This document shows, in pieces, positions 1 through 64,000 of a stretch of DNA of 64,000 nucleotides. The translations under genes and the position numbers were made by a program. The stretch comes from Klebsormidium nitens. Its lineage: Eukaryota; Plantae; Klebsormidiophyceae. The stretch lies in NCBI GenBank assembly GCA_000708835.1, contig DF237149.1, forward strand, positions 62,001-126,000. The letters run 5' to 3'. Every line of letters begins with the position of its first letter. Positions within the stretch are counted from its first letter, which is position 1. The notes below the pieces were generated by a model that saw only the letters and a list, made by a program, of their open reading frames with translations, did not search any database and was not told where the DNA came from.

Positions 1-691
1 TAGTGTTATGCGCGTTTCGCGAGGTGCCACGCATTGTCCTGAATGACAAGCCGTTACAACTCGTGTTGGGCCAGGCATTTGAAGAGACCGCTTAGACCGG
101 TCTCGCGTCGCAGTCAAGTGCGATTATGTGTCTTGCCGCGCGACTGCCTGCGGGCAGAATCGTTGAGCTCGGCATTTGCGAGAGCCTCAGCATTTGCCTG
201 CAAAACGCGCCTTATTGAGGCGTTACCGCCAATTTTGACCAGGTTGGACGCGATTTCCGGCATGCAGAAGGTGGTTGCACTATGGGGTTGCCGTTCTTTA
301 CAATGGGAACAATGGAAGCCGAACCTGCTTCGACCGAGACGACCTACGGGCCTGAACCACCATGACATACAAGAGACACGTTTGATGAAATCATCTGATC
401 TTATCGACTGCGTATGAGAAAGGACCCAGAAATCTCGATGCGGACCATGCGAGCTTTTGCACAAGCTTCCTTGAGAGGCGGAAAGCCCCGGACCCTTGAA
501 CGCCGTTACAGACTTGCACACTTCGACAGCAGAGATCCCCCGACCGAACGCAACAAGGGTCTTCTGAGAAGTTGCCGCTCACAGTCTGGCAATGGGAAGC
601 CCGTTTTGGCCATGCGCTTACGGACTTCATACGCGTTACACCACCCTAGTTCTAACTAGAACGGGAGGAATTGTGGACAGCCGACGCCCAC

Positions 692-3600
692 CTTTTTGGG
701 GATCGCGTGCACGATGTCGACCGCCTCCTGGTTGGTGACGTACTCCCACAGACCGCCCGAGGCGAGGATCAGGAACTTGTCCTGAAAACGTAAGCTTGAT
801 GACGTCAGTACCGGAGGTGGCAACATCACAACGAGCAGATCCCAAAGAGAACACCCCTGTGCATCTCAATCAGACACCCCATCAGTGCTCAAAAGACGCG
901 TTCTGTGCCTGTAGATAGCGCCGTTCTCGGTTGCACTTCACCGTCCCCGTAAGCTTTTTCCACCGGAAGGGTCCGTTGGCCAAGTGGGGTTGAGAATAAT
1001 GCGGATGTGATCACTAGGCCGCGAGCTGACGTTACAGGTCCTCATGCCTCTTAGCTTGCTTTGGAGCGCTTCTTCGAAAGTTGCATCGCTTTGCGCCAAC
1101 GGTCAATCACTACAAACTCTTCCTTTACGAAGCTCAATTGGAGAAAGGGCCGACCTTTGCACGCAGGGTATAGATCGCGACGTGTGGAACGGCGGTGATG
1201 AGCGGCGGCGTATAGTGGCCCGGCACGCGGAAACGCGGGAAGAGCGGATTCCGGTTGAAGGCAAGGCTCTTCATGTAACAGTCGCCGAACGCGCGCGTGA
1301 CCTGCGAAGCGAGAAGTCGTAACCGCTTGAGATACCGCAAAAACTTCGAAACTTTGTTCGTTGATGAAACGGCTCGGTGGCGCTTGGCCGCTTCAAATAA
1401 GGAGCGCGCAAGCCTGTTCACGGTCTGGGAAATGGGGGAGCAGTTTTTGAAATGCGAAAACCAGGAGAATATATCTCTGCTCGGAAAGGACACTGAACGA
1501 GGGGCGAAGGGAACGTGACCTTCATGCTTTAAGTGGACGACGATCTCCTCGCTCCTTTCCGGTTTGTCGTGATGGCCATGGCGGCAACAGATCCTCAGAA
1601 CGGAAAGCGCGCAATGGAACGACTAGAAACGGAACTAATCGTTAGTTGAACTGATGACGTGGCAACCCACCTGCAACTTCCCCTTGATCCGGGGCCCGCC
1701 GGGCGTTTCCATCACGAGGTCCGGCGTTCCGGGGTGTTCCGTCAGGTACTTCGCGCGTTCCGCCGGAGCCTTGACGCTGTGGTCCACGCTCAACTGCAGG
1801 ACGCACAAAGCGCTGCGTCTCATCGGTCTGTTTGATTCAAGCAAGCTTCTAAGAGAGGCGCGCAAGGACAAATACGTCACCAACGTGAAGCACAAAAGAT
1901 GCTATTGTAACGAACCAAAATGATGCGTTCTGACGCGCATTCAACTTTTCGTTAAGTGTAGTTCATTGCAAGAAGTCCTCATCCAACGTAGGCCGTCATT
2001 GCGGGTGCTTTGTATGGAAGCCCGGCACGTCTGCTCCCGTGATACTCATAGAACGTCATGAATAGGCAAAGAAACTCAGCCGAGGATGATAAAGAGTAAG
2101 GTCAAACGTAGTCGCATCCGCCCTAACCTGGACCGCAATCAATGGCGCGCCGTCGCATGGAACCAGTAAACCGCGCGGATGTCGCCGCAGTTGGCGACGA
2201 AGAGCGCGCCATCGGTTAGAAACCCGACGACCCTCGTCTTTTAAAAAAAAGCCCCAACCCAAGTCTCGTCAAGCGTTAACGTGGACCGCGATAGGTCCGC
2301 TCTCGTCCAAACTCCCAAGACCGCGCGGCATTTGCCGCAGTTCGGCGACGTAGAGTTACGGCGCGCCGTCCAACGCAGTCGAACAACCAGTCTGAAGCCT
2401 CAGAGCAAACTGCAAACCAAGCCTGGTCAAGCGCTAACCTGGACCGCAACGGGCGCGCCGTCGTCCAAAACCCCTAAAACTGCGCGGCTGTCGCCGCAAT
2501 TGGCCACGTAGAGCGCGCCGTCGGTGACGAGCGCGACGACCGCGGCCGCGCCGACGCACGCCAGGTGCGGCGCGTTCTCGAACTCCTCCGTAACTAGGGT
2601 GGCGAACTGCTCCTCCGTGTCCTGCAGGCATAACCAAATTCATAAGCAATGACAGCAGTACGGTCGCGCCGAAACTCCTCCGTAACTAGGGTGGCAAACT
2701 GCTCCTCCGTATCCTGCAGCCACGGGCGATTGAGAAGTGATATAAGCGATGACTAAGAATGACGTCGCATTCGACATCTTTCAGGTGGGAAAATGCCCTT
2801 TTGAAACTCGGCGGCCATAAGCGGGTGGGGTCAGCCGAGTCCTATGCAGAAACATACCATAGTGAAATCAAAAAGAATTCTGTGCCGAGGTGCTCTCGAT
2901 ATGCTGCAGCTATAAGCAGGCGCCAAAAGCTGAACGCCGGTTTTGAAGGAGAGTGGCAAACGGGTTCTCTAATGGTCCACAAAGACGAATTGCAATAATC
3001 ATTTCTCTTTCATTTCTGATTTAGCCTTACGATATCCGGAAAGCTCGTGCTGCGGAACGGAGGGAAGGACCTTATCCAAAATGCCGCGTATGGAAAATCA
3101 TCAACGGACCCTGACTGGCCTTTAACGTATCAATGTATTCTAAAGGCGCCCGTCGGGCATGCTAATAAATACGAGCTAGTGTTCTTTAACACGTATTCAC
3201 TTCCTTTCAACCGACTTACCTCAAACGCTTGCAGAATCGCAGCCCCCGACACCCCGTTCCCGGCGACCATGGCCCTCTGCAAATTCCTGAACAAGGTCGC
3301 CTCCACAAACGTCGCGGCCTCGGAGCCCCCGTGACCGTCGTAAACCCCCATGAAGACGCCGCTGTTGCTCGCTTCCACCTGCAGGGGGACGGGTTATGGA
3401 CCGCGCTTATCAGAAAAAGGCGGCCGCTTATAAGGCTTGGATAGAAGGAACTGTTATTGCTCGCTTCCACCTGCAGGGGGATGGCTTTTAAGTCGCTCAT
3501 ATGAAAACAAGGTCGCTGCTTATATGGTCTGCAAAGATGTGAGGGCTTTCGGGGTACGCTATTGTTCGCTTGTACCTGCACGGGAACAGCTTATGTATAG

Positions 3601-4366
3601 CTGTTGCCAAACGGCGGCTACCTATGACTTTTACACGAGAATGGAGGAGCCTTGAAAACGCCCGCTCTGGCATGTGAGGTGCCACTTCGTTTTGTGCTGC
3701 CACAACTACGAAAAGGCTGCAAAGTGCTTTTGGCACGACGAGACGGGGAGTCTCGAGTTTTGTCAAGAACTGATGGCTGGTAACGACGCCCGTATTAAGT
3801 AGAGGAGGTATGAGGGACTGCACTCGATCATAAAACACCGCTGCTTTTCTTCCACCTAGGAGAACTCAAGAAAGAACACTCGTATCATACTCAAAGGCAG
3901 ACTTTAACGGAGCGTCATTGGGCTTAAGAACACGGGCGAACTTTGTAAGCGGGGCTCAAGACATTCTTATGAGCTTGCAGATTGCCTTTAATGATCCCTC
4001 CTCGTTTCGGGAAGTTTGACCGACTGATTTTGTAAGCAGAATCGTAAGCGCTTCCCTGCCGGTACAAGCCAACAGGAAGCAGAAGTATTGGAATGCTAGA
4101 ACCTTCAGGACCTCGAAAGCGCAGAAACTGAAGCGAAAACCCGAAACGATGACTGGAATCGATGCGCGAAACGATAACCCGAACAGATAACCCAAAAACG
4201 AGTAAGATATACGCACCTGTGACGTGTCCTCCATGACGTAGTTGGCCTCGTACATCGCAAAGCTGAAGTCGCCGTAGCTCGTCTTCTTCAGCTTCTCCTG
4301 CCACATGCCGCCGCGGTCGCGCTGGGCCTTGAGCCTCAGGCTGGCGCAGTCGGTCGGGACAGCACT
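692..4366 (-). CDS. PP2C/PPM phosphatase moiety, plant clade-D-like, of the fusion gene
   Basis: Motifs: GDFSFAMYEANYVMEDTSQV, GVYDGHGGSEAA, LYVANCGDSRAVLG, VQLSVDH, RIKGKLQVTRAFGDCYMKSLAFNRNPLFPRFRVP, DKFLILASGGLWEYVTNQEAVDIVH. Order and content match plant PP2C.D proteins. Confidence 0.93.
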
Positions 4367-7300
4367 CTGCAGGAGCGACCGGGCGATACTATGATTGTTT
4401 AGTTTCCTTGTTATTCTTTCTCTCAATCTGCATGACCGCGTATGCCAATTTTTCAGCAGATTGAGAACAACATGGACAGTTTTCTCACTCGACTTAACGG
4501 GGACAGAGAGCATTCCAAAGACCTGTCCACGTTATGTCCTTTCCAATCTGAGAAGTGGAAAGTCAGCAGAGACTCAGGGTGAGCAGAAAATGGAGTGGGG
4601 GGATGATTATCAACGAAGAATGAAAGAGACAGAAAGCGTACCGCGATACGTCGTTTCAGGCTCGAGAACTGGAACCCGGGCGCCACGTGTGGGGTCGGGT
4701 TGACGAAGACTCCCTTCAACCGGTCGCTCTGGCCCAGCGGTTCAGCCGCCCCGTGGAGCGCAACGTCCAAACCGATCTGGTTAAGGAGCAGAAACGGTGT
4801 TGGTCAAGCTTGTTAAGGATGGGTTAAGTCACCCTCGACCGGTCGGTTCCGCCGCCCGTGGAGCGCAACGTCCAAACCGATCTAGCTAAGGAGCAGAAAG
4901 GGCGTTAACCAATTTTGTTCAAGATAGGTTAAGCTTCTGTCTACGGTCCGTCCCGCTGCCTCGTGCAGCCTGTCAAGCCCAATCTGGTTAAGTAGCACAA
5001 ATGGCGTTAACCAAGCTTGCTAAGATGGGCTGAAAATCTTCTTATTGGTCGATTTCGCTGCTCCGTGCAGCGATACATTGAACGCGAGTTGATCGAAAGT
5101 AGAAAGTCCTTTAACCAAGCATGTGAATGACGGGTCAATCCTCTGCTTCATGCAGCGAGAGATTAAAACCAATTCGACTGAAAATTTCTTTAACGAAAGA
5201 GGTTGATGCCGTACCAGATTGGTCTTGACGTTGCGTGATTCAACAAGGGTTCTACGTCATGGTTAAGAAGCTCAAAAGAAGGTTAACCACAACAACATCT
5301 ATTTCGGTAAGCTGCAGGACAAGTGGCAACAGCACGACGGGAAAGACCGTCTCTGCCTCAGCTTCCTTCTTTTCCTGTCATTCTTTAGGACAATGACCTG
5401 AGACCACACAAAGAGAACAACTAGATCGAGCTACTGACCTCTTCTTCGTGCCTCGGCACTCTCAGCCGCCCAAAATACCTGAGTGTCCCGAACAGCGTCA
5501 GGGTTATGGCGCCAACCCACGCGTATACCAATAAAAGCGCCAGGATTTGTACGCCCAGTAAGTGCCCGCTGCCCCCGTAGAAAACGCCCACGTCGCGCGG
5601 GTTTTCGATGCCGTAGGTCGACCGGATTCCGTCCGCTGTGGCGAAGAGTCCGGCGGAAAGTCCGCCCCAGGTGCCGCACGCCAGATGCACGGCGACGGAG
5701 TGCACTGGATCGTCGATCTCCAGGAATGCCTGCACGAGCATTTGACACGTGTCGATCAAAGGCGAGGCCCGTGAAGCAGACCACAAGTGCTGAGATATCG
5801 GTGTCAGACGCATGTGACCATTTTCTGCTTGCTTTGAAAATCCTAGAATGGGCAACGGAACCGGAAAGCTGGGCGAACTTGGAGCCTGAGCCACACCTTG
5901 TCGGTCGCCTCAACCCCGACCACTACATCGGTCAGAAGGCGACCATGACGCGAAGTGTGCAGCTTTGAAGTCGCCGAGAAGCGTACATAACGACAGCTTT
6001 GATTCTTGGAGTACCCTTTTGTGTCTCGTTGAGCGCCAGAACGGCTCTTCCAAGCGTGTCCTCGGAGCTGGACAAAGCAAAATGGATTATCTACATCGCA
6101 AAAACTGCTGAAGCCCCTCCACTTAGGAGCAACGTCTTAGCAATGCTTGTCAACTCGCCTCTGCCAGTTCCTGTTTCAAAGCGCGCAGGTCACTCGAGGG
6201 CGCTTCTTTCCACTCGAACCGTTGAAGCTTGGAAAAGCTTTTTGGATACGTGCTTACCTAAGAGGCCCCCTTGATAAACAGACTACGTGGTTCGTGTTGC
6301 GAAGACAAAAGCAAACAGAATCCTACCGAAACTTGCTGAAAGCCGACGAAGAAAGCGGAGTACGAACCATAAGGCGCACTCCCCGCAGGTAGATCGCCGA
6401 TTCACCATCCCGCTCAATTGAAGGAAGTTTCAAGGAAGAGTCGAGGACGTGTCGAGGCAAATTAAGAGGCGGATCCGTTTGAGGGCGGCAATAAGGAAAA
6501 TAAACCGGATCCAAACCGGGATTAAGAATGACGTCAAAATCAGACCACAAACCATACGGCGGACGCCCCTTCGGTAGATCGCCCCAGCCACCATCCCAAT
6601 CAACTTGAGGAAATATCAAAGAAGAGTCAAGGAGGTGTTGAGGCAAGATAAGAGCATAACCCTAACCCTAAAAAGTGCCAAAACACACAAAAGCGGACCG
6701 AAATCCGGGTTAAGATTTGAAAAACGAACCATGAGGCGGACGCCCCCCAGGTAGATCGCCCCGGCCACCATTCCAATCACGCACGCCGCCCAGCTGTCAG
6801 TCACGGAGCTAGTAGCGCAGGCCGCCACGCACCCCCCCAGAACGGCGTTGAAGAGATGGTCGGGGGGGGATCCCCCTCGCCGCGTCGTCATGAAGTAAGC
6901 GGTGCAGCCGGCGAAAGCGGCGCAGAGCGTGGTGTTGGAGCAGACGCGCGCGAGCTGTTCGTACCACACCTGGGGGGGATGCGCGCGAGCTTACGTCAGC
7001 ATAGAGGCGTTAGTGCGTCAGCAATCTCCGTGAGTTTCGGAGGCAGCTGCAGCTTCTTTTCAAGAGTACGTAAGGACGAGACAAAATGCGTACGAAAAGG
7101 AGCCGAAATGATGACACAAATGAGGAGGGAGGTGGGACCATAAGCAGAATGCTGACAAGACGCGGAGCGTAGATGAAGGGGAAGGAAAGGAAACATATCG
7201 ATCGTAACGGTGATACTCTGAGATTTTGACAGCAAACTAGGGGGGAAGAGAAGCAAAACCTCTGCCAGCTTGTGGACGAAGAGAGACCTAAGAGCGAACA

Positions 7301-10300
7301 GGAACCGCCCTCCGGAATGTTGGGTCATGCTGGCTGTTCAGCGAGTAGCATAAGAAGCCCCTGAAAATATATGTTGCAAACATGTTGCAAAGATGTTGCG
7401 CAGTCTGTGAGCAAATGAGTCGGACAAAGCCTCGGGGAAGACGGACGATCAGATTGAAGGATGACTTTATAGGAATTTGAAAAGCTGTCGTTCATTAAAG
7501 AATTGCCCGGAGAGGCGGTCGCAAGTCTCGGCAGGGACGAGGACAATTTTGTGAAAGGTAGAGAACCCTTGAGCGTCTGATTGCGTGCTTCAGAGCGAAG
7601 TCGTGGTTTTCCTTGAGTGCGCTTGAACCAAGAGCCAGCGTTTGAGCAGGATTCTCAGGGATCCGCAAATTCCTTTCGAACAGAAACCCTACTTGGATTC
7701 GATGCAAGCCTGGAGCCGACTCGCAGATCTTAAGCTCTGTGAGTCGGTTGAACGTAGATAGGTTCGGAAACCTAAGTTTCAACAACCGGCTGGTCTTCAG
7801 CAGACTCGGCCGCAAGTGGCGATAGCTTACAATGATGTCGAGGGACCCAAGATCTACGCTCCCTGCGTTGAAGCCGTAGAATCCGGCCCACAAGATGAGC
7901 GTTCCGGCGGCCACGAAGGAAACGGAGTTGGGCTTGAATGGAACGGGCCGGCCCTCGATGTCATACCGCCCGATGCGGGGGCCGACCATCCATGCGGCGA
8001 CCAATGAGGCGACGCCACCTGGCCGGCATCGGAGAGAGCTTCAGCGTGAGGAGGTAGGTAGAACTGTGGGATGCTTCATTTTCATTGAAACGAGTTGATT
8101 TGTAGAGTACACGAAGCGTTCGCTTCCTTGTGAGAAAGAACTTGGAGGGCGTTCGACAGCCAGCTTTGGCTTCGTCGTCGTTAAGACGTTGTGTTTGAGC
8201 CGTTATGGGCACCATTTGGCTCTGACTCCGGTGCAGGTGACAGTTACTTCAACGCACTTCCACAGGAATCTCAACGGCCGGCTATCCAAGAAGCTCGTCT
8301 GCATACGTCTGCCTTGAGTTACTTCTTTTCGCCTTACGTTGGATCCAGCCAGCAAGCTGCATCAAACGTCCCACAGATTAACGTCGACACGTGTCCCTTA
8401 CCAGTAACATGTACGACTAGCGAACCGGCGTTGTCGAGGACGCCATCCGTGCCCAGGAATGCGGTTTCCCTAACCCGCGCGCCCATTAACCCTGTGCCTG
8501 CCCAGATGAAGTGCGCAATCATTGGGTACATGAACCCGCTGTGTACGACCACGTACAGAAGGTACGCTTTGAGGCGAAACCGCTCGGCGACCGCTCCCGA
8601 GGTTATGGTAACCGAGGTCGCGGCGAAGGTGTACTGGAAGAAGAAGTTGACCTGGGAGAGGAAAGTTGAGAATTTGATGCTAAGATTCGTCATCTTAGAA
8701 TCTGAAAAGAGGAGGGTTTGTGGATCTGGTTATGGTAAGCGACGTCGCGGCGAAGGTGTACTGGAAGAAGAAGTTGACCTGGAGAGAAACTTGAGGTTTG
8801 AGGGCTTCGCTTTGTCATCTTAGAATCTCAAAAGAGGAGGGTTTGTGGATCTGGTTATGGTAACCGAGGTCGCGGCTCAAGTAGACTGGAAAGAAGAAGT
8901 TGACCTGGAGAGGGGAAAGTATTAGAGCTTTGTGATCTTACGATACTGTGAAGTCAAGACGAGCTTAGCTTTCCATCTTAGTTTGATGACCCGCATTGCG
9001 GCAGACAATTGTGCGAAGAAGACCTGACATGGAAGCCGCCGGTGATCCCTGAAGAGACTCGCGAATCGCCCAAAACGGCAGCGAGTTTACTGAGAAAAGA
9101 ATCACACTTGGAAGAGGTAGCTGCTACAGCTTTCTGCGGGAGTCAGACAACGGTGATCGCTCAAACGACTCACGTATGGGTCTTCGTAATTGCTGAATCT
9201 TGCAAAGAACAGCCATGAGTTGAAAGAACCAAGCTCTGCACGTAGTGCAGAAGAGGCAACGAGCAGAAATACTGAGAGGGGGAGCAACCTACCTGATTGC
9301 CTTCGTTGAACAAGGCAATCGATTGCGACTCGTTTCGCCACCCGATGACCGACGAACCCTCGCCAAAGCCAAGGGCCCAACCAAAGGTCCAAAAAGCGGC
9401 CGCACAGAAACATGCGTCCATCACATTTTTGACCTGCAAGCGGAGTTGCAGTGTTCGTGCAATGGCATGTCTGGGTGAAAGTGTCAAGGTGCGGTTTGCG
9501 AGCATAGCGTCTCAAATCGCTAGCAAGAGGAAGGTTTGTGACGTACAGAGCACTGATTGAAAGCCTTAGACCCTTAGGAAGCAAACAAGTGGGCGTCTAC
9601 GTAGGTGTTCCAACTATTAGCAAACGCTCGGTAGATTGGGCAGAATCAGTCCGGCAATGCTAGCTTGCACAAAGAGCAGCTTGCACTAAGATAAGCACCC
9701 GAAAGACGGGTGAAATTAGATTGGGGGTAGGGTGGGTGCGGGCACGGAGCGCACGATTTCTTTGATCAGGGCTTGAAGTTTGGTGCCCGAGAGCTGGTGT
9801 CTTAGTGCAAGCGGCTTTTAGTGCAAGCAAGCGTTGCCCGTATGGCAGAATCCTTCCATTCTCACAAAGAGGGGCAAAATTTTGAACAGTTCGTTTTCTT
9901 CATGTGAAGGGGCAGCCGTGGTTGGGCGTACGAACTCTTCATTGCAAAGTGACACTCGCAAATTTGCGTCCTGACAATCATCATCGCACTTCCTGGAGTG
10001 ATACAAGAATGACCAAGCAAAGTGATAAGATTCACTTTGCAAGAGGCTGCAATTTGCCAGTTTATGGAGATGTGGAGAAACCTTGGAGCTCGCTTACCAT
10101 GATGTTCTGTGTGTTCTTTGCCCTGACTGATCCAGCTTCAACCAGGGCAAATCCCACCTGCACGCACCAGAACCAAAATTTGCTAAATGCTAAGCGTCAG
10201 GAAAAAATGGGGCAGTCGTGACAGTTTTAAAAGTCCTCTATCTGATTGTAGTGATACTGGAGTACCTCTGCTTTGAAGCTGAAACGCCAAGCTTCTCGAT

Positions 10301-11202
10301 TACCCTAAACCAGAAGAGAGAGATTTATTATTGAAGAGGCGGCCACAAAGCTGACACCTGTCAGCAGTTAGTGCACGTGCTTAGCTTGTCAAGCCCCCAC
10401 CTTGGCAGACAACTAGATGAAATGCTGACATTAGGGAGGCGCAAGCTTTCTCTTGAGGTAATTATGTGACTTACACTTTACTGCTTTTCTTGGTGGCTCC
10501 TTCTTTTCTGGAGTGGTTTGATTATAGCTTTCTCTCACCAACATGGGTATTTAGTCACAACAATGTCGACGTAGGATTCTCCTACGGCAATCTCTTGCCG
10601 TACCACCTCGATTGGTTGAAGGTGTGCCCTTTTATTCAGAACTTCCTCAAGAGATATATATGTGCTGGTTTTTCTGAAGGTACCCAAATGCACTTTCTCT
10701 GGGCTTCCAGCTACTGGCCTCAGCCCGAGGTCTGACTCAACAGTTTGTGCAGTGCACAAAGGCACAGACCAGCTTGACCCCTCACACAATGACACCCAAC
10801 TCATCAACGCGTTGCTGACAGCTGTCCAATATCAGTCAAAAGCACAGCTCTCGGGGGATGTGCCAATTGCAGCCACCTTATGTGAACCTCAGCGAGAATG
10901 TGGGCCGCTGGGCGTCAAAGTCAGCAAAGTCACTCAGACAAGTCACTCACAGTCGCTGCTTAAACTCAAAATATCATAAGATGGTGCAAGCAAGGACACC
11001 ATGACCAGCCCGCAGAGCATTCCCAAACAACAGATTTCTGGACAATCAACCTGTTTGTGCGGTTTACCTGCATGAAGAACACAATGGTGGCCGCCTGCAG
11101 CCGCCAGATGGCAGCGTCTGTGTGGGCGGAGACAGACGCTTCGTGCTGAAGCGTTGCATTCAATGCCGCGCCCAGCTGGTCCAACTCAGTCATGCTCGCC
11201 AT
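692..11202 (-). CDS. Ammonium transporter (Amt/Mep/Rh) - PP2C (clade D-like) fusion protein; at least 14 exons, 764 codons resolved, 3' end probably beyond the left edge
   Basis: Hand-spliced exons: 11202-11068, 10157-10098, 9433-9293, 8651-8402, 8018-7831, 6969-6730, 5729-5439, 4776-4642, 4366-4217, 3378-3220, 2621-2439, 1793-1671, 1301-1155, 781-692. All introns are GT-AG and phases match (2292 nt). No stop codon lies between the AMT and PP2C parts. Confidence 0.8.
2110..2400. repeat. Two degenerate intronic copies of the donor end of PP2C exon 2621-2439
   Basis: aacctggaccgcaa…gcgcgccgtc…gtcgccgcagttggcgac…agagcgcgcc recurs at about 2125 and 2278. Confidence 0.8.
4642..11202 (-). CDS. AMT1: Ammonium transporter moiety (AMT1-like) of the fusion gene
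   Basis: Motifs: FFMQVGFALVEAGSVRAKNTQNIM, KNVMDAC, FFFQYTFAATSVTITSGAVAER, DNAGSLVVHVTGG, GTLILWAGFYGFNAGS, LEIDDPVHSVAVHLACGTWG, LRVPRHEEEIGLDVALHG. Both conserved pore His residues are present. Confidence 0.95.
4780..5120. repeat. Degenerate intronic copies of the acceptor and start of exon 4776-4642
   Basis: cgcccgtggagcgcaacgtccaaaccgatct…taaggagcagaaa is repeated near-exactly at about 4853, with fading copies at about 4960 and 5060. Confidence 0.8.
6345..6730. repeat. Degenerate intronic copies of the donor end of AMT exon 6969-6730
   Basis: gaaccat…ggcg…cccc…ggtagatcgcc recurs at about 6364 and 6550. Confidence 0.75.
8655..8915. repeat. Intronic copies of the acceptor and start of AMT exon 8651-8402
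   Basis: cgcggcgaaggtgtactggaagaagaagttgacctgg and ctgaaaagaggagggtttgtggatctggttatggtaa are each repeated. Confidence 0.85.
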
Positions 11203-14200
11203 ATTCGTTTTTATAACCTTGGAGTGCGACGTCACACCAAGTTGCGTCTTTGTGCCCAAGCGAGAAATGTGACGTCGAATTAGCTTGAACTTGATCAGTC
11301 AAAGACTTTCTGCTCAATCACCAGCTGAGGATCCAAGTGCTTGGTGTTTCATTCCAAAATCGGTGCATTCCATACACTAGGTCCCTCTGAAGCTGGTGAC
11401 AGTCCGCTAATACGCAATGCTGAGCTACTGCAAAGTAATGCTCATTGGTCCAATTTGAGAGACAAGTTTAGCGACCGAACTGACAGGCGATCAGCTTGAT
11501 CGCTCAGGCCACCTCTTCCATCACTTTCAAACAGAGGATCTACCGCTCCAGACCGAAGGCGTTAGCCCGCCAAGGTTGCAGCGACGCCCCGATTTGACTT
11601 CACGCTTCCACCCCTTGCGAGCTCGCAACCCGAAGAGCACACGTCACACTCGTTAAAATCTGCAACGACCCACTGGGACGACTTTTTTGAACCTACGTTT
11701 CACGTATCTAGGTGGCCCTTTTAGGAATGAGATCCGAAGGGGACGGTACCTTTTGAGGTCCCCTGGCCAGCTGACTACTTCTACAGAAATGTCTTTCATT
11801 CCTATTAAGGGAAGCGAGCCTAGATTCTTAGGAGCGAGCTCAGAGTCAGGACAAAGTAGCAGGACAAAGTAGTAGGACTTGTCTTGAGTTACCCACACCA
11901 ACGTGCGACTAGATCACTAGGAGGCGATGCTGCCATGACAAGCGGCGCCGATCGCCTGTAATCATGGATCTGAGGAATGGATCTCGGAATTCAGGCAAAC
12001 AACCTTGGCCGTACGGAGCTCGTACGGCTCAGGTCATGCCGCGACATTTGGCACGTGAGAAGCTTGGCCTCTGACAGGTGTCGAGTCGCCGCTCCACAAT
12101 TATGGACGCGATCCTCTGATTGCGGAAATCAATAATGCACACACATGTTTAGCAACCCCGGTCTTGATCTACCGGGCCCAAGGTAAATTCGCAAACCTAA
12201 CACATTGTGACCGGGGGACAATTGATCTACGAATCACGAGGTTCGGAATCAGGAGTAGATCGACCGGGCACGTGGATTTTAAGGGCCTTGGGGTTATGCA
12301 GAGGTCGGTGAGTGCTTCCGGGAAGCTTCGGCAGATTCGGAGTAGGATCTCGGTAGCGTGGGGAGTAGGTACGTCATGACTCGTACCAACGTACGGTTTT
12401 AAGGAGCAAAATAAATCAGGACTCAGGACATGTGACCTAGCTAGATACGTACAGTGTACACCCTTACCCAAGCGTGTTAATTGGCTCCCTCCAGTCATAA
12501 AACAAGGTACAACAGAGTTGCAAACCGTTTAAAATGCCAGTTCACACCGCGCGCCAACGTCAATCGGCGTTCGTGGAAAGGAACTTTTCAAGCTCAACGT
12601 CAATCGGGCCTCGGCTGCGAAAGAAAGAAGGGAAGCTAGTCGGCAGATGACAGCCGCGCAGAACACCTCCCCAGCAGAACACCTTGAGCGGAGAGAATCC
12701 GATCCCCGATGCGATGCCGAAAGGGCCCCACTCAAGGTCTGGAATCTCGGCCGGTTCAAGTAGCAATCTGTCCTCAGCTGCGTGCATGCGGCCCACATTT
12801 CGGATGTGGAGCGGTTCACAGCAAGCGCGCTATCTTTGTTCATGAATCAGTATAACCAAAGCCGTTCATCGTATTCTGAGGCACCATTTCAGGACGACTC
12901 GGACCGCTGCATGTTGTCAAAGCCTTCGCATTTATGCGAGAAAATAGTAGATTTGGCGAGAAAGATTCTCTTGTTTTGCCAGGGCTTTGGGCTGGATTTC
13001 GTCCGCAGATCCTAGGCATGAGTGTGTGACGTCCTGTGATGCGCAGATAGTAAGGGCGCCAGCCATGTCGGCAGTCACATTCCTTATACAAGGGCCACGT
13101 ATAGGTCTCCGGAGCTGCTTCCGTTTGAACAATAATGGCCATCATCATTTGGGGTCTATGGAGCTGAAACTTGAAAGAGGAATGAACCTTAGAAGCGAAA
13201 TGGATGCATATCACTTGTGTAGCTAGCTCGGACTAGCTAAGCTGGATATTAGGGCAGCTCGAGAGTCGATGGAGTTTGGGGAGATCGCAATGCACACCAA
13301 CTTCTAAAATCTCTGCCTTTGATCAACAAGGTTGGGGACTCAACCTATCACCACAGCAGAAGAGCAGCTGTCGACAGGTGTGGCTTGCATTGTGTGACCA
13401 AAAATCCCTACAAAGAGTCTACAGATTAAGGGTCAATGCGACAACAGAGCGTCGAAAGTCTCTGGTGTGGAGGGTTCAAAACCTAGGTGCATCTGCGAAA
13501 GTGTGTCGAAGTCTGACCGCTACAGCAGCTACCTGCTTCTCCAAAACGAGGTGGGCAATTGGAGTGCCCAATTTTACCCTGTCTTGCCAGTGCATCACCT
13601 CAACAATGCTGAGGTTGCTTCACTTCAGATCAGAACTAATTGTGGTCAGATTGCCACCTACATTCACCACCATGTTTGATAGCCGAGTAGGATTCCAGAG
13701 TCCTTTCTCGTGGACAGTGCGATGCGGTAAGAGAAGGTTAACCATATGATGGGGAGTTGTTGAGGCAGTCTGATCAGCCGGCTTTACCATACTTGTCCAG
13801 AGGAATCCCTTTTTTCCTCAAACCAACGTAATTCCGTAAGACTCCTCTCCTGCCACTGACATTGTTGTTGCTTCTGAGCTCATTATTGCAGCCAGAGTTG
13901 AGGTAGTTGCTTGCACCGTTCGTGATGGCAATGTCTGCTGGTCTCCTCTAGCTCCCAAAATGGCCAAGGAATGCACTAGCAACCATCAAATGCTTCTGAC
14001 AAGTCCACAGCGGAGACCTCTGTTGTTTGAACACCACCTTCCTGAGGTTGTGCTTAAGAGATGAGTTGCTTAATTCCCAACATAAACACTCAGAAAGGCG
14101 ACCTCTGACATTCCAGAAGGTATGGTGGTCTTTCATCTTTTGGTGGCAGCAGACATTGGAAAGTTCTAAAAGTGGTGCTTGGCATTCGGCGAGTTGTAAG

Positions 14201-14353
14201 CACTTGCCTTTCAAAGCTCCTTCCTTCCTGACCACACAGTCTCTTCCCTCTGCAGGCACACTGTAAATCCAAGTCGTCACCGCTCATCACCTTTGCACTT
14301 TGGAAATTGAGCATTTAACTGCTTCAGAAGAAGTTATTTTCAACGGATCCGTG

Positions 14354-17283
14354 ATGGAACAAAGCACTGGATGTTCAGAATATGCGGAGTGTAAGCGTGT
14401 TCTTTTGGCTGTGGATGAATCACCACAGAGCCGGGGGGCAGTCGTATGGGCGGCCCGCAGCTTGATCAGACCTGAGGATGAAGTGCTCATCTTTCATGCG
14501 ATCAAGGCTCTTGAGGAGGTCAAAACGCCAGGTAAGCAGAAAGCCACCACCCCGCTTCTAGAAGAGCTTGTTTTTCAGCTTGTTCGGTGGAGATCGCCTC
14601 CGATAACCTTGCCAAGGCAGCTTGATCAGAAGGACAAGGTACCATTCCGAATCAAGGGCATTGACAACGCCAAAGCTTGTTCCCGAGAACTTTCCGAGTT
14701 CTCAAAAGTAGAGTGCACCAGGTAGTTGTGGAAGTGCAGAAAGTGTGGCACTTCTGAGGCTTTTTTGCTCTTCATTGTTGCTTGCTGAATGTTTTGAAAA
14801 GGCACAAAATCGTGCTCAATGCTTCAGCCCTGCCAACACGGTAGCATTCTGCCGTATGAAGAGTCGAGAATAAACTGTGGCTACTTAGCTATCTGACTAC
14901 TTTTCCCAGAATAATCTCTGATCCCGGAAGCTGAAGCAAGTCTCAAACCCAGGGCACACCTGATCAGCAGCTTATGTGTCCATACCAAGAATCTAACACC
15001 CTGAAACTATGTTGTACCTTTTGCTCATCTAGAGCACCTCTGAGTTTCACATCATGTGATCTTTCATGAGTGTGGTCCTTATAACAAGTCCGTTGGATGC
15101 TTCGTACCGGTGATTGAGCACGACTTTCAAGTCCAGTCTTTCTGGAAGCGCTGTTTGCATATGTGTTCCTTTCCAATACTGCAGAGCTCAATTTCTCACA
15201 TGGCAATGTTCTGTACTTTGGTCTTTGTGTACTGGATTCAGGTTCTCTAGCATTCTTCGAACCACTTGGGGATGGGGGCAGGTATTCTGGACTTTGTCAG
15301 ATGTGAAACTTAAAACAACTGAAATGTAGCACGTCAGAGAGCTACATGAGATGTGGGGCGGTCCTTACTGGTCAGACAAGGTGGGACGCTCTACATCCCC
15401 CTTAACCTTTCTGCTCACAGCGCTGTCAAAAAGGTGATTGCAGCTTCTCTTCTTTCTGTTGCAGCAAAAGCGATTCCGTTTCACAGGGCCTTGCCAAACG
15501 TCAAGAAGAGCCTCCGCTTCGACGCAACTGAGAAGGCGACCAAGATGGTCAACGTGCACGCTTCCTTCTGCGAGAAGCATCTGGTAAGCTGACCCCTGAA
15601 AGCAAGTATTATTTGGTGTGAGAATCTTGACCTCCTATTTTACGCAGGGTTCTATTGCTTACCCCTAACTTCCCAGCTCATCACAGATCGCTTTGCAAAA
15701 CGCATGCTTGAGGTTGCTGTACGTTTTTGATTACCCTGCCAGCTGAACAGTTTTTGCACATCTTATATCAGCCTTATGAATCCGATAAAAACGTAGCCTC
15801 TTGCTAGAAAAGAATATTTTGAAAACGACGACACGAGTAATGGAGCACGTCAAAAGATTGCTTCGTAGGAATCGTTGTGGATACTGCTAGTCGACGCTTT
15901 TTGGGAGTTACAATTGCCAGAACAACGCTTCAAATTGAGAAAAGGGGTTCACGAAGCATCCGAAAGAGATATCGTATCTCAGCAAAGACAAGTGCTATCA
16001 CATGCCTAAGACATTCCGATATTCCCGCTAAGATTCTCAGCTTCGGCCAACCATGCACCAGGTTCGACGTCTGCCTCAAGTCAGCCTCCTGCAGAAGCTT
16101 TCAGAAAGCGGCGCCTTTTCCGCTCGATGCGAAGTTTTGTAGCAGTGAACACTAGCTCATTGCTGCATGTTGGCAGCAATTGATGAACTTGTGACGTGTA
16201 GACTGATAGTTGGTACAATTTCCGTTCTGCAGATCACGGCGCGGACCGAGGTGGCATGGGCGGAGCGGCGCAAAGCAATCCTTCAGAAAGTGGAAGACTT
16301 CGGGGCGACCCACCTGATAATGGGCTCAGGAAGGCAGGGCCGCCGCTTGGGGTCAGTGTCAACCCTTTCTCAAACATGACTTTAGGCTCGAAGAGCAGCA
16401 TGTGGTGCAGACACTTAACCTGTCTCTGTGCACTGCTTCTTCGTAAAATCATTCTATCGTCGAAGATCGGTAAGCGCGTCTATCCAAATATGTGCCGACT
16501 TTGTTGCGCTGCTTTCGCTGGGGGTAAAGTAGCCGGGGGTTCGTGTGCGCACAGAGCAGCGACAAGACGCAGTTAGAGCAAGAGCCGGGTCTTTCAACGC
16601 TCCTCTGACGAAAAAGCAGACGGAATGCCTAACAGCCGAAGCCTTTGTTTAGAGGCTTCTCGAGCTCGATTGCGGAGTACAAGAAGGTGCCTTCTGGAAA
16701 CGAACAAAGAGAAGAGCTCGATCGTGCAAGACTTAAACGGAAACTAGATGAGGTATGAACTGTTGTCGCGCTCTCTCCAGTTTGTTCTGCAAGGATAGCT
16801 TGTCAGAGGGCACAGTGCGCGAGGCCAAGTGCGGGTAGAAAAGACAAACAACAGAGGAGTGGAAAAGCATCCAACTTGAACAACAAAGGAAAGAGCGAGC
16901 TTGAAAGGAAAGAAGAGCAAAAATTTACCGACCTTCAGCCGCTTTCTCTGCACTCTGTTTCGCAAGGAGGGTCTCTCGGATGGCACAGTGCGCGAGGTTA
17001 AGGGCGCAATAGCAAAAGCGAACAGCAGAGATAAGCGAGCGGATGAAAGCCCAAGAGAAGTTGCTGATTGTCGCGCTTTCTCTGCAGTCTATTCCGCAAG
17101 GAGGGTCTCTCGGAGGGCATAGTGCGCGAGGCCAAGTGCGCGGTGTTTCTTGTGGACAAGGCGGGGCACCTCGTCTCGCGCAGCTCGTACAATTCGGACG
17201 GCAAAAGCGGGTCCAAGCGCCACATGTCCGCGGCGGCCGCGCGTGCGATCGAGAATGCGCTCTTTGAGAGCATCCCAGAGTGA
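14354..17283 (+). CDS. Universal stress protein A (USP) family protein, about 203 aa, 4 exons
   Basis: Exons 14354-14531, 15465-15583, 16233-16351, 17088-17283 splice in phase (612 nt). Motifs KRVLLAVDESPQSRGAVVWA, KVEDFGATHLIMGS and GLSEGIVREAKCAVFLV fit the USP fold. Confidence 0.88.
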
Positions 17284-17835
17284 GCGCCAGTCGTAAGATC
17301 TCTTTGAGCTATTCTCGACTCGAAAATTGAAGTGAAAGTTCTGGATGCGCGTTCGCTTTAAGAATGCGCTCTCTTGAGAGTCTCCCCTGAAGGAGCTTGG
17401 AAAAAGAGCGTCTCCCCTGAAGGAACTTGGAATTTGACGTCTCTCTTCAGCGTTCTTGGAATGGGAACACCGTTTTGGGACACTGGCACTGACGAACTGA
17501 GCCGAATTCGGCCCTTCACATTTTCACGTTGGTGCTTTTCGAAAACCATGTGCAGCGAGTGACTGCGACCGCGAATTTCCAATCAGGAGTGCATGATAGG
17601 AAAAGGTTATGACATCCAAAAGGCCCCTTCTACAACACAGTTCTCGCATTAAAATGAGCCTTATCGTATAAAGAAAATCCAGTTTTCAGCCAAACACTCT
17701 GGCAAACGATCTTAGACTGGCACGCATGATGCGAACGGCAGATGCTTTCAATCAGAAAACCACAAAATTCGTCAAATTTGTTACGCGGCTTTTTATCATT
17801 GAAAGAAGAACTTTAAGATGAGCTCTCTCGTGCAG

Positions 17836-19266
17836 TCTCCCGAGTCCCGGCCCCCCGCTCAGCCATACCACAAGCTCCGACTCCTCCGGCAACCGGGATA
17901 CTGAAAGCGACCACGTGGCAATCCCCGACAGCCCCCTGTCCACCAGCTCCGGGGGCACCCCCCGGGGCAGAACTGTCACTTCCACACGGGGAGGTCTCCG
18001 GCGAGTTGCCTCCTCAAATTCCCCCTTGTCCAATCTGGGGGGGTCGCCGCGCTCGGGGGGTTCCCCCAAGAGAAGCCAAAACGGGTCACCGAAGTCGATC
18101 CTCGCCAAGCAACCGAGCATCGAAACACCCCCCCGGCTGTCCAGCCTTTCCATACCCCCCCGCACCGAGCGGCGCGACCTGATCCCCGAGTCGGACGGGA
18201 GCTTCCTCTTCGGGCTGCGTCGTGTGACGTCACTGGATGACGTGCCGGCGGCCGCAAGGATCAGGAGACTCGCGCTGCACGTCGGCGGCAGCGCGAAAGA
18301 GCGGAGCGTTCACCCCCTGACGCGGGCTGACGGCAGGATGGCGTCAGCGGAGGGCGGCTCGCGGGCGGGAGACGTCAGGGCCACGTCAGCGGACGACGGC
18401 GAACTAGAGCGGCTGCGCGCGCAGGTGGCGGAGCTGGAGCTGATGAGCGCGCTGCGGGAGAACGTGGCGCGGCAGTACGCGGCGCGGCTGGAGGTCACGC
18501 GCTCCGAGGCGGACGCCATGACCTGGTGGGTTAACATAGCAGACCTGGTAGATTAACGCTCAGAGCTGGGTTACCTTGCCAGACCTGGTGGGTTACCAGT
18601 TCGGATTTGGTGGGTTGACTCTTCAGACCTGGTGGGTCTCCATCTGAGACCTCGTGGGTAACCGTTTCAGACCTAGTGGGTTACTATTTCAGCACTGGTG
18701 GGTCAGCTTTCAGACCGGTGGGTTAACATTCTCGACCCCGTGAATCAACAAAAAGAGTGCAAAAACCTGGAGCACTCGTTGTGCACGAGCTCGACACCTT
18801 GAAAGAATCCATTAATCCCGAAAGTTTCGACAAGCCGAAGATCATGGCGCGGCTAGAGGTCACGCGCTCCGAGGCCGACGCCATGACCTGGTAAGCAGCA
18901 ACTTCGTCGGGATTCCGACCCATCAGGTTTCTGAGGAGTAATGGTTCCTTATCAATAAAGGCTTCAAATCGTCAGCCTAAAACAAGGCATTTGCCGGCAG
19001 CTCGTGGCAGTGCCGGAGGTCCCGCGCACAAGGCCGACGCTTGAACTCCAGTTGCGCCGCATTCCTGTCCTGACAAGTACTATCAGTCGTAATTACAAGC
19101 CACTCTCATCCCCTCATTCCGCTCATCTTGCAGGAAGCTAGCGGACGAGTCTCGGCGGCGGAAAGCGGCGGAGCGGACCGCCAGCCAGCTGGTAACTATC
19201 CTCGGCAGCACCGCCCCCGACAAAGTCGTCGAGGTCCTCAACGGAACTCCGCCAAACGGCACCTGA
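17836..19266 (+). CDS. Hypothetical protein: Ser/Pro/Gly-rich disordered region plus C-terminal coiled coil; 5' end unresolved
   Basis: GC-rich exon 17836-18525 (cag acceptor; TG|gtgggt donor) joins in phase to 19134-19266 (…EADAMTWKLADESRRRKAAERTASQL…*). A possible first exon is 17461-17531, but its donor is weak. Confidence 0.6.
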
Positions 19267-20922
19267 ACGGAAAAGGGCGTTCGCAGAAGCAGCAGCAAAT
19301 CAGCTGGTAAGCAGCGGCGGGAACATATCTGAGACTGTTCAGTCATCATTTCATGACAGTCTCCTTGCCGGCTGCTACGTCACCTATCAGTCACGTCTCC
19401 GTAGCTGTGGGCTGTTTGCTCTAATTTCGAGTGCTCGAACGGGCTCATGAATCCCGATGTGAGCTTTTACAACACGCCCTCGACTTCTTTTCGAATCTGC
19501 TGCAGATTCATTGACAAACATCGGTCTGTCAATGCAAGTGTTATTGTCAGGTCATGAAAAGGAATCTCGACGTCAACGACTGTCGTACCTTGCAGGATAG
19601 CCCTTCATCACAGGCAGCAGAACGCCGGCGCGCTTTGCTGTGAGCGATTGTAAAGTTCCCAGTATACATTCTTTCAAACGCCCAATTGGAACCCCATTGA
19701 GCTTATACGGTGCGCGTATTAAAGTGAATGATACGAGTATGGGTCCCCGGGGATGTCGCGTTAGCTTGCTAAGGAGGGCCGATCTACTAGCTGGCCCAAG
19801 TCGCTTCCTTTTGTACTATTTTCTACTCGTCTCTGCTAAAAAGGGTTTGTATATTCAGGGGGCCTGCCACCCTAGCGGGGAGATGGCATGCTAGGCAGTC
19901 AGTTATTGGCACGATAAAGGGCTGCAAGTTAAGGCACTACACTGCGTTCCAAGAAGTACACGCTACGTTGGCCGGACGTCGGATAGATGGTGGTTCAGAT
20001 GATAAGATAACCCGTTAGTGCAGGTGTTGTGTCCGGCCGGTGCACTCGATATGACAGGGAAAGCTCGAAGTGTCTAAAAGACACTGATGATGAACAGTCG
20101 CTTGTCGACCATTGATTATAAGAGCGCATATTGCTTGAAGCACTCGATCGCACACTCCAATCAAATCCTCATGTTCATGATCAAAGCGCCGATCGAAGTC
20201 CTATAACAGCCACTTGCAGCATGATTTACAGAAGTTCGTTAATTGTACGCGCGCGCCCGGCAGTGCCACGTGCATGTTCACTTTGCCAACGGAGCTGAAC
20301 GAAGCGCATGCGTCAGAAAGAACTGCCGCGGTCCTACAAAGTAGGGCGCGGCAGGATAGGAGCTTTCAATATGTTTATAAACAGGCTCGTCACATGTGCA
20401 CAGCCACATCGTTCTCGTTTATATCATCAAAGCTTTCCTGGAGCTCGAGACGTCGATCATGTGGCAGCAGCGCACGGGCCTAGTCGGATCAAGGGAGTAG
20501 CTCTTTGAAAGCGAGGACATATCCATCTTTTATTAACTAGCTCAGAGGCATGCGGCGCATGCAAGGGCTACACGTGCCGATGAAAAGCAAGTCAGGCGCG
20601 GTGTCCGGCCGGCACGGTTCAACACTTTTGTTGGTCAGCTAAGTAAGGCATGGCTAGGGCGTCCGAGACTGCGCGAGCAGATCACTATTGCAAGTGCAGT
20701 TAAGTAGCTCACGCAACAAGGCCCGCAGCGACTCTGTTAGAATCTCATGTCAGCGATAGCTGCCTGCCATCGAATTAAGCAGATTCCGGGATTTGAAGAG
20801 GTGCCGCCAGAAGGAATCTGAACCCGGTGCCCCTGTTGAGCGACAGCTTTGTAAATTTGCCCTGTCATCTGATTGGTACTGTGACTGATCAGGTACTAGA
20901 CCGAGTCAAACTGCCACTAGTG

Positions 20923-23468
20923 TCATGACATCAGCTTGAGATGCCCCGTGACGGCGTCAACCACCGACTTCGGCCCTGCAAGAGCAATCAACAAAGCGTC
21001 GACTTCCAGGCGGAGAACTGGAGTTAGACAGAGCATTTGCGGCCTCAAAGGAGAAGCGGTCTCTGGAAAAACCGAGAGAAACAGACGGACTGCCCACAGG
21101 AGAGGAAATGTTTTTCGAGTCATCCTGAGCCATGTGGTATGCTACTGAAGACTCGTAGATTGTCGGAACAAATGCAAGACGATTATTGGGATTGTGTATG
21201 AGTACACTTCCTTCATTCATTCCCTGTCGTTCTATGCACGTGCTCAGTATCCAATTGCGTCAACGACTTGAATTTACACCTACGAACCGGCGCTCAATCG
21301 GCTCACTAACCATGTTCGTCCGATGTGTTCTAGACCAATCAGGTAGCAACACGTGGCACTCACCTGGCCCCACAGCCAGGACGGTTTTGGATCCGGCCGC
21401 CACTTGCGTCCGCCCTGCGTCCGTGATGACGTGCGTCGGCAGGCCCGCCCGGGAGGCCTTCCCTTCAAGTTGGCCCCTAACGGAACGGAAAGCGGAATGA
21501 TCTCAGCGGACGGAACGGAAAGCCGCGACTTAAAACCAGACAGGTTGAGTTAAAAGCACTGATCCAGGGTTTTGGTATCGAAGCTGGGGTGGTCTTAGGA
21601 GAGGGGGCAGGTTCGAATGCAAGGCCAGATTCTTTTCCGTCTGCTGGCCGCTTTCGAGCGGAACGGCTGATGGGCGGAAGCTTTCATGTTCGGAGGAATG
21701 CCTGTCCTGAACAATTGCAGCCAAAATCAGAAAAGGAAGCGAGTTGAGGGAGTTGTTTGAAAGGATGACGTGTTTTTCGGCCACGCTTAAACGTTTCTGG
21801 TAGCGTACAATGGCCCTGAGCCGCCAGGTAACAAGAACCATTCAGCAGAGACGGCAGCTTTTCGACCTGGCACAGAAGCGAGACTTGAACGAACATCAGT
21901 TCGCTACGACCTGCGGAAGGAGGGGAAAGAAATACAGAAACAGAACGCAGGAAATCCGAACTAGACAGAAAACTCAAGGGTAAAGCGCACGGAGACGACG
22001 ATTGCTGGCGAGTAAGAAGTTCAGAAAAGAAGACATGAAACAAGGGGAAGAATCTAACATCCCAGAACGATGTAAAAGTGCACGCGCTCACATTTCCCGC
22101 ATGTCTTTACAGAGCACGACGATTTTGGGCTGTCCGCAGGCCTCCCACTTGCTGAGAAGCGCCCGGTTCTGCCGCTGGAGGTCGTGGTACGTACCGACGG
22201 CCGCGTCTGCGGTGGCATCACGCAACGAGTAAGCGGTGAAATGTCTAGACTTGACCTGAGACCGAATCAAGCTGCGCCACCTGGCAGGTTATGACCTGCA
22301 CATGCAAGCTTAAAGTAGAAACTCCTTCAGCTTGTGCAGATCCGTTTCGGAATGAATTTGAAAAGAGGCATCGCTGACGCCCTTGCTCTTCTTGGCTGTC
22401 CTCACTTGCGCCACTCTTTGTAGACTGGCGCACCTAGTTTGGAAGGGGTTTGAATGGGCAAACCCGAAATTCATTTTGGGCCCTATCTGATTCAGTCTGC
22501 GGCCGCATGCCTGCGTGTGTGACATGCGTCGCGCGCGGCTCGCCTCCTGATGGTACTCTGAACATGGAAGCTGAGGCGCTTGCGCGGCCTGCAGACTGGC
22601 TTCACAGAGATGCAAGTAGAACTCGAAGTTTGCCCGTCCGACAAAACGGACGCGCGAGTCTTGATACTTGAAAAAGAAGAAAGGGAAGCTCTCACGTGAG
22701 CACTGCGCTGCGATCTTGCCACCACCCATCTTCAGATCTTGTCGAACAACCAACACCTGCAAGAAGGTGACATCATGCAGGCATCAGCTATCTGGCAAGA
22801 ACGGATGAAAGCTTGTCTTTGAGTAGCGTGAATTCACGCAGAGCACGCAAAAATCTAAGGATGAGCGGTTCTTACTTTGCAAACGTGAGAGTGAGTGATT
22901 GATATAACCTGGAAATACTTTTTGGGTTTTGAGGGAACATGGAATAGAAAAAAAGGACGAGCTTGTCAACGAAGTGACTGCAAACACAGGCAACAACAGT
23001 AAGCTCGGATTCGTTTCGGATTCTCAATCAGCTGCGCGACGGAAGGCCCACCATTTTCATCTCTTGCCCATCGCTTGCGAACGTTGCTGGCAGAGCTGCG
23101 TTCGACGGCCCCGACTTTTGCACCACGCCCTTCGGAAGGTCCGCTCTTCGAGGCAACGGCTTTCTGCCCTTTCTCTTCCCCCCGTTTTCCGATGCGGAAT
23201 CTTCCGGCCCTTCGTCAGACGCCCGACTTTGGTGGGCGTGGAGCCGAGATAGCAGCCAGCCAATCATGAGGCCAGGGAGAAAGTGGGTGATCATTGGAGG
23301 GGGCTTCTCCTTTTGTGGCTGCAAGGAATGGATGTTGAGTTGAGTTGAGTTGGATGAACAGATTTTGTTCGCAGGAGTTGAGGACATTGGGTAGGGGTTT
23401 GGCAGCCGTGGGCCAAGGTAACCAGTGCGTAACCATTGGAGGGGGTTTTCTTCCATGGCCATCAGCAT
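20923..23468 (-). CDS. PTH2: Peptidyl-tRNA hydrolase 2 (PTH2/Bit1 family) with an N-terminal hydrophobic anchor, 5 exons
   Basis: Exons 23468-23052, 22756-22696, 22206-22092, 21476-21364, 20975-20923 (759 nt, in phase). Motifs [73 protein letters not shown]. The start Met is uncertain. Confidence 0.93.
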
Positions 23469-23679
23469 TTTGAGAATCAGATTGCTTAGAGCATGAAGTT
23501 ACAGTAGCGCAAGGTCACAAAAGACTGAAAGAGGCCGGGCAACAATGACAAGGCCTGGTTTTAAAAGCGTGAATCAGAATTGCATGGATATGGCAAGGCA
23601 CTTTCAGAAGCAGTCCCTTAGTGATTTCGGCGAAGTTTGAATCGTGTCTTTAGTAAAGTGCGGTGTGAGCAGCATTGTA

Positions 23680-26600
23680 ATGGCAGAATCAAATGGGTGG
23701 TTTTTCCAGGACGATGGAGCGTTCAAGGTAAGAACCAACCCCCTGACCAATAAGCAGTCCTAGCAGGAAGCTGCTTGAGAAGCGGATGTTTCACGGCAAA
23801 AGGTCAAATGCTGTCATGCTGTTTAACTAGAAAATATCTAGAAGCCAGTTTCACCAGGAGTTGTTGGTAAATTAGTCACAAGAACAAAGTATTCCTGGTC
23901 TTGCCTGAACGACTGCCTTCTCTGGTGGCCTGTAGTTGCCCCCATAGCCATACACTGAACTCATCGAACTTCCGCTCAATGTCTGCTGCGCCAAGCTTTT
24001 AGAAACCGAGGCTGGACCTTGAGGCAACCAATGCAAGTGCAAACTTTGGACTCCTTGGTTTCCAGTGCAGACTGATTGACATCAATAGGCGGACATGTCT
24101 GCTGTCGTGTCAATGTTACGCATGTACGGTTGATCAAGCATATGCAATATCACTCGGTATTGCAAACAGGGCTACATGCCCTCTTAGCAAAAGTATCGCT
24201 AGTGCAGCGCCAAATGCTGTTGATAGAGAGGTAAAAGGGCTACCGACAGTGCCGCCTTCAGCAGCAATATTGCACAGAGAAGCTGCTTTTTGGAATCCCT
24301 CTACAAGCGTGGCGGCTTGACCATAAAAGGAGCTGAATGATGCTTTGGCACGGCCCTTGTGTAATTACAACCCTGGGACATTGTGACAATGGCAATGGCG
24401 GGCCAGCTGATTCCAGCTGCATCTCATGGCGCATAACTAGACGAGAGCTCTGAGTCTCATTTCAAGAGCTCTATCCTTGATTTAATGCATATATATATTC
24501 TGATAAAGTTTCTAACCCTGCCAGGCCGGGACTTGGACCGGCGCAGCTGCTGTCCGGTGAGTGCCCATGGCACCAGTGACAGGCAGGCGGGATAAATGTT
24601 CACCGGTGGGTACCCGGCCATGACGGCGGCCGAGCTGGAGAAACGGCAAGCTAGCTGGAATGAGACCGCACACACATGTTGAGATTTAACTTTTAAGTTT
24701 TAAGCACAATTTCAGATCCGGAAGATGGAAAGGATGGATTTTGTCACGGTTCATTGCCATTGGCATTGGTGTTCGCCCTGTTGAAACACACTCTTGACGG
24801 CATTGGAATGGGAAGAGCTTTGGAGTTTGAAGCAATTCCGCAGTTCTCTCACTTTCTCACGTTCCTCTCGAAGATTTCTTAGCACGAGTAACCATATTGT
24901 CCTCGCCCTCTGAGATTGCAATCGTCTTCTGAGCTCCTGCTGGCGGTTGGCTGGGCAAAGCAGTTAGCAATACAAGCAGCAAGCTGGCAATGCACATGGC
25001 ATTGCTGCCAGAACCGGATCTTCCAGACAGATCCGTCAAGACTGCTGGTGGGGCCTTACAGCAGAGATCTCTGCATTTCCTTTCGTTCTGTCAACTTCCT
25101 GGGTGAATGTTCTAGTTGCTGGAGTGGCTTCGCTGCTGTGGTTGCTTGCATGTTGTTAGGGCTGCAGCAGTCAACTGCTTCATTTCAGCTCATGCACAGT
25201 ACCTCGGTCATACATTGCTTTTACCAGTTGGGATCTCTGTAAATACACTACTTCCTCCCTTGATTCCTCTCTGATTCGCTGACGCCTCAAAAGAATAGGA
25301 GCCTTCTCTCCCAAATTCTCAGGACTTGCAATGCAGGTCTACCAGCACCTGCGCATCTAAGTAAGTATCCATACGCATCTAAATGAAAAGGCCCAGCACT
25401 CAAATACTAGTGCTGAGAGAAGAACGAAACACTAGCCTCTTCTGGCAGGTCCCTTGCATCACTACCCACACACCGATCTCGAATCAATCAAGGAGGCAGC
25501 CCCGACCGTGCCCCCCGTCTCTCGATGGGGCCTCGCGCCCTCGTTTTGGGCCCACATTCCGCTCCTGGCCGCTGATGTCGAGGCGCTGCAAGAGGTGCCG
25601 GGAGTGCCAGGTAGGGGGCTCAGCTGCAACTGGTTCGTAAGGAATCGCTCGGGCTGTGTAGCATCTTTGCGTCCGCTCAAGCGATCTAATCGTCCGCTCG
25701 AGAGATCTCAATGGTTTGTGAGCACCGCAGAAGGGCTTTGCGCTTTTTGGTCAACGTGGACAGCGATTTCAACGTCGCCGGTTAGTTCACTCGCGCCATG
25801 GGCCCGTGAAAGGTGGACATGAGCCCTTCTCAGACCCTCTTTTGCTCCGTTTTCGTCGTGCACTGTCTTAGCCTGTTGCAGCCCACGCTGTTGGCCTGCA
25901 GCGTCCCGTTGCGGTCCTCCCCGTACCAGTGAGGAACTGTCAGGGACTCGCAACCAGGGTTTTGGCATCTGTATCCCACTAGGAATCTTTAGAGCCCAAG
26001 AAGCATAGTGGGCTGACCCGCTCGTGCAGGGCAGCAAACCGGTTGGGCACAAAAGCTGTTTTCGGAACGGTCTGGTGGCAGCACTTGACTGTCCTTTACG
26101 AGGTTCGATTGCCTGTTTGCTGTTAAGTTCGATGTGCTATTGGACCAAGGAGTTATGCTGAATCTTCTTGCCAATGCCGTCTTTGTCGCGCGCAGGCAGC
26201 TTTGCGCTGCGCGGGCAGCCCGTGCGGCGAGTGGAGGTGCTCGGGGTGGCGGTAGAAGTGGAGTGCCGCGACAAGTCTGCGCGCTGCATAGGTGAGTCTC
26301 ACAGAGCTAAAAGTATCGATGCCTCCGAATGGGAAAACGGCTCTCTTTTGAGAGGGTGCTGACAGAGGGTTGAGGTGTTGGCGGTTGCGTCGAAGTCGAG
26401 TGCCGCGACAAGTCAAGGCGCTGCGTAGGTGAGTTCCAACTTTTGAACATGACAGGGAAAGTGACCCTCTCTCGAACGATTCTGGCAGACCGTAAAGCTT
26501 TACTAGGAGTAGTATGGGTGCAAAGTGTAGCGGTTGAAGTGGAGCGCCGCGGCAAGGCCGCCGTACAGGTCAGTTCTATCAAGCCAAGAGCCGATGACTC

Positions 26601-28877
26601 TGGCCGGGAGGAAGGCCCTCTTTTGGATAGGCTACTGCAGAGGCTGGAGCCCCACTTAGATACGTTTAAGTTGAAGAGCCTCGTTTGAAGCCACGGAAGA
26701 ATGGCTACCGGGTGTCGGGGCCTGACTTATTTTGATAGAAAGAAAGGTCGCCAAAGGAAACACACGGGTATGAGTCTGGGTCAGAAGAACCGTGGAAAGT
26801 CAAGGTAACAGATCAGAGGGACGTTCGAAACGGGATGCGATACACACTCGCTGTAAGAGTTGCCTGACGGTGCCTGCATCTACACGTACCACTCTTACAT
26901 TTTTGAGGAAACTTGTTGAAACACTCGATTAACCGAAGGGGATTCTCTCAGTCCAGATCTGAAATTTAAAAACGAAGTCGTCACAGCATCGTTCCTGTAT
27001 TAAATGATGGCTGCGGACTGGTCCTGGCGATGCTGTGGCTAATCTCTTTTGTTAAAAAGGCCTACAAAGAAAGATGACAAGACAGAAGATCCTGGTCTCC
27101 TGGTTAGTGTCAGGCAGCCGCAGCCTCCGATTGCAGTGGATGACGGCTCCGGGTAGGTCCTGACGACTTGTTAACGGACAATTCTTGTCGCAAAGTCATA
27201 CCAGAAAATCCGACAAAAACAAAGTCAGCTGATATGTCAGATTCGTCACCGCATCCGCGACTGCAGTGGACGACGCACTGGGTCGATTCCGGCCAGTCTT
27301 TTGCCGATCTCTTGTTTTCCAATGATAGCAACTAATCGGTTGAACACAAGAGTTGCTCAGAAAATCAAGCAGATTCAGTGCAGTTGCGGTCCTCGATTGC
27401 AGCGCGCGACAGCACTGGGTTGCTCCCGCCGATACTGTGGCTGATGAGCTTTGTCACACTTCAGAACCAAAAATCCAACAAGGAAAAATCTAGATTCCTG
27501 AACAGAACTATCACCCTGTCCCCACGTTTGCAGTGGATGACGGCACAGGGTTGGTCCCGGCAATTCTGTGGCTACAGCCGAACGGCGCCAGCAGTGACGC
27601 CCCGGAAGACAGCCGGCATGCCGTAGCGGCAGGCGTTGAAACGGCGTTCGCAATTAAGGCTGCACACGAGGTGAGACGATTTCGGACGCCCGAAATAGGG
27701 CGGTCTTGGACATATCAACTATGTCTAGATCTTAAGTGGACGATCTTTTGAAAGTTTACTAACTCAGTAAGGCTATTTGTACCTACACTCGAGAAGAACA
27801 GCCACCGTCTGACGAGCACTTGAGATAAGGCAGTGGGACGGCGTGCTTGAAAATCCTGAGCTGTTGCACTCTTCAGCTTTAGCGACTCATGGGCACGGGT
27901 GTTCATTTTCCGTCTTTGCCTCTCTCATCACTTGGGTTTGTGATCGGCCATTGTCGACCATTGTTACGTCGACGGAACGATTTGCAACGTAGATCTCAAG
28001 CAAAGCAATCACGACGGAATCTGACACTTCAAAGGGCTGTGCAGACCATAGTCATCCACAAGCATAGGGCTATACCATCTTCGTCCTTGAAGATCGCCTA
28101 ACCCCGCTCTATGTGTACCTTGTTGCTTTTGTGCTGGGCCGGTAGTGGGTTCTGAAACATGAAGGCCTCGGAAGTTTGGCTCGGGTTTGACGTTTTCAGC
28201 TTTGTGTCTTCGCAGTTGCAGCTGGGGCGGCTAGTGCGGGTGCAAGGCCGAGTGACGCAATACCGGGGAGTGCGGCAAGTTACGGTCGACGCCTTGCGTA
28301 AGCCCGCTGAACCCTTGAATAAAATAACTCCAAAACCGCGTGTGCTGCAGCTTGGCAGCCTCCTCTTCTCATAATCCTCGAGTAGGCGCAAGAAGGGTGA
28401 TAGCAACAGTGACAAAAGAAAGAACTCCCAAATGTTTACGCTCCACAACGTAATTCACCCGAACCCCCTAGTAACGTCCTTGTGCTCCGATGTTACTCAA
28501 CCTAGCACAAGTTGAACCGATGGATGGTAGGGTGTTTTTACCTACTTGAGGCCGGAGGCTCTCGGAAAATGAGATTTTCGCTTGCACAAATCAGAAACAG
28601 CAGGCAAGTATCATGGGTCGTTGCTTGCACAAAGTAGAAACAGCAGGCAAGTATTTTCAGTCAAATTCTGAGCATCTTTTTGATTTTGCTGGACATTTGG
28701 TGAATGTTATAGCGGAACCGTCTGGCCGATTTCGGAACATAATACTGGTCAAGCAAAGAACTTACTAACCCCGTAACTCTTGCGTTTGCAGAAGTTGAGA
28801 ATAACCCGAACGCCGAAGTACTGCACTGGCTGGATTGCATTCGGATGAAGAAGCAATTGCGACAGCAACAGCTTTAG
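23680..28877 (+). CDS. STN1: CST complex subunit STN1 (OB fold, short plant-type form), about 226 aa, 8 exons
   Basis: Exons 23680-23727, 24525-24556, 25323-25360, 25449-25610, 26196-26291, 27534-27670, 28216-28297, 28792-28877 (681 nt, in phase). Motifs WGLAPSFWAHIPLLAADV, GQPVRRVEVLG, VDDGTGLVPAILW, LGRLVRVQGRVTQYRGVRQVTV, NPNAEVLHWLDCIRM. The first three small exons are less certain. Confidence 0.85.
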
Positions 28878-31351
28878 TAGCGCGGATTGAGATCTCTTTC
28901 CGAGCAGAAATGCTTGATCAATAAATGCGTCCAAGCCGGGCGCCCAGAAGCGAGCGGAGTGCACTTTACGTGCTCCGCTCACAACTGACGGCTGCTTGAA
29001 TCAATACAAAAGTGTTAGGTACGTTGAGGGTATCTGATTTGCTTGACGAGTTGTTTGTGAAGCAGGAAATGAAGAGTAAGGTTTAAAACAGCGTGAAAGA
29101 CGCTTGAGACAGCAGGTTAGACTGACCAAGGTGATCGTTTAATCTTTTTCATCAACTGGCTTTCCATACTTTTTAGCGCAACTAGGTTAGGCGTTTGGTC
29201 ACTTTGAACAGCATCGCCGTTAGGTTGAGCTGATACAATCCTGGCTAAGTAGGCGGGCACAAATTCAACGACGCAACTCGATCAGAGACAAGATATATGC
29301 GCACTTTAATGACGATGGCGGACCCAGCGCAAGTTTGGTGGTGAATAGAGGCAATGCAGTACGGCCGGACAAAATCCAGAATAGGTAGTGATGCAGCATG
29401 ACCCCCGATCGACCCGACCTCGCTAGGGTGACGGTGCACAACATGCAGGCAGGCTTGTTGCACCAGGTCAAGTTAGTGCTCGATTGTCGAGATTAAGGCT
29501 TGCAACTAATTGACTGATCAGTTAAATCAATTGGAATCAAATGCACGATGCGCTAATGGAATTGAAGACAAATCCGTAATAGTACTCGATGTTACTATTG
29601 CGTGATCGCTGCAAGCTACTCTCATGGTCTCCTTTTTATAGTGCACAGCTTAGTAGCCCCCTGGCGCATGGCGTGCCCATGAGGCCCCAGGCCGCATCCG
29701 TCATGTATTGACGATTGATACAACGTCGATAGTCGTTTATTAAACATGCATGTTTGTTTCTCGCGTGGCGGCTTCTAAGATTGAATGCACTATACGTCAT
29801 CATCATGGCATCAAACACAGCTGCATGTGACATGCACTCGAGATCGATTTGTGCTGCACGCGCCACTGTGCGCGGCTGGCATCAGATCTGATGCTCGCAC
29901 GTGCTAATGATGATGTGTACATGTTCAATCGATAGGTTCCTCAAGCTGATTGCCTGGCTTGCTGTCATCAATAGACCTGCAAGACATCGATCATGCACCA
30001 CGGTTGTAGATCAAAGGACTCGGTGCACCGCAAGTGCAACTTACTAATTAAGCACTAATTACTTTGCAGCTTAGAGTCCCTACAACTGCAAACTTACATA
30101 CTGTTTACAAAGGCAACCCTTCGTTGGCAAAGTAGCGTCTCAAATATCCAGTCGCCAATGTCTAGCTCGTTGCTGACCTTGCCATCTTAAGTGACGTCAA
30201 ACCGCGATTCTTGATTGCCAGCAAGGATCGGCAACGCGTGTTCTCTCCTGTGATCAAACCAGGCTTTCAAACAACGTGTTCGATGGTCCTTTTGCCCTCT
30301 TCTAGGCTGATAATTTAGGTGCCCTGTGCCAAGCAAAAGTGGCCTACCGCTGACTCTGTGCCAAAAAAGTGGCCTACCGCTTAGTCTACGCTAAATGACG
30401 TCCACGTGACACCATATTTATGCGCAAAACCACAATAAACCTGCTTTAAGACCGAACTATGACTCATCCTCTAGATATTAGCATACTCTCCTAATAACTA
30501 AAGACTGTCGCTCGTCTTCTCTACATACGACGTGCTAGCTTAGCGCTTTGCACCGCTGCCCCACCTGCACCACACTTAGAAAGTTCGTGGTCAGAGGCCA
30601 CGCACAAGATGCACGCAATAAGCACAACAAAGTGGCAATCAGCATGCACCGTCGCAAAAGGCATTCTCTCAAAGCATCTCATACTCCATTGCTAAAGAAG
30701 AAGCGAATCAGGTACGACGGTAACGGTCCCATCTAGCTTCTACAAGAACATCTTCACAATATGAGTATCACCTTTACAGGATTGAGTTACCCATGTTCTT
30801 ATTCAGTAAAGGTATGCCTAGTTTCAAAGACCGGGCTCCCCCGTGATGCTGCAAGTTTGCCTAGAAATGGCACGAGCTGACACATTGCCAATCGGACGGC
30901 TATTACGTTCTTGGATGGAACCTTTCTTTCCAGACTCGGCATCGGAAGTTAGTCACAACGAAAGTAGAACCGTTAGGAAAAGCGAAGGGAAGAAGGGCAC
31001 GTTACGAAGCGAAGAAGGTACAAGATATAAGAAGCAAGGGAACGGCGTGAAACAGGCCTGAAGAGTCGTCTGGGAAAGCTGGCTAAGCAGCAAGAGAGAA
31101 AGCGGGAAGAGAGGACGGAGGACGCAAAACGCAGACACCAAGCTGCTGATAGAATCCCCGCATCGCAAGGAAAGAGGACGAGCGGACTGAAGGCGAACGA
31201 ATGAGACTCCAAAGGAGAGCACAGACCTGAAACGAGCAAACCACGTAAGAGGAGCTACTTTGGGTTGTCGCTGTCTGAAGTCATCTGTTGTGACTCCCAA
31301 CAAAATAAGCAGCCTGAGACTAGGTCCAGGAACGCTCTTACCTCCAGCGGG

Positions 31352-33075
31352 CTAGGAGATGGCGACCGCGTCTGCGTCCATCTGTACCATCGCGTCGCCC
31401 TCCGCCTTCTCCTTCTCAATCTCGTCGGCCTCGGGCAGCTTGCGGCTCTCGTCGTCTTCCTCCCACAGCACGAAGCACGCGAGCGTGCGCGGGTCTTGCT
31501 TCTCGACAGCCAGCACGTAGGGGCGCGGGCAGCCTGGGGGCGGAACGGCGGAACGGTCAGCGAACTCAGCGGAATAACAATCGGACCCGTTATTTCCAGA
31601 GCACAAAGCACGGGAGCATGCGCGGGTCTTGTTTTTCGACAGCCAGCACGTAGGGGCGCGGGCAACCTGGGGGCGGAACAACGGAACAGGTGAGCGGAAT
31701 GTCAATGGAAGATCAGCGGAACGAGGTTGGACGCATTTATCGGACAGCAAGAAGCATGCGAGCGTGCGCGGGTCTCGTCTTCCACAGCCAGCACGTAGGG
31801 GCGCGGGCACCTTGGGGGCGGAACAGCGGAATAGAAGAGTGGAACACAGCGGAACAACAAACTGATCCGTGTTGTGAGCATGCGCAGGATTGAGATTCTT
31901 CGCAGGCAGCACGTAGGAGAAGTAATCATGCGAGCCAGAAACGACAAAGTGCGTCAGCGGAATATCAGCGGAAGGTCAGCGGAAGGAACGGTTCGGGTTC
32001 TTGCTGCAGCAATACGGGCGAAGGCAGAATTTCAATGGCCAGCGCGAGATCGCAAATAAGGTTTGACGGAAGGAGCGGAAAAGATAGACAGGTCCACGTA
32101 ATTGCCCGCATCCAGCAAATAGTGGCCGCAACCCAATTCCGCTCTCACCTTGGATGGTCCGGATGAGCGGATCGGCGCCGGACTTGAGCAGAACGCGCAC
32201 AATCCCCGACAGCTTGTTGCTGATTGCCACGTGGAGCGGCGTGAAGCCATACTGGTTGACCGCATTTACGTCGGCGCCCTTCTCGATCAGCAGCTTCACA
32301 GCATCCACGTTGCCGTTGCCCTGTGAAAGAGGCGACGTAAGCGCTTTAAAATTCAAATTGGACGGTTTAAGTTGGAAAGAAACACCTACGTCAGCGCCAT
32401 TCTTACTGACATGCCTCACGGCATCCCCTTCTGGAGGAAATGCTAAAGTTTCAACACTTCCAACATCACTCGTCAGACCCTACCCTTCCACAGCGAAGTG
32501 CAACACGAATGCCAAAAAAAATGTGGACCCCCAATCCATATGCAGACCAAATGCAGGTAACAGATTCTGAACACCTATCGCTCAGAGCAATCTCAAGACC
32601 CTAACCTACCTAGATGTGCTCTCCGGCGCCGCTCGTTCGACCATGCCTCCCGTGACAAAGCGCGACACGATTGCCACCCCATACACAGACCCTAAGCGTG
32701 ATAAAAAAGCTCAAAGAAATCCAACCCAAACTCAAAAGCGAATACAAACGCAAGACCATACCCAAAACTAAATCTCAAACCCGGATTCGAACGCAAACCC
32801 AAACCCAAAGCCAGACCCATACCCAAACCCGGATCCGAATGTAAACCCAGACCCAAACTCTGGGAACCAATTCAGATTCAACCCAAACTCTAGATTAACC
32901 CACTTGGATGTACTCTCCGGCGCTGCTCGTGAGACCCTCCCCTCCCGCAGCAAAGTGCAGCGCAGTGTCGCCCGTCTCGCTGCGGAAGTTGATGCGGGGC
33001 ATCGACCGGATAGACGCCAGGACTGGCTTCCAGGCTTCGGCGCCCTTGTCTGAGTTCGCCGCATTTCGGAAGGCA
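31352..33075 (-). CDS. Ankyrin-repeat C-terminal part of the fusion gene
   Basis: GDTALHFAA, GNVDAVKLLIEKGADVNAVNQYGFTPLHVAISNKLSGIVRVLLKSGADP, followed by an acidic tail and TAG at 31352. Confidence 0.9.
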
Positions 33076-36000
33076 CTGCAACGAAAGCCGAATGAGAGGC
33101 AGTATTTAGAGTTTGCCGGACCTTTGCGGGATTCTGGGGTTCTGGAAACCTGAATTTTCTTGTTGGGGAACGAACCAGCTGGAAAGCAGGACCGATTTCA
33201 ACGCCTCGGCGCCCTTGTCCGAATTGGCCGCATGGCGGAATGCGCTGCAAGAATGATGAACAAGAATGTGAGAACGTAAAAGTCAAGAGGTTATCAAACT
33301 TTCGCGAATTCTAGGGTATTGGGCGTTCTAGGGTTTTGGGGGCATAGCCTAATTGAGGCCGTCACAGGCTTCCGAGCCTCTCCGCCATCCCCAAATCCCC
33401 CGCGTTTTGCAAAAGGCGCTGCAAAGAGGAAAGGGCTGGGTCGGAGTCTGCCAAACTAGGGCGCAGCATGTAGACAATCTGTTTACTTTGTTATATTGAG
33501 TTTGGATGCGGGAACTATTTGAGTTGGGGGGCTCTAACTTTTTGAGGGCACAGACCAAGCGGAACCCAACACACGCTTCCAATGCTCGGGGCCGTTTCCC
33601 GACTTGGCTGCATTGCAGAAAGCGCGTACAGCCGAAGATCCGTCATCGCGGACCACCCCAGCTTCGGTGCTCGCGTCCAACTGCCGCGGCCGAGGGTTCA
33701 CACTAAAGGCTTAGCGTCTCTTCAAAACCAAGGATGCCCTCCAATACAGTAGAATCCGACTTAGGGTTCACGGATAGAGAAACCGTTGGAATTCGTGCTT
33801 GCGGATAGTGTTCACGGATAGAGAAACCGGTGGAATTCGTGCTTGCGGATAGTGTTGACAAATTTCATGAATTTTGATAAGACTGAGACCGGAAGGCCAA
33901 AACAAAGAACTTTAATCTACAAGTTGGCCCACCTGAGCAGCGCCGAGTGCAAGAGCCAGCCGGCTACGACCTTATCATAAACCTGAGTCGGTTTGCCTAA
34001 AACTTCGGCCAGTATCAACATCGCCCACCTGAGCAGTACAGATTGACACAAGCAAAAGTTCAAGCCCGTAGAACCACAAGTGTGTCAGGATGACCGCCCA
34101 CCTGAGCAGCGCTGAGTGCGAGAGCCACCCAGAGATGGCCCATGGCGTTGACACGAAACTGCTTCGTTCTTAAGGATTGTAAAACCCCAAAAACGATGGT
34201 CCCAAAAATGCCCACCAGATTGACACAGTTAGAAGTTCTGCCCCTGAAAGGAGTATAGTGTCAGGATGACCGCCCACCTGAGCAGCGCTGAGGGCGAGAG
34301 CCAGCCGGAGATGGCCATAGTGTTGACACAAAACAAGATTAAATCGGTTATCAAAACCTCGCTGTCAACAATGAGTGATACCGGCAGACTTCCGTGTCCT
34401 TCGAAAGATTTATAATTGAAGTAGTGTGATATCGACAGCCCACCTGAGCAGCGCTGAGGGCGAGAGCCAGCCGGAGATGGCCATGGCGTTGACAGAGAAC
34501 CCGGTTTTCAAAACCTGGCTGTCAATAATGAGTGATACCGGCAGACTTCCGTGTCCTTGAAAAGATTTATCTCTAACTAAAGTAGTGTCATCTTGACAGC
34601 CCACCTGAGCAGCGCCGAGTGCGAGAGCCAGCCGGAGATGGCCATGGCGTGCGCGAGCGCCTTGACCTTGACACTAATTTGGACTTTGCTTTACCCCCGG
34701 TGTCAAAACCGGCCACCAGATTGGCACTGGCAGACGTTTGTGCCCTGAAAATGGATGTGGTGTCAAGATAACCGCCCACCTGAGCAGCGCCGAATGCGAG
34801 AGCCAGCCGGAGATGGCCATGGCGTGCGCGAGCGCCTTGACCTTGAGGCGCCAGCGTTCTTTCCCGGTGACGCTAGACTTGACCTCCGCGAGAGTTGGGG
34901 CGGAAGGAAGCTTGGTGGCTTCCGTAGTCGCTTCGTCCGCAAAGCGCACGATGTCCTCGATGAGCGTCATGGCACCTACGCCGATCTTGCCTGAACAACG
35001 AGAAGTTTGCCTTCCGTAAGATTGGCTGGAAAAGAGGTAGTGAAACCAAGAATGGTGGGAGTGAAATGGAGAAAACGGTACTCAATTTCGTCGCTTCGGT
35101 GGTCGCCTCGTCGGCAAAGCGCACAAATTCATCCACGTCCTGGATTCATTTCACGGCACCCACGCCACTCTTGCTAAACGCGAAAAACGTTGCGTTCTGT
35201 AAGATCTTCACAAGCTCGTAAGAAGGGATCGTCATAAATCGGATGGAGGATAACTAACAATTGCTGTTCTAGCTTTCAAATGATTAAGGGCCGCCAAAGC
35301 AGGCTACCGAAAATAGGTGCGCTCTGCGTGGGCCCATAATCGTGGCGCCGAGCTCCGGGACGCATTTGAGATCCGCTAGTAACCCCAACACCACCTTTCA
35401 AAGAAACGCACGGTGCTGTCATGAAGGTCGCCAATCGAGTACGACCGCAGACTAGACTCCTCATCAGTCTTGTGTCAAAAGAAGGTTGAAAGCACTTACC
35501 GTTGGAGAGGCGCGCTTTGCGCGGGCCCATGACTGTGGCGCCCAATTCCGTGAGCGTTTTGAGGTTCCGCTGGCAGACGGGGCTGTCGAACATGATGGAG
35601 TTCATGGCGGGCGCGGCGATGAACGGCTTCCTGCAGCGGAAAACGGAACAGCGGAACGCTTGTGAGCAGTGGTAAAATGGACAGTGCATGTTCGAAAAGG
35701 GCGCTCCCGTGCCCTTCTTTTGGAGGAAGCTTTCGAAAGCAGGTGAAGGATTCTGGTTCCGGTGGCAGCATTGATGACCAGACAGACGCTTGGCTAAGGA
35801 ATGCGCTGACGACCTGGATTCAGCACCGCATCACCACTCGTCACTCTTGCCAAGGCCGGAACGAAGGAAGAAAGTGAAACGAGAGAGGGCCTCCACGATT
35901 GTCCAGACCGCATGCATTTGAAGCTGGCGCGAAGTATCCGTCATGCACAAATCCAGAGCAGTGAAAAGCGTACTGGAGAAGGAACCAGGAGCGGCATCTG

Positions 36001-39000
36001 TATTCTGACGGCCGTAAGGTTAATCTAGAAACGTTGAAGGCAAAATTATAGCCATGTTGGAGAAGCAACGAAAATGAGATCGGGACGTGTGGTTCCCGAG
36101 GCGCTCACTTCTTCCACTCCCACGCGGACACGACTGACGTCAGCAGGTTGTCCCCGACGCCGTGGCAGATCTTGCCGAGCGTGTTACACGTCATCGGCGC
36201 AATGATGAGGATGTCGGCCCAGTCGCGCAGCCACAGATGCCGAGCAATCACCTGCGGAGGAAGCGGTCCTTGGGTTTGGATTTGTAAGTTTCGAAATATT
36301 CTGAGTCTTAGGGTATCAGGCTATTCAGGGCCTACTTTGCGGGCTCAGTGACGCTCTGAGGGCCATGCTATGATAAAGTGGATCCGGGCTGTGGCTTACG
36401 GAAAGCTGTTCTTGAGAGAGTGTTCCGGACTGTCCGAAAGTTTCTCGAAAAGGATGAAGAAGTATCCAGGCAATCGTAAGGGGGAATAGCGTAGCTCGAT
36501 TCAGAACAGACCTAAGACAAAGAAGGGAAGAAGAGAATCTGGTATCTATGGACAGAAGATGTTAAGTCGATGATGCACAGCTTGAGAGGAAGCTTTTTGA
36601 GCAAGTGAATCACTGTGCTTCGAGGCTTTCACATGGAGCAAGATAACTGCAACCTACGGCAGCGATAACGAGAAGAGGAAGCAAGGTGCTTGGTAGGAAC
36701 AGGGAGGAGATCGACCGAGCTACGTAAGGTAAAGGGTCCCGGGAACCACTTACCGGCATACCGAACGTGTACTCGAAGTTCCATTCATGGTGGTCTGCAA
36801 AAGAGAGATGATACTTCAGTTGTCGCACTCAATTTGAGCATCTTATTGATTGTTGGCCAGGTTTGAGGAATAAGCGTCCTCAGCGGCATTTTTAAAAAAC
36901 CTTACGCGACCTACAAATGCAGTCAGTACGACCGAGAGACTTAAAATTACTGCTGTCAAGTGACCGGGGCGATACGCACGTTGACAGTCTTCTGAGCTTC
37001 GACCATTCCTGCTCTCTCCTAATTTGGCCACGGTAGATGTCCGAAAAGATAGGCAACTCCGAGCACTCCATTCAAATCTCAAGACACATCACTGGAATGA
37101 CAGACCCCAGCGCAAAGCCGGGAAAGAGCAAAGCAAGCAAAGACGGCGAGGCCGAGCGTATTCTCACCGTAATAGATGTCGTCCTCTTTCAGTACCGATG
37201 TGAGGACCCGCATGCCATCCTGCAGAGAGGATTGTAGCCGATGTGAATATGCTGAAGCGAAGACGAACGCAATCAAGACGTGCTCAATCAGCAGGTCAAC
37301 GTCGAAATAGGTTTAACGCCGATTGCACCAAAAGCCAGCAGTTACTTCCACCCATCACGCAATAGCCCAATGCGGGAAAGCAGAATTTGAGAGGTGAAAG
37401 ATGAAAGGTGGCAACGAAGGCTTTCCCCGAACTCAAACGTATAAAACGGTAACCAACCCTGGAACTGTATCCAAAAGATCGAAGATGTGGCCAGCTGATC
37501 TCTCACGGTTCAGGTATCTACCGAGAGCCCAATCCGAGGAAAGAAGTCAATAGGAAAAAGAAACGCAGAGTCCCTGTCCTCAAATGAGATCCCCTCAGAG
37601 CACTCACCCGGAAGAAGTGCCGCGAGTTCTCGGACGGCTCCAATTTCAAATCGAATTTGCCGGTAGCAGCAACTCATCCTTACCGACCAGATAACTAAAG
37701 CCCAGTATAATTGGATGAAAAGACAAAGACAACACCACTCATACCAGAGAGATTCCCTCAGAGCACTCACCCGGAAGAAGTGCCGCGAATTCTCGGACGG
37801 CACCACTTTGACGTTGAACTTGCCGGTGGCCAGCAGTTCCTCCACGAGTGCCGGCAGCTTGTCGGCGGCCGATGACGCGGCGCTGCCGACTAGCACGTTC
37901 GCCTTGGGGCCGTCCCATGCGACGACATTCTTCGGCGGGGGGGGGCCGTCCCAGTGCCAGTGGGGCCCTTCGTGGTCGTAGTTCATCTGTTTGGGGGGGG
38001 AGCAAAAACGAAATTTCATTTAATAATAGGGTTTGAAGGACCCGCTGATGGCGTCGAACGTCGTCCATGAGTTTGATACGAAACACGCGTTCAAAAACTT
38101 TTCCGCGTTCAAAAACTCGTGACCTATTTTGAGGTAGAACACCTTTCCAGGGGTATGCTTCTGGAAACCAGACGAGAAAGAGGGCCGTCCCATGTGACAT
38201 TATTCATCGGCGGGGGGGGAGCCGTCCCAGTGCCCATCGTGGTCGTACTTCATCTGTGGGGGGTTGGCAAATGGGTTTAATGAAAAAACTTCATGGAAGG
38301 GAAAAGGAGGGGCGTCCCACGCGACGACAGTTCGGGGGGGGGGGGGGGCGTGCCAGTGCCAGTGGGGCCCCTCGTTATCGTGTTTTTGAAAACGTATAGC
38401 AAATGACTTCGGATATCTGCATTTCGGATATTGTTCGACAGAAACGATGTCCTATCTGACGATATTACTCAGGGTAGGGGGGGCCCGCGTCCCAGTGCCA
38501 GTGGGGGCCCTCGTGGTCGTGGTTCATCTGTTATCAGAGGAAAGATCTGATTCAGTACCTGCATTGGACTGTGGGGAGGGGCAATATGCTTTCTAAAACA
38601 ATGTGTCGTCCTCTTTCAGAACAAGCTTGGTGGGCGATGGTCGTCCAAATGAGTGTGGTCCTCGCAGTCGCCTCTGTTGTTCTTACAGCAGAACAAGAGT
38701 CTTCCGAGTCGGAAGAATGTAAAGAGGAAACGTGCAACTCGAAAACAAATGTAGAAGAAGAAAGCGCCGCTTTAGTGTTAAATCGGGGCCCTCTTAGTCG
38801 TCTGAGACGCTTTTCTTTGGGGGCAATTTTCCGGCGAACTCGTTTGTGAATCAAGGAGAGGGCATACCAGTCGAGGGGCCCATTTTCGCGCGAGAAGGTC
38901 AAAGGCAGCGTTAGAGGGGGCCCTTCTTGAGTACCTCAAGAGATTGGGACGCATAACCGAGCTCACTAAAAAGCACCCAGTTCATTTCAACGCCCCCATG

Positions 39001-42000
39001 TGAGCTTTTCGCCCCAGCTGTTTAAGACTTTAAATAACTACAACCCCTAAAAGTGCAATGACTTCGAAACCAGAGCACCTCCGCTTACCAAGCAACACCG
39101 CTTGTAGCCTTGGGAGGCCGCCATGTCGAGCGTGTACTCCGTAACGCAGCTGGCAATGCCCTTGTCGACCTCCTCTAGTTTCTGCGAAGTCTGTGCGCTG
39201 TAGTACATTAGGCACTTGGCCTCTGCTGACCCGTCCGGTTTGCAGATTGCCGTCGGCTTGCGAATGTACCTGTAGGCACAGTGAAAGGCATCAAGCTTTG
39301 GAATTCGGTTCGACTTGCCGATGCTCTTAAGGTGAAGGCAAGAGTTAGAACAGATTTAAAGATGGAAAGTGCGAAAGCGTTTGTGATAGCTGGTCGAAGA
39401 AGTTTGAAAGGCAATCACTTCAACTTGGTGGGACCTAAGGATAAGTAGAATCTACACACTTGTGGAGAAATCTACACTTCTGAAAGAGTATGGTGTGAGG
39501 CATTCTCCAAGGTGTCAAGCCTGGCCTGCACACGCTTTCTATTTGCAAACGTAGCGGCAGGAAGAATGCAGTTCGTGTACGAAAGCTTGAAGCTTTGTAG
39601 ACCTTCCTAAACAAACCCCACTTGTGGAGGGAACCGCCTATGAGGTGGGGGATAACTTACGAGCTGTTTGCGAGGTCGTCCGGTATGAAGTTCTCCAGGA
39701 TGTCGAAGGCGTCCAGCGTTACCTTGTCGATAGCGTATAGCTCGCCCATAACCTGGCCACTGCCCTGGCCGGGTCTGCATAAGCAGAGAGACGATGACAA
39801 AGTCAGCACAGGAGAAGAGGGATCGAGAGACTTTGGTTGCCACAGTGCATTGCTGTTCGGCTGCAAAAAGGTGTTGCTGAATTGAGGTGAAGACGCTCTG
39901 CACGAAAGGGCAAAGAATCTGCTTTTTGATGACCTAATGGCCCGTTCGTGCTGGTCAAACGGACAAGAGAACGACAACCGTTGAAGGAACCTCAGCTAGA
40001 CCATTGAAAGGTCCAAAGACCCTTGGAAAAACCTTCAAAGAAAGACAGCTGTCACAAATGCCGCAACGGGATAAGATCAAAAGGTCTTCCTTTCACGAAA
40101 AAGCAGACCGAAATAGTGTAGCACAATGACCAAGTCTGAACACCAGCACTTCCGGGGAATTCGCCTAGCGCAGGTGTCGATTCTGCCCAAAAGGAACCAA
40201 CAAAGGCAACAATTAGGGAGGGAAACCTACGCGTCCAGCAGCGTGCACGCACGGTGCAGCAGCCGGCACCCCGCGTTGGTGCAGCTGGGCAGCGTCGGCA
40301 CGACAAGTGGCAGGCTCTCCTTGGTGACACGTGGCCCCACGAAGTCGTGAAGCGCCTCCTCGAACTGTCCCCGGTTCGCGAACCCCTGCTTCAGCGTCCC
40401 GTATGTGAAAAACAAAAACGGCCGGTCGGGCTTCCCCGAGTAAACCCCGAGAGCCTCCGCCACAGCAACCGGGTCGCTCCCCTGTTCCCCGACCATATTT
40501 TCTTCGTCTTCTTCTTCCTCTTCATCGCTTGCGAGCCCGTCCACCGGCTGCACGTTAGCACCCGCCGCGGCTTTCTCGTCGTCGTCTTCCTCCTCGGGAA
40601 TGTTTACGGGAACGTCGTACCGGCCCGGGCGCTCCATGATGCTCGGCATCGGCTCCGGCGGCCGCGCGCGGACGGACTGCACCCGGGGGACTCCCCCGGG
40701 GCCTGCTCCGGAGGGATCCCCCTCGAGCCCGAGGATGGACATCACTTTGGGCGACATGCTGTCGGTCTGGGTGAGGTTCCGGGATTGGGCCCGGGAAGGA
40801 GCCCGCGGAATTCCGAGATTCCGGCGGAGGGTGGATTGCCGGCGCTCGTAAGTGGATGCGCGGCGCTCGGCGCTGTTGGCCATCTTGGCCATGTTGTACG
40901 CGGTGAGGGCGGACTCCGCGGCCTCGCACACGAAGGCGCTGCAGGGGGCGGAACGGCGGAATCAGGGGGGACCGAAGGGCGGGAAGGGCGGACATAGACC
41001 GGCAGTGACACAACAGAACGGACACGCGAACATTGCTCGCATCTCAAAGGCCATGGGGTACGTGACAGGGAAAGCTTAAAAAGGACACGAGACCATGATG
41101 AAACTCTGTTCTGGGGGGGAAGTGGATATACAGAGACACACACCGCCCGCTCGAAACCGAGTGTCCGAACTGGTCAAGCACAGGCAGCTCTTGCAAGCCA
41201 CGGCTATCCAATTGAAAACACTGATAAGATCGTAAGACGCGCGGAATAATCCGACAATGCAGAGACCAGACGTCAATTTCAGAAAGTCGTCCCATTCGCT
41301 TCTTTTCCAATCAAGCCCCAATCCAAACCGATCGAAGCTCCGGAGCTGAAGTTACATGACGAACACTTGCATCGACTACTCAAAGCTCATTCCCAACTTG
41401 GTACAGTACTCATTTGCAGCTTCCTAGCCCCGCTGAACAAAACTAGTCAAACCAGAACCGGTTGTTACTAACCTGTTCAGTCGGCTGGGCGCGGGCGCTT
41501 GGTTGGCGTTGGAAGTTTTGCTCACGACGCGGATCATGCCCCGGCCACGTCCGATGGACAAGTCGCGCTTCTTGCACGCGGCAAACAGGCGGCCAACCGC
41601 GCATCGCCAGTAGCGCGCATAGGAGCGGGGCTGGACACTTGCCAGGATAACCTCCTCCCTGGTTAGGGTTAAAAAACGGGTTTTGAATTAAATGATTTGT
41701 GATGAAGCTGAATGAGGTGGAGGATTGGGTTGGGGTGAGAAGTGGTGTGACCGAGGCTGGACATTCGCCAGGATCACTTTCTCCCCGGACCAAGTTCAAG
41801 TTTCCAATCGGGAAGAAAACTGTAGGAAAAGAGCCACTCAGCGTTGAGTGAAGCTACAGAGACTTGACAACCTACCGTGATCACTGACGGTTTTCCCGTT
41901 CATTTGAACTCCCTGTTTCTTGTTTGAGCCCTTGAACATAGGGCGAGCATTGGTGAGAAAGTTCCGAAGAAAGAAAGAAGGTTCACAATAAAGACTGAAC

Positions 42001-45000
42001 TCCCCGATCCTTCTTGTGGTTAGCTTAAGTTAGCGCATTGAGAAGGTCTCATCACTACGTAATCTTGCAAGCTCTGCAATCCTGTAAAGAGTGCATGCAG
42101 CTCGGCGGCTTACAAGAAAAGCAACATCGAAATTGTAAACACAAGCTCGCAAAGTCCAAGGTTATGAGGCCAAGAAGCGGGAAAGGAAGCTCACTTCTCC
42201 TTATCGACAGCTGCTACTAGCGCGTACTCTCCTCCCGACGCGTGGCTTGTAATGTTGACCTTTGCGCCCAGAGCAGTGTCGATGTCGAAGTTGAGAATCA
42301 CCGCTGTGTCTTGGTTCGCTACGGCGTCCTGCAGAAGCGGAGTGCGTCAGGATAACGTCAGCATTCTCCTACAAGTCAGTGAAGCCTTCCTCACAACGTT
42401 CTAGGTTGGAGTTCATCATCAACGTGGAGAACCTGAAGGGGCTTGAGTCAAAACGCCGTCCTTCAAGTGGTCCAGAAAAAGCTTGTGAGAGGACTCGCTC
42501 TGCAAGGTTCAATCAAAGCTTTCGCAAGCATTGACAGAGAAAATCAGATTTGCAATTGCGAGTACGTTGGCGTGGCAGGCTTTAGTCTCTGATCTATTTC
42601 TATCGTGATGGGGGCGCATTGTGAAACTTACCATCATACAGCGCCAGAATGTCTCAGGCAGAATCTTGTTGTCGTCCATGTGGTAAATCTCCACCTGCAA
42701 GATTGTCAAAGAACGAAAAGTTTGTTCCAGTCTCACAGTGCAGTCTTCAGGCGGGTCAGAAGGGTTTGAGTCGTCCACAACCGTTTTCAGCAAGCGCAGC
42801 CACAAAGCCAGAAAGTCCAGTGTACATGTCGGATGGTGAAAAACGTTGTCTCCGATATGTGGTCATCAGAGGACCGGTTGCAAGCACTCTCGACGCTTGG
42901 TTCAGTGACTTCGGAGAAGAACTGCTTCAAAGAATTGAAACATAGAGTACGACCCAGTGGAGCCCAAAAGGCGCACAAGAGGTGATGTTGGCATGAACTG
43001 TGTCAAATGATAGTATTGATCCACACTGACGCGGATTTCAATGATCCGCTCCGCCTCGACTAGATTTCGAAACCACAGCGCATGTGTCTAAAGCGCAAGA
43101 ACAACGACACGAGCTTGATAGCGCCAGCTTTGAAGCGGGGCGCATTCACCTTGACTGGCAGCTGCCTGGTCTGCACCACCTCGACCATGGTGTGAAAAGT
43201 GTCGGCGAGCGTCATGTTCCCGTCGGTCACGGCGCGCAGCGGCAGCTGGGCCGTGTGGAAGATATCGTCCACGCTCGTCTTCTTGCCGATCGCCGAAAGA
43301 GCATACGCTATGGCCGTCACGTTGCCGCACGCGATGGGGGCGTGCAGGGAGCGCTCGTCGACCTGGCACGTTGGAAGCAGAAAGCTTTTAAAGTCATCTC
43401 GTCACAATTCGAACTTAGCCCTGAACAAAGGCCTCTAGCATGAAACACCTTTACCATTTCAAGTTCAAGCTTTAATCACTCCTACACAAGACTCTCTTGT
43501 ACTTGAATTTAATCCCAAACGAGCTCAACGCTTCTGGCCTCTGTCGCCTCAACCTCCCACTGACTGCCAAGCAAATGACGCATGAGCTGATTAGCATGAT
43601 TCCTTTGCGAAAGGGCTTACATCTTGGGATCGTCATTCGTCTTGGCTGACAAGAAAAGCTCAAGACAAGTGTTAAGGCCACTACCTAAACGACCGTCTGC
43701 ACAGCCTTCGGACCACAGGTAACGATGTCCAGCGACGACCTTTCGGTGCAGGCAAAAACAAGCAGACCTGCAGAGCAACCATGAGCAGAAGCGAAAGCTC
43801 ACCCCAGCGATCCCCTTGTGAATGCCTGGCGGGTTCCAAACCGCCTCCTGGGGCCACGGGTTAGTGTACGGGTTATCCTTGTGGGTTATCCGGATGCACC
43901 CCCGCGACCGCTTAGAGGTAGAGTCCTTGTCCTGCGGCAGCGAGGGATATGACGTCAGCGAGGGATATGACGTCAGGCCTTGGGGTGCGCGTCGACCGGG
44001 AATCTACTTAACACCTGTGTTGCCTTTGTCGTACCGCCAAGTAGGAGGTACGGTACGGTTCAGGCCGAAATACGGCTTTAGAATGTACCTCTCTGACCAC
44101 GTGGATCTACTGGACCATTCAGTTGGCTCAAAGCTCGGGGATTCTCTGCAGCGCTTCTTTATCTGCGAATTGTTGGCAATCTGACTCATCACTTTCTATG
44201 GTCCCTGCAGTTTGCCAGGTTTGTGAATTTCCGGCCTTTGGTTCAGAAATCTGTGTTCAATGGACCTAGAAGAGGTAGAACTGGAGCCAGAGTCGAAAGC
44301 GTTAGGAGAAAGAACCATTGCCAGCGTCCAAGAAAGCGCAGTTTGTATGAGGTCTTTGAACGCGAATCGCGGACCCGGCTTCACGAACAGCCTTGGTCGA
44401 GACTCCGTACATCGCTTCGCTTCCGTGTATCACAACAGGAACGATGAGGCGCGAGAAAGACAAGTCTTATACGAGAAAAATGAGACTGAAACCAGGGATA
44501 AAGAGGGTGAAGAAAGTGACTACACCTGCATCGCTCGGAACATGCGGTTCGGCGTGCACCGCCAGTATCGCAGGTACTTCTTGGGGTTGACGTCAGCAAT
44601 GACGAGGTGGCCGTCCGTGTCCCATCCTCCCAGGAGCGCGAAGTGCCCACCGCCGATCGCGACTCCCTCCTGGATTCCGTGCGCGATGTTGACGTTGAAG
44701 TTGAGGAGGTACATTTCGACGTCCTTGGAGGACGCCGCCCGGCGCAGGCTGACCTCAGCAACCTGTCAGCACGAGAAAGGTCTGACGTCAGANNNNNNNN
44801 NNNNNNNNNNNNNNNNNNNNNNNNNNNNNNNNNNNNNNNNNNNNNNNNNNNNNNNNNNNNNNNNNNNNNNNNNNNNNNNNNNNNNNNNNNNNNNNNNNNN
44901 NNNNNNNNNNNNNNNNNNNNNNNNNNNNNNNNNNNNNNNNNNNNNNNNNNNNNNNNNNNNNNNNNNNNNNNNNNNNNNNNNNNNNNNNNNNNNNNNNNNN

Positions 45001-48000
45001 NNNNNNTGAGGAGGGAATGACGTCAGCTTCATGCAGTGATAAGAAGTCGTCATCAAAGCCGAGGTCGAAAGCAGAAGTGTTGGTTAAGCATAGAAGGAAT
45101 GAAGTAGGATTGGAGGGAAGGGGGACGAACAAGGAAAGCAAAGAAGAAACACCTGAGCCCACCTGTTCTGCGAAGTCCTGTTCGCTCAGGCGTCCCTCGT
45201 CGAAGAAGAAGAGCTCCACTCGGAAGGGTAGGTTCCGCCCCTCGACGTATCTACAGGCCACTTGGAACGTGTCTGCCAACGTCAGCCCCGCGTCGATGAT
45301 CATCTGGGCGGGAAGGTCCGCATAGTGGAACACGTCCTCTACAGTTGTTGGGACGCTCAGAGCGGCAATTGCAAACGCGATAGCTGCATAACAGGTAGAG
45401 GATTCGAATGGGTCAGACTAATTCAGCAGAAAAAAGCAGGATTGTTGCGATGTCACGGCAGCAGCCTGATTGAGCTTTCCTAAACAGTCGTGGAAATGGC
45501 GTACCCTGGCAGGATTTGTTTTTTTTGGGAAAGAGACGAGCCTAGAGTTATTCGACCAAAAGCACGCCTCTCCGGTAAGTGGCACGCTCACGTAAGCCGT
45601 CAGAACGAGAGGACGGGCAAGTCACCCCAGATCTTGAAGGGCGTCTGCGAATCTAGACGGAAAGTCTTCCCGCTTTCTTGCTGCGTCATTCCATTTGCTT
45701 GGCGAGCCTGACCGGCCACAACGGCACCAAACATCAATCAGGACCCACGCCCACGTTCGTTTCACCGGTCACTTTTGGTTGGTAAAGCCTTGTCGGCACT
45801 CGGGAATGGAGAAAATGACTTCCTCTTTCTGGAACCTTTCTCCGGCTATCACCCCTTCCCTCGATGGTTATTGCCATGAGCAGCTTCCAGCCGTCGGTCG
45901 ACGGGGCGATAGCCAAGGCGGGGTCGAATTTTGGCGACGGAAGGCCATGCTTCTGAGCCTCGGGCTCTGTCAGTTTGGGACACTTGAAGGAAGCTGTGAC
46001 CCAAAGCGGCGGAAGCGTCTCACCTGTGATGTTACAGCAATTGAGCGGCTGCTGGAACTCGTACAAGTGGACCATGTCGAGCGCTTGCCGCCGCCCGCTG
46101 TGCTCGAACGCCTGCCCCGACAACGTGGTTCCGCCACGTGTGATGAACGACGCCTGCGGAAGGTAGGTTTGTACCATCTGATATCTATGAGCAGTCGACG
46201 GCTCCTAGGAATTGATTGGTGCAAGGAGGGTGTGTACCAGATGGCAGTCAACGAGCAAATCGACGGCTCCTAGGAGACGAGTGGTAACAGTAGGATTGCG
46301 ACAGCGGCAGTCACTGTGCAGTCGTTGCGACAGACGGCAGTCACTGTGCAATCCACGGCATTTAAGAGATGGTGAAACGGTCAAACCTGAACTCGACTCC
46401 AAAGCCTGCTACCATTCGCCAAGCCCCTCTTGAGAATGATCCTTGCTCAAAGACCGCTTACCAACACAGGCACAACTGACGTGTTACATTACGTCAATCT
46501 GCTAACGAAAGATGGACTTCACAGACCTTTCTGAAAGGGGCTTGGCCATCCAGCGCAACCGAACAATCTGCAGAAGTATTCCTTCAAAGCTGTCAGAGAT
46601 GTCCAGTCCTCAAGTAAGGCATGGACTACGGTTCCTCAAACCTTTGCCTGAATGGTTTTGCGAACTTGCCTGCGACTTGCCCTCCGCCCAACTGGCCTGT
46701 CCCCCGCTTGGCAACGCCACCGGCAGAGGCCCAGGGACGTCGGCTCCCTCCGTGCTTCGACGGGAGGACTGGGTGATGAGCTGGCTGAAGGGGTCTCCAT
46801 CGGAAGATTGAGGGGGGGTGAGGGGGCCGCTGTCCAAAGGTCGGAGTGAGGGGGAGACGGTGGGGACGGGAGAGCCGTCGAGGGAGCGACGGGAGGAAAG
46901 CGAAGAGGGGGTCTGCAAGTAAGGAGGGGTTGAGTCTTCAGCCGTCCAATCAATGACAGGAGAAACTTCAGAGGGTCCTGAATCACACAAATTCTGCTTT
47001 TGCTTTCTTGCATTCAACGCAACGCCTGGCGGAGTCTTTGAGAAACCGACGAATCGTGCGATAAGGCTCCGTGCTCGTCACTAACAAGGTCCAAACGCGG
47101 TCTGCTGCAAGCAATGGCACCACGGCTGATGTGGGGACTGTCTCAGGCACTGAACACCCCAGGAGCTTCAGAAAAGTGCAAACTATTAATTGCACGCTGC
47201 GGTGCTTGCCAAACCAGCACGTGGCAACCGCACGGTTGACGCCCACTATTCGCACGCCTAAACATTTTGGACAGACTCCTGTCAGGCAGCCACGTGGCAT
47301 TCTCAGGAGGAGAGAGTGGCACACCGCATTGTAGGTCATGTACTTGTCGGCGTTGGGGGTGAAGCGGTACAGCGAGTCCGTGTTTTTGAACGACTGGTTC
47401 TTGTTCACGTGCTGGATAAGCTGCAACAGGACTCAGAAACTTAGAACAGCGTTCGCTGAACCACTTGTACAAACCATCATTTGAAACATTATCTGTAATC
47501 TGTAAGCCCCATAAGGTTGAGATTATGGGGCGCAGTCTCTTTGCGCTGCTGCGACACCAAGCAAAGAAAAGCAAGCCAAAACAGAAAGTCTGGCTCATCA
47601 TTTATCAACACGGGAGGACTTCAGGGGCTTCTCGGAGTAACAAAGTGTGCCAACTTCTCTCCCATGATCAACATTTCCGAAAATGGATCAAACCCAAATA
47701 TCCTTGAAAAACAAACTTCAACATGGAGTTGCCACCAGTGTAGGTGCAGCCCCAACCTGCGCCCTCCTGGACGTTCCCAGCTCATGAAAAACCAAACACT
47801 CTTCTTTGTCAGGTCTGAAATTACCAGCCTGTTCTCCGATTACTTCCTCTGGCAAGAATTCGCCCCCAGTCACAAAGCCGCCAGCCACATGGTATCAGCA
47901 CTGTCAGCGATTGAAAGGAACCCTTAACATACATGGAAAAACCCTAGATACCCATAGGTCTTTATGAGCCAAATGCGCCATCTCAAGCTCGCTAGCTCTT

Positions 48001-50957
48001 GTTGTCCCGACAACATATTCTTTCGCCTTGATCTAAGAACCATGCCCAAACCTTGATTCTATCCTGGAAGGCGTTAAGCTAAGCAGATCCCCCAGCTTTG
48101 AAGAGCCCCTTTCAAACCTGACCGCCACCTCTGTCAACACCGCCAGTATGGCGAACTAATGCCTTTTCCCTACAGCACACGACCTCAACGACCTAAGACT
48201 TGCAACGCCGCTTCTTCAACAAGGTTAAGCTAAACTCTCACCTCCTCCTGCATTAGCGCGTTCCCAATCGCAACTGCCCACTCCTCCGACGTTGCCAGCC
48301 CCGTTGTAAGAAGCACCTTGACTGCAGCCACCCCCTCAAAGCAGTCCTTGTACTTGCGCAGGTTCACCGTGCGATCCTTGATCACAAGGCCCTGTCTTAG
48401 GGCGCTAACCACGTTCGTAAGGTCTTCTTCTTCAAGCACCATCTCCCTGGGTGACGACTCGTTTATTGAGGCTTGGGGCCTGGAAAACGATAGAACCTGG
48501 GGCTTTCATTCTGAGGCTTTCATTTTGGGGCCTTGGTGGAAAACACGACTTTGGTGTGGGGCTTGAATTAGATTAGTAAGAGGTTGGCATGAGCAAGAGT
48601 TATGCAGATCCCACGTTGGTCCCATAGGTTTGAGGACACCGCAGCTGCAAAGTGCAATCCAAATTTTGGCCCCTCATAGAGCTGAAGCTTTGACTGATGA
48701 TGTAGAACGTTGTCAAAGACTTGCAGAGTTTGAATCAACTTCTGAGCATCCCAATCGGGCTCTCAGAGGTACAGCTAAGCACCACCACCACGAATGGATG
48801 AACAAGCTGCACTCCCCACAAAGCATGGCTGTTACTGTTGTCCGCTGGTCTGCGCTAAAAGAAGGAACCTACGAGCAAAAGTGCCTGGAAAGGGGTCGCA
48901 ACCAGTCAGTTAGGAAAGGGACTGATACTATAAGGATGCCTTGTCGCACATGTTCGAACTGGAGAGTCTGGGGGCACTACTTGGATCACACAAGCGGCCA
49001 AAATTTTATGGAATTTGGCAACGACTTAAACCTGAAGAGTGGAGGAGACAAACGCTTGCAGAAATAGAATGTGACTCAGTTGTGCGGACGCAAGCGAAAG
49101 TATGATTCCTTACAGCAAAGAGGAGGAGAACGTGTACAGCGCACTCGTAGAGTTCTTAAAGCCGGGGGAGCCTGGGGAGCTGTCAACCGCCTGTTTGATG
49201 ACTCCTGCCTGCAGGGGGCACAAGACAAAGTGGTTGGTTCCGAGAGTCTCCTGCAAGCTAGCGAGCTTTGCGCTTGCAGCCGGCATTGGGTGCAAATGAC
49301 TCTATTGACCGGATCCCTGGAGCTCTTTCGCTGACTGAGGTGCAAGCCAAGCCCAGGATTGGGCAACACTGTCAGAAGTAAAGCGTTAGAGACCCGACAC
49401 AAAGATCAAGACTTGAGGTTCTGTGACACAATCCTTGTGCTGGCCAAAGGTGTGCGAACAAACTTAAGGTTTTATCATGCATTTGCCTTGGCTGGTACAA
49501 TGCTTCTGCCTTGAAAAATGACATAGGAGTGCCCCGGAACTCCCTCAGACCTTGTCATGCATTAGCGGTGGCGCCTGGTTTATGTCTCAGCTTTGCAGAG
49601 TTGCGGATGAAAGTTGTCCACTTCGAAAACTGATATGAAGCTCATAAAGCTTCGTGCATTTGAGCAACAACACAACACTTTTGCAAGTCTTGCTGCAAAC
49701 CAGCAAATATTCTGAAGCAATCATTGGGAGAGGGGAACAATTGCTTACAAGAAGCAGCGAGGATTCTGTAACTCCAACAGATTTGTATGTATACACGAGA
49801 GTAAGGGGTACATATGGAGCAATGCTGTCAGTGATATCACAAGTTCCTTGCCCAGTTTGCTGATGCTGCGCTACGAAAGATTGATCAAGCTGAGTGTACT
49901 CAGTCGAACTCATTTTGAGCTCAACAACTGTCCTCAGCACTGACTGGCTCCTCTGCCAGGACGCTGACAGCTTGAACACTCTCAAGGGGGAGGCTCAGAA
50001 AGAAAGATGCACAAAGTTCGAGCTTGCTCCAGAGAAACGTTCAGCTGAGTGGTCTCATCATGGTGCGGCATTGCGTCGGGCTCCCAAAAAGTCCGCGAGT
50101 TGCATTTCAAACGAATGTTTGTTGAAATAAGGGCCAAACTTTCATTGGCTTAACTTTCACATAGGCCCAGAGTCGTTGATTGTAAGTTTTGTGTAAAGCA
50201 AAGCCATCTTGCCATATAGCTGCAGTATATATGACATTTGAGTGGGCAAAACGGAAGCGCCAGGTGCCTCACTCTGGAAGCAGTTTTTTCACCTTGGCTC
50301 CATGCTTCCTTGCGCTTTCACTTTATCCGCCCAAACTTCAGCCATAAATTCAGGCAAGTTAGGGATTTGCCCCTCCCCTCCATCAAAGAGCTGTGCTGTG
50401 AATGTTCAAGCAGCCACTTGCTGGTCATCTGACTAACAGTCGGACAAATAGACGTTGGCACAATCATCGGCACAATAAGCACCACCTCTTGTTGAAGAAG
50501 ATGCAGCGCTTACACAAAGCACGGTGCAATCTAAAAGCAGAGTGGATTCAAACCAAAGGTTTCAAAACAACACCGAGACACCCTATAGCCACGATACACG
50601 ATCTTCAAGGCAAATGTCAAGGAAATATGAGAAGGTACTCACATCAAGCATCTTGCCACCCCAGCTCACCACATAAACCAGAACGTTTTTGCATCAACTC
50701 TTGGTAAACAGAGGCTTTTGGAAAAACCATAGAACAAGCGGAGTGACGAAACTCACCGCAAGCAACTGCTGCCCCAATTCCACCGCGGACACATCATGTG
50801 GCGCCAGCCCCTCATCTAAAAAGAACTCCACCGCCTCTGTTCCCTGAAATGTCTGCTTATACATCCGGAACCCCACCCGGCGATCCTTCTTTGGCACGCC
50901 CTGAAAGAGCTTCTCGGCAATTGCCGAGAGCTCGCCGGAGCCCAAACGGCGATGCAT
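31352..50957 (-). CDS. Multidomain fusion protein, about 1502 aa, 25 exons: DEP-DEP / PCS-like (peptidase C83) / degenerate PCS-like / GGACT(GGCT)-like / HFCD flavoprotein (PPCDC/HAL3-like) / ankyrin repeats
   Basis: Exons 50957-50757, 49208-49114, 48479-48242, 47420-47325, 46912-46670, 46153-46024, 45383-45163, 44762-44526, 43931-43803, 43362-43150, 42694-42632, 42328-42195, 41658-41473, 40938-40231, 39774-39661, 39269-39089, 37986-37771, 37219-37168, 36794-36754, 36251-36109, 35630-35500, 34990-34780, 33075-32904, 32320-32149, 31533-31352. Total 4509 nt; every junction is phase-consistent with no internal stop. A possible upstream in-frame exon is 51970-51865. Confidence 0.8.
31540..31960. 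repeat. Intronic copies of the acceptor and start of the last exon (31533) of the fusion gene
   Basis: cagccagcacgtaggggcgcgggca…ggggcggaac recurs at about 31640 and 31785, with a fading copy at about 31905. Confidence 0.85.
32700..32900. repeat. Degenerate 6-mer (aaaccc/aaccca/gaccca) intronic low-complexity repeat
   Basis: gcaaacccaaacccaaagccagacccatacccaaacccggatccg…. Confidence 0.6.
33768..33856. repeat. Tandem duplication of about 44 bp (two copies)
   Basis: ttcacggatagagaaaccgttggaattcgtgcttgcggatagtg repeated directly with one mismatch. Confidence 0.85.
33920..34780. repeat. Array of six degenerate copies of the donor end of exon 34990-34780
   Basis: cccacctgagcagcgc…gagagccagccggagatggccat occurs at about 33928, 34024, 34097, 34273, 34439 and 34600. 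The copy nearest the exon is the longest. Confidence 0.9.
34950..37910 (-). CDS. HFCD flavoprotein domain (phosphopantothenoylcysteine decarboxylase/HAL3/LanD-like)
   Basis: KANVLVGSAASSAADKL, YDHHEW, RHLWLRDWADILIIAPMTCNTLGKICHGVGDNLLTSVVSAW, KPFIAAPAMN, RLSNGKIGVGAM. Confidence 0.9.
37950..40430 (-). CDS. Gamma-glutamylcyclotransferase-like domain (GGACT/YtfP/AIG2-like subgroup)
   Basis: LFFTYGTLKQGFANR, LPLVVP, LLDAPGQGSGQVMGELYAIDKVTLDAFDILE (catalytic Glu position), SYIRKP, KCLMYY. Confidence 0.85.
38200..38545. repeat. Three degenerate copies of the acceptor and start of exon 37986-37771
   Basis: gtcccagtgccagtgggggccctcgtggtcgt…ttcatctg recurs at about 38220, 38350 and 38490. Confidence 0.85.
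41473..43362 (-). CDS. Second, degenerate phytochelatin-synthase-like domain
   Basis: Colinear with domain 1: LHAPIACGNVTAIAYAL, TSVDDIFHTAQLP, NMTLADTF, VILNFDI, SGGEYALVAAVD, VILASVQPRSYARYWRC, RDLSIGRGRGMIRV. Confidence 0.78.
43803..46153 (-). CDS. Phytochelatin-synthase-like (papain-fold peptidase C83) domain 1, catalytic residues retained
   Basis: FQQPLNCCNITAI (Gln…Cys spacing of 6, as in PCS Q-x5-C), GLTLAD, GGGHFALLGGWD (His), LVIADVNPKKYLRYW (Asp), MQDKDSTSKRSRG. Confidence 0.8.
44793..45006. other. Assembly gap (214 N) inside an intron of the fusion gene
   Basis: Run of N. The flanking exons join in phase without it. Confidence 0.99.
47325..50957 (-). CDS. Tandem DEP domains (N-terminal part of the fusion gene)
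   Basis: KDRRVGFRMYKQTFQGTEAVEFFL…AVELGQQLLAAGVIKQA…FKNSTSALYTF and KDRTVNLRKYKDCFEGVAAVKVLL…AVAIGNALMQEELIQHV…FKNTDSLYRF. Both match the DEP consensus. Confidence 0.88.
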
Positions 50958-52416
50958 TGTTCCTGTTCAGAATTAATTCCTGACGTCCAGTCACTGAATG
51001 TTGTAAAAGTCCGTTGCAGAAAATGTACGGCAAGTTCTGGGACTGGGGACTGGTGACTCTTTCCAAGGTAGGAGCTTGGCAAAGCAACTGGTGCTAGTGG
51101 TGGGCGATGAATTTCTCACAAAGGCTCTCTAGCAGCTGTTGAGTTTTGAGATATTTGGAGGTATCACAGCGGCTCATGGAGCGTAGACACCAATCAAAGA
51201 ACTTTGCGTGGAGAATTTAAGGAAGTCAGGCACTATCCTCTGCCTCTCAATGGCAATCCAGATGTTTGCAGATCACTGAAAGCAGTTGCAATTGATTGCC
51301 TTCCTTTACTTCTGCTTTTTGCTACCACCGGACAACGGTCTCTCTCTATGAAAGTTTATGAAGACACCGTAGCTTCGAAAGGTGTCACAGAGATCTAGCA
51401 CACAATGAAGACGAAAGTAACCTTGAATCCGAGAGCTCTGCGGCTCAGCACAAAATTCAACGAAGGAACCAGCTTATGGGGTCCTTGCCCCGAGCTCGCA
51501 CTTTGGTGTTCAGTCATTAGGGGGCGCAGAGCCGTACAGGGGGGAAGATTCAAACTCAAGAATCCGACGGAGCCTGAGGTGAAGACTCGAGAGTTGTTTC
51601 TGAAAGTTTTCCTTCGAGTTCAATCAATGGTGTCCTTGCATCACCGATTTACCGGGTCCCGGTATACCTAGGTATACGGGAGGTATACCGTATCTTCGCA
51701 GCGTGCCTCGGAAGGAAAACCCTAGAGGCTAGGCCGGTATTCGGTAAAAGGCTGTAAGGATTTCAGCAACTGAGCAGTTTATGGTGTCACACAGTGTCAC
51801 AGCGCCGGGCGCCGGGCACGCAGAGCGCACACTTGCATTGAGGGAAGGCTGCACAGTTACTTACCGGTAGGTATTGCACTAGTGCAGCAGGCAGGAGTCT
51901 CCGGCGCCCGCGCGGCGCGGAGCTTATGCGCACCACTGCACTGGCCAGTCAAGCGGTACCCCGGTACCATTGCGTGCCCTGAAAAGCAGTGCGCATTGAA
52001 AACGTGCACCAGACGCACCTGCACGCAGCGTGGATAGCGCTGACTTCGATCAACCAATAATATACGGTACCTGTTTGGAATTCAATTTGTATATTCTTCC
52101 CCTTGACGTGGTTGTGGTTACCGGACGTAACCGGAGATTACAAAAGCGAAGTGTGATGGGTGCCTCCCGTAACGGAGTGTTCAGGACCGAGCTTGGAACT
52201 TCACAGCTACGCTGCGGCCTGCCAATCAAATAGGTTAAACAGGTAGTCGTTTGTTAGTGGGCGTTACAACTATTACAGCGACAAATTTGACACACATTCT
52301 TCAAAACAATGTCTACGGCAATGCTACGGCATTCAATGATCAGCCGCACTTACTCCAGGGCTGGTTCTCTCTAATCATCAGCGTCAAGTTCTCCCAAGGA
52401 AGATTGGACTCCGATA

Positions 52417-52598
52417 ACTCTCGTGTGACCTAAGAGCCGTGTGACCTAAGATACGCACCCGGGGGACGGGTGGGGTTGGTACGGTGGTTAGGGTGGGTTG
52501 GGGTGCGGAGCGGCTGATTAATTGGGTTAGGTTTTTTAGTTTGAGGTGCCCTGGTTACTCGTATCTTGGGTCACACGCCCGTTAGGTCACACGAGAGT
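52417..52598. mobile_element. MITE-like element with about 39-bp terminal inverted repeats, flanked by TA
   Basis: Left TA|actctcgtgtgacctaagagccgtgtgacctaagatacg; right cgtatcttgggtcacacgcccgttaggtcacacgagagt|TA, a near-perfect reverse complement. The interior is non-coding and G-rich. Confidence 0.65.
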
Positions 52599-55541
52599 TA
52601 CCGGTATGTTTCTAACTTCGTATTCCTATGTACTCGAATTTCATGTACCTACCGGTATAAGGACGGTACTGTAGATTGCACGTACGACCTCAAACTTCTC
52701 TCCGACCATTTTAAGCTACCCGGGCTATTCTATTCAAAAGCCCTAACCTGAGAGTTTAAGTGCTTTTAGGCCCTATTGTAGCCTAACTCAAATTAACCAC
52801 AACTATCTCCCGGGTGCTGTCAGGGCACGACATACCTACTGGTAATTCTTGTCACCAGCCGCCAGCGGTCACACACGGTACCAAAGACGAACTCATCACA
52901 TTCGTGTTTGACACGTAGGACCTACGATACGTACCTACCGACCATACCATACCTTCGTACCCAGGGCAGTGAAATCACCGTATGCACGGTTAATGTCACG
53001 ACGGCAAAGATCACATTAACGTGTCGAAGGGATCATCCCCAACTCGCCATGGGCGGCACTAGGCGCACACGTGCTTTTGAAGTTTGGGTACTACCGTAAC
53101 GGTACCGTGTGCGCTGGCGGCAGGCCGCCTAGCCTACAGCAAAGAGTGACGACAGCCCGGTATGCACCGGCTCCGTACAAGCCTTCAGCTCTGAAGATTC
53201 AATCGGGGAATCTCTTACGAGTGTCCACATCACGATATGAAACTAGGTACCTAGGTACCTAGGTCCTATCCTCCGGTACCTAATCACCGGAAAGCCGTAT
53301 TTCTAGCAGTGTGCTCACGCGACTCGGATTCGTGGACCGTGGTTTACCAGGCACCTGAACGCCGGTACCGCGGGGCCCACTAAAAATAGGTAGCCAATGC
53401 AGCAGGTACCGGTACCTAGGCACCGGTACCTAGTCCATGCGCGGTACACTCTGGCATGCCAAGGGTGTGTACATCTTTCTTACCGCGCTCCCTTCAAGTT
53501 CAGCCTCTTCCAAGTTGTGCCTGAGCCTGGCCCTGAGCCCTTGGCAGTGCTGCGGCTTGTAGCGGCTGGCATTGCAGATAAAAGGCTTCGAAAGCTGTCA
53601 TTTCGACAGGCGCCGCTTTCAGGGTGCAGCACTAGCTGAAGTTCTCCTTTCAGATAAGGAGCAACCAGTGAGATTCAGCAGGCATTCCGTAGGCCGTTCT
53701 ATTGAAAGGTGAGCTTGCAGTTGCTCAAAGTGGCACGCCTTCGTTTGCCAATGGAGTAAGGTAGAGCCAGAAGGAACAGGACCTCAGGGCCTGGAAGTCC
53801 GCGTCGTCCAGTGGTCTTGCAGTGGAAAAGTCCTTGGGTAGTGGAAAAGTCTTCTGTAGGTCTTCTGTGGCACTGTTCGCGTGCCAGTGTTTCTGTGTGC
53901 CAAGCACTACCTGTTGCCGCAATGTTGCTAGACATTGCGGCAACAGCCCTTCTGTGTGGTCTTTGTGGTGCTGGCTTCTAAGATGTGTACATGGAAGGGG
54001 GTGGGAATACTGTTCCCAATTTCATTCTTCTCTGCTCTTCCATGATCAGCTGAGGGGGAAAGGAGTCGTTGTGTTCAGAGGAGATGTTACAAGCTAGAGC
54101 TACTCACTATTGTGAATGCCATCGCTTCAGCACCTGTTCCTGTGTCATTTTCTTGACACTTTGCCTTACTTCAAAGTTCTTTTCTGTCTGTCTGTCCTGC
54201 GCCTTCCTTACTTTCCTTCTTTCATCTGCAATCATTGCACCCCAAGAAATGGTTTGTTGAAACCACCCTGAAGAGCTGGCCTCCTTCAGTTCTTAAATAA
54301 GCTTCCTGTGTTTGCTGCAGACCATCCCCCTGAGCACAATGGTGCCTCTCAAAGTGGTGTCAGTGGCAACGCTGTGTCTTGCAGCGACTCTCTTGCTCCA
54401 GGTAAGCGTCGCACACCTCTCCCAAAGCTGTGGTTTTGAGACAAGTTTCTTCCAAGTCATACGTCTTTGAGAGGGGTTTGGAGGATCTGTTGCAGTCAAA
54501 CATGGTGCCTCGCAGCGTCTTGTTCGCTTCAAGTAAGCGTTACAACCGCTGCAAACTTGGGTATGTAAAGTGACAACTCTTCTTTAAGGTTGAACAAATT
54601 TCGAAGGTTTGGAGTGGGCGAGAGTTGTATAGTTGGTCCTCTGAGCTAGCGTACTGTGTTTTCTCGAAGTCACCGCATTGTCAGGGCAGCTGTGCTTTGT
54701 TAAACAGAGACTTGACCTGGTGACAGCAATGTTGCCTTTCTGGGAAACGTTTATTCAGATGCTCGTCATCTGCAAGAAGTTTTCCAATCATAGGATTCCT
54801 CTTCTGGCTGCAAGTCCTGCAGATTTTCTTTAGATTTAAGAATCACTCTTGCGTGCTCGGTTTCTGGCTGAGATGTGCAGGCCAATGTAGGGCAGGTCTG
54901 GCACAATGGTGTTGTGTTTTCAGCATTGTGAAAGCATTGTGACAGCATCTCCTTCCTTCTGCCAGGTTGATGCTCGTGTTTTGACCAGTCCAACCAGGGA
55001 CCTCCTTGCTTCACTCAGTGAGTGTCCAGAGCTTGGGCCGGCTACTTCTACAGCAGCGGCAATTGAGGGTTGTTGACATAGGCCGTTTTGGTGCTCCCTG
55101 AGCTGTGTCGTAGATTGACTCCAACTTCCAAAAGTGGACGTTTGAACATGTTGCTTGAAATCATCATCCTCATTGGATTGGAAAGAGACAATTCGGTTCG
55201 TTGATATCTGACAGGCCGTTGAAAATCTGGTGTTCATCAAAATTTGCTGGAAGAAGGAAGTCCCCTAAGATTGGTCTCAGAAGCTTGGTGTCCCCCACTG
55301 CTGAGGCCCAACATCAGATAAGCTATTGTGGTCCCTCAAGAATCAGACTAGGTGACCAGCATTGATCAGTGTGCGCGAAGGTTGCGTTACTCTAGAGTTT
55401 TCTCTTAGGACTTTCTACATTCCAGTAGTCAGCAATCAAGGTCCAAGGCATTCCAGTAGAGAAGCTTGTTTGATCCTCAAAGCAAAGCTCAGTCACACCG
55501 CTTGTCTTTCTTACCTTTTGCCTTTCTTCTGCTCTGCTCAG

Positions 55542-58500
55542 ACAACGGCTGCGACGGCGGGAGCCCCACCTGCTACACAAACAATGGTGCGGACGGCTAC
55601 TGCTGTCCCGAGGGTTACAACTGCTTTGCCAGTGACAAGTTCTCGTGCTATGAGGCGAGCGGCTCGTACCCCAGCGAGCCAGACCTCATTGTTGGCGAGA
55701 ATGTTGCGGGTAAGTGGGATACACATGCTCAAAACCCTGGGTCAATGTAGAAATAGAAGAGACAGAATTCTGTATGCTCAGAGGCCTTGCTGGCATGTCG
55801 CCCTTGCCGGACTCGTGGCCTTGATAGGGAAGTCTGTTGCAGCTGAATCAAGAGCTCAACCCTCCGCCGAGTGAAACTAATGTATCTGCTGCTCTTGTAT
55901 GCAACAAATATAAGGTGTGGTAAATCAACTATTGTAGGCCAACTGTGGGCAAGACTGAAGCTGTGGGCAAGCTTGAAGCAGAAATGAGCACGTTCAGAAG
56001 TCTGGAGGAAGTGTCATGGGGTTGTGAACCTTCTCTCAGACGTTCGTCTCAGATTTTGGAAATCGAGCAGCATATGGTCTCCAGCTGGATGTTTCGATTC
56101 TGGACTCAGGGCATTCACTGCGAGGCAACTAAGCTGTTTCCGCAGAATGAGCTCGAAAGCTGTACTGAAGAGAGCCGGAATGCGGAAAAGTACAAGAGAG
56201 CAAATTGCATCGGGAAAGAGACAGGTACTCACCAGTCCACCAAGGGTGTCTCTAAGCCAAGCGTTCCCATTACAGGCGGCGGCGTTTCCTCTGGCAACTC
56301 GGAATTTCCCAGCAGCAGCGACCCAGAGTGCAAGAACACCCCTGGACGCAGCAACCCCTGCTACTCCACTGACGGCAGTGTGAACGTGTGCTGCTCCAAT
56401 GCTTGCGGGCCCACAACCAAGCAGGGCTACCCCACCTGCTCAGGTAAAGGAGCTTTTTCACACGCCCTTGAGTCTGCAATGCATGTCGGTGGTTAAATAT
56501 GGAACCTTTCATACAACTTTGCGCTGAGTTGGCTTCTAAGTGGAAAGAGGAACCCGGCCCATGCAGCGTCAATTTTGCATGCTGCTCACGACATTCTAGA
56601 AGTTCGCTCGTCTTGTGAGCTCAGTCCGGCTTTTGATCAAAGCTAATCCAGGGGCCTGAATAGTCGACAGTCCCGCTGCTAAGTCCTTCGTCTACCCATC
56701 TTCAAAGTTCGATCACACATACCTTCTTATGCACTCAGCACCTTCTTATGCACTCAACATCCTATCTCCGATAAACCTCTGACGCACTACTTCTCGGGTT
56801 AACTCATTCTCGGGTTAGCACTCGGGTTAACTCATTCTCGGGTCAGCACTCAACATCTTATCTCCAATAAACTTCTGATGCACTCATTATCGGGTTAACT
56901 TATTCTCGGATTAACTTTTGAGCACAACATCTCGTCTCTTCTCATGCACCAAGTCCACAAACTCTCTGCTGACTGCAGGCCAGTGCTCTGGCCCCTCCCA
57001 GCTGCTGTACGTCTGGGCCGGTGTCAGTTCCGATGGCGCAAACTCCAGCGCCCGTGACTACGTTGGAGTCGTCTCCATTGACCGCAACAATCAGTACGGC
57101 AAGGTAGGACAGCTGTATAGTTCATTTATTGCGGACGCACTCAGGGGTTGGATTGGCTGGTAGAGTCTACCTTTTTCTGGTTGACGTCGAATTACAATGG
57201 AGTCAAATGGAGTCAAAGGCGTTCGTGGAGTCATAGGCGTTCGAACTGGTGCAAAGTCGGTAGATTTTGCCGAGGATCCGCCGCTTTTTATGCATCTGAT
57301 GCAGTCCTGCTGGTTATCAGCGTCCCTCGAATCTTGGTTACATTCGTTCTCTGGTTGCCTCTCTTCTCAACAGCCTCACCGTTTAAACGCTCTCCTGCCT
57401 CACAAAAGCAACACAACTCTTCCTTCCTCAAAAGTGCTTCGAAAGCTGGTCCTGTTGTCTGAGTACGAAAGCCCCCCTCAGTTTCTTTGCTCCTCTCACC
57501 CTTTCTCCTTTCTCATCGTTTCTGCCCCTTCCCCTGCAGCTGCTGTACCGCGCCGAGATCCCCTACGCCGGCACCGAGGCGCACCACATGGGTCAGTCCC
57601 CCGACAACAAGTTCCTCGTCGCCGGGGGGGTGTTTTCCAGCGTCCAGGGACTCCCCCAGGTGTTCTTCTACGACATCGCTGACGACCCGTACCACCCGCT
57701 GTACACCGGTGACATCGACCCCAAGAATAGCGGCATCACCGACCAAGTCGTGTTTGACAGCCAGGGCCGCGCCATCATCACTCAGGTGCGTTCTGAAGAT
57801 CGGTTCAGAAAGGAGTATTAAGTTCTGAAGATCGGTTCAGAAAGGATTGTAAAGTTCTGGAGATCGTTTCAGAAAGGAGTGTTAAGTTCTGGAGATCGGC
57901 TCAGCAAGGAAGTGTCAACAGAAGATCGGCTCAGAAAGAAAGTGTCAACAGAAGAAGTTTGTGGATCGGCTTAGAGGGGAAGAGATGTGTCAACAGAGAT
58001 TCCCCAAACTTAGAGCATCGAGATTTGTCAACAGAAATTTCACAGATGCTCTAAATCTGTGAAATTTCTGTTGACAAATCTCGATGCTCTCAGTAGTGCT
58101 ATAGATACTCTTGAGCTCCTCAGGGATTCTGATAAGAGTCGGCTGAGAGTGTTGCATCTTCCGTGACGACCTCAGAAGCTGAAGTTCCCCTGCTTCGACG
58201 GTTCTGTGCCCCGCAAAGAAATCGAGTGATTGACGCGTCGAGTCTGCGCGATTTAATTGGATATGAGCGCATTGATGACCCCAATTCCACCCTATCACCG
58301 GACTCAGAGATGGTCAAGAAAGTGAGATGGTAAAGAAATCGATGGTTAGGAACCTGAGATGGTGAAACAATCTCTCAAGCTTCAAAGAGTATCCCATCAC
58401 TCGCAAAACCCACAGCCTCCGCTCCCACTCCCAAAACCCACAGCCTCCGCTCCCACTCCCAAAACCCACAGCCTCCGCTCCCACTCCCAAAACCCACAGC

Positions 58501-60392
58501 CTCCGCTCCCACTCCCAAAACCCACAGCCAAGGGAAAGCGCTGGCCGTTCGATCTGCAAAACCCACAGCCGAAGACAAACGTTGGCCGTTCGATTTGCAG
58601 ATGGGCTCCTACACTGGCGGCACCCCCGGTCGCCTCCTCGAGGTCTATCCCCCCTTCCCGACCGACCTCGCCTCCGGCCTCAAGCCCGCCTTCGCTGAAT
58701 ACGGCACGGGGGGTCCCGGCGAGGACACAATGAACCCCCACGGACTGGACGTGAACGCCGACTCGACCATCGCAATTACCGGAGACTTCATCGAGCCCGT
58801 TTCGCTCTTCGCGGGATCCCCTGACCAGATCAAGTTCCGCGACACCATCCGCATCTGGCGCCGGAACGTGAACGGAAGCACCGGGTGGACCAACACCAAG
58901 ACGTTCACCGTGCCCGGGGCTGGGGGCGTGCAGGACGTGCAGGTGCGGTGTTCCGTTTCCGGTCGTACACTGTGTTCCGGTCATACACGCGTCAGTCTCC
59001 GGCGGCAGGATTGATCACGACAGAGTCAAGTCTTGCTCATGTGTTCTGGTAATGACCGCGTCTTTCTCTGGTGGCGAGATAGGATCTTGTTCAGGGTCCA
59101 TTCGTTTTCATTTGTTCATCTATTTCATCGTTCTCGCGTCTTTCCCTGGCGGCAGAATGGAATCTTGTCAATCCAGACGAAATTTGCCATTTCATCGTTC
59201 TCGCGTCTTTCCCTGGCGGCAGAATGGAATCTTGCCGATTGATAGACTAGACGCTGGAGGCTTGAGACGGCAACTTACACGAAATCTGCCTTTCTNNNNN
59301 NNNNNNNNNNNNNNNNNNNNNNNNNNNNNNNNNNNNNNNNNNNNNNNNNNNNNNNNNNNNNNNNNNNNNNNNNNNNNNNNNNNNNNNNNNNNNNNNNNNN
59401 NNNNNNNNNNNNNNNNNNNNNNNNNNNNNNNNNNNNNNNNNNNNNNNNNNNNNNNNNNNNNNNNNNNNNNNNNNNNNNNNNNNNNNNNNNNNNNNNNNNN
59501 NNNNNNNNNNNNNNNNNNNNNNNNNNNNNNNNNNNNNNNNNNNNNNNNNNNNNNNNNNNNNNNNNNNNNNNNNNNNNNNNNNNNNNNNNNNNNNNNNNNN
59601 NNNNNNNNNNNNNNNNNNNNNNNNNNNNNNNNNNNNNNNNNNNNNNNNNNNNNNNNNNNNNNNNNNNNNNNNNNNNNNNNNNNNNNNNNNNNNNGCCTCC
59701 AGCGTCTATTGTATCAGTCGGCAATCTGCCTTTCACAAGCCTCCAGCGGCCAGATTCTCAAGCCTCCAGCGTCTATTGTATCAGTCGGCAGACTTATATT
59801 TGGTCCATCTTAAGCCTTGAGACTTCAGCTTCTTGAGTTTCTCGAGTCTAACATTCAACCTCTCTTCTCTTCCCTTGGACAGTTCATCCCCGGCGATGCC
59901 CAGCAGCGCGCGCTCGCGACGCTCGTCAACGGCAACGGCCTGGCGCTGGTCAACCCGACGACCGAGACCGTGTCCGTCGTCTACAACTTCGCCAACGAGA
60001 CGTGCGTGCCCCACGTGTCCGACATTTCCAACGACGGCAAGAAGTACTTTGTTTCGTGCATCGGCCTCGGCCAGGTGTGGATGATCGACATCTCCAACCC
60101 CGAGGCGCCCTTCAAGCTCGACGCCAAGGACACCGGCGGTCCCAGCTCCAACCCCCACTTCGTGCGCCTCACCCCCAACGACGACCGGTTGTTCGTCTCA
60201 AACTACTTCGTCACGGCCGGGCTCGCGTCGTCCCCCGGCGCGCGGAATGTGCTGTCGTTCAACGTGGGGGCGACCAGCCTTGAGGCCGACACTGCCTTCG
60301 GGTCGCTGTCGTTTGCTAACGTTGTGGACGACAACGGTGTGCAGACCAACTCCCGCCCCCACGGGATGACGGTCAACTATCTGAGCTGCTAG
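55542..60392 (+). CDS. Selenium-binding-protein (SBP56)/methanethiol-oxidase-like beta-propeller with two N-terminal Cys-rich modules; first exon not located
   Basis: Exons 55542-55709, 56276-56443, 56979-57103, 57540-57785, 58601-58942, 59883-60392 are in phase. Motifs LLYVWAG, DYVGVVSID…YGK, GTEAHHMG, MGSYTGGTPGRLLE, NPHGLD, DFIEP, GGVQDVQFIPG, NPHFVRLTP, SNYFV, RPHG. Confidence 0.8.
56720..56915. repeat. Intronic degenerate minisatellite
   Basis: cttcttatgcactca twice; ctcgggttaactcattctcgggt…agcact units repeated. Confidence 0.7.
57790..57970. repeat. Intronic minisatellite of about 30 bp, 5-6 degenerate copies
   Basis: gttctgaagatcggttcagaaagga… repeated. Confidence 0.8.
58404..58529. 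repeat. 28-bp minisatellite, 4.5 perfect copies
   Basis: caaaacccacagcctccgctcccactcc starting at 58404, 58432, 58460, 58488 and 58516 (partial). Confidence 0.95.
59296..59694. other. Assembly gap (399 N) inside an intron of the SBP-like gene
   Basis: Run of N flanked by short repeats. Confidence 0.99.
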
Positions 60393-60549
60393 AGGAGAGT
60401 TTTGTCGAACTTCATGAGGCTTAATGAGAGGTTGACCTTTTTTCTTGGTTAGTCAGGATAGCGGTTAGTGAGAACGTCGACTTTTTGAGGTGCTGGAGTG
60501 TAAGAATCCGGACATACCCCTTCTTGACTTTGTGGCTCAATTACCTAGT

Positions 60550-60715
60550 AACTTATGCCATAGACATACTTATGCCATAGACATAGCGCAGTTTGTACCT
60601 CCAAGTCAAGTTGGTGTGGGCGCAGTTTGTACCTCCAAGTCAAGTTGGTGTGGGCGTAAGTCGTCAGTACTTAGTCAGTTGAGTTTTAGTTGAGTTTTAG
60701 TTGAGTTCATTGAGT
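60550..60715. repeat. Cluster of short tandem duplications downstream of the SBP-like gene
   Basis: ttatgccatagacata x2; gcgcagtttgtacctccaagtcaagttggtgtgg x2; ttgagttttag x2-3. Confidence 0.8.
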
Positions 60716-62825
60716 GCATTGAGTGAAAAACCGAGGCTTCGGTTGGTGTAGGTGTGAGTGGGTAGTCACTTTTTAAGTCATCATAATGCGGCTGATAATG
60801 ACATGCATCGAGGCTCCATGCAAATGCGGAAACGACAGCTGCAAAAATTGAGGCTTCGGTTGGACGTTGTCGGAAAGAGTCCCGCTAAGAGAGCGCTTAG
60901 TATTTGCTTGATGCTTAATGTGTGACCGACTGCCTTTTTCCCATTGAAGGTCCGCAAACGCGGTATAAGGGCGAAATGAAGGCTGCACTTATACCCAAGC
61001 CGCAATTGTTTTCATTACTAACGAGAGCTGCGAAAAGTTTGCGTGCCAAACTTGCATGCACATGCAAGCTTTGCTGGAGTCATTTTTGTTTGAACGATTC
61101 AGTAAACGAGGCGATCCTGGATGTTCACAACTGCAAGTTAAAGGCCATGCCTATATCCAAGCTAAATTGTCAGCTTAGGAACGAGAACCAGTGCGGAAAA
61201 TCAGCCGCCAAACTTGGTTTTGAGAGCTGGATGTTCTCGACGTTCAGTGCATGTTAATAAAAGCTCTTAGGATGCTACATATCTATACTGTAGTCGCCCA
61301 ACATCCTTGTAAGTACTGAGCATGTACGTGCGTGCAAACTGATTGTCCGGACATGGGCCCTAGGTCACACATGCAAGCAGGGGCGATCAGTGCAGGAGGC
61401 TTGTCAATGGTGAGCATCACGTCTTGATCGAACCCGGTTCTAGTGTGACGCAACGCCCCATCCGGCCGCATCAACATTTTCCGCTTTGGTGTAGTAGCTG
61501 CCGGAGTCGCGGCCGGCAACTGTCGGACGCGGCCGCAGGGTTTATGTACGAAGTTCTGTAGGCACCGGCCAATCTTGGCCGTTCAGATAAAGCATGATGG
61601 TCGATCATCAACGGTCCAAAGCTATGGGCTGCTTCGTGTTGATCCGGTTCGTCTGAAACGGCCTGCCGGCCCGGACATGGGAGAGACTCAATTTAATGAG
61701 ATACGACAAAGGTATGAGATAATATAGGAGAATAGGTAGCTCCAATAGGTAGCTCAGTTCGAGGGAGACTGTGGGGAGAGTCCGCAAGGAAGAAGTAGAG
61801 ACTTTGCTTCTAGAGGCGCTCATCTCTGATGCAGTGAAAAGACACTCATGAGCAGCTCGACCTCCTCATCATTCATGTGCATCCGGACAGTGACTGCAGT
61901 GGCGCCGATCTTCATTTGTAAGTGAACATGAATGTTATGCAATTTGATTCGGAACGTAACTTCTATTGCAATGGTGACTGTTCATACATGCAGCTGAAGT
62001 GAATAAGATCCGGGCGGCTGCGGGAAGAATCCTCGAAGAAGGGGTGTTCGTCACACTAGCTGGGCAACTACACCGCGGACGTGCCAGGTTAACCGGTGCA
62101 GTGTCATAAGACCACGTGCGCGATGTGCATGCATCTGAAGTGCATCAAGACAAATATTTGCAGGCAAAAATGACATGGTGACGTTCAACTACTTGCAGAC
62201 GCACGGCTGGTCTGGACATCACCGGGTTTTGCATGGGGTGACCCCTGGCAAAGTAAAGCTGGATACCGGACTCGGCAGCTAGGCCGGACGATTGATCTGA
62301 TCATGATCGTTCGCGCTCAAGCTCAATCATATAGCTACACAGTGACCACCCTTCTCACCCCTTCCGTACAAAGACAGCGGCCCTCTATTTGAGTTCCAAA
62401 CTATCAAATTGCTAGCAAGATCACACCCTCAAGCACGCAGCGTATTGCACCACTAGAACTCATGTTTAGAAAGCCTCTTATGTCCACGTTACCTCCCTTG
62501 AGCTGCCTAACCAGATAATTACACTTACCCCGATCCTAGGCTGGCCTAAGTCATGATACAGTCTGTCTTCTCCGGTAACTTTTTGAGCATCCCTAACCAC
62601 ACGAGCTTCCCCGAGAAAAATGTGTACACTGTCCTGATCAGCCTTATACCGCGGGCGTCGTCATTCCTACCCGTTTCCTTTTCAGGCAGCGAGTTTATCG
62701 TTCTATTTTCTGTACATGATCCGCTATGAGCTTGACCCTAGCGACCTGATCCTGGCTCAAGTCTATGTCATCGAGCCCGAGGTTTTAATCATGAAGGCGC
62801 GAAGCCCCGCGCTCCGGTACGGGCT

Positions 62826-64000
62826 TTATAACCTAAAGTATGCATGTATGCCCGGCCCCAGAAGGAGCGCCATCAGCGAAACGACAATGAACTCCACGAA
62901 ATCCAAACCTTTGGCAGTGTGTGCAATGTACAGTCCGACGAGAACGGACAGTGTCGCCAGGACTGATAGCGCCACTGAGCGCGTCTCGTCGATGGGGGGC
63001 AAGCTCCGGTCCGCCAGTTTGAGCGCTTGTTGGAGCATCGAAAGGAGCGCCGCGTCGGTGATCGGATCCAGTTCGTCATCCTCCTGCGATGAAGGGAGCA
63101 AAACTTGGTTATCAGGTATGTGAGATTCAGGCCCCAAGAGCCTTAACCCCGAGGGCCTTGAACGAAAAGAGTAGCCGGTTTGAACGCGCGGGGCAAAACT
63201 TCTGTACGCAGATCATGTGGAACTCAGGCGCAGAGACCCTTAAACAAAGAGAGAGATCAGGCGCTGGAGCATTTAACAAAATGCCCGATCGAATCCAGTT
63301 CAACATGCTCTTGCAAGGACGGAGGCAAGCCTTTTCCGCAAACCACAGGGAGACGAGAACACAATAGTGCAGCCAGTTCTCCGCCCTTGTGAGAAGACGG
63401 AGAGACGAAACGAGCAGATCCCAAGGCCTCAGAGCTGCTTGTCCTCCCTATTGCCCTATCCGTTTCGTTTCAAGCAAGGACGGAACGGAAAAGCAGAACA
63501 AGGAGCTGAAAACGAATCAGATTTCTAGCAGACAAGGGAACGGTAGTGCAGTCAGTATTTCGTCCTGGTAAGAGGACGGAGACACGGAATGGGCTGATCT
63601 GAAGGCCTCAGGGCTGCTTACCCTCTCTTTCATTCCAAGCAAGGCCGGTCGGGAAAGCAGAACGTAGTAACTGACACCAGAGCAGCCCTCAAACCAAACG
63701 GAAGCGGAAGCGGAAAGACTAGTTCTGCGAGTGAAACCTTGCTAGTGAAGCTGGCACGATCAGGAGGGAGTCGCCGACGTTCACTCCCAGAGTCTCCGCA
63801 ATCCAACGTACTGCGGCAACGGAAGCACCAGATCCGCGAGCTGACTGACCTGCTCGCGGCTGATAAAGCTAGCAATTCCAAAGGCCGAGTCCCAGTCTCC
63901 CCAATTCCAAAGGAAAGCGGAACGAGAGGAACTAGACTCACGAGGAAACTGACCTGTTCGCGGCCGGTGAAGCTGGCAATGTCGAAAACAGAGTCTCCGG
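62826..64000 (-). CDS. 3' end of an unidentified membrane protein with two C-terminal hydrophobic helices; gene extends beyond the right edge
   Basis: An exon ending at 63954 (…FDIASFTGREQ|gtcagt) joins in phase 0 to exon 63083-62826 (tcgcag|EDDELDPI…VALSVLATLSVLVGLYI…FVEFIVVSLMALLLGPGIHAYFRL*). Donor echoes at about 63740 and 63850 support the minus strand. Confidence 0.6.

Follow-up and report, generated by a model that had tools for sequence, protein, structure and literature searches.

Over the first 11,202 bases of the window (the whole 64,000-nucleotide stretch of DNA that was analysed) there are 0 mismatches to scaffold DF237149.1 of Klebsormidium nitens GCA_000708835.1. These bases carry, with all features on the minus strand, the gene for the annotated protein GAQ84673.1 (P0157 in our set; 891 amino acids, 16 exons), whose exact spliced alignment on record L006 was mapped to the window. 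Exons 1 to 14 make up the span 692-11202, and exons 15 and 16 lie 212-1255 nt past the window start. In Pfam searches the protein matches PF00909 at residues 33-446 (E 3.4e-97) and PF00481 at residues 517-780 (E 9.7e-42), with the upstream exons of the window matching the former family and the downstream exons the latter. The protein is thus laid out as an 11-helix AMT1-type module (residues ∼33-446), a linker of ∼70 residues, and a PP2C.D-type domain (residues ∼517-810). The locus is the K. nitens GAQ84673.1 gene, one of this alga's two AMPC (AMT-PP2C) genes, and we consider it highly likely that one mRNA gives rise to the fused protein. The features are as follows:

11068-11202, minus strand: exon 1, start codon 11202-11200; residues 1-45, AMT N-terminus (spliced alignment of P0157, tblastn)
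10098-10157, minus strand: exon 2, residues 46-65; Q45/E52 of the N1/N2 signature (spliced alignment)
9293-9433, minus strand: exon 3, residues 66-112; N68, D71, A72 (spliced alignment)
8402-8651, minus strand: exon 4, residues 113-195; T127/S130, D185, first pore His H193 (Pfam, spliced alignment)
7831-8018, minus strand: exon 5, residues 196-258; pore motif FYGFNAGS (Pfam, spliced alignment)
6730-6969, minus strand: exon 6, residues 259-338 (Pfam, spliced alignment)
5439-5729, minus strand: exon 7, residues 339-435; second pore His H353; ends ...RVPRHEEE, GTCAGT donor (Pfam, spliced alignment, RNA contigs)
4750-5170, minus strand: tandem ∼105-nt echoes, in intron 7, of the exon-8 acceptor and first codons (decoy 3' splice sites)
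4642-4776, minus strand: exon 8, AMT cytosolic tail, residues 436-480, IGLDVALHG...SSLKRRIA; 135 nt, 45 codons (spliced alignment)
4367-4641, minus strand: intron 8, 275 nt, GTACGC...CTGCAG, phase 0; the gene's shortest intron
4217-4366, minus strand: exon 9, residues 481-530; remainder of the linker and PP2C.D N-terminal motif ...MWQEKLKKTSYGDFSFAMYEANYVMEDTSQ
3220-3378, minus strand: exon 10, residues 531-583; metal-binding motif YDGHGG
2439-2621, minus strand: exon 11, residues 584-644; motif ANCGDSRAVLG (spliced alignment)
1671-1793, minus strand: exon 12, residues 645-685 (spliced alignment)
1155-1301, minus strand: exon 13, residues 686-734; RAFGD motif (spliced alignment; joint to exon 14 in RNA contigs of runs X1, X3)
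692-781, minus strand: exon 14, residues 735-764; ASGGLWE, with codon GGC 757-755 for G743 (spliced alignment, RNA contigs)

The joint between the two halves had been placed in an earlier note at RRIA/SAVPTD, 4642/4366, across a 275-nt phase-0 intron, and the spliced alignment of GAQ84673.1 reproduces it exactly. Exon 8 has no stop codon, ends in the conserved basic patch SLKRRIA and is followed directly by the donor GTACGC, while ...CTCCTGCAG immediately precedes exon 9, whose translation runs from 4366 (SAVPTD...YEANYVMEDTSQ) down to 4217. The description of this intron as pyrimidine-rich is right for its first 100 nt (72% pyrimidine) but not for the whole (55%). Reading through past 4642 adds 62 further codons before a TGA at 4455-4453, leaving 146 nt to the first PP2C Met at 4306-4304, in agreement with the ∼150 bp previously estimated.

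RNA evidence for the fusion at this locus itself is thin, and expression is low, with 5 runs containing at least 5% of the sampled words. RNA contigs agree fully with the genome over 700-780, without differences, and confirm the joints 5439/4776 (runs X1 and X4) and 1154/780 (X1 and X3; annotated as 1155/781, the cut being ambiguous by 1 nt). Spliced RNA takes the last of the echo copies, 4776, as the exon-8 acceptor. The donor at 4642 appears to be used, as a contig of run X1 (record 2) matches 4642-4778 and stops exactly there, with 5 more letters unmatched. RNA spanning the joint was the check that the earlier note had asked for, but no contig or read was found here that links 4642 with 4366. 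The sole contig over 4366 comes from X3 and covers 4351-4605 colinear with the genome, i.e., unspliced; acceptor 4366 is supported by the gene model and by comparison with relatives.

If the locus held two adjacent transcription units, or a dominant isoform pattern of that kind, the fused protein would be a gene-model artefact here. An AMT-only mRNA would then either retain intron 8, ending after the 62 codons at TGA 4455-4453, or use an acceptor at 4547 and end at a TAA after 17 codons, and a PP2C-only mRNA would begin within intron 8, with translation from ATG 4513 or ATG 4306. The unspliced X3 contig (record 8), which runs across the predicted acceptor, fits this arrangement, as does the fact that X3 assembled PP2C 3' exons but no AMT exon. 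The exon-9 frame is also open upstream to 4531, with an ATG at 4513-4511 inside intron 8, and 4547 is the strongest-looking acceptor 3' of 4642, with the best branch-point and polypyrimidine context. Yet this acceptor implies a 94-nt intron, far below the gene's other introns (275-1000 nt), a 55-codon open frame has a chance expectation of about 7%, and intron 8 is present in RNA contigs from X3 only. Purely intronic contigs at 5201-5399, 4927-5160, and 4749-4868 point to pre-mRNA or DNA background in those runs. The stop-free exon 8, with an RNA match that ends exactly at its GT donor and continues in extra letters, likewise argues for splicing onward, its terminal basic patch aligns to the linker of other AMPCs, and the relatives described below both prove that the AMT-PP2C architecture exists and, in one case, keep the same junction. 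We judge separate units improbable and the fusion gene at this locus to be very probably real.

The AMT-PP2C fusion is not new, since GAQ84673.1 had already been deposited in GenBank as a fusion and the architecture was named AMPC in 2024, in a PNAS paper that proposed AMT autoregulation (PMC11665922); the earlier impression that no such chimera was known is not supported. The central claim of the earlier note, that one gene encodes an AMT1-type transporter joined in frame to a phosphatase of the PP2C.D kind, is supported, and the architecture is conserved in streptophyte algae and liverworts. The domain-architecture search that it called for (PF00909 plus PF00481) finds annotated members in Chara braunii, at least 6 Closterium strains, Mesotaenium, Marchantia polymorpha, M. 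paleacea, and K. nitens itself (GAQ77789.1), and these proteins are colinear with the window across both domains. GAQ84673.1 and other AMPCs (Chara braunii P0007, Marchantia polymorpha BBN10952.1, K. nitens GAQ77789.1) have PF00909 and PF00481 in the same order and share the CTR motif EEE-x-GLDVA-x-HG, the basic patch in the linker, and the PP2C entry VW..L..T..G.FS.AMYEANY.MED, with a full-length identity of 47-52%. The linker varies between 68 and 109 residues among AMPCs and has a pLDDT of <50 across residues 432-531; the ∼70 residues present here are poorly conserved and probably flexible, with the basic patch as the one conserved element.

In the K. nitens paralogue, the exon at L007:10402-10668 reads VGLDVAYHGG, then the linker, then YEANYLMEDTWH, with no stop in between. 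A single uninterrupted exon thus encodes AMT tail and linker together with the first part of the PP2C, and the fusion is hard-wired, whereas GAQ84673.1 has an intron inside the linker. Transcript-like contigs (L001-L005; four runs from one series and one other run) of 2.8-3.7 kb each contain one intron-free AMT+PP2C open reading frame of 904-911 amino acids with UTR-like flanks. One of these contigs terminates in sequencing adapter. Two neighbouring genes might, in principle, have been merged in the fusion models that derive from the genomes of other species, but the single exon of the paralogue and the transcript contigs speak against this. A diverged relative, L009, has a tail exon ending in ...STIRKRFS followed by GTGAGC and a next exon that opens TTTTTGCAG/RVSSDC..., and so keeps the phase-0 junction despite an intron of about 2 kb. 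Compared with L009, pN is far below pS in the two halves (0.16 versus 0.70 and 0.18 versus 0.62), a sign of constraint on each. In L009, however, the reading frame of exon 7 is broken by a frameshift and exon 13 contains an in-frame stop, and this relative may therefore be decaying or poorly assembled.

The AMT half of GAQ84673.1 retains the complete pore set of Amt/Mep/Rh transporters (twin His, Phe gate, Trp/Ser recruitment site, and conserved Asp). Residues D185, H193, H353, W162, F121, F245, and S249, which we take by motif to be the equivalents of AmtB D160, H168, H318, W148, F107, F215, and S219, are invariant or nearly so across the AMPC alignment. The side-chain ligands of the Sd-Amt1 N1/N2 sites are also all kept (Q45, E52, N68, D71, T127, and S130), Glu52 of the AMPCs corresponding to C64 in AtAMT1;1. 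The sensor-Amt signature QX6EX15NX2D[F/T]X54-60TX2[S/T] has the right spacing in this protein but meets Ala72 at its F/T position, so that the strict pattern fails; that residue is a ligand in Ks-Amt5 only (PMC11152129). AtAMT1 transporters also fall in the N1/N2 cluster (PMC11152129), and the signature thus cannot tell a sensor from a transporter.

Like Ks-Amt5 (Amt-histidine kinase, PMC5764959) and Sd-Amt1 (Amt-HAMP-diguanylate cyclase, PMC11152129), GAQ84673.1 has a cytoplasmic signalling enzyme on the C-terminus of an Amt module, and the Q, E, N, D, T, and S ligands of N1/N2 are conserved. The AMT module could, as in those two proteins, be a pure receptor: NH4+ would bind at N1/N2, no net transport would follow, and the phosphatase would be signalled mechanically. 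Among PDB structures, Sd-Amt1 (8QJ3, 2.7e-50) and Ks-Amt5 (6EU6) match the AMT half best by sequence, and all Sd-Amt1 side-chain ligands of N1/N2 are in place, including the Glu missing from AtAMT1;1. Unlike a HAMP or coiled-coil connector, the AMPC linker is long, variable, and poorly conserved, predicted with low confidence, and probably disordered rather than helical. Together with the canonical pore, the Ala where Phe or Thr is required, and the presence of AtAMT1 transporters in the same cluster, this makes a receptor that does not transport an unlikely reading. AMPCs further differ from the bacterial sensors in having a phosphatase as output and in being eukaryotic and of independent origin.

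Regulation by phosphorylation is known for Arabidopsis AMT1;1 and AMT1;3, in which CIPK23 and ABI1, a PP2C, act in trans to control a Thr460 phospho-switch (PMC9516733, PMC13745463), the AtAMT1;1 pT460 phosphopeptide being ISSEDEMAGMDM(pT)R (PMC3378073). AMPCs share with these transporters an AMT1-type sequence, a conserved cytosolic CTR motif beside the last helix, and the involvement of a PP2C. In AMPCs, though, the phosphatase is in cis, and the Thr460 position of GAQ84673.1 is A441 (codon 4761-4759; tail GLDV-A-LHG versus GMDM-T-RHGG). Of 15 AMPCs, 14 have Ala and one has Val at the equivalent residue, while 13 of 16 unfused relatives have Ser or Thr, which excludes the classical AMT1 Thr460 switch as the AMPC target.

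The PP2C half shares the N-terminal ...FS.A..QAN/EANY..ED motif with plant PP2C.D phosphatases, which are SAUR-inhibited regulators of the plasma-membrane H+-ATPase and which in vascular plants, unlike the fused AMPCs, are stand-alone proteins of about 380-400 amino acids without an AMT. Its closest named stand-alone relatives are of the PP2C 28/42/68 type (E 1e-51 to 1e-118, compared with about 1e-11 for clade A); these are similarity scores, the assignment to clade D being taken from PMC11665922. Position 743 of GAQ84673.1 is Gly, where all 12 other AMPCs and L009 have Asp. This residue lines up with the Asp in PDP1's "LATDGLWE" motif and, through the universal xxDG[LI]W[DE] motif, maps to Asp239 of PPM1A, a metal-1 ligand (PMC13297126). 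The PPM1A metal-ligand set (Asp60, Gly61, Asp239, Asp282) is therefore incomplete, with D544, G545, and D802/D803 kept and G743 at the Asp239 position, while the other catalytic motifs (MED, DGHGG, GDSR, FGD, and HDDIT) are intact. Judging from the sequence, the loss of this ligand probably leaves the PP2C domain of GAQ84673.1 weak or inactive and makes a coupling of ammonium to dephosphorylation less likely for this copy, whose more likely role is in binding or regulation, possibly together with the intact paralogue.

A fully active GAQ84673.1 phosphatase that dephosphorylates the C-terminal region of its own transporter, the autoregulation already proposed for AMPCs (PMC11665922), would have a precedent in the activation of AtAMT1s by the PP2C ABI1 (PMC9516733). 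The intact motifs and the purifying selection on the PP2C half are consistent with it, and the linker offers 10 Ser/Thr residues, among them Ser481 directly after the basic patch. Against it stand G743, replacing a metal-1 ligand for which all other AMPCs examined have Asp, and the Ala at the Thr460 position, with which the known regulatory target is missing. We regard this as unlikely, somewhat less so than the pure receptor.

For AMPCs as a group, we tentatively favour, at less than even odds, a mechanism in which the AMT module forms a plasma-membrane trimer that would bind and conduct NH4+, keep the internal N1/N2 ligand set of the bacterial sensors, and tether the phosphatase domain at the membrane beside its own cytosolic tail. 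Occupancy by NH4+, or its transport, could thereby be linked to the dephosphorylation of close-by targets, candidates being Ser/Thr residues in the linker or in adjacent subunits and substrates of PP2C.D enzymes, for instance the plasma-membrane H+-ATPase. A more speculative extension, to which we give little weight, is that AMPCs are true eukaryotic ammonium receptors or transceptors, freed of the Thr460 switch and reading ammonium through a complete N1/N2 set with the Glu absent from AtAMT1;1, and that K. nitens has split them into an active GAQ77789.1 and a pseudophosphatase, GAQ84673.1, marked by G743. The latter might then modulate GAQ77789.1, for example, in mixed trimers, or trap substrates.

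Other fusions of this general kind are known. Bacterial AMT-SpoIIE (PP2C-like) proteins, compared here by their published description, also join an ammonium transporter to a PPM-fold phosphatase, but both domains are reported to be phylogenetically distinct from those of AMPCs, implying independent origins (PMC11665922). Among eukaryotes, the giant AMT-AMT-nucleotide cyclase proteins of the diplonemids Artemidia motanka and Namystynia karyoxenos (P0003, P0004, P0009) likewise combine AMT with a signalling enzyme. Unlike AMPCs, they have two AMT modules, a PF00211 cyclase, and a length of 1,500-2,800 amino acids, and they belong to an unrelated lineage; in searches with exon 7 they rank with the best matches.

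Exact spliced alignment placed the deposited Klebsormidium nitens protein GAQ84673.1 (P0157, 891 aa) on the minus strand of the window in 16 exons, with exons 1 to 14 inside the window and exons 15 and 16 located 212-1255 nt past its start. The protein matches all exons, its exon 8/9 joint reads RRIA/SAVPTD, and its locus (L006; GCA_000708835.1, scaffold DF237149.1) is the window itself, identical across 11,202 bases. Since the alignment is exact and has the same joint, the in-frame AMT-PP2C fusion proposed in the earlier note is a rediscovery of a deposited gene model. AMT+PP2C fusion proteins were also colinear with the window over both halves by tblastn. When exon 7 was searched against 1.84 billion representative proteins, no plain plant AMT1 was found among the top matches; among named relatives, a Closterium protein with AMT and PP2C domains by Pfam ranked first, ahead of a Chara braunii AMT+PP2C protein. 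The parts of the gene around the junction are as follows.

11202 to 5439, minus strand: stop-free stretches with the pieces of the AMT domain (PF00909), by Pfam
5439, minus strand: 3' end of the last core AMT exon, ...RVPRHEEE, donor GTCAGT
4776-4642, minus strand: AMT tail exon, 135 nt, 45 codons, IGLDVALHG...SSLKRRIA, without a stop, followed by GTACGC
between 4642 and 4366, minus strand: intron of 275 nt, ending ...CTCCTGCAG just before 4366
4366, minus strand: start of the first PP2C exon, SAVPTD...YEANYVMEDTSQ
4366 to 692, minus strand: stop-free stretches with the pieces of the PP2C phosphatase (PF00481), by Pfam

The tail exon and the first PP2C exon are in phase 0 at both boundaries, and the predicted splice across 275 nt from 4642 to 4366, as first read from the sequence, agrees with the sequence and with the exact alignment of the protein. 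Translation reading through 4642 would meet a stop after 62 extra codons (TGA, 4455-4453), and from that stop it is a further 146 nt to the Met codon that comes first in the PP2C exon (4306-4304), in agreement with the roughly 150 bp that the earlier note had allowed between the two. Its description of the intron as pyrimidine-rich holds for the first 100 nt (72%) and not for the full length (55%). The sequence observation as such is confirmed.

Upstream of the acceptor, the exon 9 frame runs for 55 codons without a stop (window 4367-4531) and includes an ATG at 4513-4511; this stretch may be chance or may be the start of a PP2C-only isoform. The peptide encoded there has a marginal likeness to the AMT tail and to the Chara linker (∼1% of shuffles reach its score). 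The idea that intron 8 echoes the AMT tail was considered and dropped, with a marginal protein score of 30 versus 19.2 ± 3.4 in shuffles, 22 of 2000 of which reach it, and no DNA-level repeat of the tail was found in this intron.

The gene is weakly expressed, with at least 5% of sampled words in 5 runs, and RNA reads assembled over window 700-6690 (5,991 letters) reached a depth of only 2-7. The contigs confirm the joints 5439/4776 and 1154/780, each in two runs, and at this depth none over 700-6690 joins 4642 to 4366. A 142-nt contig matches 4642-4778 and continues with 5 letters unlike the intron, which fits use of the 4642 donor and leaves the acceptor unnamed. The best-context acceptor downstream of this donor is 4547, with which the protein would end after 17 codons; it implies an intron of 94 nt, in a gene whose introns measure 275-1000 nt. 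Acceptors 4492 and 4483 are in-frame candidates, while 4522 is disfavored because its first two bases would carry the contig match past 4642. The sole contig over 4366 (4351-4605, from the K. nitens run X3) is unspliced, and purely intronic contigs elsewhere in the gene, at 5201-5399, 4927-5160, and 4749-4868, indicate that these runs include pre-mRNA or DNA. Among the RNA runs of the alga, intron 4367-4641 is found in X3 alone (0.90), and also in one organism-B run, a distribution that says nothing on the rate of retention. Run X25 (795 million letters, labelled as a different organism) contains 37% of the sampled words of this intron, so near-identical Klebsormidium DNA is present there despite the label.

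Because a gene model cannot serve as independent evidence for the DNA it was built on, support was sought elsewhere. Proteins of 875-1085 aa with both PF00909 and PF00481 are annotated in Chara braunii, several Closterium strains, Mesotaenium endlicherianum, Marchantia polymorpha, and M. paleacea, and the architecture recurs in a second K. nitens gene, GAQ77789.1. In GAQ77789.1 a single exon (L007:10402-10668) has one unbroken frame that runs from VGLDVAYHGG across the entire linker to YEANYLMEDTWH; with AMT tail, linker, and PP2C start all in one exon, the two domains are fused there without any splice. Two studies supplied five contigs (L001-L005) of 2.8-3.7 kb, and in each of them a single ORF of 904-911 aa, uninterrupted by introns, encodes both domains. 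Since the two K. nitens genes contain 14-15 introns, the contigs are most plausibly mRNAs; their flanks are AT-rich and one contig ends in a sequencing adapter. A search of the protein collection for RNA-derived ORFs across the junction (P0157:400-580) returned only genomic ORFs of relatives reading into introns.

The junction is also present in L009, a diverged Klebsormidium-like metagenome contig, where the tail exon closes with ...STIRKRFS before GTGAGC, and RVSSDC...RDRGGVWHKKL comes after TTTTTGCAG. The two boundaries are again in phase 0, with an intron of ∼2 kb compared to 275 nt in K. nitens. Exon 8 ends in a basic patch, SLKRRIA, whose counterparts in the aligned linkers of other AMT-PP2C proteins are TIRRRLS, SLRKRLT, KLRSRCS, and SVRKRFA. 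Against L009, pN is 0.16 and 0.18 and pS 0.70 and 0.62 in the two halves, values that indicate purifying selection on both, pN/pS being informative in direction only since synonymous sites are near saturation. Another relative, L008, is 93% identical in the AMT exons and stops short of the linker, so it is uninformative on the junction. The L009 orthologue has a frameshift in exon 7, an in-frame stop in exon 13, and FGN instead of FGD (L009:6093-6403, L009:15264-15416), and is either decaying or poorly assembled; exon 7 is intact in P0199, another contig from the same kind of organism.

The locus is one gene with two intact-looking domains in a conserved architecture. The fusion is very probably real, and we consider it likely that the fused mRNA is the main product, next to which minor AMT-only or PP2C-only isoforms may occur.

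An AMT domain N-terminal to many PP2C.Ds of charophytes and bryophytes has been described and named AMPC (PMC11665922, PNAS 2024), in an account that noted bacterial AMT-SpoIIE fusions as independent, suggested autoregulation of the AMT by its own phosphatase, and reported that vascular plants have lost the fusion. The finding is thus not new; the earlier note cited no described case, and both the architecture and GAQ84673.1 are already on record. Our literature search found AMPC treated in no other paper and a functional test of it reported nowhere. The fusion ties nitrogen uptake to the phosphatase clade controlling the plasma-membrane proton pump in land plants, and the 2024 publication gave this state, lost by vascular plants, one paragraph. 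Three sequence details bear on the published autoregulation idea, namely the missing Thr460 switch, a sensor-type ligand set, and a probable loss of catalysis in this copy, and they sharpen the transceptor hypothesis.

Phosphorylation of Thr460 turns AtAMT1;1 off (PMC13745463), and this residue stands in the context ...EDEMAGMDM(pT)R (PMC3378073). At the same motif AMPCs read EEE-x-GLDV-A-x-HG, and the Thr460-equivalent residue is Ala in 14 of 15 AMPCs and Val in the remaining one, compared to Ser or Thr in 13 of the 16 unfused relatives that this search returned. Judged from these alignments, the canonical AMT1 switch is missing from the family, so regulation of its own transporter by the phosphatase, if any, would not act via that site. 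The best solved-structure matches of the AMT half are the bacterial sensors Sd-Amt1 and Ks-Amt5. The Sd-Amt1 N1/N2 side-chain ligands are all present with the right spacing (Q45, E52, N68, D71, T127, and S130), and the strict published pattern fails only at the F/T position, which is Ala; AtAMT1;1, in contrast, has Cys64 at the position of E52. The module looks sensor-like, although AtAMT1 transporters fall in the same cluster, which makes the ligand set compatible with a sensor or a transceptor and proof of neither.

In the PP2C domain, the ASDGLW motif reads ASGGLW in GAQ84673.1 (GGC codon at 757-755). The G743 position holds Asp in all 12 other AMPCs and in L009, aligns with the Asp of PDP1 LATDGLWE, and, going by the universal PP2C motif, is the counterpart of PPM1A Asp239, which coordinates both metal 1 and the third metal (PMC13297126); the pseudophosphatase TAB1 is substituted at the same position (PMC8622459). 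The codon shows zero differences in the RNA contigs that cover it, which come from two runs, and the remaining catalytic motifs are all intact. The phosphatase of this copy is probably weak or dead, and its PP2C domain is more likely a binding or regulatory module.

The AMPC linker spans 68-109 aa across the family and is little conserved outside the basic patch. An AlphaFold2 model of the whole protein (13 sequences), poor overall (mean pLDDT 58.7, PP2C half mostly 50-78) and used for the linker only, gives pLDDT <50 over residues 432-531. With its variable length, poor conservation, and low pLDDT, the linker looks more like a flexible tether than like a rigid transducer such as the HAMP connector of Sd-Amt1. 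In the proposed mechanism, the AMT trimer would anchor a PP2C.D-type domain at the plasma membrane and ammonium binding or flux would thereby be coupled to dephosphorylation of nearby targets, candidates being linker sites, neighboring subunits, or PP2C.D substrates such as the H+-ATPase. We regard this mechanism as a whole as tentative and somewhat improbable.

On the scaffold, the neighbors are an upstream Usp-domain gene on the opposite strand and an NMT1-domain gene beyond the window start (L006:1-2849, L006:20158-24458). Introns are in phase 0 in 14 of 15 cases in the gene at 692-11202 and in 10 of 14 in the paralogue (L007:3001-14934). The two share the positions EE/VGLDV, MEDT../, KGKLQ/VTR, and K/EIAR, and the linker intron is found only in the GAQ84673.1 gene. 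Five exon boundaries are echoed in adjacent introns as 2-5 tandem decaying copies spaced 92-185 nt apart.

4750-5170, 8601-8907, 6362-6779, 3352-3535, 2581-2722: boundary echoes in the window

These echoes include intact-looking decoy acceptors or donors together with the first or last codons of the exon, and the RNA joints use the copy adjoining the real exon, not the decoys. In L009:9900-10320 there are ∼3 echoes of the acceptor at the first PP2C exon (GVFLQRVSSDC... units). The K. nitens counterpart, intron 4367-4641, is short and without echoes, and in this species it is the exon-8 acceptor that has them, so the echoes are subject to turnover between relatives.

Among the best exon 7 matches were diplonemid transcriptome proteins of 1,500-2,800 aa from Artemidia motanka and Namystynia karyoxenos (P0003, P0004, P0005, and P0009), which are another eukaryotic AMT-signalling fusion. 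A full scan of P0003 showed two AMT modules together with an adenylate/guanylate cyclase domain, and P0004, P0005, and P0009 each match AMT in two stretches.

Follow-up and report, generated by a model that had tools for sequence, protein, structure and literature searches.

A 25-exon gene of Klebsormidium nitens predicted to fuse DEP, phytochelatin synthase-like, GGACT-like, HFCD flavoprotein and ankyrin modules

The minus strand of the window (the whole 64,000-nucleotide stretch analysed here) carries at positions 31352–50957 a single protein-coding gene, expressed and conserved, with 25 exons. Rebuilt independently, the spliced open reading frame runs from an ATG at 50957 to a stop at 31352 and spans 4509 nt, encoding 1502 amino acids with a mass of ~164 kDa; the single frame that a first-pass annotation had drawn from the letters is thus reproduced from independent evidence. 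The module order that it gave is supported as well: two DEP domains (DEP1, aa 20–95, and DEP2, aa 128–205), a phytochelatin synthase (PCS)-like domain (PCS1, aa 317–508), a second such copy with a degenerate triad (PCS2, aa 537–723), a GGACT/AIG2-like domain (~aa 900–1063), an HFCD flavoprotein domain (~aa 1090–1300) and, at the C-terminus, about three ankyrin repeats followed by an acidic tail. Two long low-complexity linkers interrupt this series, one Ser/Pro-rich (aa 211–315) and one acidic (aa 724–900). We put the probability of this reading as a whole, one 25-exon gene with a multi-module product and an inferred catalytic route, at about 0.8.

Exon boundaries were set by two-species alignment, exon by exon, against a 36.5-kb metagenome contig from a relative, which aligns to the window at the exons only and in the same order. 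All 24 introns have a CAG acceptor; 23 are GT-AG, and intron 5 is GC-AG, with the donor GCAAGT preceded by CAG. The matching intron phases of the first-pass annotation hold in the second genome too, as the relative keeps the splice sites and every phase, with exons 5 and 6 contiguous there, in frame, and their intron absent. The orthologous frame of ~1478 aa shares both its start and its stop with that of the window. An in-frame stop lies upstream of the shared ATG in both species (by 9 nt in the window and 42 nt in the relative), and similarity fades 3' of the shared stop codon. The open spliced frame, on which the continuity argument had been built, was reproduced but is weak evidence taken alone, because unconstrained exon chaining also returned an open chain, of 32 exons with several false ones among them. 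Open chains are cheap; it is the RNA and the conservation that validate the model. A scan of the whole window with Rfam matched zero RNA families.

Spliced RNA contigs of 3410–5706 nt, from four runs in four studies, read seven GT-AG joints directly across PCS2, GGACT and HFCD. Exon 10 (43150–43362, aa 531–601) is present as a contig piece, exon 11 (42632–42694, aa 602–622) carries the RNA joints 42691/43147 and 42327/42631 in the four runs, and exon 12 (42195–42328, aa 623–667) is bounded by RNA joints. The PCS2–GGACT join, 41473/40938, connects exon 13 (41473–41658, aa 667–729) with exon 14 (40231–40938, aa 729–965), itself an RNA piece in four runs. Exon 15 (39661–39774, aa 965–1003) again has RNA joints and leads to exon 16 (39089–39269, aa 1003–1063), which is spliced to exon 17 (37771–37986, aa 1064–1135) at the GGACT–HFCD join, 39089/37986. 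Both inter-module joins were seen directly in 4/4 runs. The loose end of the contigs at 43363 continues, in all four, into the 3' end of exon 9 (43803–43931, aa 488–530). Three of the four junctions singled out by the first-pass annotation (43803/43362, 41473/40938 and 39089/37986) are therefore direct in RNA, and the fourth, 34780/33075, is placed by contig-end arithmetic and conservation. RNA contig sequence was compared over 37771–43770, and junctions beyond that stretch rest on the same arithmetic together with conservation. The contigs are short-read assemblies that attest local continuity, with no end-to-end single molecule among them.

The contig-end arithmetic compares the ends of the contigs with the branch positions that the gene model predicts at k=31, and four distinct ends agree. 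At junction 1/2 the contig end of 1390 equals 1389+1, the X5 and X9 contigs stopping exactly one shared base past the acceptor of exon 2 (49114–49208, aa 68–99), a conserved block whose CAG and GTAAG sites are common to the relative. At junction 4/5 the end of 990 equals 960+30, the X11 contig stopping 30 nt (k-1) inside exon 4 (47325–47420, aa 179–210), which has 88% nucleotide identity with the relative. The HFCD–ankyrin join, junction 22/23, is matched by an end of 605 (578+27), with the X9 and X11 contigs extending 27 nt beyond the junction; the 578-nt sum requires both exon 18 (37168–37219, aa 1136–1153, with CAG and GTGAGA sites) and exon 19 (36754–36794, aa 1153–1166), each a conserved block. 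Merging of spliced and unspliced paths explains the 605-nt end exactly. Alternative use of a duplicated acceptor at 33244 was considered for the same end and rejected, as the copies disagree from their first base onwards. At junction 23/24 the end of 751 equals 750+1, the X5 contig stopping one shared base beyond the donor of exon 23 (32904–33075, aa 1328–1385). The X12 contig has the length 586 + 4509 + 611 nt, and the mRNA is at least 5.7 kb long. For exon 1 (50757–50957, aa 1–67) and 643 nt upstream of it, all sampled words of 50757–51600 are present in ~20 RNA runs.

The assembly gap, a run of N at 44793–45006, costs no coding sequence. It lies within intron 7 (45162–44763), 30 nt upstream of the exon 8 acceptor, and exon 7 (45163–45383, aa 335–408) and exon 8 (44526–44762, aa 409–487) are in phase across it. 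No exon is hidden there, because exons 2–9 sum to 1389 nt, exactly as long as the RNA contig, because the PCS family profile is continuous over the exon 7/8 join with no residues missing, and because the relative has an ordinary intron at this position.

Two readings would deny that these modules form one polypeptide. One holds that four or five adjacent same-strand genes (DEP-PCS, GGACT, HFCD and ankyrin) were wrongly chained. The ease with which the 32-exon chain and its false exons arose speaks for it, as do the ATG with which exon 17 exactly starts, the in-frame Met codons in exon 14 and the fact that an RNA contig spanning two genes is no proof of a single transcript. Yet the inter-module splices are canonical, in frame and found in 4/4 RNA runs, and the independent start that we looked for at the ATG at 37986 was not seen: exon 17 is cis-spliced to exon 16 in all four, and neither a loose end nor an alternative contig at 37986 is reported among the four RNA contigs. 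The exon 1/2 and HFCD–ankyrin joins match contig ends to the base. The HFCD exon 22 (34780–34990, aa 1258–1328, with a conserved phase 2 donor) is without a conserved stop, because unspliced the relative stops after one codon whereas the window reads on, and the ankyrin exon 23 is without a conserved start, the Met of the window being Ala in the relative. Purifying selection acts in frame on the linkers too: between the two species dN/dS is 0.045–0.34 in every module and linker (dS ~0.7–1.4). The chimeric model is largely refuted and retains hardly any credibility. The other reading accepts one frame and divides its product, through post-translational cleavage of the linkers or through isoforms from internal starts, with the fusion serving co-expression. 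The two long low-complexity linkers fit such a scheme, and the breaks in the contigs at junctions reveal some level of unspliced or other forms. Both linkers, however, are conserved in frame (dN/dS ~0.3), the 55-aa link between HFCD and ankyrin is 95% identical between the species and so is not linker-like, and alternative spliced contigs were not seen in the RNA stretch compared (37771–43770). We consider a divided product improbable and retain the single multi-module protein.

The terminal modules are clearly assigned. DEP1 is encoded by exon 1 (start codon and N-terminal two thirds) and exon 2 (C-terminal part), and DEP2 by exon 3 (48242–48479, aa 99–178; N-terminal part, splice sites kept in the relative) and exon 4 (C-terminal part). 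Exons 1 and 3, each alone, match PF00610 at 34.5 and 36.1 bits, against a Pfam cut-off of 32.7. Exon 5 (46670–46912, aa 211–291), which precedes the GC-AG intron, encodes Ser/Pro-rich linker. At the other end the ankyrin module begins in exon 23, where conservation starts at the acceptor, and continues through the repeats of exon 24 (32149–32320, aa 1386–1443; splice sites conserved), which alone scores 57 bits with PF00023/PF12796, above the Pfam gathering score. Exon 25 (31352–31533, aa 1443–1502 plus the stop) adds the last ankyrin-like repeat and the acidic tail. Membrane recruitment of the fusion protein, as the first-pass annotation proposed, is suggested by the DEP domains alone; we likewise infer, rather than observe, its scaffolded machine for thiol-peptide processing.

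PCS1 extends from exon 6 (46024–46153, aa 292–335; splice sites conserved) through the core in exon 7 and the catalytic residues in exon 8 to its end in exon 9. A search with exon 7 through 1.84 billion representative proteins recovered 28 relatives. Fourteen of the 20 that were scanned with Pfam match PF05023 at E 0.001 or better, and 12 of the 20 exceed the 24.9-bit cut-off; single PCS exons of the window stay below threshold (14 bits). A profile of the 16 closest PCS1 relatives matches 2BTW with an E value of 2.5e-11, and with the profile of PCS-like relatives PCS1 reaches 223 bits and PCS2 152 bits. Exon-level PDB matches for PCS1 and for GGACT were designed Kelch or PPR multi-repeat proteins only and were discarded as spurious. 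In PCS1 the triad Cys331/His448/Asp465 is intact at family-invariant columns: Cys331 (codon 46036–46034, exon 6) occupies the invariant Cys column of the QQP(I/L)NCC motif, and the columns of His448 and Asp465 align with GGHIS and MDVS of Nostoc alr0975 (PDB 2BTW). PCS2, a paralogous copy of PCS1, is by its residues a pseudo-enzyme, because Gly543 (exon 10), Glu656 (exon 12) and Ser674 (exon 13, where PCS2 ends) replace Cys, His and Asp at the triad columns, the relative having Asp at the His column; the earlier call of a pseudo-PCS agrees with these residues. The PCS call itself stands for a PCS-like peptidase C83, in a small divergent family without the Cys-rich C-terminal domain found in plant PCS. 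That metal-sensing domain of eukaryotic PCS was absent when all exon pieces were scanned with Pfam, and PCS2 follows directly after PCS1. The 'half-size' Nostoc enzyme alr0975 (NsPCS, PDB 2BTW/2BU3; PF05023) likewise consists of the catalytic domain only, with the Cys, His and Asp found in PCS1; PCS1 differs in belonging to the divergent QQP(I/L)NCC family and in being followed in tandem by a second, dead copy inside a 1502-aa protein. The Nostoc enzyme strips glycine from glutathione, and plant PCS deglycylates GS-conjugates as well.

The GGACT module is the weakest of the domain assignments. It begins in exon 14, after acidic low-complexity linker, with a YGTLK motif (Tyr908), has its middle part in exon 15 and ends in exon 16. 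Collinear partial matches to PF06094 (exon 14, profile 1–25, 13.3 bits; exon 15, profile 50–74, 17.7 bits) support the call, and so does a language-model look-alike search of the Atlas, in which 85 of 100 clusters carry PF06094 (top score 0.95); each exon is nonetheless below the cut-off of 22.8, which leaves the assignment weaker than first claimed. E. coli YtfP (PDB 1XHS) is a weak match (E 0.48), and Glu992 (exon 15), the candidate catalytic Glu, was placed by eye in the segment aligned with YtfP residues 46–70. Standalone GGACT-family proteins have 120–160 aa. The module resembles the GGACT/AIG2-like proteins (human GGACT, 3JUC; YtfP, 1XHS) in its N-terminal YGTLK motif and in a candidate Glu located where one would be expected; unlike them, it has a Cys-rich insert after the first strand region. 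GGACT, which has a YGSL-type fold with a catalytic Glu, acts on gamma-glutamylamines, and enzymes of this type favour such amines more than they do gamma-glutamyl amino acids (PMC7022552).

The HFCD module matches the Pfam Flavoprotein family (PF02441) in exon 20 alone (36109–36251, aa 1167–1214) at 41.2 bits, against a cut-off of 22.7, and in exon 17, which encodes a Pro-rich link and then the HFCD N-terminus with its FMN-binding strand, at 18.1 bits over profile positions 2–43, collinear with the exon 20 match. In a comparison based on one exon, the best solved relatives are AtHAL3a (1MVL, 51 bits) and the human phosphopantothenoylcysteine decarboxylase, PPCDC (47 bits), with EpiD and MrsD at 21–24 bits. 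His1171 (exon 20) aligns to His90 of AtHAL3a. Exon 21 (35500–35630, aa 1214–1258) reads PAMNSIMF (Asn1224, Met1227) against PAMNTLMW, retaining PxMNxxM with the last residue changed from W to F. The alignment continues through AtHAL3a residues 133–174 and then meets Asn1257, in the window and the relative alike, in place of Cys175 (RLSNG against RLA-C175-G); exon 22 supplies the C-terminus and the conserved link to ankyrin. The module shares the FMN fold, the His and PAMNxxM with AtHAL3a and human PPCDC, but the sequence indicates that it should not be classed as a canonical PPCDC because Asn replaces the redox Cys175; the reductive second half-reaction should fail, and the domain is fused to other enzymes. 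The LanD enzymes EpiD and MrsD are HFCD proteins that oxidatively decarboxylate a C-terminal peptide Cys. Their pattern of His and Asn with no reducing Cys fits the module, and would predict an ene-thiol from peptidyl cysteine, although the module is much closer in sequence to PPCDC and occurs in a eukaryote with no lanthipeptide context. The HFCD fusion known so far, CoaBC of bacteria, links HFCD to PPC synthetase. Oxidative decarboxylation depends on His90, Asn142 and Met145, and the reduction step on Cys175; Hal3 and Vhs3 lack this Cys, show no PPCDC activity by themselves and have a second role as regulators (PMC9604783). By analogy with these yeast proteins, the module may be non-catalytic by itself or partner-dependent (PMC9604783). 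Fungal Hal3/Vhs3, PPCDC homologues whose second role is that of phosphatase regulators, also resemble it in being Cys-less HFCD domains with the His in larger proteins with acidic regions (PMC9604783), but they lack the intact PxMNxxMW motif, which the window keeps, and no Ppz-type partner is implied here.

We lean, by a small margin of confidence, towards a fusion protein that carries out consecutive reactions on gamma-glutamyl-cysteine peptides derived from glutathione. Natural enzyme gene fusions usually represent consecutive steps of one pathway. PCS1 would cut glycine off glutathione, like the 'half-size' Nostoc enzyme, yielding gamma-Glu-Cys, whose free C-terminal cysteine HFCD would then decarboxylate oxidatively; as an N-acyl-cysteine, gamma-Glu-Cys resembles the usual HFCD substrate, phosphopantothenoyl-cysteine. 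Without Cys175, and with no other reductant at work, the reaction would probably halt at the enethiol. The resulting gamma-glutamyl-amine, of the substrate class of GGACT, would then be split by that module into a C2 aminothiol, either cysteamine or its ene-thiol, and 5-oxoproline. PCS2 would probably take the place of the second protomer in a PCS dimer, three chains would come together as the HFCD domains trimerise, and the DEP and ankyrin modules would position or regulate the complex. In this exact order, PCS1 to HFCD to GGACT, a channelled route ending in a decarboxylated aminothiol is doubtful. A free ene-thiol product would be unstable, which counts against it. The still bolder proposal, that of a self-contained new pathway which needs neither coenzyme A nor pantetheine and by which glutathione yields glycine, CO2, 5-oxoproline and a free C2 aminothiol, seems to us unlikely.

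A simpler scheme uses PCS1 and GGACT only, removing glycine and then gamma-Glu (as 5-oxoproline) from glutathione or its conjugates to leave Cys or Cys conjugates; HFCD would serve for trimerisation or regulation without catalysis, in the manner of Hal3/Vhs3, or be active only with a canonical PPCDC subunit. The established deglycylation of GS-conjugates by plant PCS is in keeping with it, as are the change of Cys175 to Asn in both species and the regulatory role of Cys-less Hal3/Vhs3, which are without PPCDC activity alone (PMC9604783). Such a scheme leaves the retention of the residues equivalent to His90, Asn142 and Met145, all three, and an HFCD dN/dS of 0.05 to be accounted for, and the gamma-glutamyl amines that GGACT favours (PMC7022552) could be supplied only by decarboxylation. 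We judge it unlikely. That HFCD is an ordinary PPC decarboxylase of the CoA pathway, housed in a larger signalling protein and unrelated to PCS and GGACT, is far less probable again: AtHAL3a and human PPCDC are indeed its best solved relatives (51 and 47 bits over one exon), but the Cys needed for completing that reaction is missing in both species (PMC9604783). Consecutive steps on gamma-glutamyl-cysteine peptides remain our preferred reading of the function.

That no protein with this architecture had been described, as the first-pass annotation supposed, agrees with our searches: it occurs in none of the 20 Pfam-scanned PCS-like relatives (0/20), full-text searches found no paper on it, and it was not found in relatives outside this lineage. 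Protein searches with single exons returned only unspliced genomic frames of the relative and no transcript-derived or annotated protein, and a metagenome scan with exon 17 gave zero matches; the architecture is known from two related genomes only, with no broad co-occurrence signal. In the searched literature gamma-glutamyl-cysteamine appears as a synthetic prodrug only, and no pathway joining a PCS-type deglycylase, HFCD and GGACT is described. The fusion brings together a glutathione deglycylase type, a Cys-decarboxylating flavoprotein minus its CoA-pathway residue and a gamma-glutamyl amine cyclotransferase, three families all tied to gamma-glutamyl-cysteine chemistry, which points to an unstudied thiol pathway. 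Because the fusion joins these three families and no linking pathway is described, it offers a concrete, testable hypothesis of a new thiol route. If true, a self-contained route to cysteamine-type compounds would bypass coenzyme A and pantetheine, and a eukaryotic HFCD is predicted to perform lantibiotic-type chemistry. The tandem of an active and a dead PCS would be a natural system for studying a pseudo-enzyme partner. Such tests are practical because every RNA data set examined shows expression of the fusion gene.

The fusion is a genuine gene: it is expressed, and at least two related genomes share it in conserved form. The first-pass annotation had described a single reading frame of 25 exons (4509 nt, 1502 aa) on the minus strand at 31352-50957, and an independent rebuild from a two-species alignment gives identical figures, with canonical GT..AG borders at each of the four junctions named there (43803/43362, 41473/40938, 39089/37986 and 34780/33075). 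An open spliced frame across 20 kb is no evidence alone, as a permissive script readily yields an open chain of 32 exons; that chain, from unconstrained chaining, was rejected, several of its exons having later proved false. Base-level alignment with the relative corrected the script: each DEP domain is divided between two exons, exon 5 spans 46912-46670 and has a GCAAGT donor, exon 6 ends directly after the CCNIT motif, and exon 18 is 37219-37168. GC3 is about 0.71 in the coding pieces compared with about 0.5 overall. We show one mRNA and one conserved reading frame that carries DEP-DEP, PCS1, PCS2, probable GGACT, HFCD and ankyrin modules.

Between 26 and 33% of the words of 37900-43880 are present in RNA runs of the same organism, the share expected for exons. 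Spliced RNA contigs from four runs (X5, X9, X11 and X12, from four studies) were compared with the genome over 37771-43770. Each run provides one long spliced contig (3410, 3810, 3956 and 5706 nt), all identical to the genome, with joints at 37986/39089, 39266/39658, 39774/40231, 40938/41473, 41657/42194, 42327/42631 and 42691/43147; all seven appear as CT..AC on the plus strand, equivalent to GT..AG in the gene's own orientation. The joints 40938/41473 and 37986/39089 establish the PCS2-GGACT and GGACT-HFCD joins as real cis-splices in all four runs, and the loose end of the contigs at 43363 continues into the exon ending at 43803, which supports 43803/43362. A transcript starting at the ATG at 37986, which the annotation held would refute the fusion, was not found: the four runs show no loose end or second contig at 37986 over 37771-43770, and the codon is internal in the assembled transcripts.

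Junctions outside 37771-43770 were assessed by the lengths of the same contigs (Logan word length 31). Where spliced and unspliced paths diverge, a contig is expected to end after the bases common to both; where paths merge, the expected end is k-1 minus the shared bases beyond the junction. One base before the exon 10 acceptor is common to both paths, so reported upstream remainders are one short. Upstream, the 1390 nt of X5 and X9 correspond to exons 2-9 (1389) plus one shared base at the exon 1/2 acceptor, and the 990 nt of X11 to exons 5-9 (960) plus 30. Downstream, the 605 nt of X9 and X11 correspond to exons 18-22 (578) plus 27, with CAG shared before acceptor 33075, and the 751 nt of X5 to exons 18-23 (750) plus one shared G after donor 32904. 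All four ends fall on predicted positions to the base; the 2176 nt upstream contain about 2 x 9 such positions and the 1715 nt downstream 2 x 8, and the chance of four distinct ends all falling on them is of the order of 1e-8. The length of the X12 contig (5706 nt) matches the sum of a 586-nt leader, the 4509 nt and a 611-nt trailer. This fit confirms junctions 34780/33075, 1/2, 4/5 and 23/24, together with the summed lengths of the intervening exons. The HFCD-ankyrin join at 34780/33075 has no conserved ATG or stop: in exon 23 the first codon is already coding and the ATG is not conserved (Met in the window, Ala in the relative), and exon 22, if unspliced, stops after one codon in the relative and continues for 34 codons in the window.

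Exon searches led to the genomic reading frames of the relative (protein handles P0029 and P0001), the sole species compared, on a merged 36.5-kb JGI metagenome contig (L005+L004+L001). Similarity to the window is confined to the exons, as short collinear blocks with 70-90% identity, and the introns give no alignment; base-level alignments place CAG acceptors and GT donors common to both species at every block edge. The relative lacks intron 5 (GC-AG in the window, 46669-46154), and its contiguous, in-frame exons 5 and 6 independently confirm that join. Its exon 14 (window 40938-40231) holds about 1.1 kb extra, an intron or insertion, with several open solutions; the best splice sites give a frame of 1478 aa. 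Starting residues and stop are the same in both species, in-frame stops lie just upstream of both starts, and similarity is absent further upstream. Between window and relative (dS about 0.7-1.4), dN/dS is 0.045 for PCS1, 0.06 for PCS2, 0.05 for each of GGACT, HFCD and the HFCD-ankyrin link, 0.10 for DEP1, 0.13 for ankyrin plus tail, 0.22 for DEP2 and 0.28-0.34 for linkers. An N run at 44793-45006 lies inside intron 7, 30 nt before the exon 8 acceptor. The reading frame passes from exon 7 into exon 8 without a shift, the PCS family profile and the relative cross the join with nothing missing, and the exon 2-9 sum of 1389 nt, matched by RNA contigs, leaves no room for an extra exon.

The domain evidence supports the annotated module set, least securely for GGACT. 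A Pfam scan of stop-free minus-strand segments gave clear matches for both DEP domains (34.5 bits on exon 1 alone, 36.1 bits on exon 3 alone), Flavoprotein and Ank (57 bits, exon 24), and weak ones for PCS and GGACT. A search of 1.84 billion representative proteins with exon 7 found no more than 28 relatives; 14 of 20 scanned carry PF05023 at E <=0.001, 12 of them above the 24.9-bit cut-off. A profile of 16 of these relatives matches the Nostoc enzyme alr0975 (PDB 2BTW; E 2.5e-11) with GGH and DV aligned; against this profile PCS1 reaches 223 bits and PCS2 152 bits. At the invariant triad columns PCS1 has Cys331, His448 and Asp465, and PCS2 has Gly543, Glu656 (Asp in the relative) and Ser674; the Cys beside Gly543 occupies a variable column. 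The triad residues are replaced in PCS2, and judged by these residues PCS2 is a conserved pseudo-enzyme, in line with the annotation's pseudo-PCS label. Protein queries 44526-44762 and 40233-40472 matched designed PPR and Kelch repeats in the PDB; these are artefacts, their significant whole-sequence E-values arising from many weak repeat matches summed. With 28 representatives, the PCS-like family that bears the QQP(I/L)NCC motif is very small, and it turns up in multi-domain proteins of varied make-up (exon 7 relatives P0003-P0028). One exon 7 relative, P0015, joins a PCS-like domain to EF-hands and a glyoxalase/VOC domain, again glutathione-linked chemistry.

Domains of the HFCD family form trimers whose active sites lie at the interfaces. 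The best solved relatives of this module are the plant enzyme AtHAL3a (51 bits, exon 20) and human PPCDC. His1171 aligns with AtHAL3a His90 and PAMNSIMF with the PxMNxxMW motif; Asn1257 stands at the site of Cys175 (after RLA), likewise in the relative. In the plant enzyme, oxidative decarboxylation with FMN is the role of His90, Asn142 and Met145, and Cys175 acts in the reduction that yields the thiol (PMC9604783). With the former positions kept and Cys175 replaced, the module should perform the first half-reaction only, like LanD enzymes. GGACT is the least secure assignment: two collinear Pfam matches are both below threshold and a YtfP match is weak, PF06094 appears in 85 of 100 Atlas look-alike clusters (top score 0.95), and YGTLK with candidate Glu992 agrees with the YGSL-plus-Glu definition of these enzymes, which act on gamma-glutamyl amines (PMC7022552).

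All the domain families are already known and, by the 20 Pfam-scanned relatives and the literature, their combination is new, as had been claimed: a new architecture built from known kinds of domain. DEP, GGACT, Flavoprotein and Ank occur in none of those 20 (0/20). Full-text literature searches returned no relevant paper on phytochelatin synthase with DEP, dinoflagellate or Klebsormidium, and nothing relevant on PPCDC with GGACT, or PCS with GGCT, fusion and cysteamine; gamma-glutamyl-cysteamine appears there as a synthetic cystinosis prodrug only.

The annotation had proposed a machine for thiol peptides that is recruited to the membrane. We infer, with a probability of roughly 0.55, that the modules carry out consecutive steps on glutathione-derived peptides. 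PCS1 would deglycylate glutathione to gamma-Glu-Cys; the HFCD module would decarboxylate this N-acyl-cysteine to a gamma-glutamyl amine, the GGACT substrate class (PMC7022552); and GGACT would release 5-oxoproline and a C2 aminothiol. This order is proposed because only decarboxylation converts a gamma-glutamyl amino acid to a GGACT-type substrate, and the exact route is tentative. PCS2 may stand in for the second protomer of a PCS dimer, and DEP and ankyrin may localise or regulate the protein.

The main rival, somewhat less probable even than that exact route, has PCS and GGACT degrade glutathione or its conjugates beside a non-catalytic, Hal3-like HFCD module; the replaced Cys175 is compatible with it, and the retained decarboxylation residues speak for catalysis. 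A polyprotein, or a set of separate isoforms, is an improbable reading. Neighbouring genes are essentially refuted by the spliced joins. Consecutive steps on glutathione-derived peptides remain our preferred reading.

The stretch at 50958-51600, at least 643 nt before the start codon, is completely present, with exon 1, in about 20 RNA runs (longest contig leader 586 nt), and represents a 5' UTR of unusual length or else an overlap with an upstream transcript. A second N run (59296-59694) lies elsewhere in the window, outside the gene. Window introns hold partial copies of adjoining exon ends (exon 17 5' and 3' parts, exon 22 3' end, exon 23 5' part) at 38530-38473, 38381-38313, 38269-38182, 37667-37597, 35126-35102, 34671-34599, 34489-34438, 34318-34272, 34148-34096 and 33247-33201, those of the exon 22 3' end inside a 161-nt tandem array at 34256-34650; the assembled RNA uses none of them. 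The relative has 4-5 tandem copies of the exon 14 5' end, acceptor included, at about 13630-14189 of its merged contig. Together, the copies in the two species suggest that exon-intron boundaries have been duplicated locally and repeatedly.

Follow-up and report, generated by a model that had tools for sequence, protein, structure and literature searches.

Background

PCS-family enzymes remove glycine from glutathione or its S-conjugates and leave gamma-Glu-Cys. HFCD enzymes need a C-terminal N-acyl-cysteine substrate; HFCD proteins assemble obligatorily as trimers or dodecamers, and the LanD-type members use peptides. GGACT prefers gamma-glutamyl-amines, which it converts to 5-oxoproline and the amine, and gamma-glutamyl-alpha-amino acids are poor substrates for GGACT-type enzymes. 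GliK-type cyclotransferases belong to glutathione-derived natural products. Among HFCD proteins, Cys175 of AtHAL3a is required to reduce the enethiol intermediate, and yeast Hal3 employs the fold in a non-catalytic role (PMC9604783). In tropodithietic acid biosynthesis, the PPCDC-like flavoprotein TdaF has been proposed to oxidise and decarboxylate a cysteine-derived thiol adduct (PMC7497051).

Here we describe a gene in a 64,000-nucleotide stretch (the window) of contig DF237149.1 of the streptophyte alga Klebsormidium nitens, in which domains of all three kinds are fused. Its protein shares with TdaF a PPCDC-like flavoprotein and, by prediction, a sulfur metabolite context, and roseobacters also host many members of the family to which it belongs. 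Unlike the window protein, TdaF is stand-alone, encoded in a gene cluster, lacks any PCS-like or GGACT fusion, and has a different proposed substrate.

Gene structure and transcript support

The catalytic core occupies positions 46153-34780 on the minus strand and consists of 17 exons with 1036 codons. The acceptor at 46153 opens the first PCS-like exon, and the last HFCD exon closes with the donor at 34780. A sequence-only reading had proposed fused catalytic domains in this interval, and the RNA joints and the open 1036-codon frame bear it out, placing them in one polypeptide. RNA-type contigs from 4 runs (4 studies, 2 organism labels) splice together eight exons, 10-17, at 43363-43147, 42691-42631, 42327-42194, 41657-41473, 40938-40231, 39774-39658, 39266-39089 and 37986-37770. 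The supported introns are all GT..AG, and the contigs are free of mismatches and extend to 43804 and 37218. These eight exons form a single open frame of 605 codons that spans PCS-like domain 2, GGACT and HFCD. The other core exons were placed from their splice sites and reading frame and from conservation, confined to exons, with an orthologous contig of 180 kb; taken together, the 1036 codons contain no stops. The core is a single transcript with a single reading frame, and it belongs to one gene of 25 exons and 24 introns (50957-31352, minus strand) encoding about 1527 aa in the order DEP-DEP, PCS-like (predicted active), PCS-like (dead), acidic linker, GGACT, HFCD flavoprotein, ankyrin.

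The assembly contains a gap at 44793-45006, between exons 7 and 8. It is flanked by canonical phase-0 splice sites (GT after donor 45163, AG before acceptor 44762), the ortholog protein alignment runs unbroken over it (residues 52-118, then 117-196), and family profile positions 20-209 align to residues 20-217 with no hole. Because of these flanking sites and this collinearity, we consider the gap intronic and the coding sequence complete, and the model appears to need no hidden exon. The architecture is kept whole at the orthologous loci (L001/L004, L002 and L003). dN/dS is 0.04-0.09 across all four domains; all domains are under purifying selection.

Exons 1-4 (50957-50757, 49208-49114, 48479-48242 and 47420-47344, minus strand) carry the start codon and two DEP domains, scored by Pfam at 34.5 and 36.1 bits on exons 1 and 3 (cutoff 32.7). 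They form an open exon chain with exon-only conservation relative to L001; no splice joints for these four exons were seen in the RNA-type contigs. Exon 5 (46670-47006, minus strand) encodes a Ser/Pro-rich linker; its acceptor at 47006 is uncertain, with 47066 as the alternative. The donor CAG/GCAAGT and the frame are consistent with the GC..AG intron that follows (46669-46154), and a tblastx comparison shows that the ortholog has no intron here, this frame leading straight into the first PCS-like exon. The first part of exon 14 (40441-40938, minus strand), contained in the RNA contigs, is a low-complexity acidic linker with a dN/dS of 0.31. The conserved halves of this exon are 107 nt apart here versus about 1.1 kb in the ortholog (L001 13589 to 14738), which therefore has an intron or extra sequence between them. 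At the 3' end, exons 23-25 (33075-32904, 32320-32149 and 31533-31352, minus strand) encode two ankyrin repeats, an acidic tail and the stop codon. They give the best open exon chain, reach 57 bits against Pfam Ank in a region conserved with L004, and are homologous to the ankyrin unit after HFCD in bacterial fusion proteins. Comparison with the ortholog by blastn also showed that the 5' part of exon 17 recurs in three degenerate copies at 38182-38530 (minus strand). They are pseudo-exons in the upstream intron, absent from the main spliced form; such copies occur in L003 as well, and in the window only low-depth contigs cover them.

The catalytic domains

PCS-like domain 1 is encoded by exons 6-9 (46153-46024, 45383-45163, 44762-44526 and 43931-43804, minus strand) and is predicted to be active. 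All four catalytic columns are retained: Gln350 (codon 46054-46052), Cys356 (46036-46034), His473 (44645-44643) and Asp490 (44594-44592). Domain 2 (exons 10-13, RNA-joined, 41473-43363, minus strand) has His/Ala, Gly, Glu and Ser at the Gln, Cys, His and Asp positions (Gly 43326-43324, Glu 42229-42227, Ser 41639-41637) and is catalytically dead. The PCS catalysis anticipated by the sequence-only reading is plausible for domain 1 and fails for domain 2, and to judge from these residues only domain 1 of the pair can be catalytic. Against a family profile built from 12 homologs, the domains score 234 and 170 bits, with dN/dS of 0.066 and 0.078, respectively. Assignment to PF05023 comes through this homolog profile: window exons alone stay under the Pfam cutoff (a single exon gives only E 0.018), and full-length homologs exceed it. 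The profile matches the Nostoc half-enzyme NsPCS (Alr0975, PDB 2BTW) at E 2e-10. Since this is so remote a PCS subfamily, we only infer that domain 1 would act on glutathione. With AtPCS1 and NsPCS, it shares the papain-like fold family, the aligned Gln/Cys/His/Asp and the C-terminal motif D..S...RG; it differs from them in the subfamily signature FQQP[IL]NCCN[IV]T and in the tandem arrangement of an active and a dead copy. Unlike eukaryotic PCS, the window protein lacks the Cys-rich C-terminal metal-sensing domain, for which no exon or ORF piece gave a Pfam match; the dead copy occupies its position.

The GGACT/AIG2-like domain (39089-40440, minus strand) comprises the end of exon 14, exon 15 (39774-39658) and exon 16 (39266-39089), connected by RNA joints. 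Two exons yield collinear Pfam GGACT matches, of 13.7 bits over profile positions 1-25 and 17.6 bits over 50-74, neither reaching the 22.8 cutoff. Once joined, the domain finds bacterial fusion proteins at E 2e-29, in which GGACT reaches 52-58 bits; these collinear pieces and homologs place it in PF06094. As in human GGACT (PDB 2KL2/3JUB), E. coli YtfP (1XHS) and GliK-type cyclotransferases, the YGxLK motif (FFTYGTLKQGF here, with YGTLK near 40403) and a catalytic Glu in G-E-x-Y (39743-39741) are present, GELY aligning to GEVY of YtfP. Both the Glu and the Lys occur in 83/83 family GGACT domains. The domain differs from those enzymes in being embedded in a fusion protein and in about 20 inserted residues peculiar to the family, among them two invariant Cys and a His-Arg (Cys..Cys..His-Arg, 40283-40250).

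The HFCD domain is encoded by exons 17-19 (37986-37770, 37218-37168 and 36794-36754) and 20-22 (36251-36109, 35630-35500 and 34990-34780), all on the minus strand. Exon 17 is RNA-joined, exon 18 has its start set by a contig loose end, and exon 19 was found through conservation. Exon 20 alone identifies the domain as Pfam Flavoprotein (PF02441, 41.2 bits, cutoff 22.7), and among relatives of solved structure AtHAL3a and human PPCDC come out best. The window His (36239-36237) aligns to His90 of AtHAL3a, PAMNSIMF (Asn 35602-35600) to PAMNTLMW, and RLSNGK to RLACGD. His, the PxMN Asn and the PxMNxxM Met are each found in 86/86 family members, and dN/dS is the lowest of all domains (0.041). Like PPCDC (AtHAL3a, human PPCDC, Dfp) and LanD (EpiD, MrsD), the domain combines the Flavoprotein fold with the His and PxMNxxM used for oxidative decarboxylation. 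The redox-active Cys of the PPCDC motif ACGD is absent, as in LanD, although the sequence is nearer to PPCDC. At the position of Cys175 (35503-35501) the window has Asn, as do 83/86 members, the other 3 having Ser and none Cys. Because Asn replaces the reducing Cys, we predict an EpiD-like enethiol product rather than gamma-Glu-cysteamine, unless there is another way of reduction. The PxMN motif contains Cys (PACN) in 85/86 members versus Met (PAMN) in the window and its ortholog, and the alga may therefore differ from the rest of the family. Unlike in PPCDC and LanD, the family HFCD is always fused to ankyrin repeats.

A fusion family in bacteria and protists

PF05023, PF02441, Ank and PF06094 occur together in about 80 protein clusters (90% identity) from marine proteobacteria (Ruegeria, Halieaceae and others), a diatom and a dinoflagellate, the eukaryotic members being transcripts of Detonula confervacea and Biecheleria cincta. 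In bacteria, single ORFs of 1180-1230 aa contain PCS-like, glutaredoxin-like, HFCD, ankyrin and GGACT domains with Pfam scores above cutoff. The sequence-only reading had raised the question of operon clustering among bacterial homologs; the result goes further, with the modules fused in single ORFs, in three orders and often beside a glutaredoxin-fold domain. The orders are PCS-PCS'-Grx-HFCD-ANK-GGACT in bacteria, Grx-HFCD-ANK-GGACT-PCS-PCS' in protists and PCS-PCS'-GGACT-HFCD-ANK in the window. This fusion across bacteria and protists in three orders is new: we found no paper describing it, and the relatives are annotated merely as 'flavoprotein', 'hypothetical protein' or 'gamma-glutamylcyclotransferase'.

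In the window protein a single polypeptide carries all the modules, together with the LSNG motif and the insert in GGACT, and its HFCD domain matches the bacterial fusion ORFs at E 6e-55. With Ruegeria sediminis WP_138844249 (P0055), Sulfitobacter sp. JL08 (P0110) and the protist fusions it shares the active plus dead PCS-like pair; identity to the bacterial and protist fusions is 35-43% in HFCD-ankyrin and GGACT. By these sequence features it is a member of a widespread, uncharacterised family whose modules are always in one chain. It differs from the other fusions in the DEP-DEP that replaces a cNMP-binding-like N-terminus, in PAMN instead of PACN, and in its 24 introns. It forms a very long branch and has lost the glutaredoxin-like domain, a glutaredoxin fold (E 2e-11) without active-site Cys in relatives; no such segment was found in the window protein, where GGACT precedes HFCD rather than trailing the ankyrin unit.

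The catalytic residues are in place and conserved, in line with the sequence-only reading, in PCS-like domain 1 (family Gln 82/82, Cys 80/82, His 82/82), in GGACT (YGxLK, Glu) and in HFCD (His, PxMN Asn, Met). Because the fusion recurs in three orders with these residues conserved, the three activities appear functionally coupled, and the comparison strongly supports their acting together on a glutathione-like thiol. The three enzymes almost certainly work together in what would be a previously undescribed thiol pathway.

Proposed mechanism and alternatives

We favour, with a probability of roughly 45%, a reading in which one multi-domain protein carries three enzymes that would act sequentially on glutathione or a related gamma-Glu-Cys-X thiol. 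The PCS-like cysteine peptidase would clip the residue after Cys and expose a C-terminal cysteine. The FMN-dependent HFCD would oxidatively decarboxylate this cysteine and stop at the enethiol, as EpiD/LanD do. GGACT would then cut the gamma-glutamyl-amine into 5-oxoproline and a two-carbon amino(ene)thiol. Of the remaining parts, the dead PCS-like copy is probably the partner half of a dimer-in-one-chain, and the DEP domains at the N-terminus, which is cNMP-binding-like in bacteria, probably serve in regulation or localisation of the enzyme.

Some observations count against a sequential mechanism. In the absence of Cys175, the flavin must be reoxidised by other means; the kinship of the PCS-like domain to assayed PCS enzymes is distant, with window exons by themselves under the Pfam cutoff; and the ankyrin and DEP modules would suit a protein-directed or signalling role as well. 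The Met in place of the PACN Cys, the very long branch of the window protein and its loss of the glutaredoxin-like domain weigh on the same side, as does the lack of pathway context among the genes next to the bacterial fusions.

The route originally suggested for the core ran from glutathione through gamma-Glu-Cys and gamma-Glu-cysteamine to cysteamine and 5-oxoproline. The coupling of the domains that it assumed is upheld by the fusions and conserved residues; its gamma-Glu-cysteamine and cysteamine steps do not follow from a domain with Asn at the Cys175 position. In its exact form, with FMNH2 and another proton donor reducing the enethiol, this route has the same domain logic as the enethiol mechanism, and the Cys of PACN could replace Cys175. 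However, the residue needed for reduction (PMC9604783) is never Cys in the family, and the Cys of PACN is itself missing from the window protein and its ortholog; we consider the exact route unlikely.

Quite unlikely, in our view, is breakdown of glutathione or its conjugates by the PCS-like and GGACT domains only (GS-X to gamma-Glu-Cys-X to Cys-X plus 5-oxoproline), with HFCD serving in trimerisation, flavin sensing or regulation. A scaffold role would suit a fold that forms obligate trimers or dodecamers. PCS and gamma-glutamyl cyclotransferases are established in cytosolic catabolism of glutathione and its conjugates (PMC10295655, PMC8464934), and yeast Hal3 provides a non-catalytic precedent for the HFCD fold (PMC9604783). 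Yet HFCD catalysis fits better than a scaffold, since the first-step residues are invariant and this domain has the lowest dN/dS. Moreover, the gamma-glutamyl-alpha-amino acids of this scheme are weak substrates for GGACT-type enzymes.

The constant position of the ankyrin repeats after HFCD, the redox-dead glutaredoxin fold of the relatives and the peptide substrates of LanD-type HFCDs would accord with a protein or peptide target, such as S-glutathionylated proteins, phytochelatins or a C-terminal-Cys peptide, recruited by the ankyrin, DEP or glutaredoxin-like modules. We hold this to be improbable, as the GGACT and PCS-like folds are those of small-molecule or peptide-tail enzymes and the genes neighbouring the bacterial fusions include no conserved partner or precursor gene. 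That HFCD is the organism's phosphopantothenoylcysteine decarboxylase for CoA synthesis, joined to thiol enzymes by chance, is scarcely credible despite AtHAL3a and human PPCDC being the best solved relatives, as the defining Cys175 is absent family-wide, the fusion is conserved in three domain orders, and the orthologs of the window domain are the fused bacterial ones (about 349 aa aligned at about 40% identity, ankyrin unit included), not stand-alone PPCDC.

Conclusions

Returning to the sequential enethiol mechanism, we tentatively suggest, at somewhat less than even odds, that the family represents a signal-regulated one-protein pathway common to marine roseobacters, gammaproteobacteria, diatoms, dinoflagellates and a streptophyte alga, which would convert glutathione (or gamma-Glu-Cys-X) to glycine, CO2, 5-oxoproline and a reactive C2 aminoenethiol or cysteamine. 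If true, its HFCD enzyme would be the first to act on gamma-glutamylcysteine, and the pathway could by a new route yield cysteamine, hypotaurine or taurine-type organosulfur compounds, or else an aminovinyl-thiol building block.

Transcript and gene model

The region has the structure of a eukaryotic gene, with short open frames on the minus strand separated by introns. RNA-type contigs from four public runs (four studies, two organism labels) were aligned to positions 37450–43449. The contigs contain only about one quarter of the genomic words, the pattern expected of spliced RNA, and each run provides one long contig (3.4–5.7 kb) in which eight exons are joined. Every joint reads CT..AC (GT..AG on the minus strand) with 0 mismatches, and the contigs extend upstream to 43804 and downstream to 37218. 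Together the eight exons amount to 605 codons in a single frame that is open throughout and encodes, in order, a PCS-like domain, an acidic linker, a GGACT-like domain and an HFCD flavoprotein domain. The fusion is therefore a feature of the transcript and not an annotation artefact.

The other exons were placed by their splice sites and frame and by comparing the window with the orthologous locus on a 180-kb metagenome contig (L001/L004), to which the window is similar in exons only. The core of the gene, 46153–34780, consists of 17 exons, whose 1036 codons include no stop; these limits, proposed in the sequence-only reading, are exact, 46153 being a splice acceptor and 34780 a donor. Extension in both directions leads to 25 exons and 1527 codons, from an ATG at 50957 to a stop at 31352, with two N-terminal DEP domains (34.5 and 36.1 bits) and two C-terminal ankyrin repeats (57 bits) recognized by Pfam. 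The joints of exons 1–9 and 18–25 are predicted by this gene model. The 5706-nt contig, which reaches 2175 nt upstream and 1714 nt downstream of 37450–43449, has room for the full coding sequence plus untranslated ends and fits the 25-exon model.

The ortholog also revealed a 41-nt exon (36794–36754), and a weak acceptor near 36270, which would have joined exon 18 directly to exon 20, was rejected on that ground. An Arg-rich frame for exon 5 was likewise rejected by the ortholog; the correct reading is a Ser/Pro-rich linker exon, separated from the first PCS-like exon by a GC-AG intron (46154–46669, donor CAG/GCAAGT). L001 reads straight through at this site, a difference in intron presence between close relatives. 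Within the gene, a run of Ns at 44793–45006 has phase-0 splice sites on both sides, the donor at 45163 and the acceptor at 44762. The ortholog protein alignment is contiguous over this junction, the PCS-like family profile aligns across it without a hole, and the spacing of conserved motifs equals that in bacterial relatives, all of which argues that the gap is intronic and hides no coding sequence. A second assembly gap (399 N, 59296–59694) lies outside the fusion gene.

Several introns contain copies of neighbouring exons. The intron upstream of HFCD exon 17 has three degenerate copies of the 5' part of that exon (38182–38530, with a 'GPHWHW..PPPP' motif), and the intron downstream has a copy of its 3' part (37521–37673); similar copies occur in L003, a further related contig. 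Low-depth contigs of sequencing run X1 over 38041–38231 and 38407–38718 may represent unspliced RNA or a minor isoform. Tandem copies from the 3' end of exon 22 (33900–34750) fill the 1.7-kb intron that follows it, with a TRF array of period 161 at 34256–34650, a repeat of period 44 at 33762–33856 and a further stretch at 33187–33247, and part of the beginning of exon 23 is copied there as well; in the ortholog these sequences occur once each. De Bruijn contigs of three runs end at or near this intron, those of X5 and X7 27 nt into exon 23 and that of X1 at the exon 23 end.

Domain identities and active sites

Domain identity was established by transitive evidence, because the domains are split over exons and single exons score poorly. 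Per-exon searches against solved structures mostly returned nothing, and matches of single exons to designed repeat proteins (PPR, Kelch-like) were discarded as spurious. A profile built from 12 homologs of the PCS-like exon matches the Nostoc PCS-like enzyme Alr0975 (E 2e-10), and the profile aligns at two places in the spliced window protein, with 234 and 170 bits. The subfamily signature is FQQP[IL]NCCN[IV]T ... GGGHF ... ADV[NH]P. All four catalytic residues (Gln, Cys, His, Asp) are retained in domain 1. In domain 2 they are replaced by His/Ala, Gly, Glu and Ser, so that this domain is predicted to be incapable of acting as a cysteine peptidase. Such pairing of an active and a degenerate copy is common within the subfamily.

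The best solved relatives of the HFCD domain are AtHAL3a and human PPCDC. In AtHAL3a numbering, His90, Asn142 and Met145 serve oxidative decarboxylation, and Cys175 the later reduction (PMC9604783). In the window domain a His aligns with His90 and PxMNxxM is present, but RLSNGK stands in place of RLACGD, which puts Asn at the Cys175 position. For the GGACT domain, Pfam gave two matches below threshold (13.7 and 17.6 bits) that are collinear and span YGTLK and the glutamate of G-E-L-Y; this glutamate aligns to E. coli YtfP, a protein so distant that the alignment is limited to the catalytic motif. A family-wide insert in GGACT, C-x-N-x-x-C-x-x-L-H-R (40250–40283), has its two Cys and the His-Arg invariant in the fusion family, whereas ordinary GGACT and YtfP proteins lack it. 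The insert may bind a metal or have a redox role.

Three related contigs, L001/L004, L002 and L003, share the exon structure of the window gene and have all of these active-site residues. Between the window and L001/L004 (dS ~1), dN/dS is 0.066 in PCS-like 1, 0.078 in PCS-like 2, 0.089 in GGACT and 0.041 in HFCD, compared with 0.31 in the linker. The low value in PCS-like 2 indicates that the dead copy is functional in some non-catalytic way. The conserved halves of the linker/GGACT exon lie ~1.1 kb apart in L001 (13590–14737) and ~100 nt apart in the window (40511–40618), which points to an extra intron or insertion in the acidic linker of the ortholog.

Distribution of the fusion family

A protein search with one PCS-like exon as query found PCS-like proteins only, none with GGACT or HFCD, and homology searches with exon regions, under word and length filters, gave a single close relative or no match. 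The possibility that the fusion is confined to Klebsormidium was overturned by a search of genome contigs, in which the PCS-like alignment was compared with one genome per bacterial and archaeal species. Five of the 34 loci found are single ORFs of 1180–1230 aa that also match the HFCD (E 6e-55) and GGACT (E 2e-29) domains of the window, two from Halieaceae, one from Aestuariirhabdus and two from Rhodospirillaceae; Phytochelatin, Flavoprotein, Ank and GGACT all exceed the Pfam threshold in them. With the C-terminal half of one such ORF as query, a large protein collection yielded ~80 clusters that combine these four Pfam families, mostly ~1190–1220 aa long, from Ruegeria, Seohaeicola, Sulfitobacter, Rhizobiaceae and Rhodospirillaceae. 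Eukaryotic members come from the dinoflagellate Biecheleria cincta, the diatom Detonula confervacea and metatranscriptomes. Database names are only 'flavoprotein', 'hypothetical protein' or 'gamma-glutamylcyclotransferase'.

The domain order is [cNMP-binding-like]-PCS-PCS'-Grx-like-HFCD-ANK-GGACT in bacteria, [Grx-like]-HFCD-ANK-GGACT-PCS-PCS' in protists and DEP-DEP-PCS-PCS'-GGACT-HFCD-ANK in the window (PCS', the dead copy; Grx-like, glutaredoxin-like), and the ankyrin unit follows HFCD in all of them. The extra bacterial and protist domain is a genuine glutaredoxin fold, with a profile match to glutaredoxins of plants and human at E 2e-11; it has Asp at the active-site Cys position and retains the cis-Pro of the glutathione site. 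Family-wide, the PCS residues are kept in 82/82 (Gln), 80/82 (Cys), 82/82 (His) and 78/82 (Asp) sequences, the GGACT Glu in 83/83, and the HFCD His, Asn and Met in 86/86 each. Of the alignment columns with 95% or more conservation across the family, the window retains 78–84%.

Stand-alone members of the PCS-like subfamily, ~190–250 aa long, occur in Lyngbya, Fischerella, Moorena and others, and the loci L009–L029 that carry the subfamily belong to cyanobacteria, Halieaceae and Kofleriaceae. Other members are fused to a cNMP-binding domain, in picocyanobacteria-like contigs, or to EF-hands (locus L040), once together with a glyoxalase/VOC domain (proteins P0018/P0033, locus L007).

Proposed chemistry

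Since one chain has been kept through three rearrangements in distant lineages, its modules almost certainly act together. We propose that the PCS-type peptidase would take off the residue after Cys in gamma-Glu-Cys-X, which would expose the C-terminal N-acyl-cysteine required by HFCD enzymes, and that decarboxylation would convert the gamma-glutamyl-amino acid to a gamma-glutamyl-amine, the kind of substrate on which GGACT acts. The Grx-like domain of the relatives points to glutathione as the substrate. The sequence-only reading had the HFCD step end in gamma-Glu-cysteamine, but the residues argue against this reduction, as 83 of 86 members have Asn at the Cys175 position, three have Ser and none has Cys. 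The predicted product is instead an enethiol, as in EpiD/LanD, unless another donor acts, and the compound finally released could be cysteamine, or else an aminoenethiol or what its hydrolysis yields.

The cysteamine route with an alternative reductant is one alternative to the enethiol prediction; a PACN cysteine found in 85/86 members is a candidate donor, though it is absent from the alga. The protein could also be a catabolic enzyme made of PCS and GGACT with a non-catalytic HFCD, or an enzyme directed at a protein or peptide. The genes next to the bacterial fusions are not conserved and do not discriminate among these three. A housekeeping PPCDC is effectively excluded by the missing reducing Cys and by orthology to the fused domains.

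Gene neighbourhood, regulation and origin

The sequence-only reading had raised the question of whether bacterial homologs of the three families cluster in operons. The modules are indeed together in bacteria, fused in single ORFs, but a search around the bacterial fusion loci found no conserved neighbour genes and no operon context; the neighbours include an MFS transporter, PQQ dehydrogenase, helicase, nucleoside kinase, adenylate cyclase and methyltransferase. At the Aestuariirhabdus locus (L037, 7130–10132), the fusion gene, which has a cNMP-binding-like N-terminus, adjoins an adenylate/guanylate cyclase-AAA-TPR gene. This pairing, found at that locus and not at the others, may reflect control by cyclic nucleotides. 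Across the wider PCS-like family, the DEP, cNMP-binding-like or EF-hand modules found at the N-terminus suggest that signals regulate these proteins.

A tree of the HFCD-ankyrin unit groups the bacteria into one shallow clade, and its eukaryotic sequences are deep and diverse. Horizontal transfer is likely somewhere in the history of the family. Because the tree does not place the window protein, which lies outside the bacterial clade on a very long branch (2.6 substitutions per site), we do not claim a direction.

Significance

A literature search found no paper on the PCS-like/HFCD/ankyrin/GGACT architecture or on an HFCD enzyme acting on gamma-glutamylcysteine. The closest known case is TdaF, a flavoprotein resembling PPCDC, with a proposed role in the sulfur chemistry of tropodithietic acid (PMC7497051). 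The gene itself is not new, as the proteins are in public databases under generic names; what appears to be new is that the three enzymes are recognized as a conserved unit, together with the chemistry predicted for it. We know of no routes from glutathione to cysteamine-type C2 aminothiols; to our knowledge, pantetheine breakdown is the only source of cysteamine. Such a route would bear on the origin of several marine organosulfur currencies.

The family provides a natural example of a PPCDC-like flavoprotein without the reducing cysteine, and of a PCS-like enzyme that is probably a dimer in one chain with one half dead. The occurrence of the three enzymes together in three independent domain orders, in bacteria and three eukaryotic lineages, is a strong Rosetta-stone argument that the pathway is real, and the presence of culturable, genetically tractable Ruegeria and Sulfitobacter strains among the family members makes the hypothesis directly testable.
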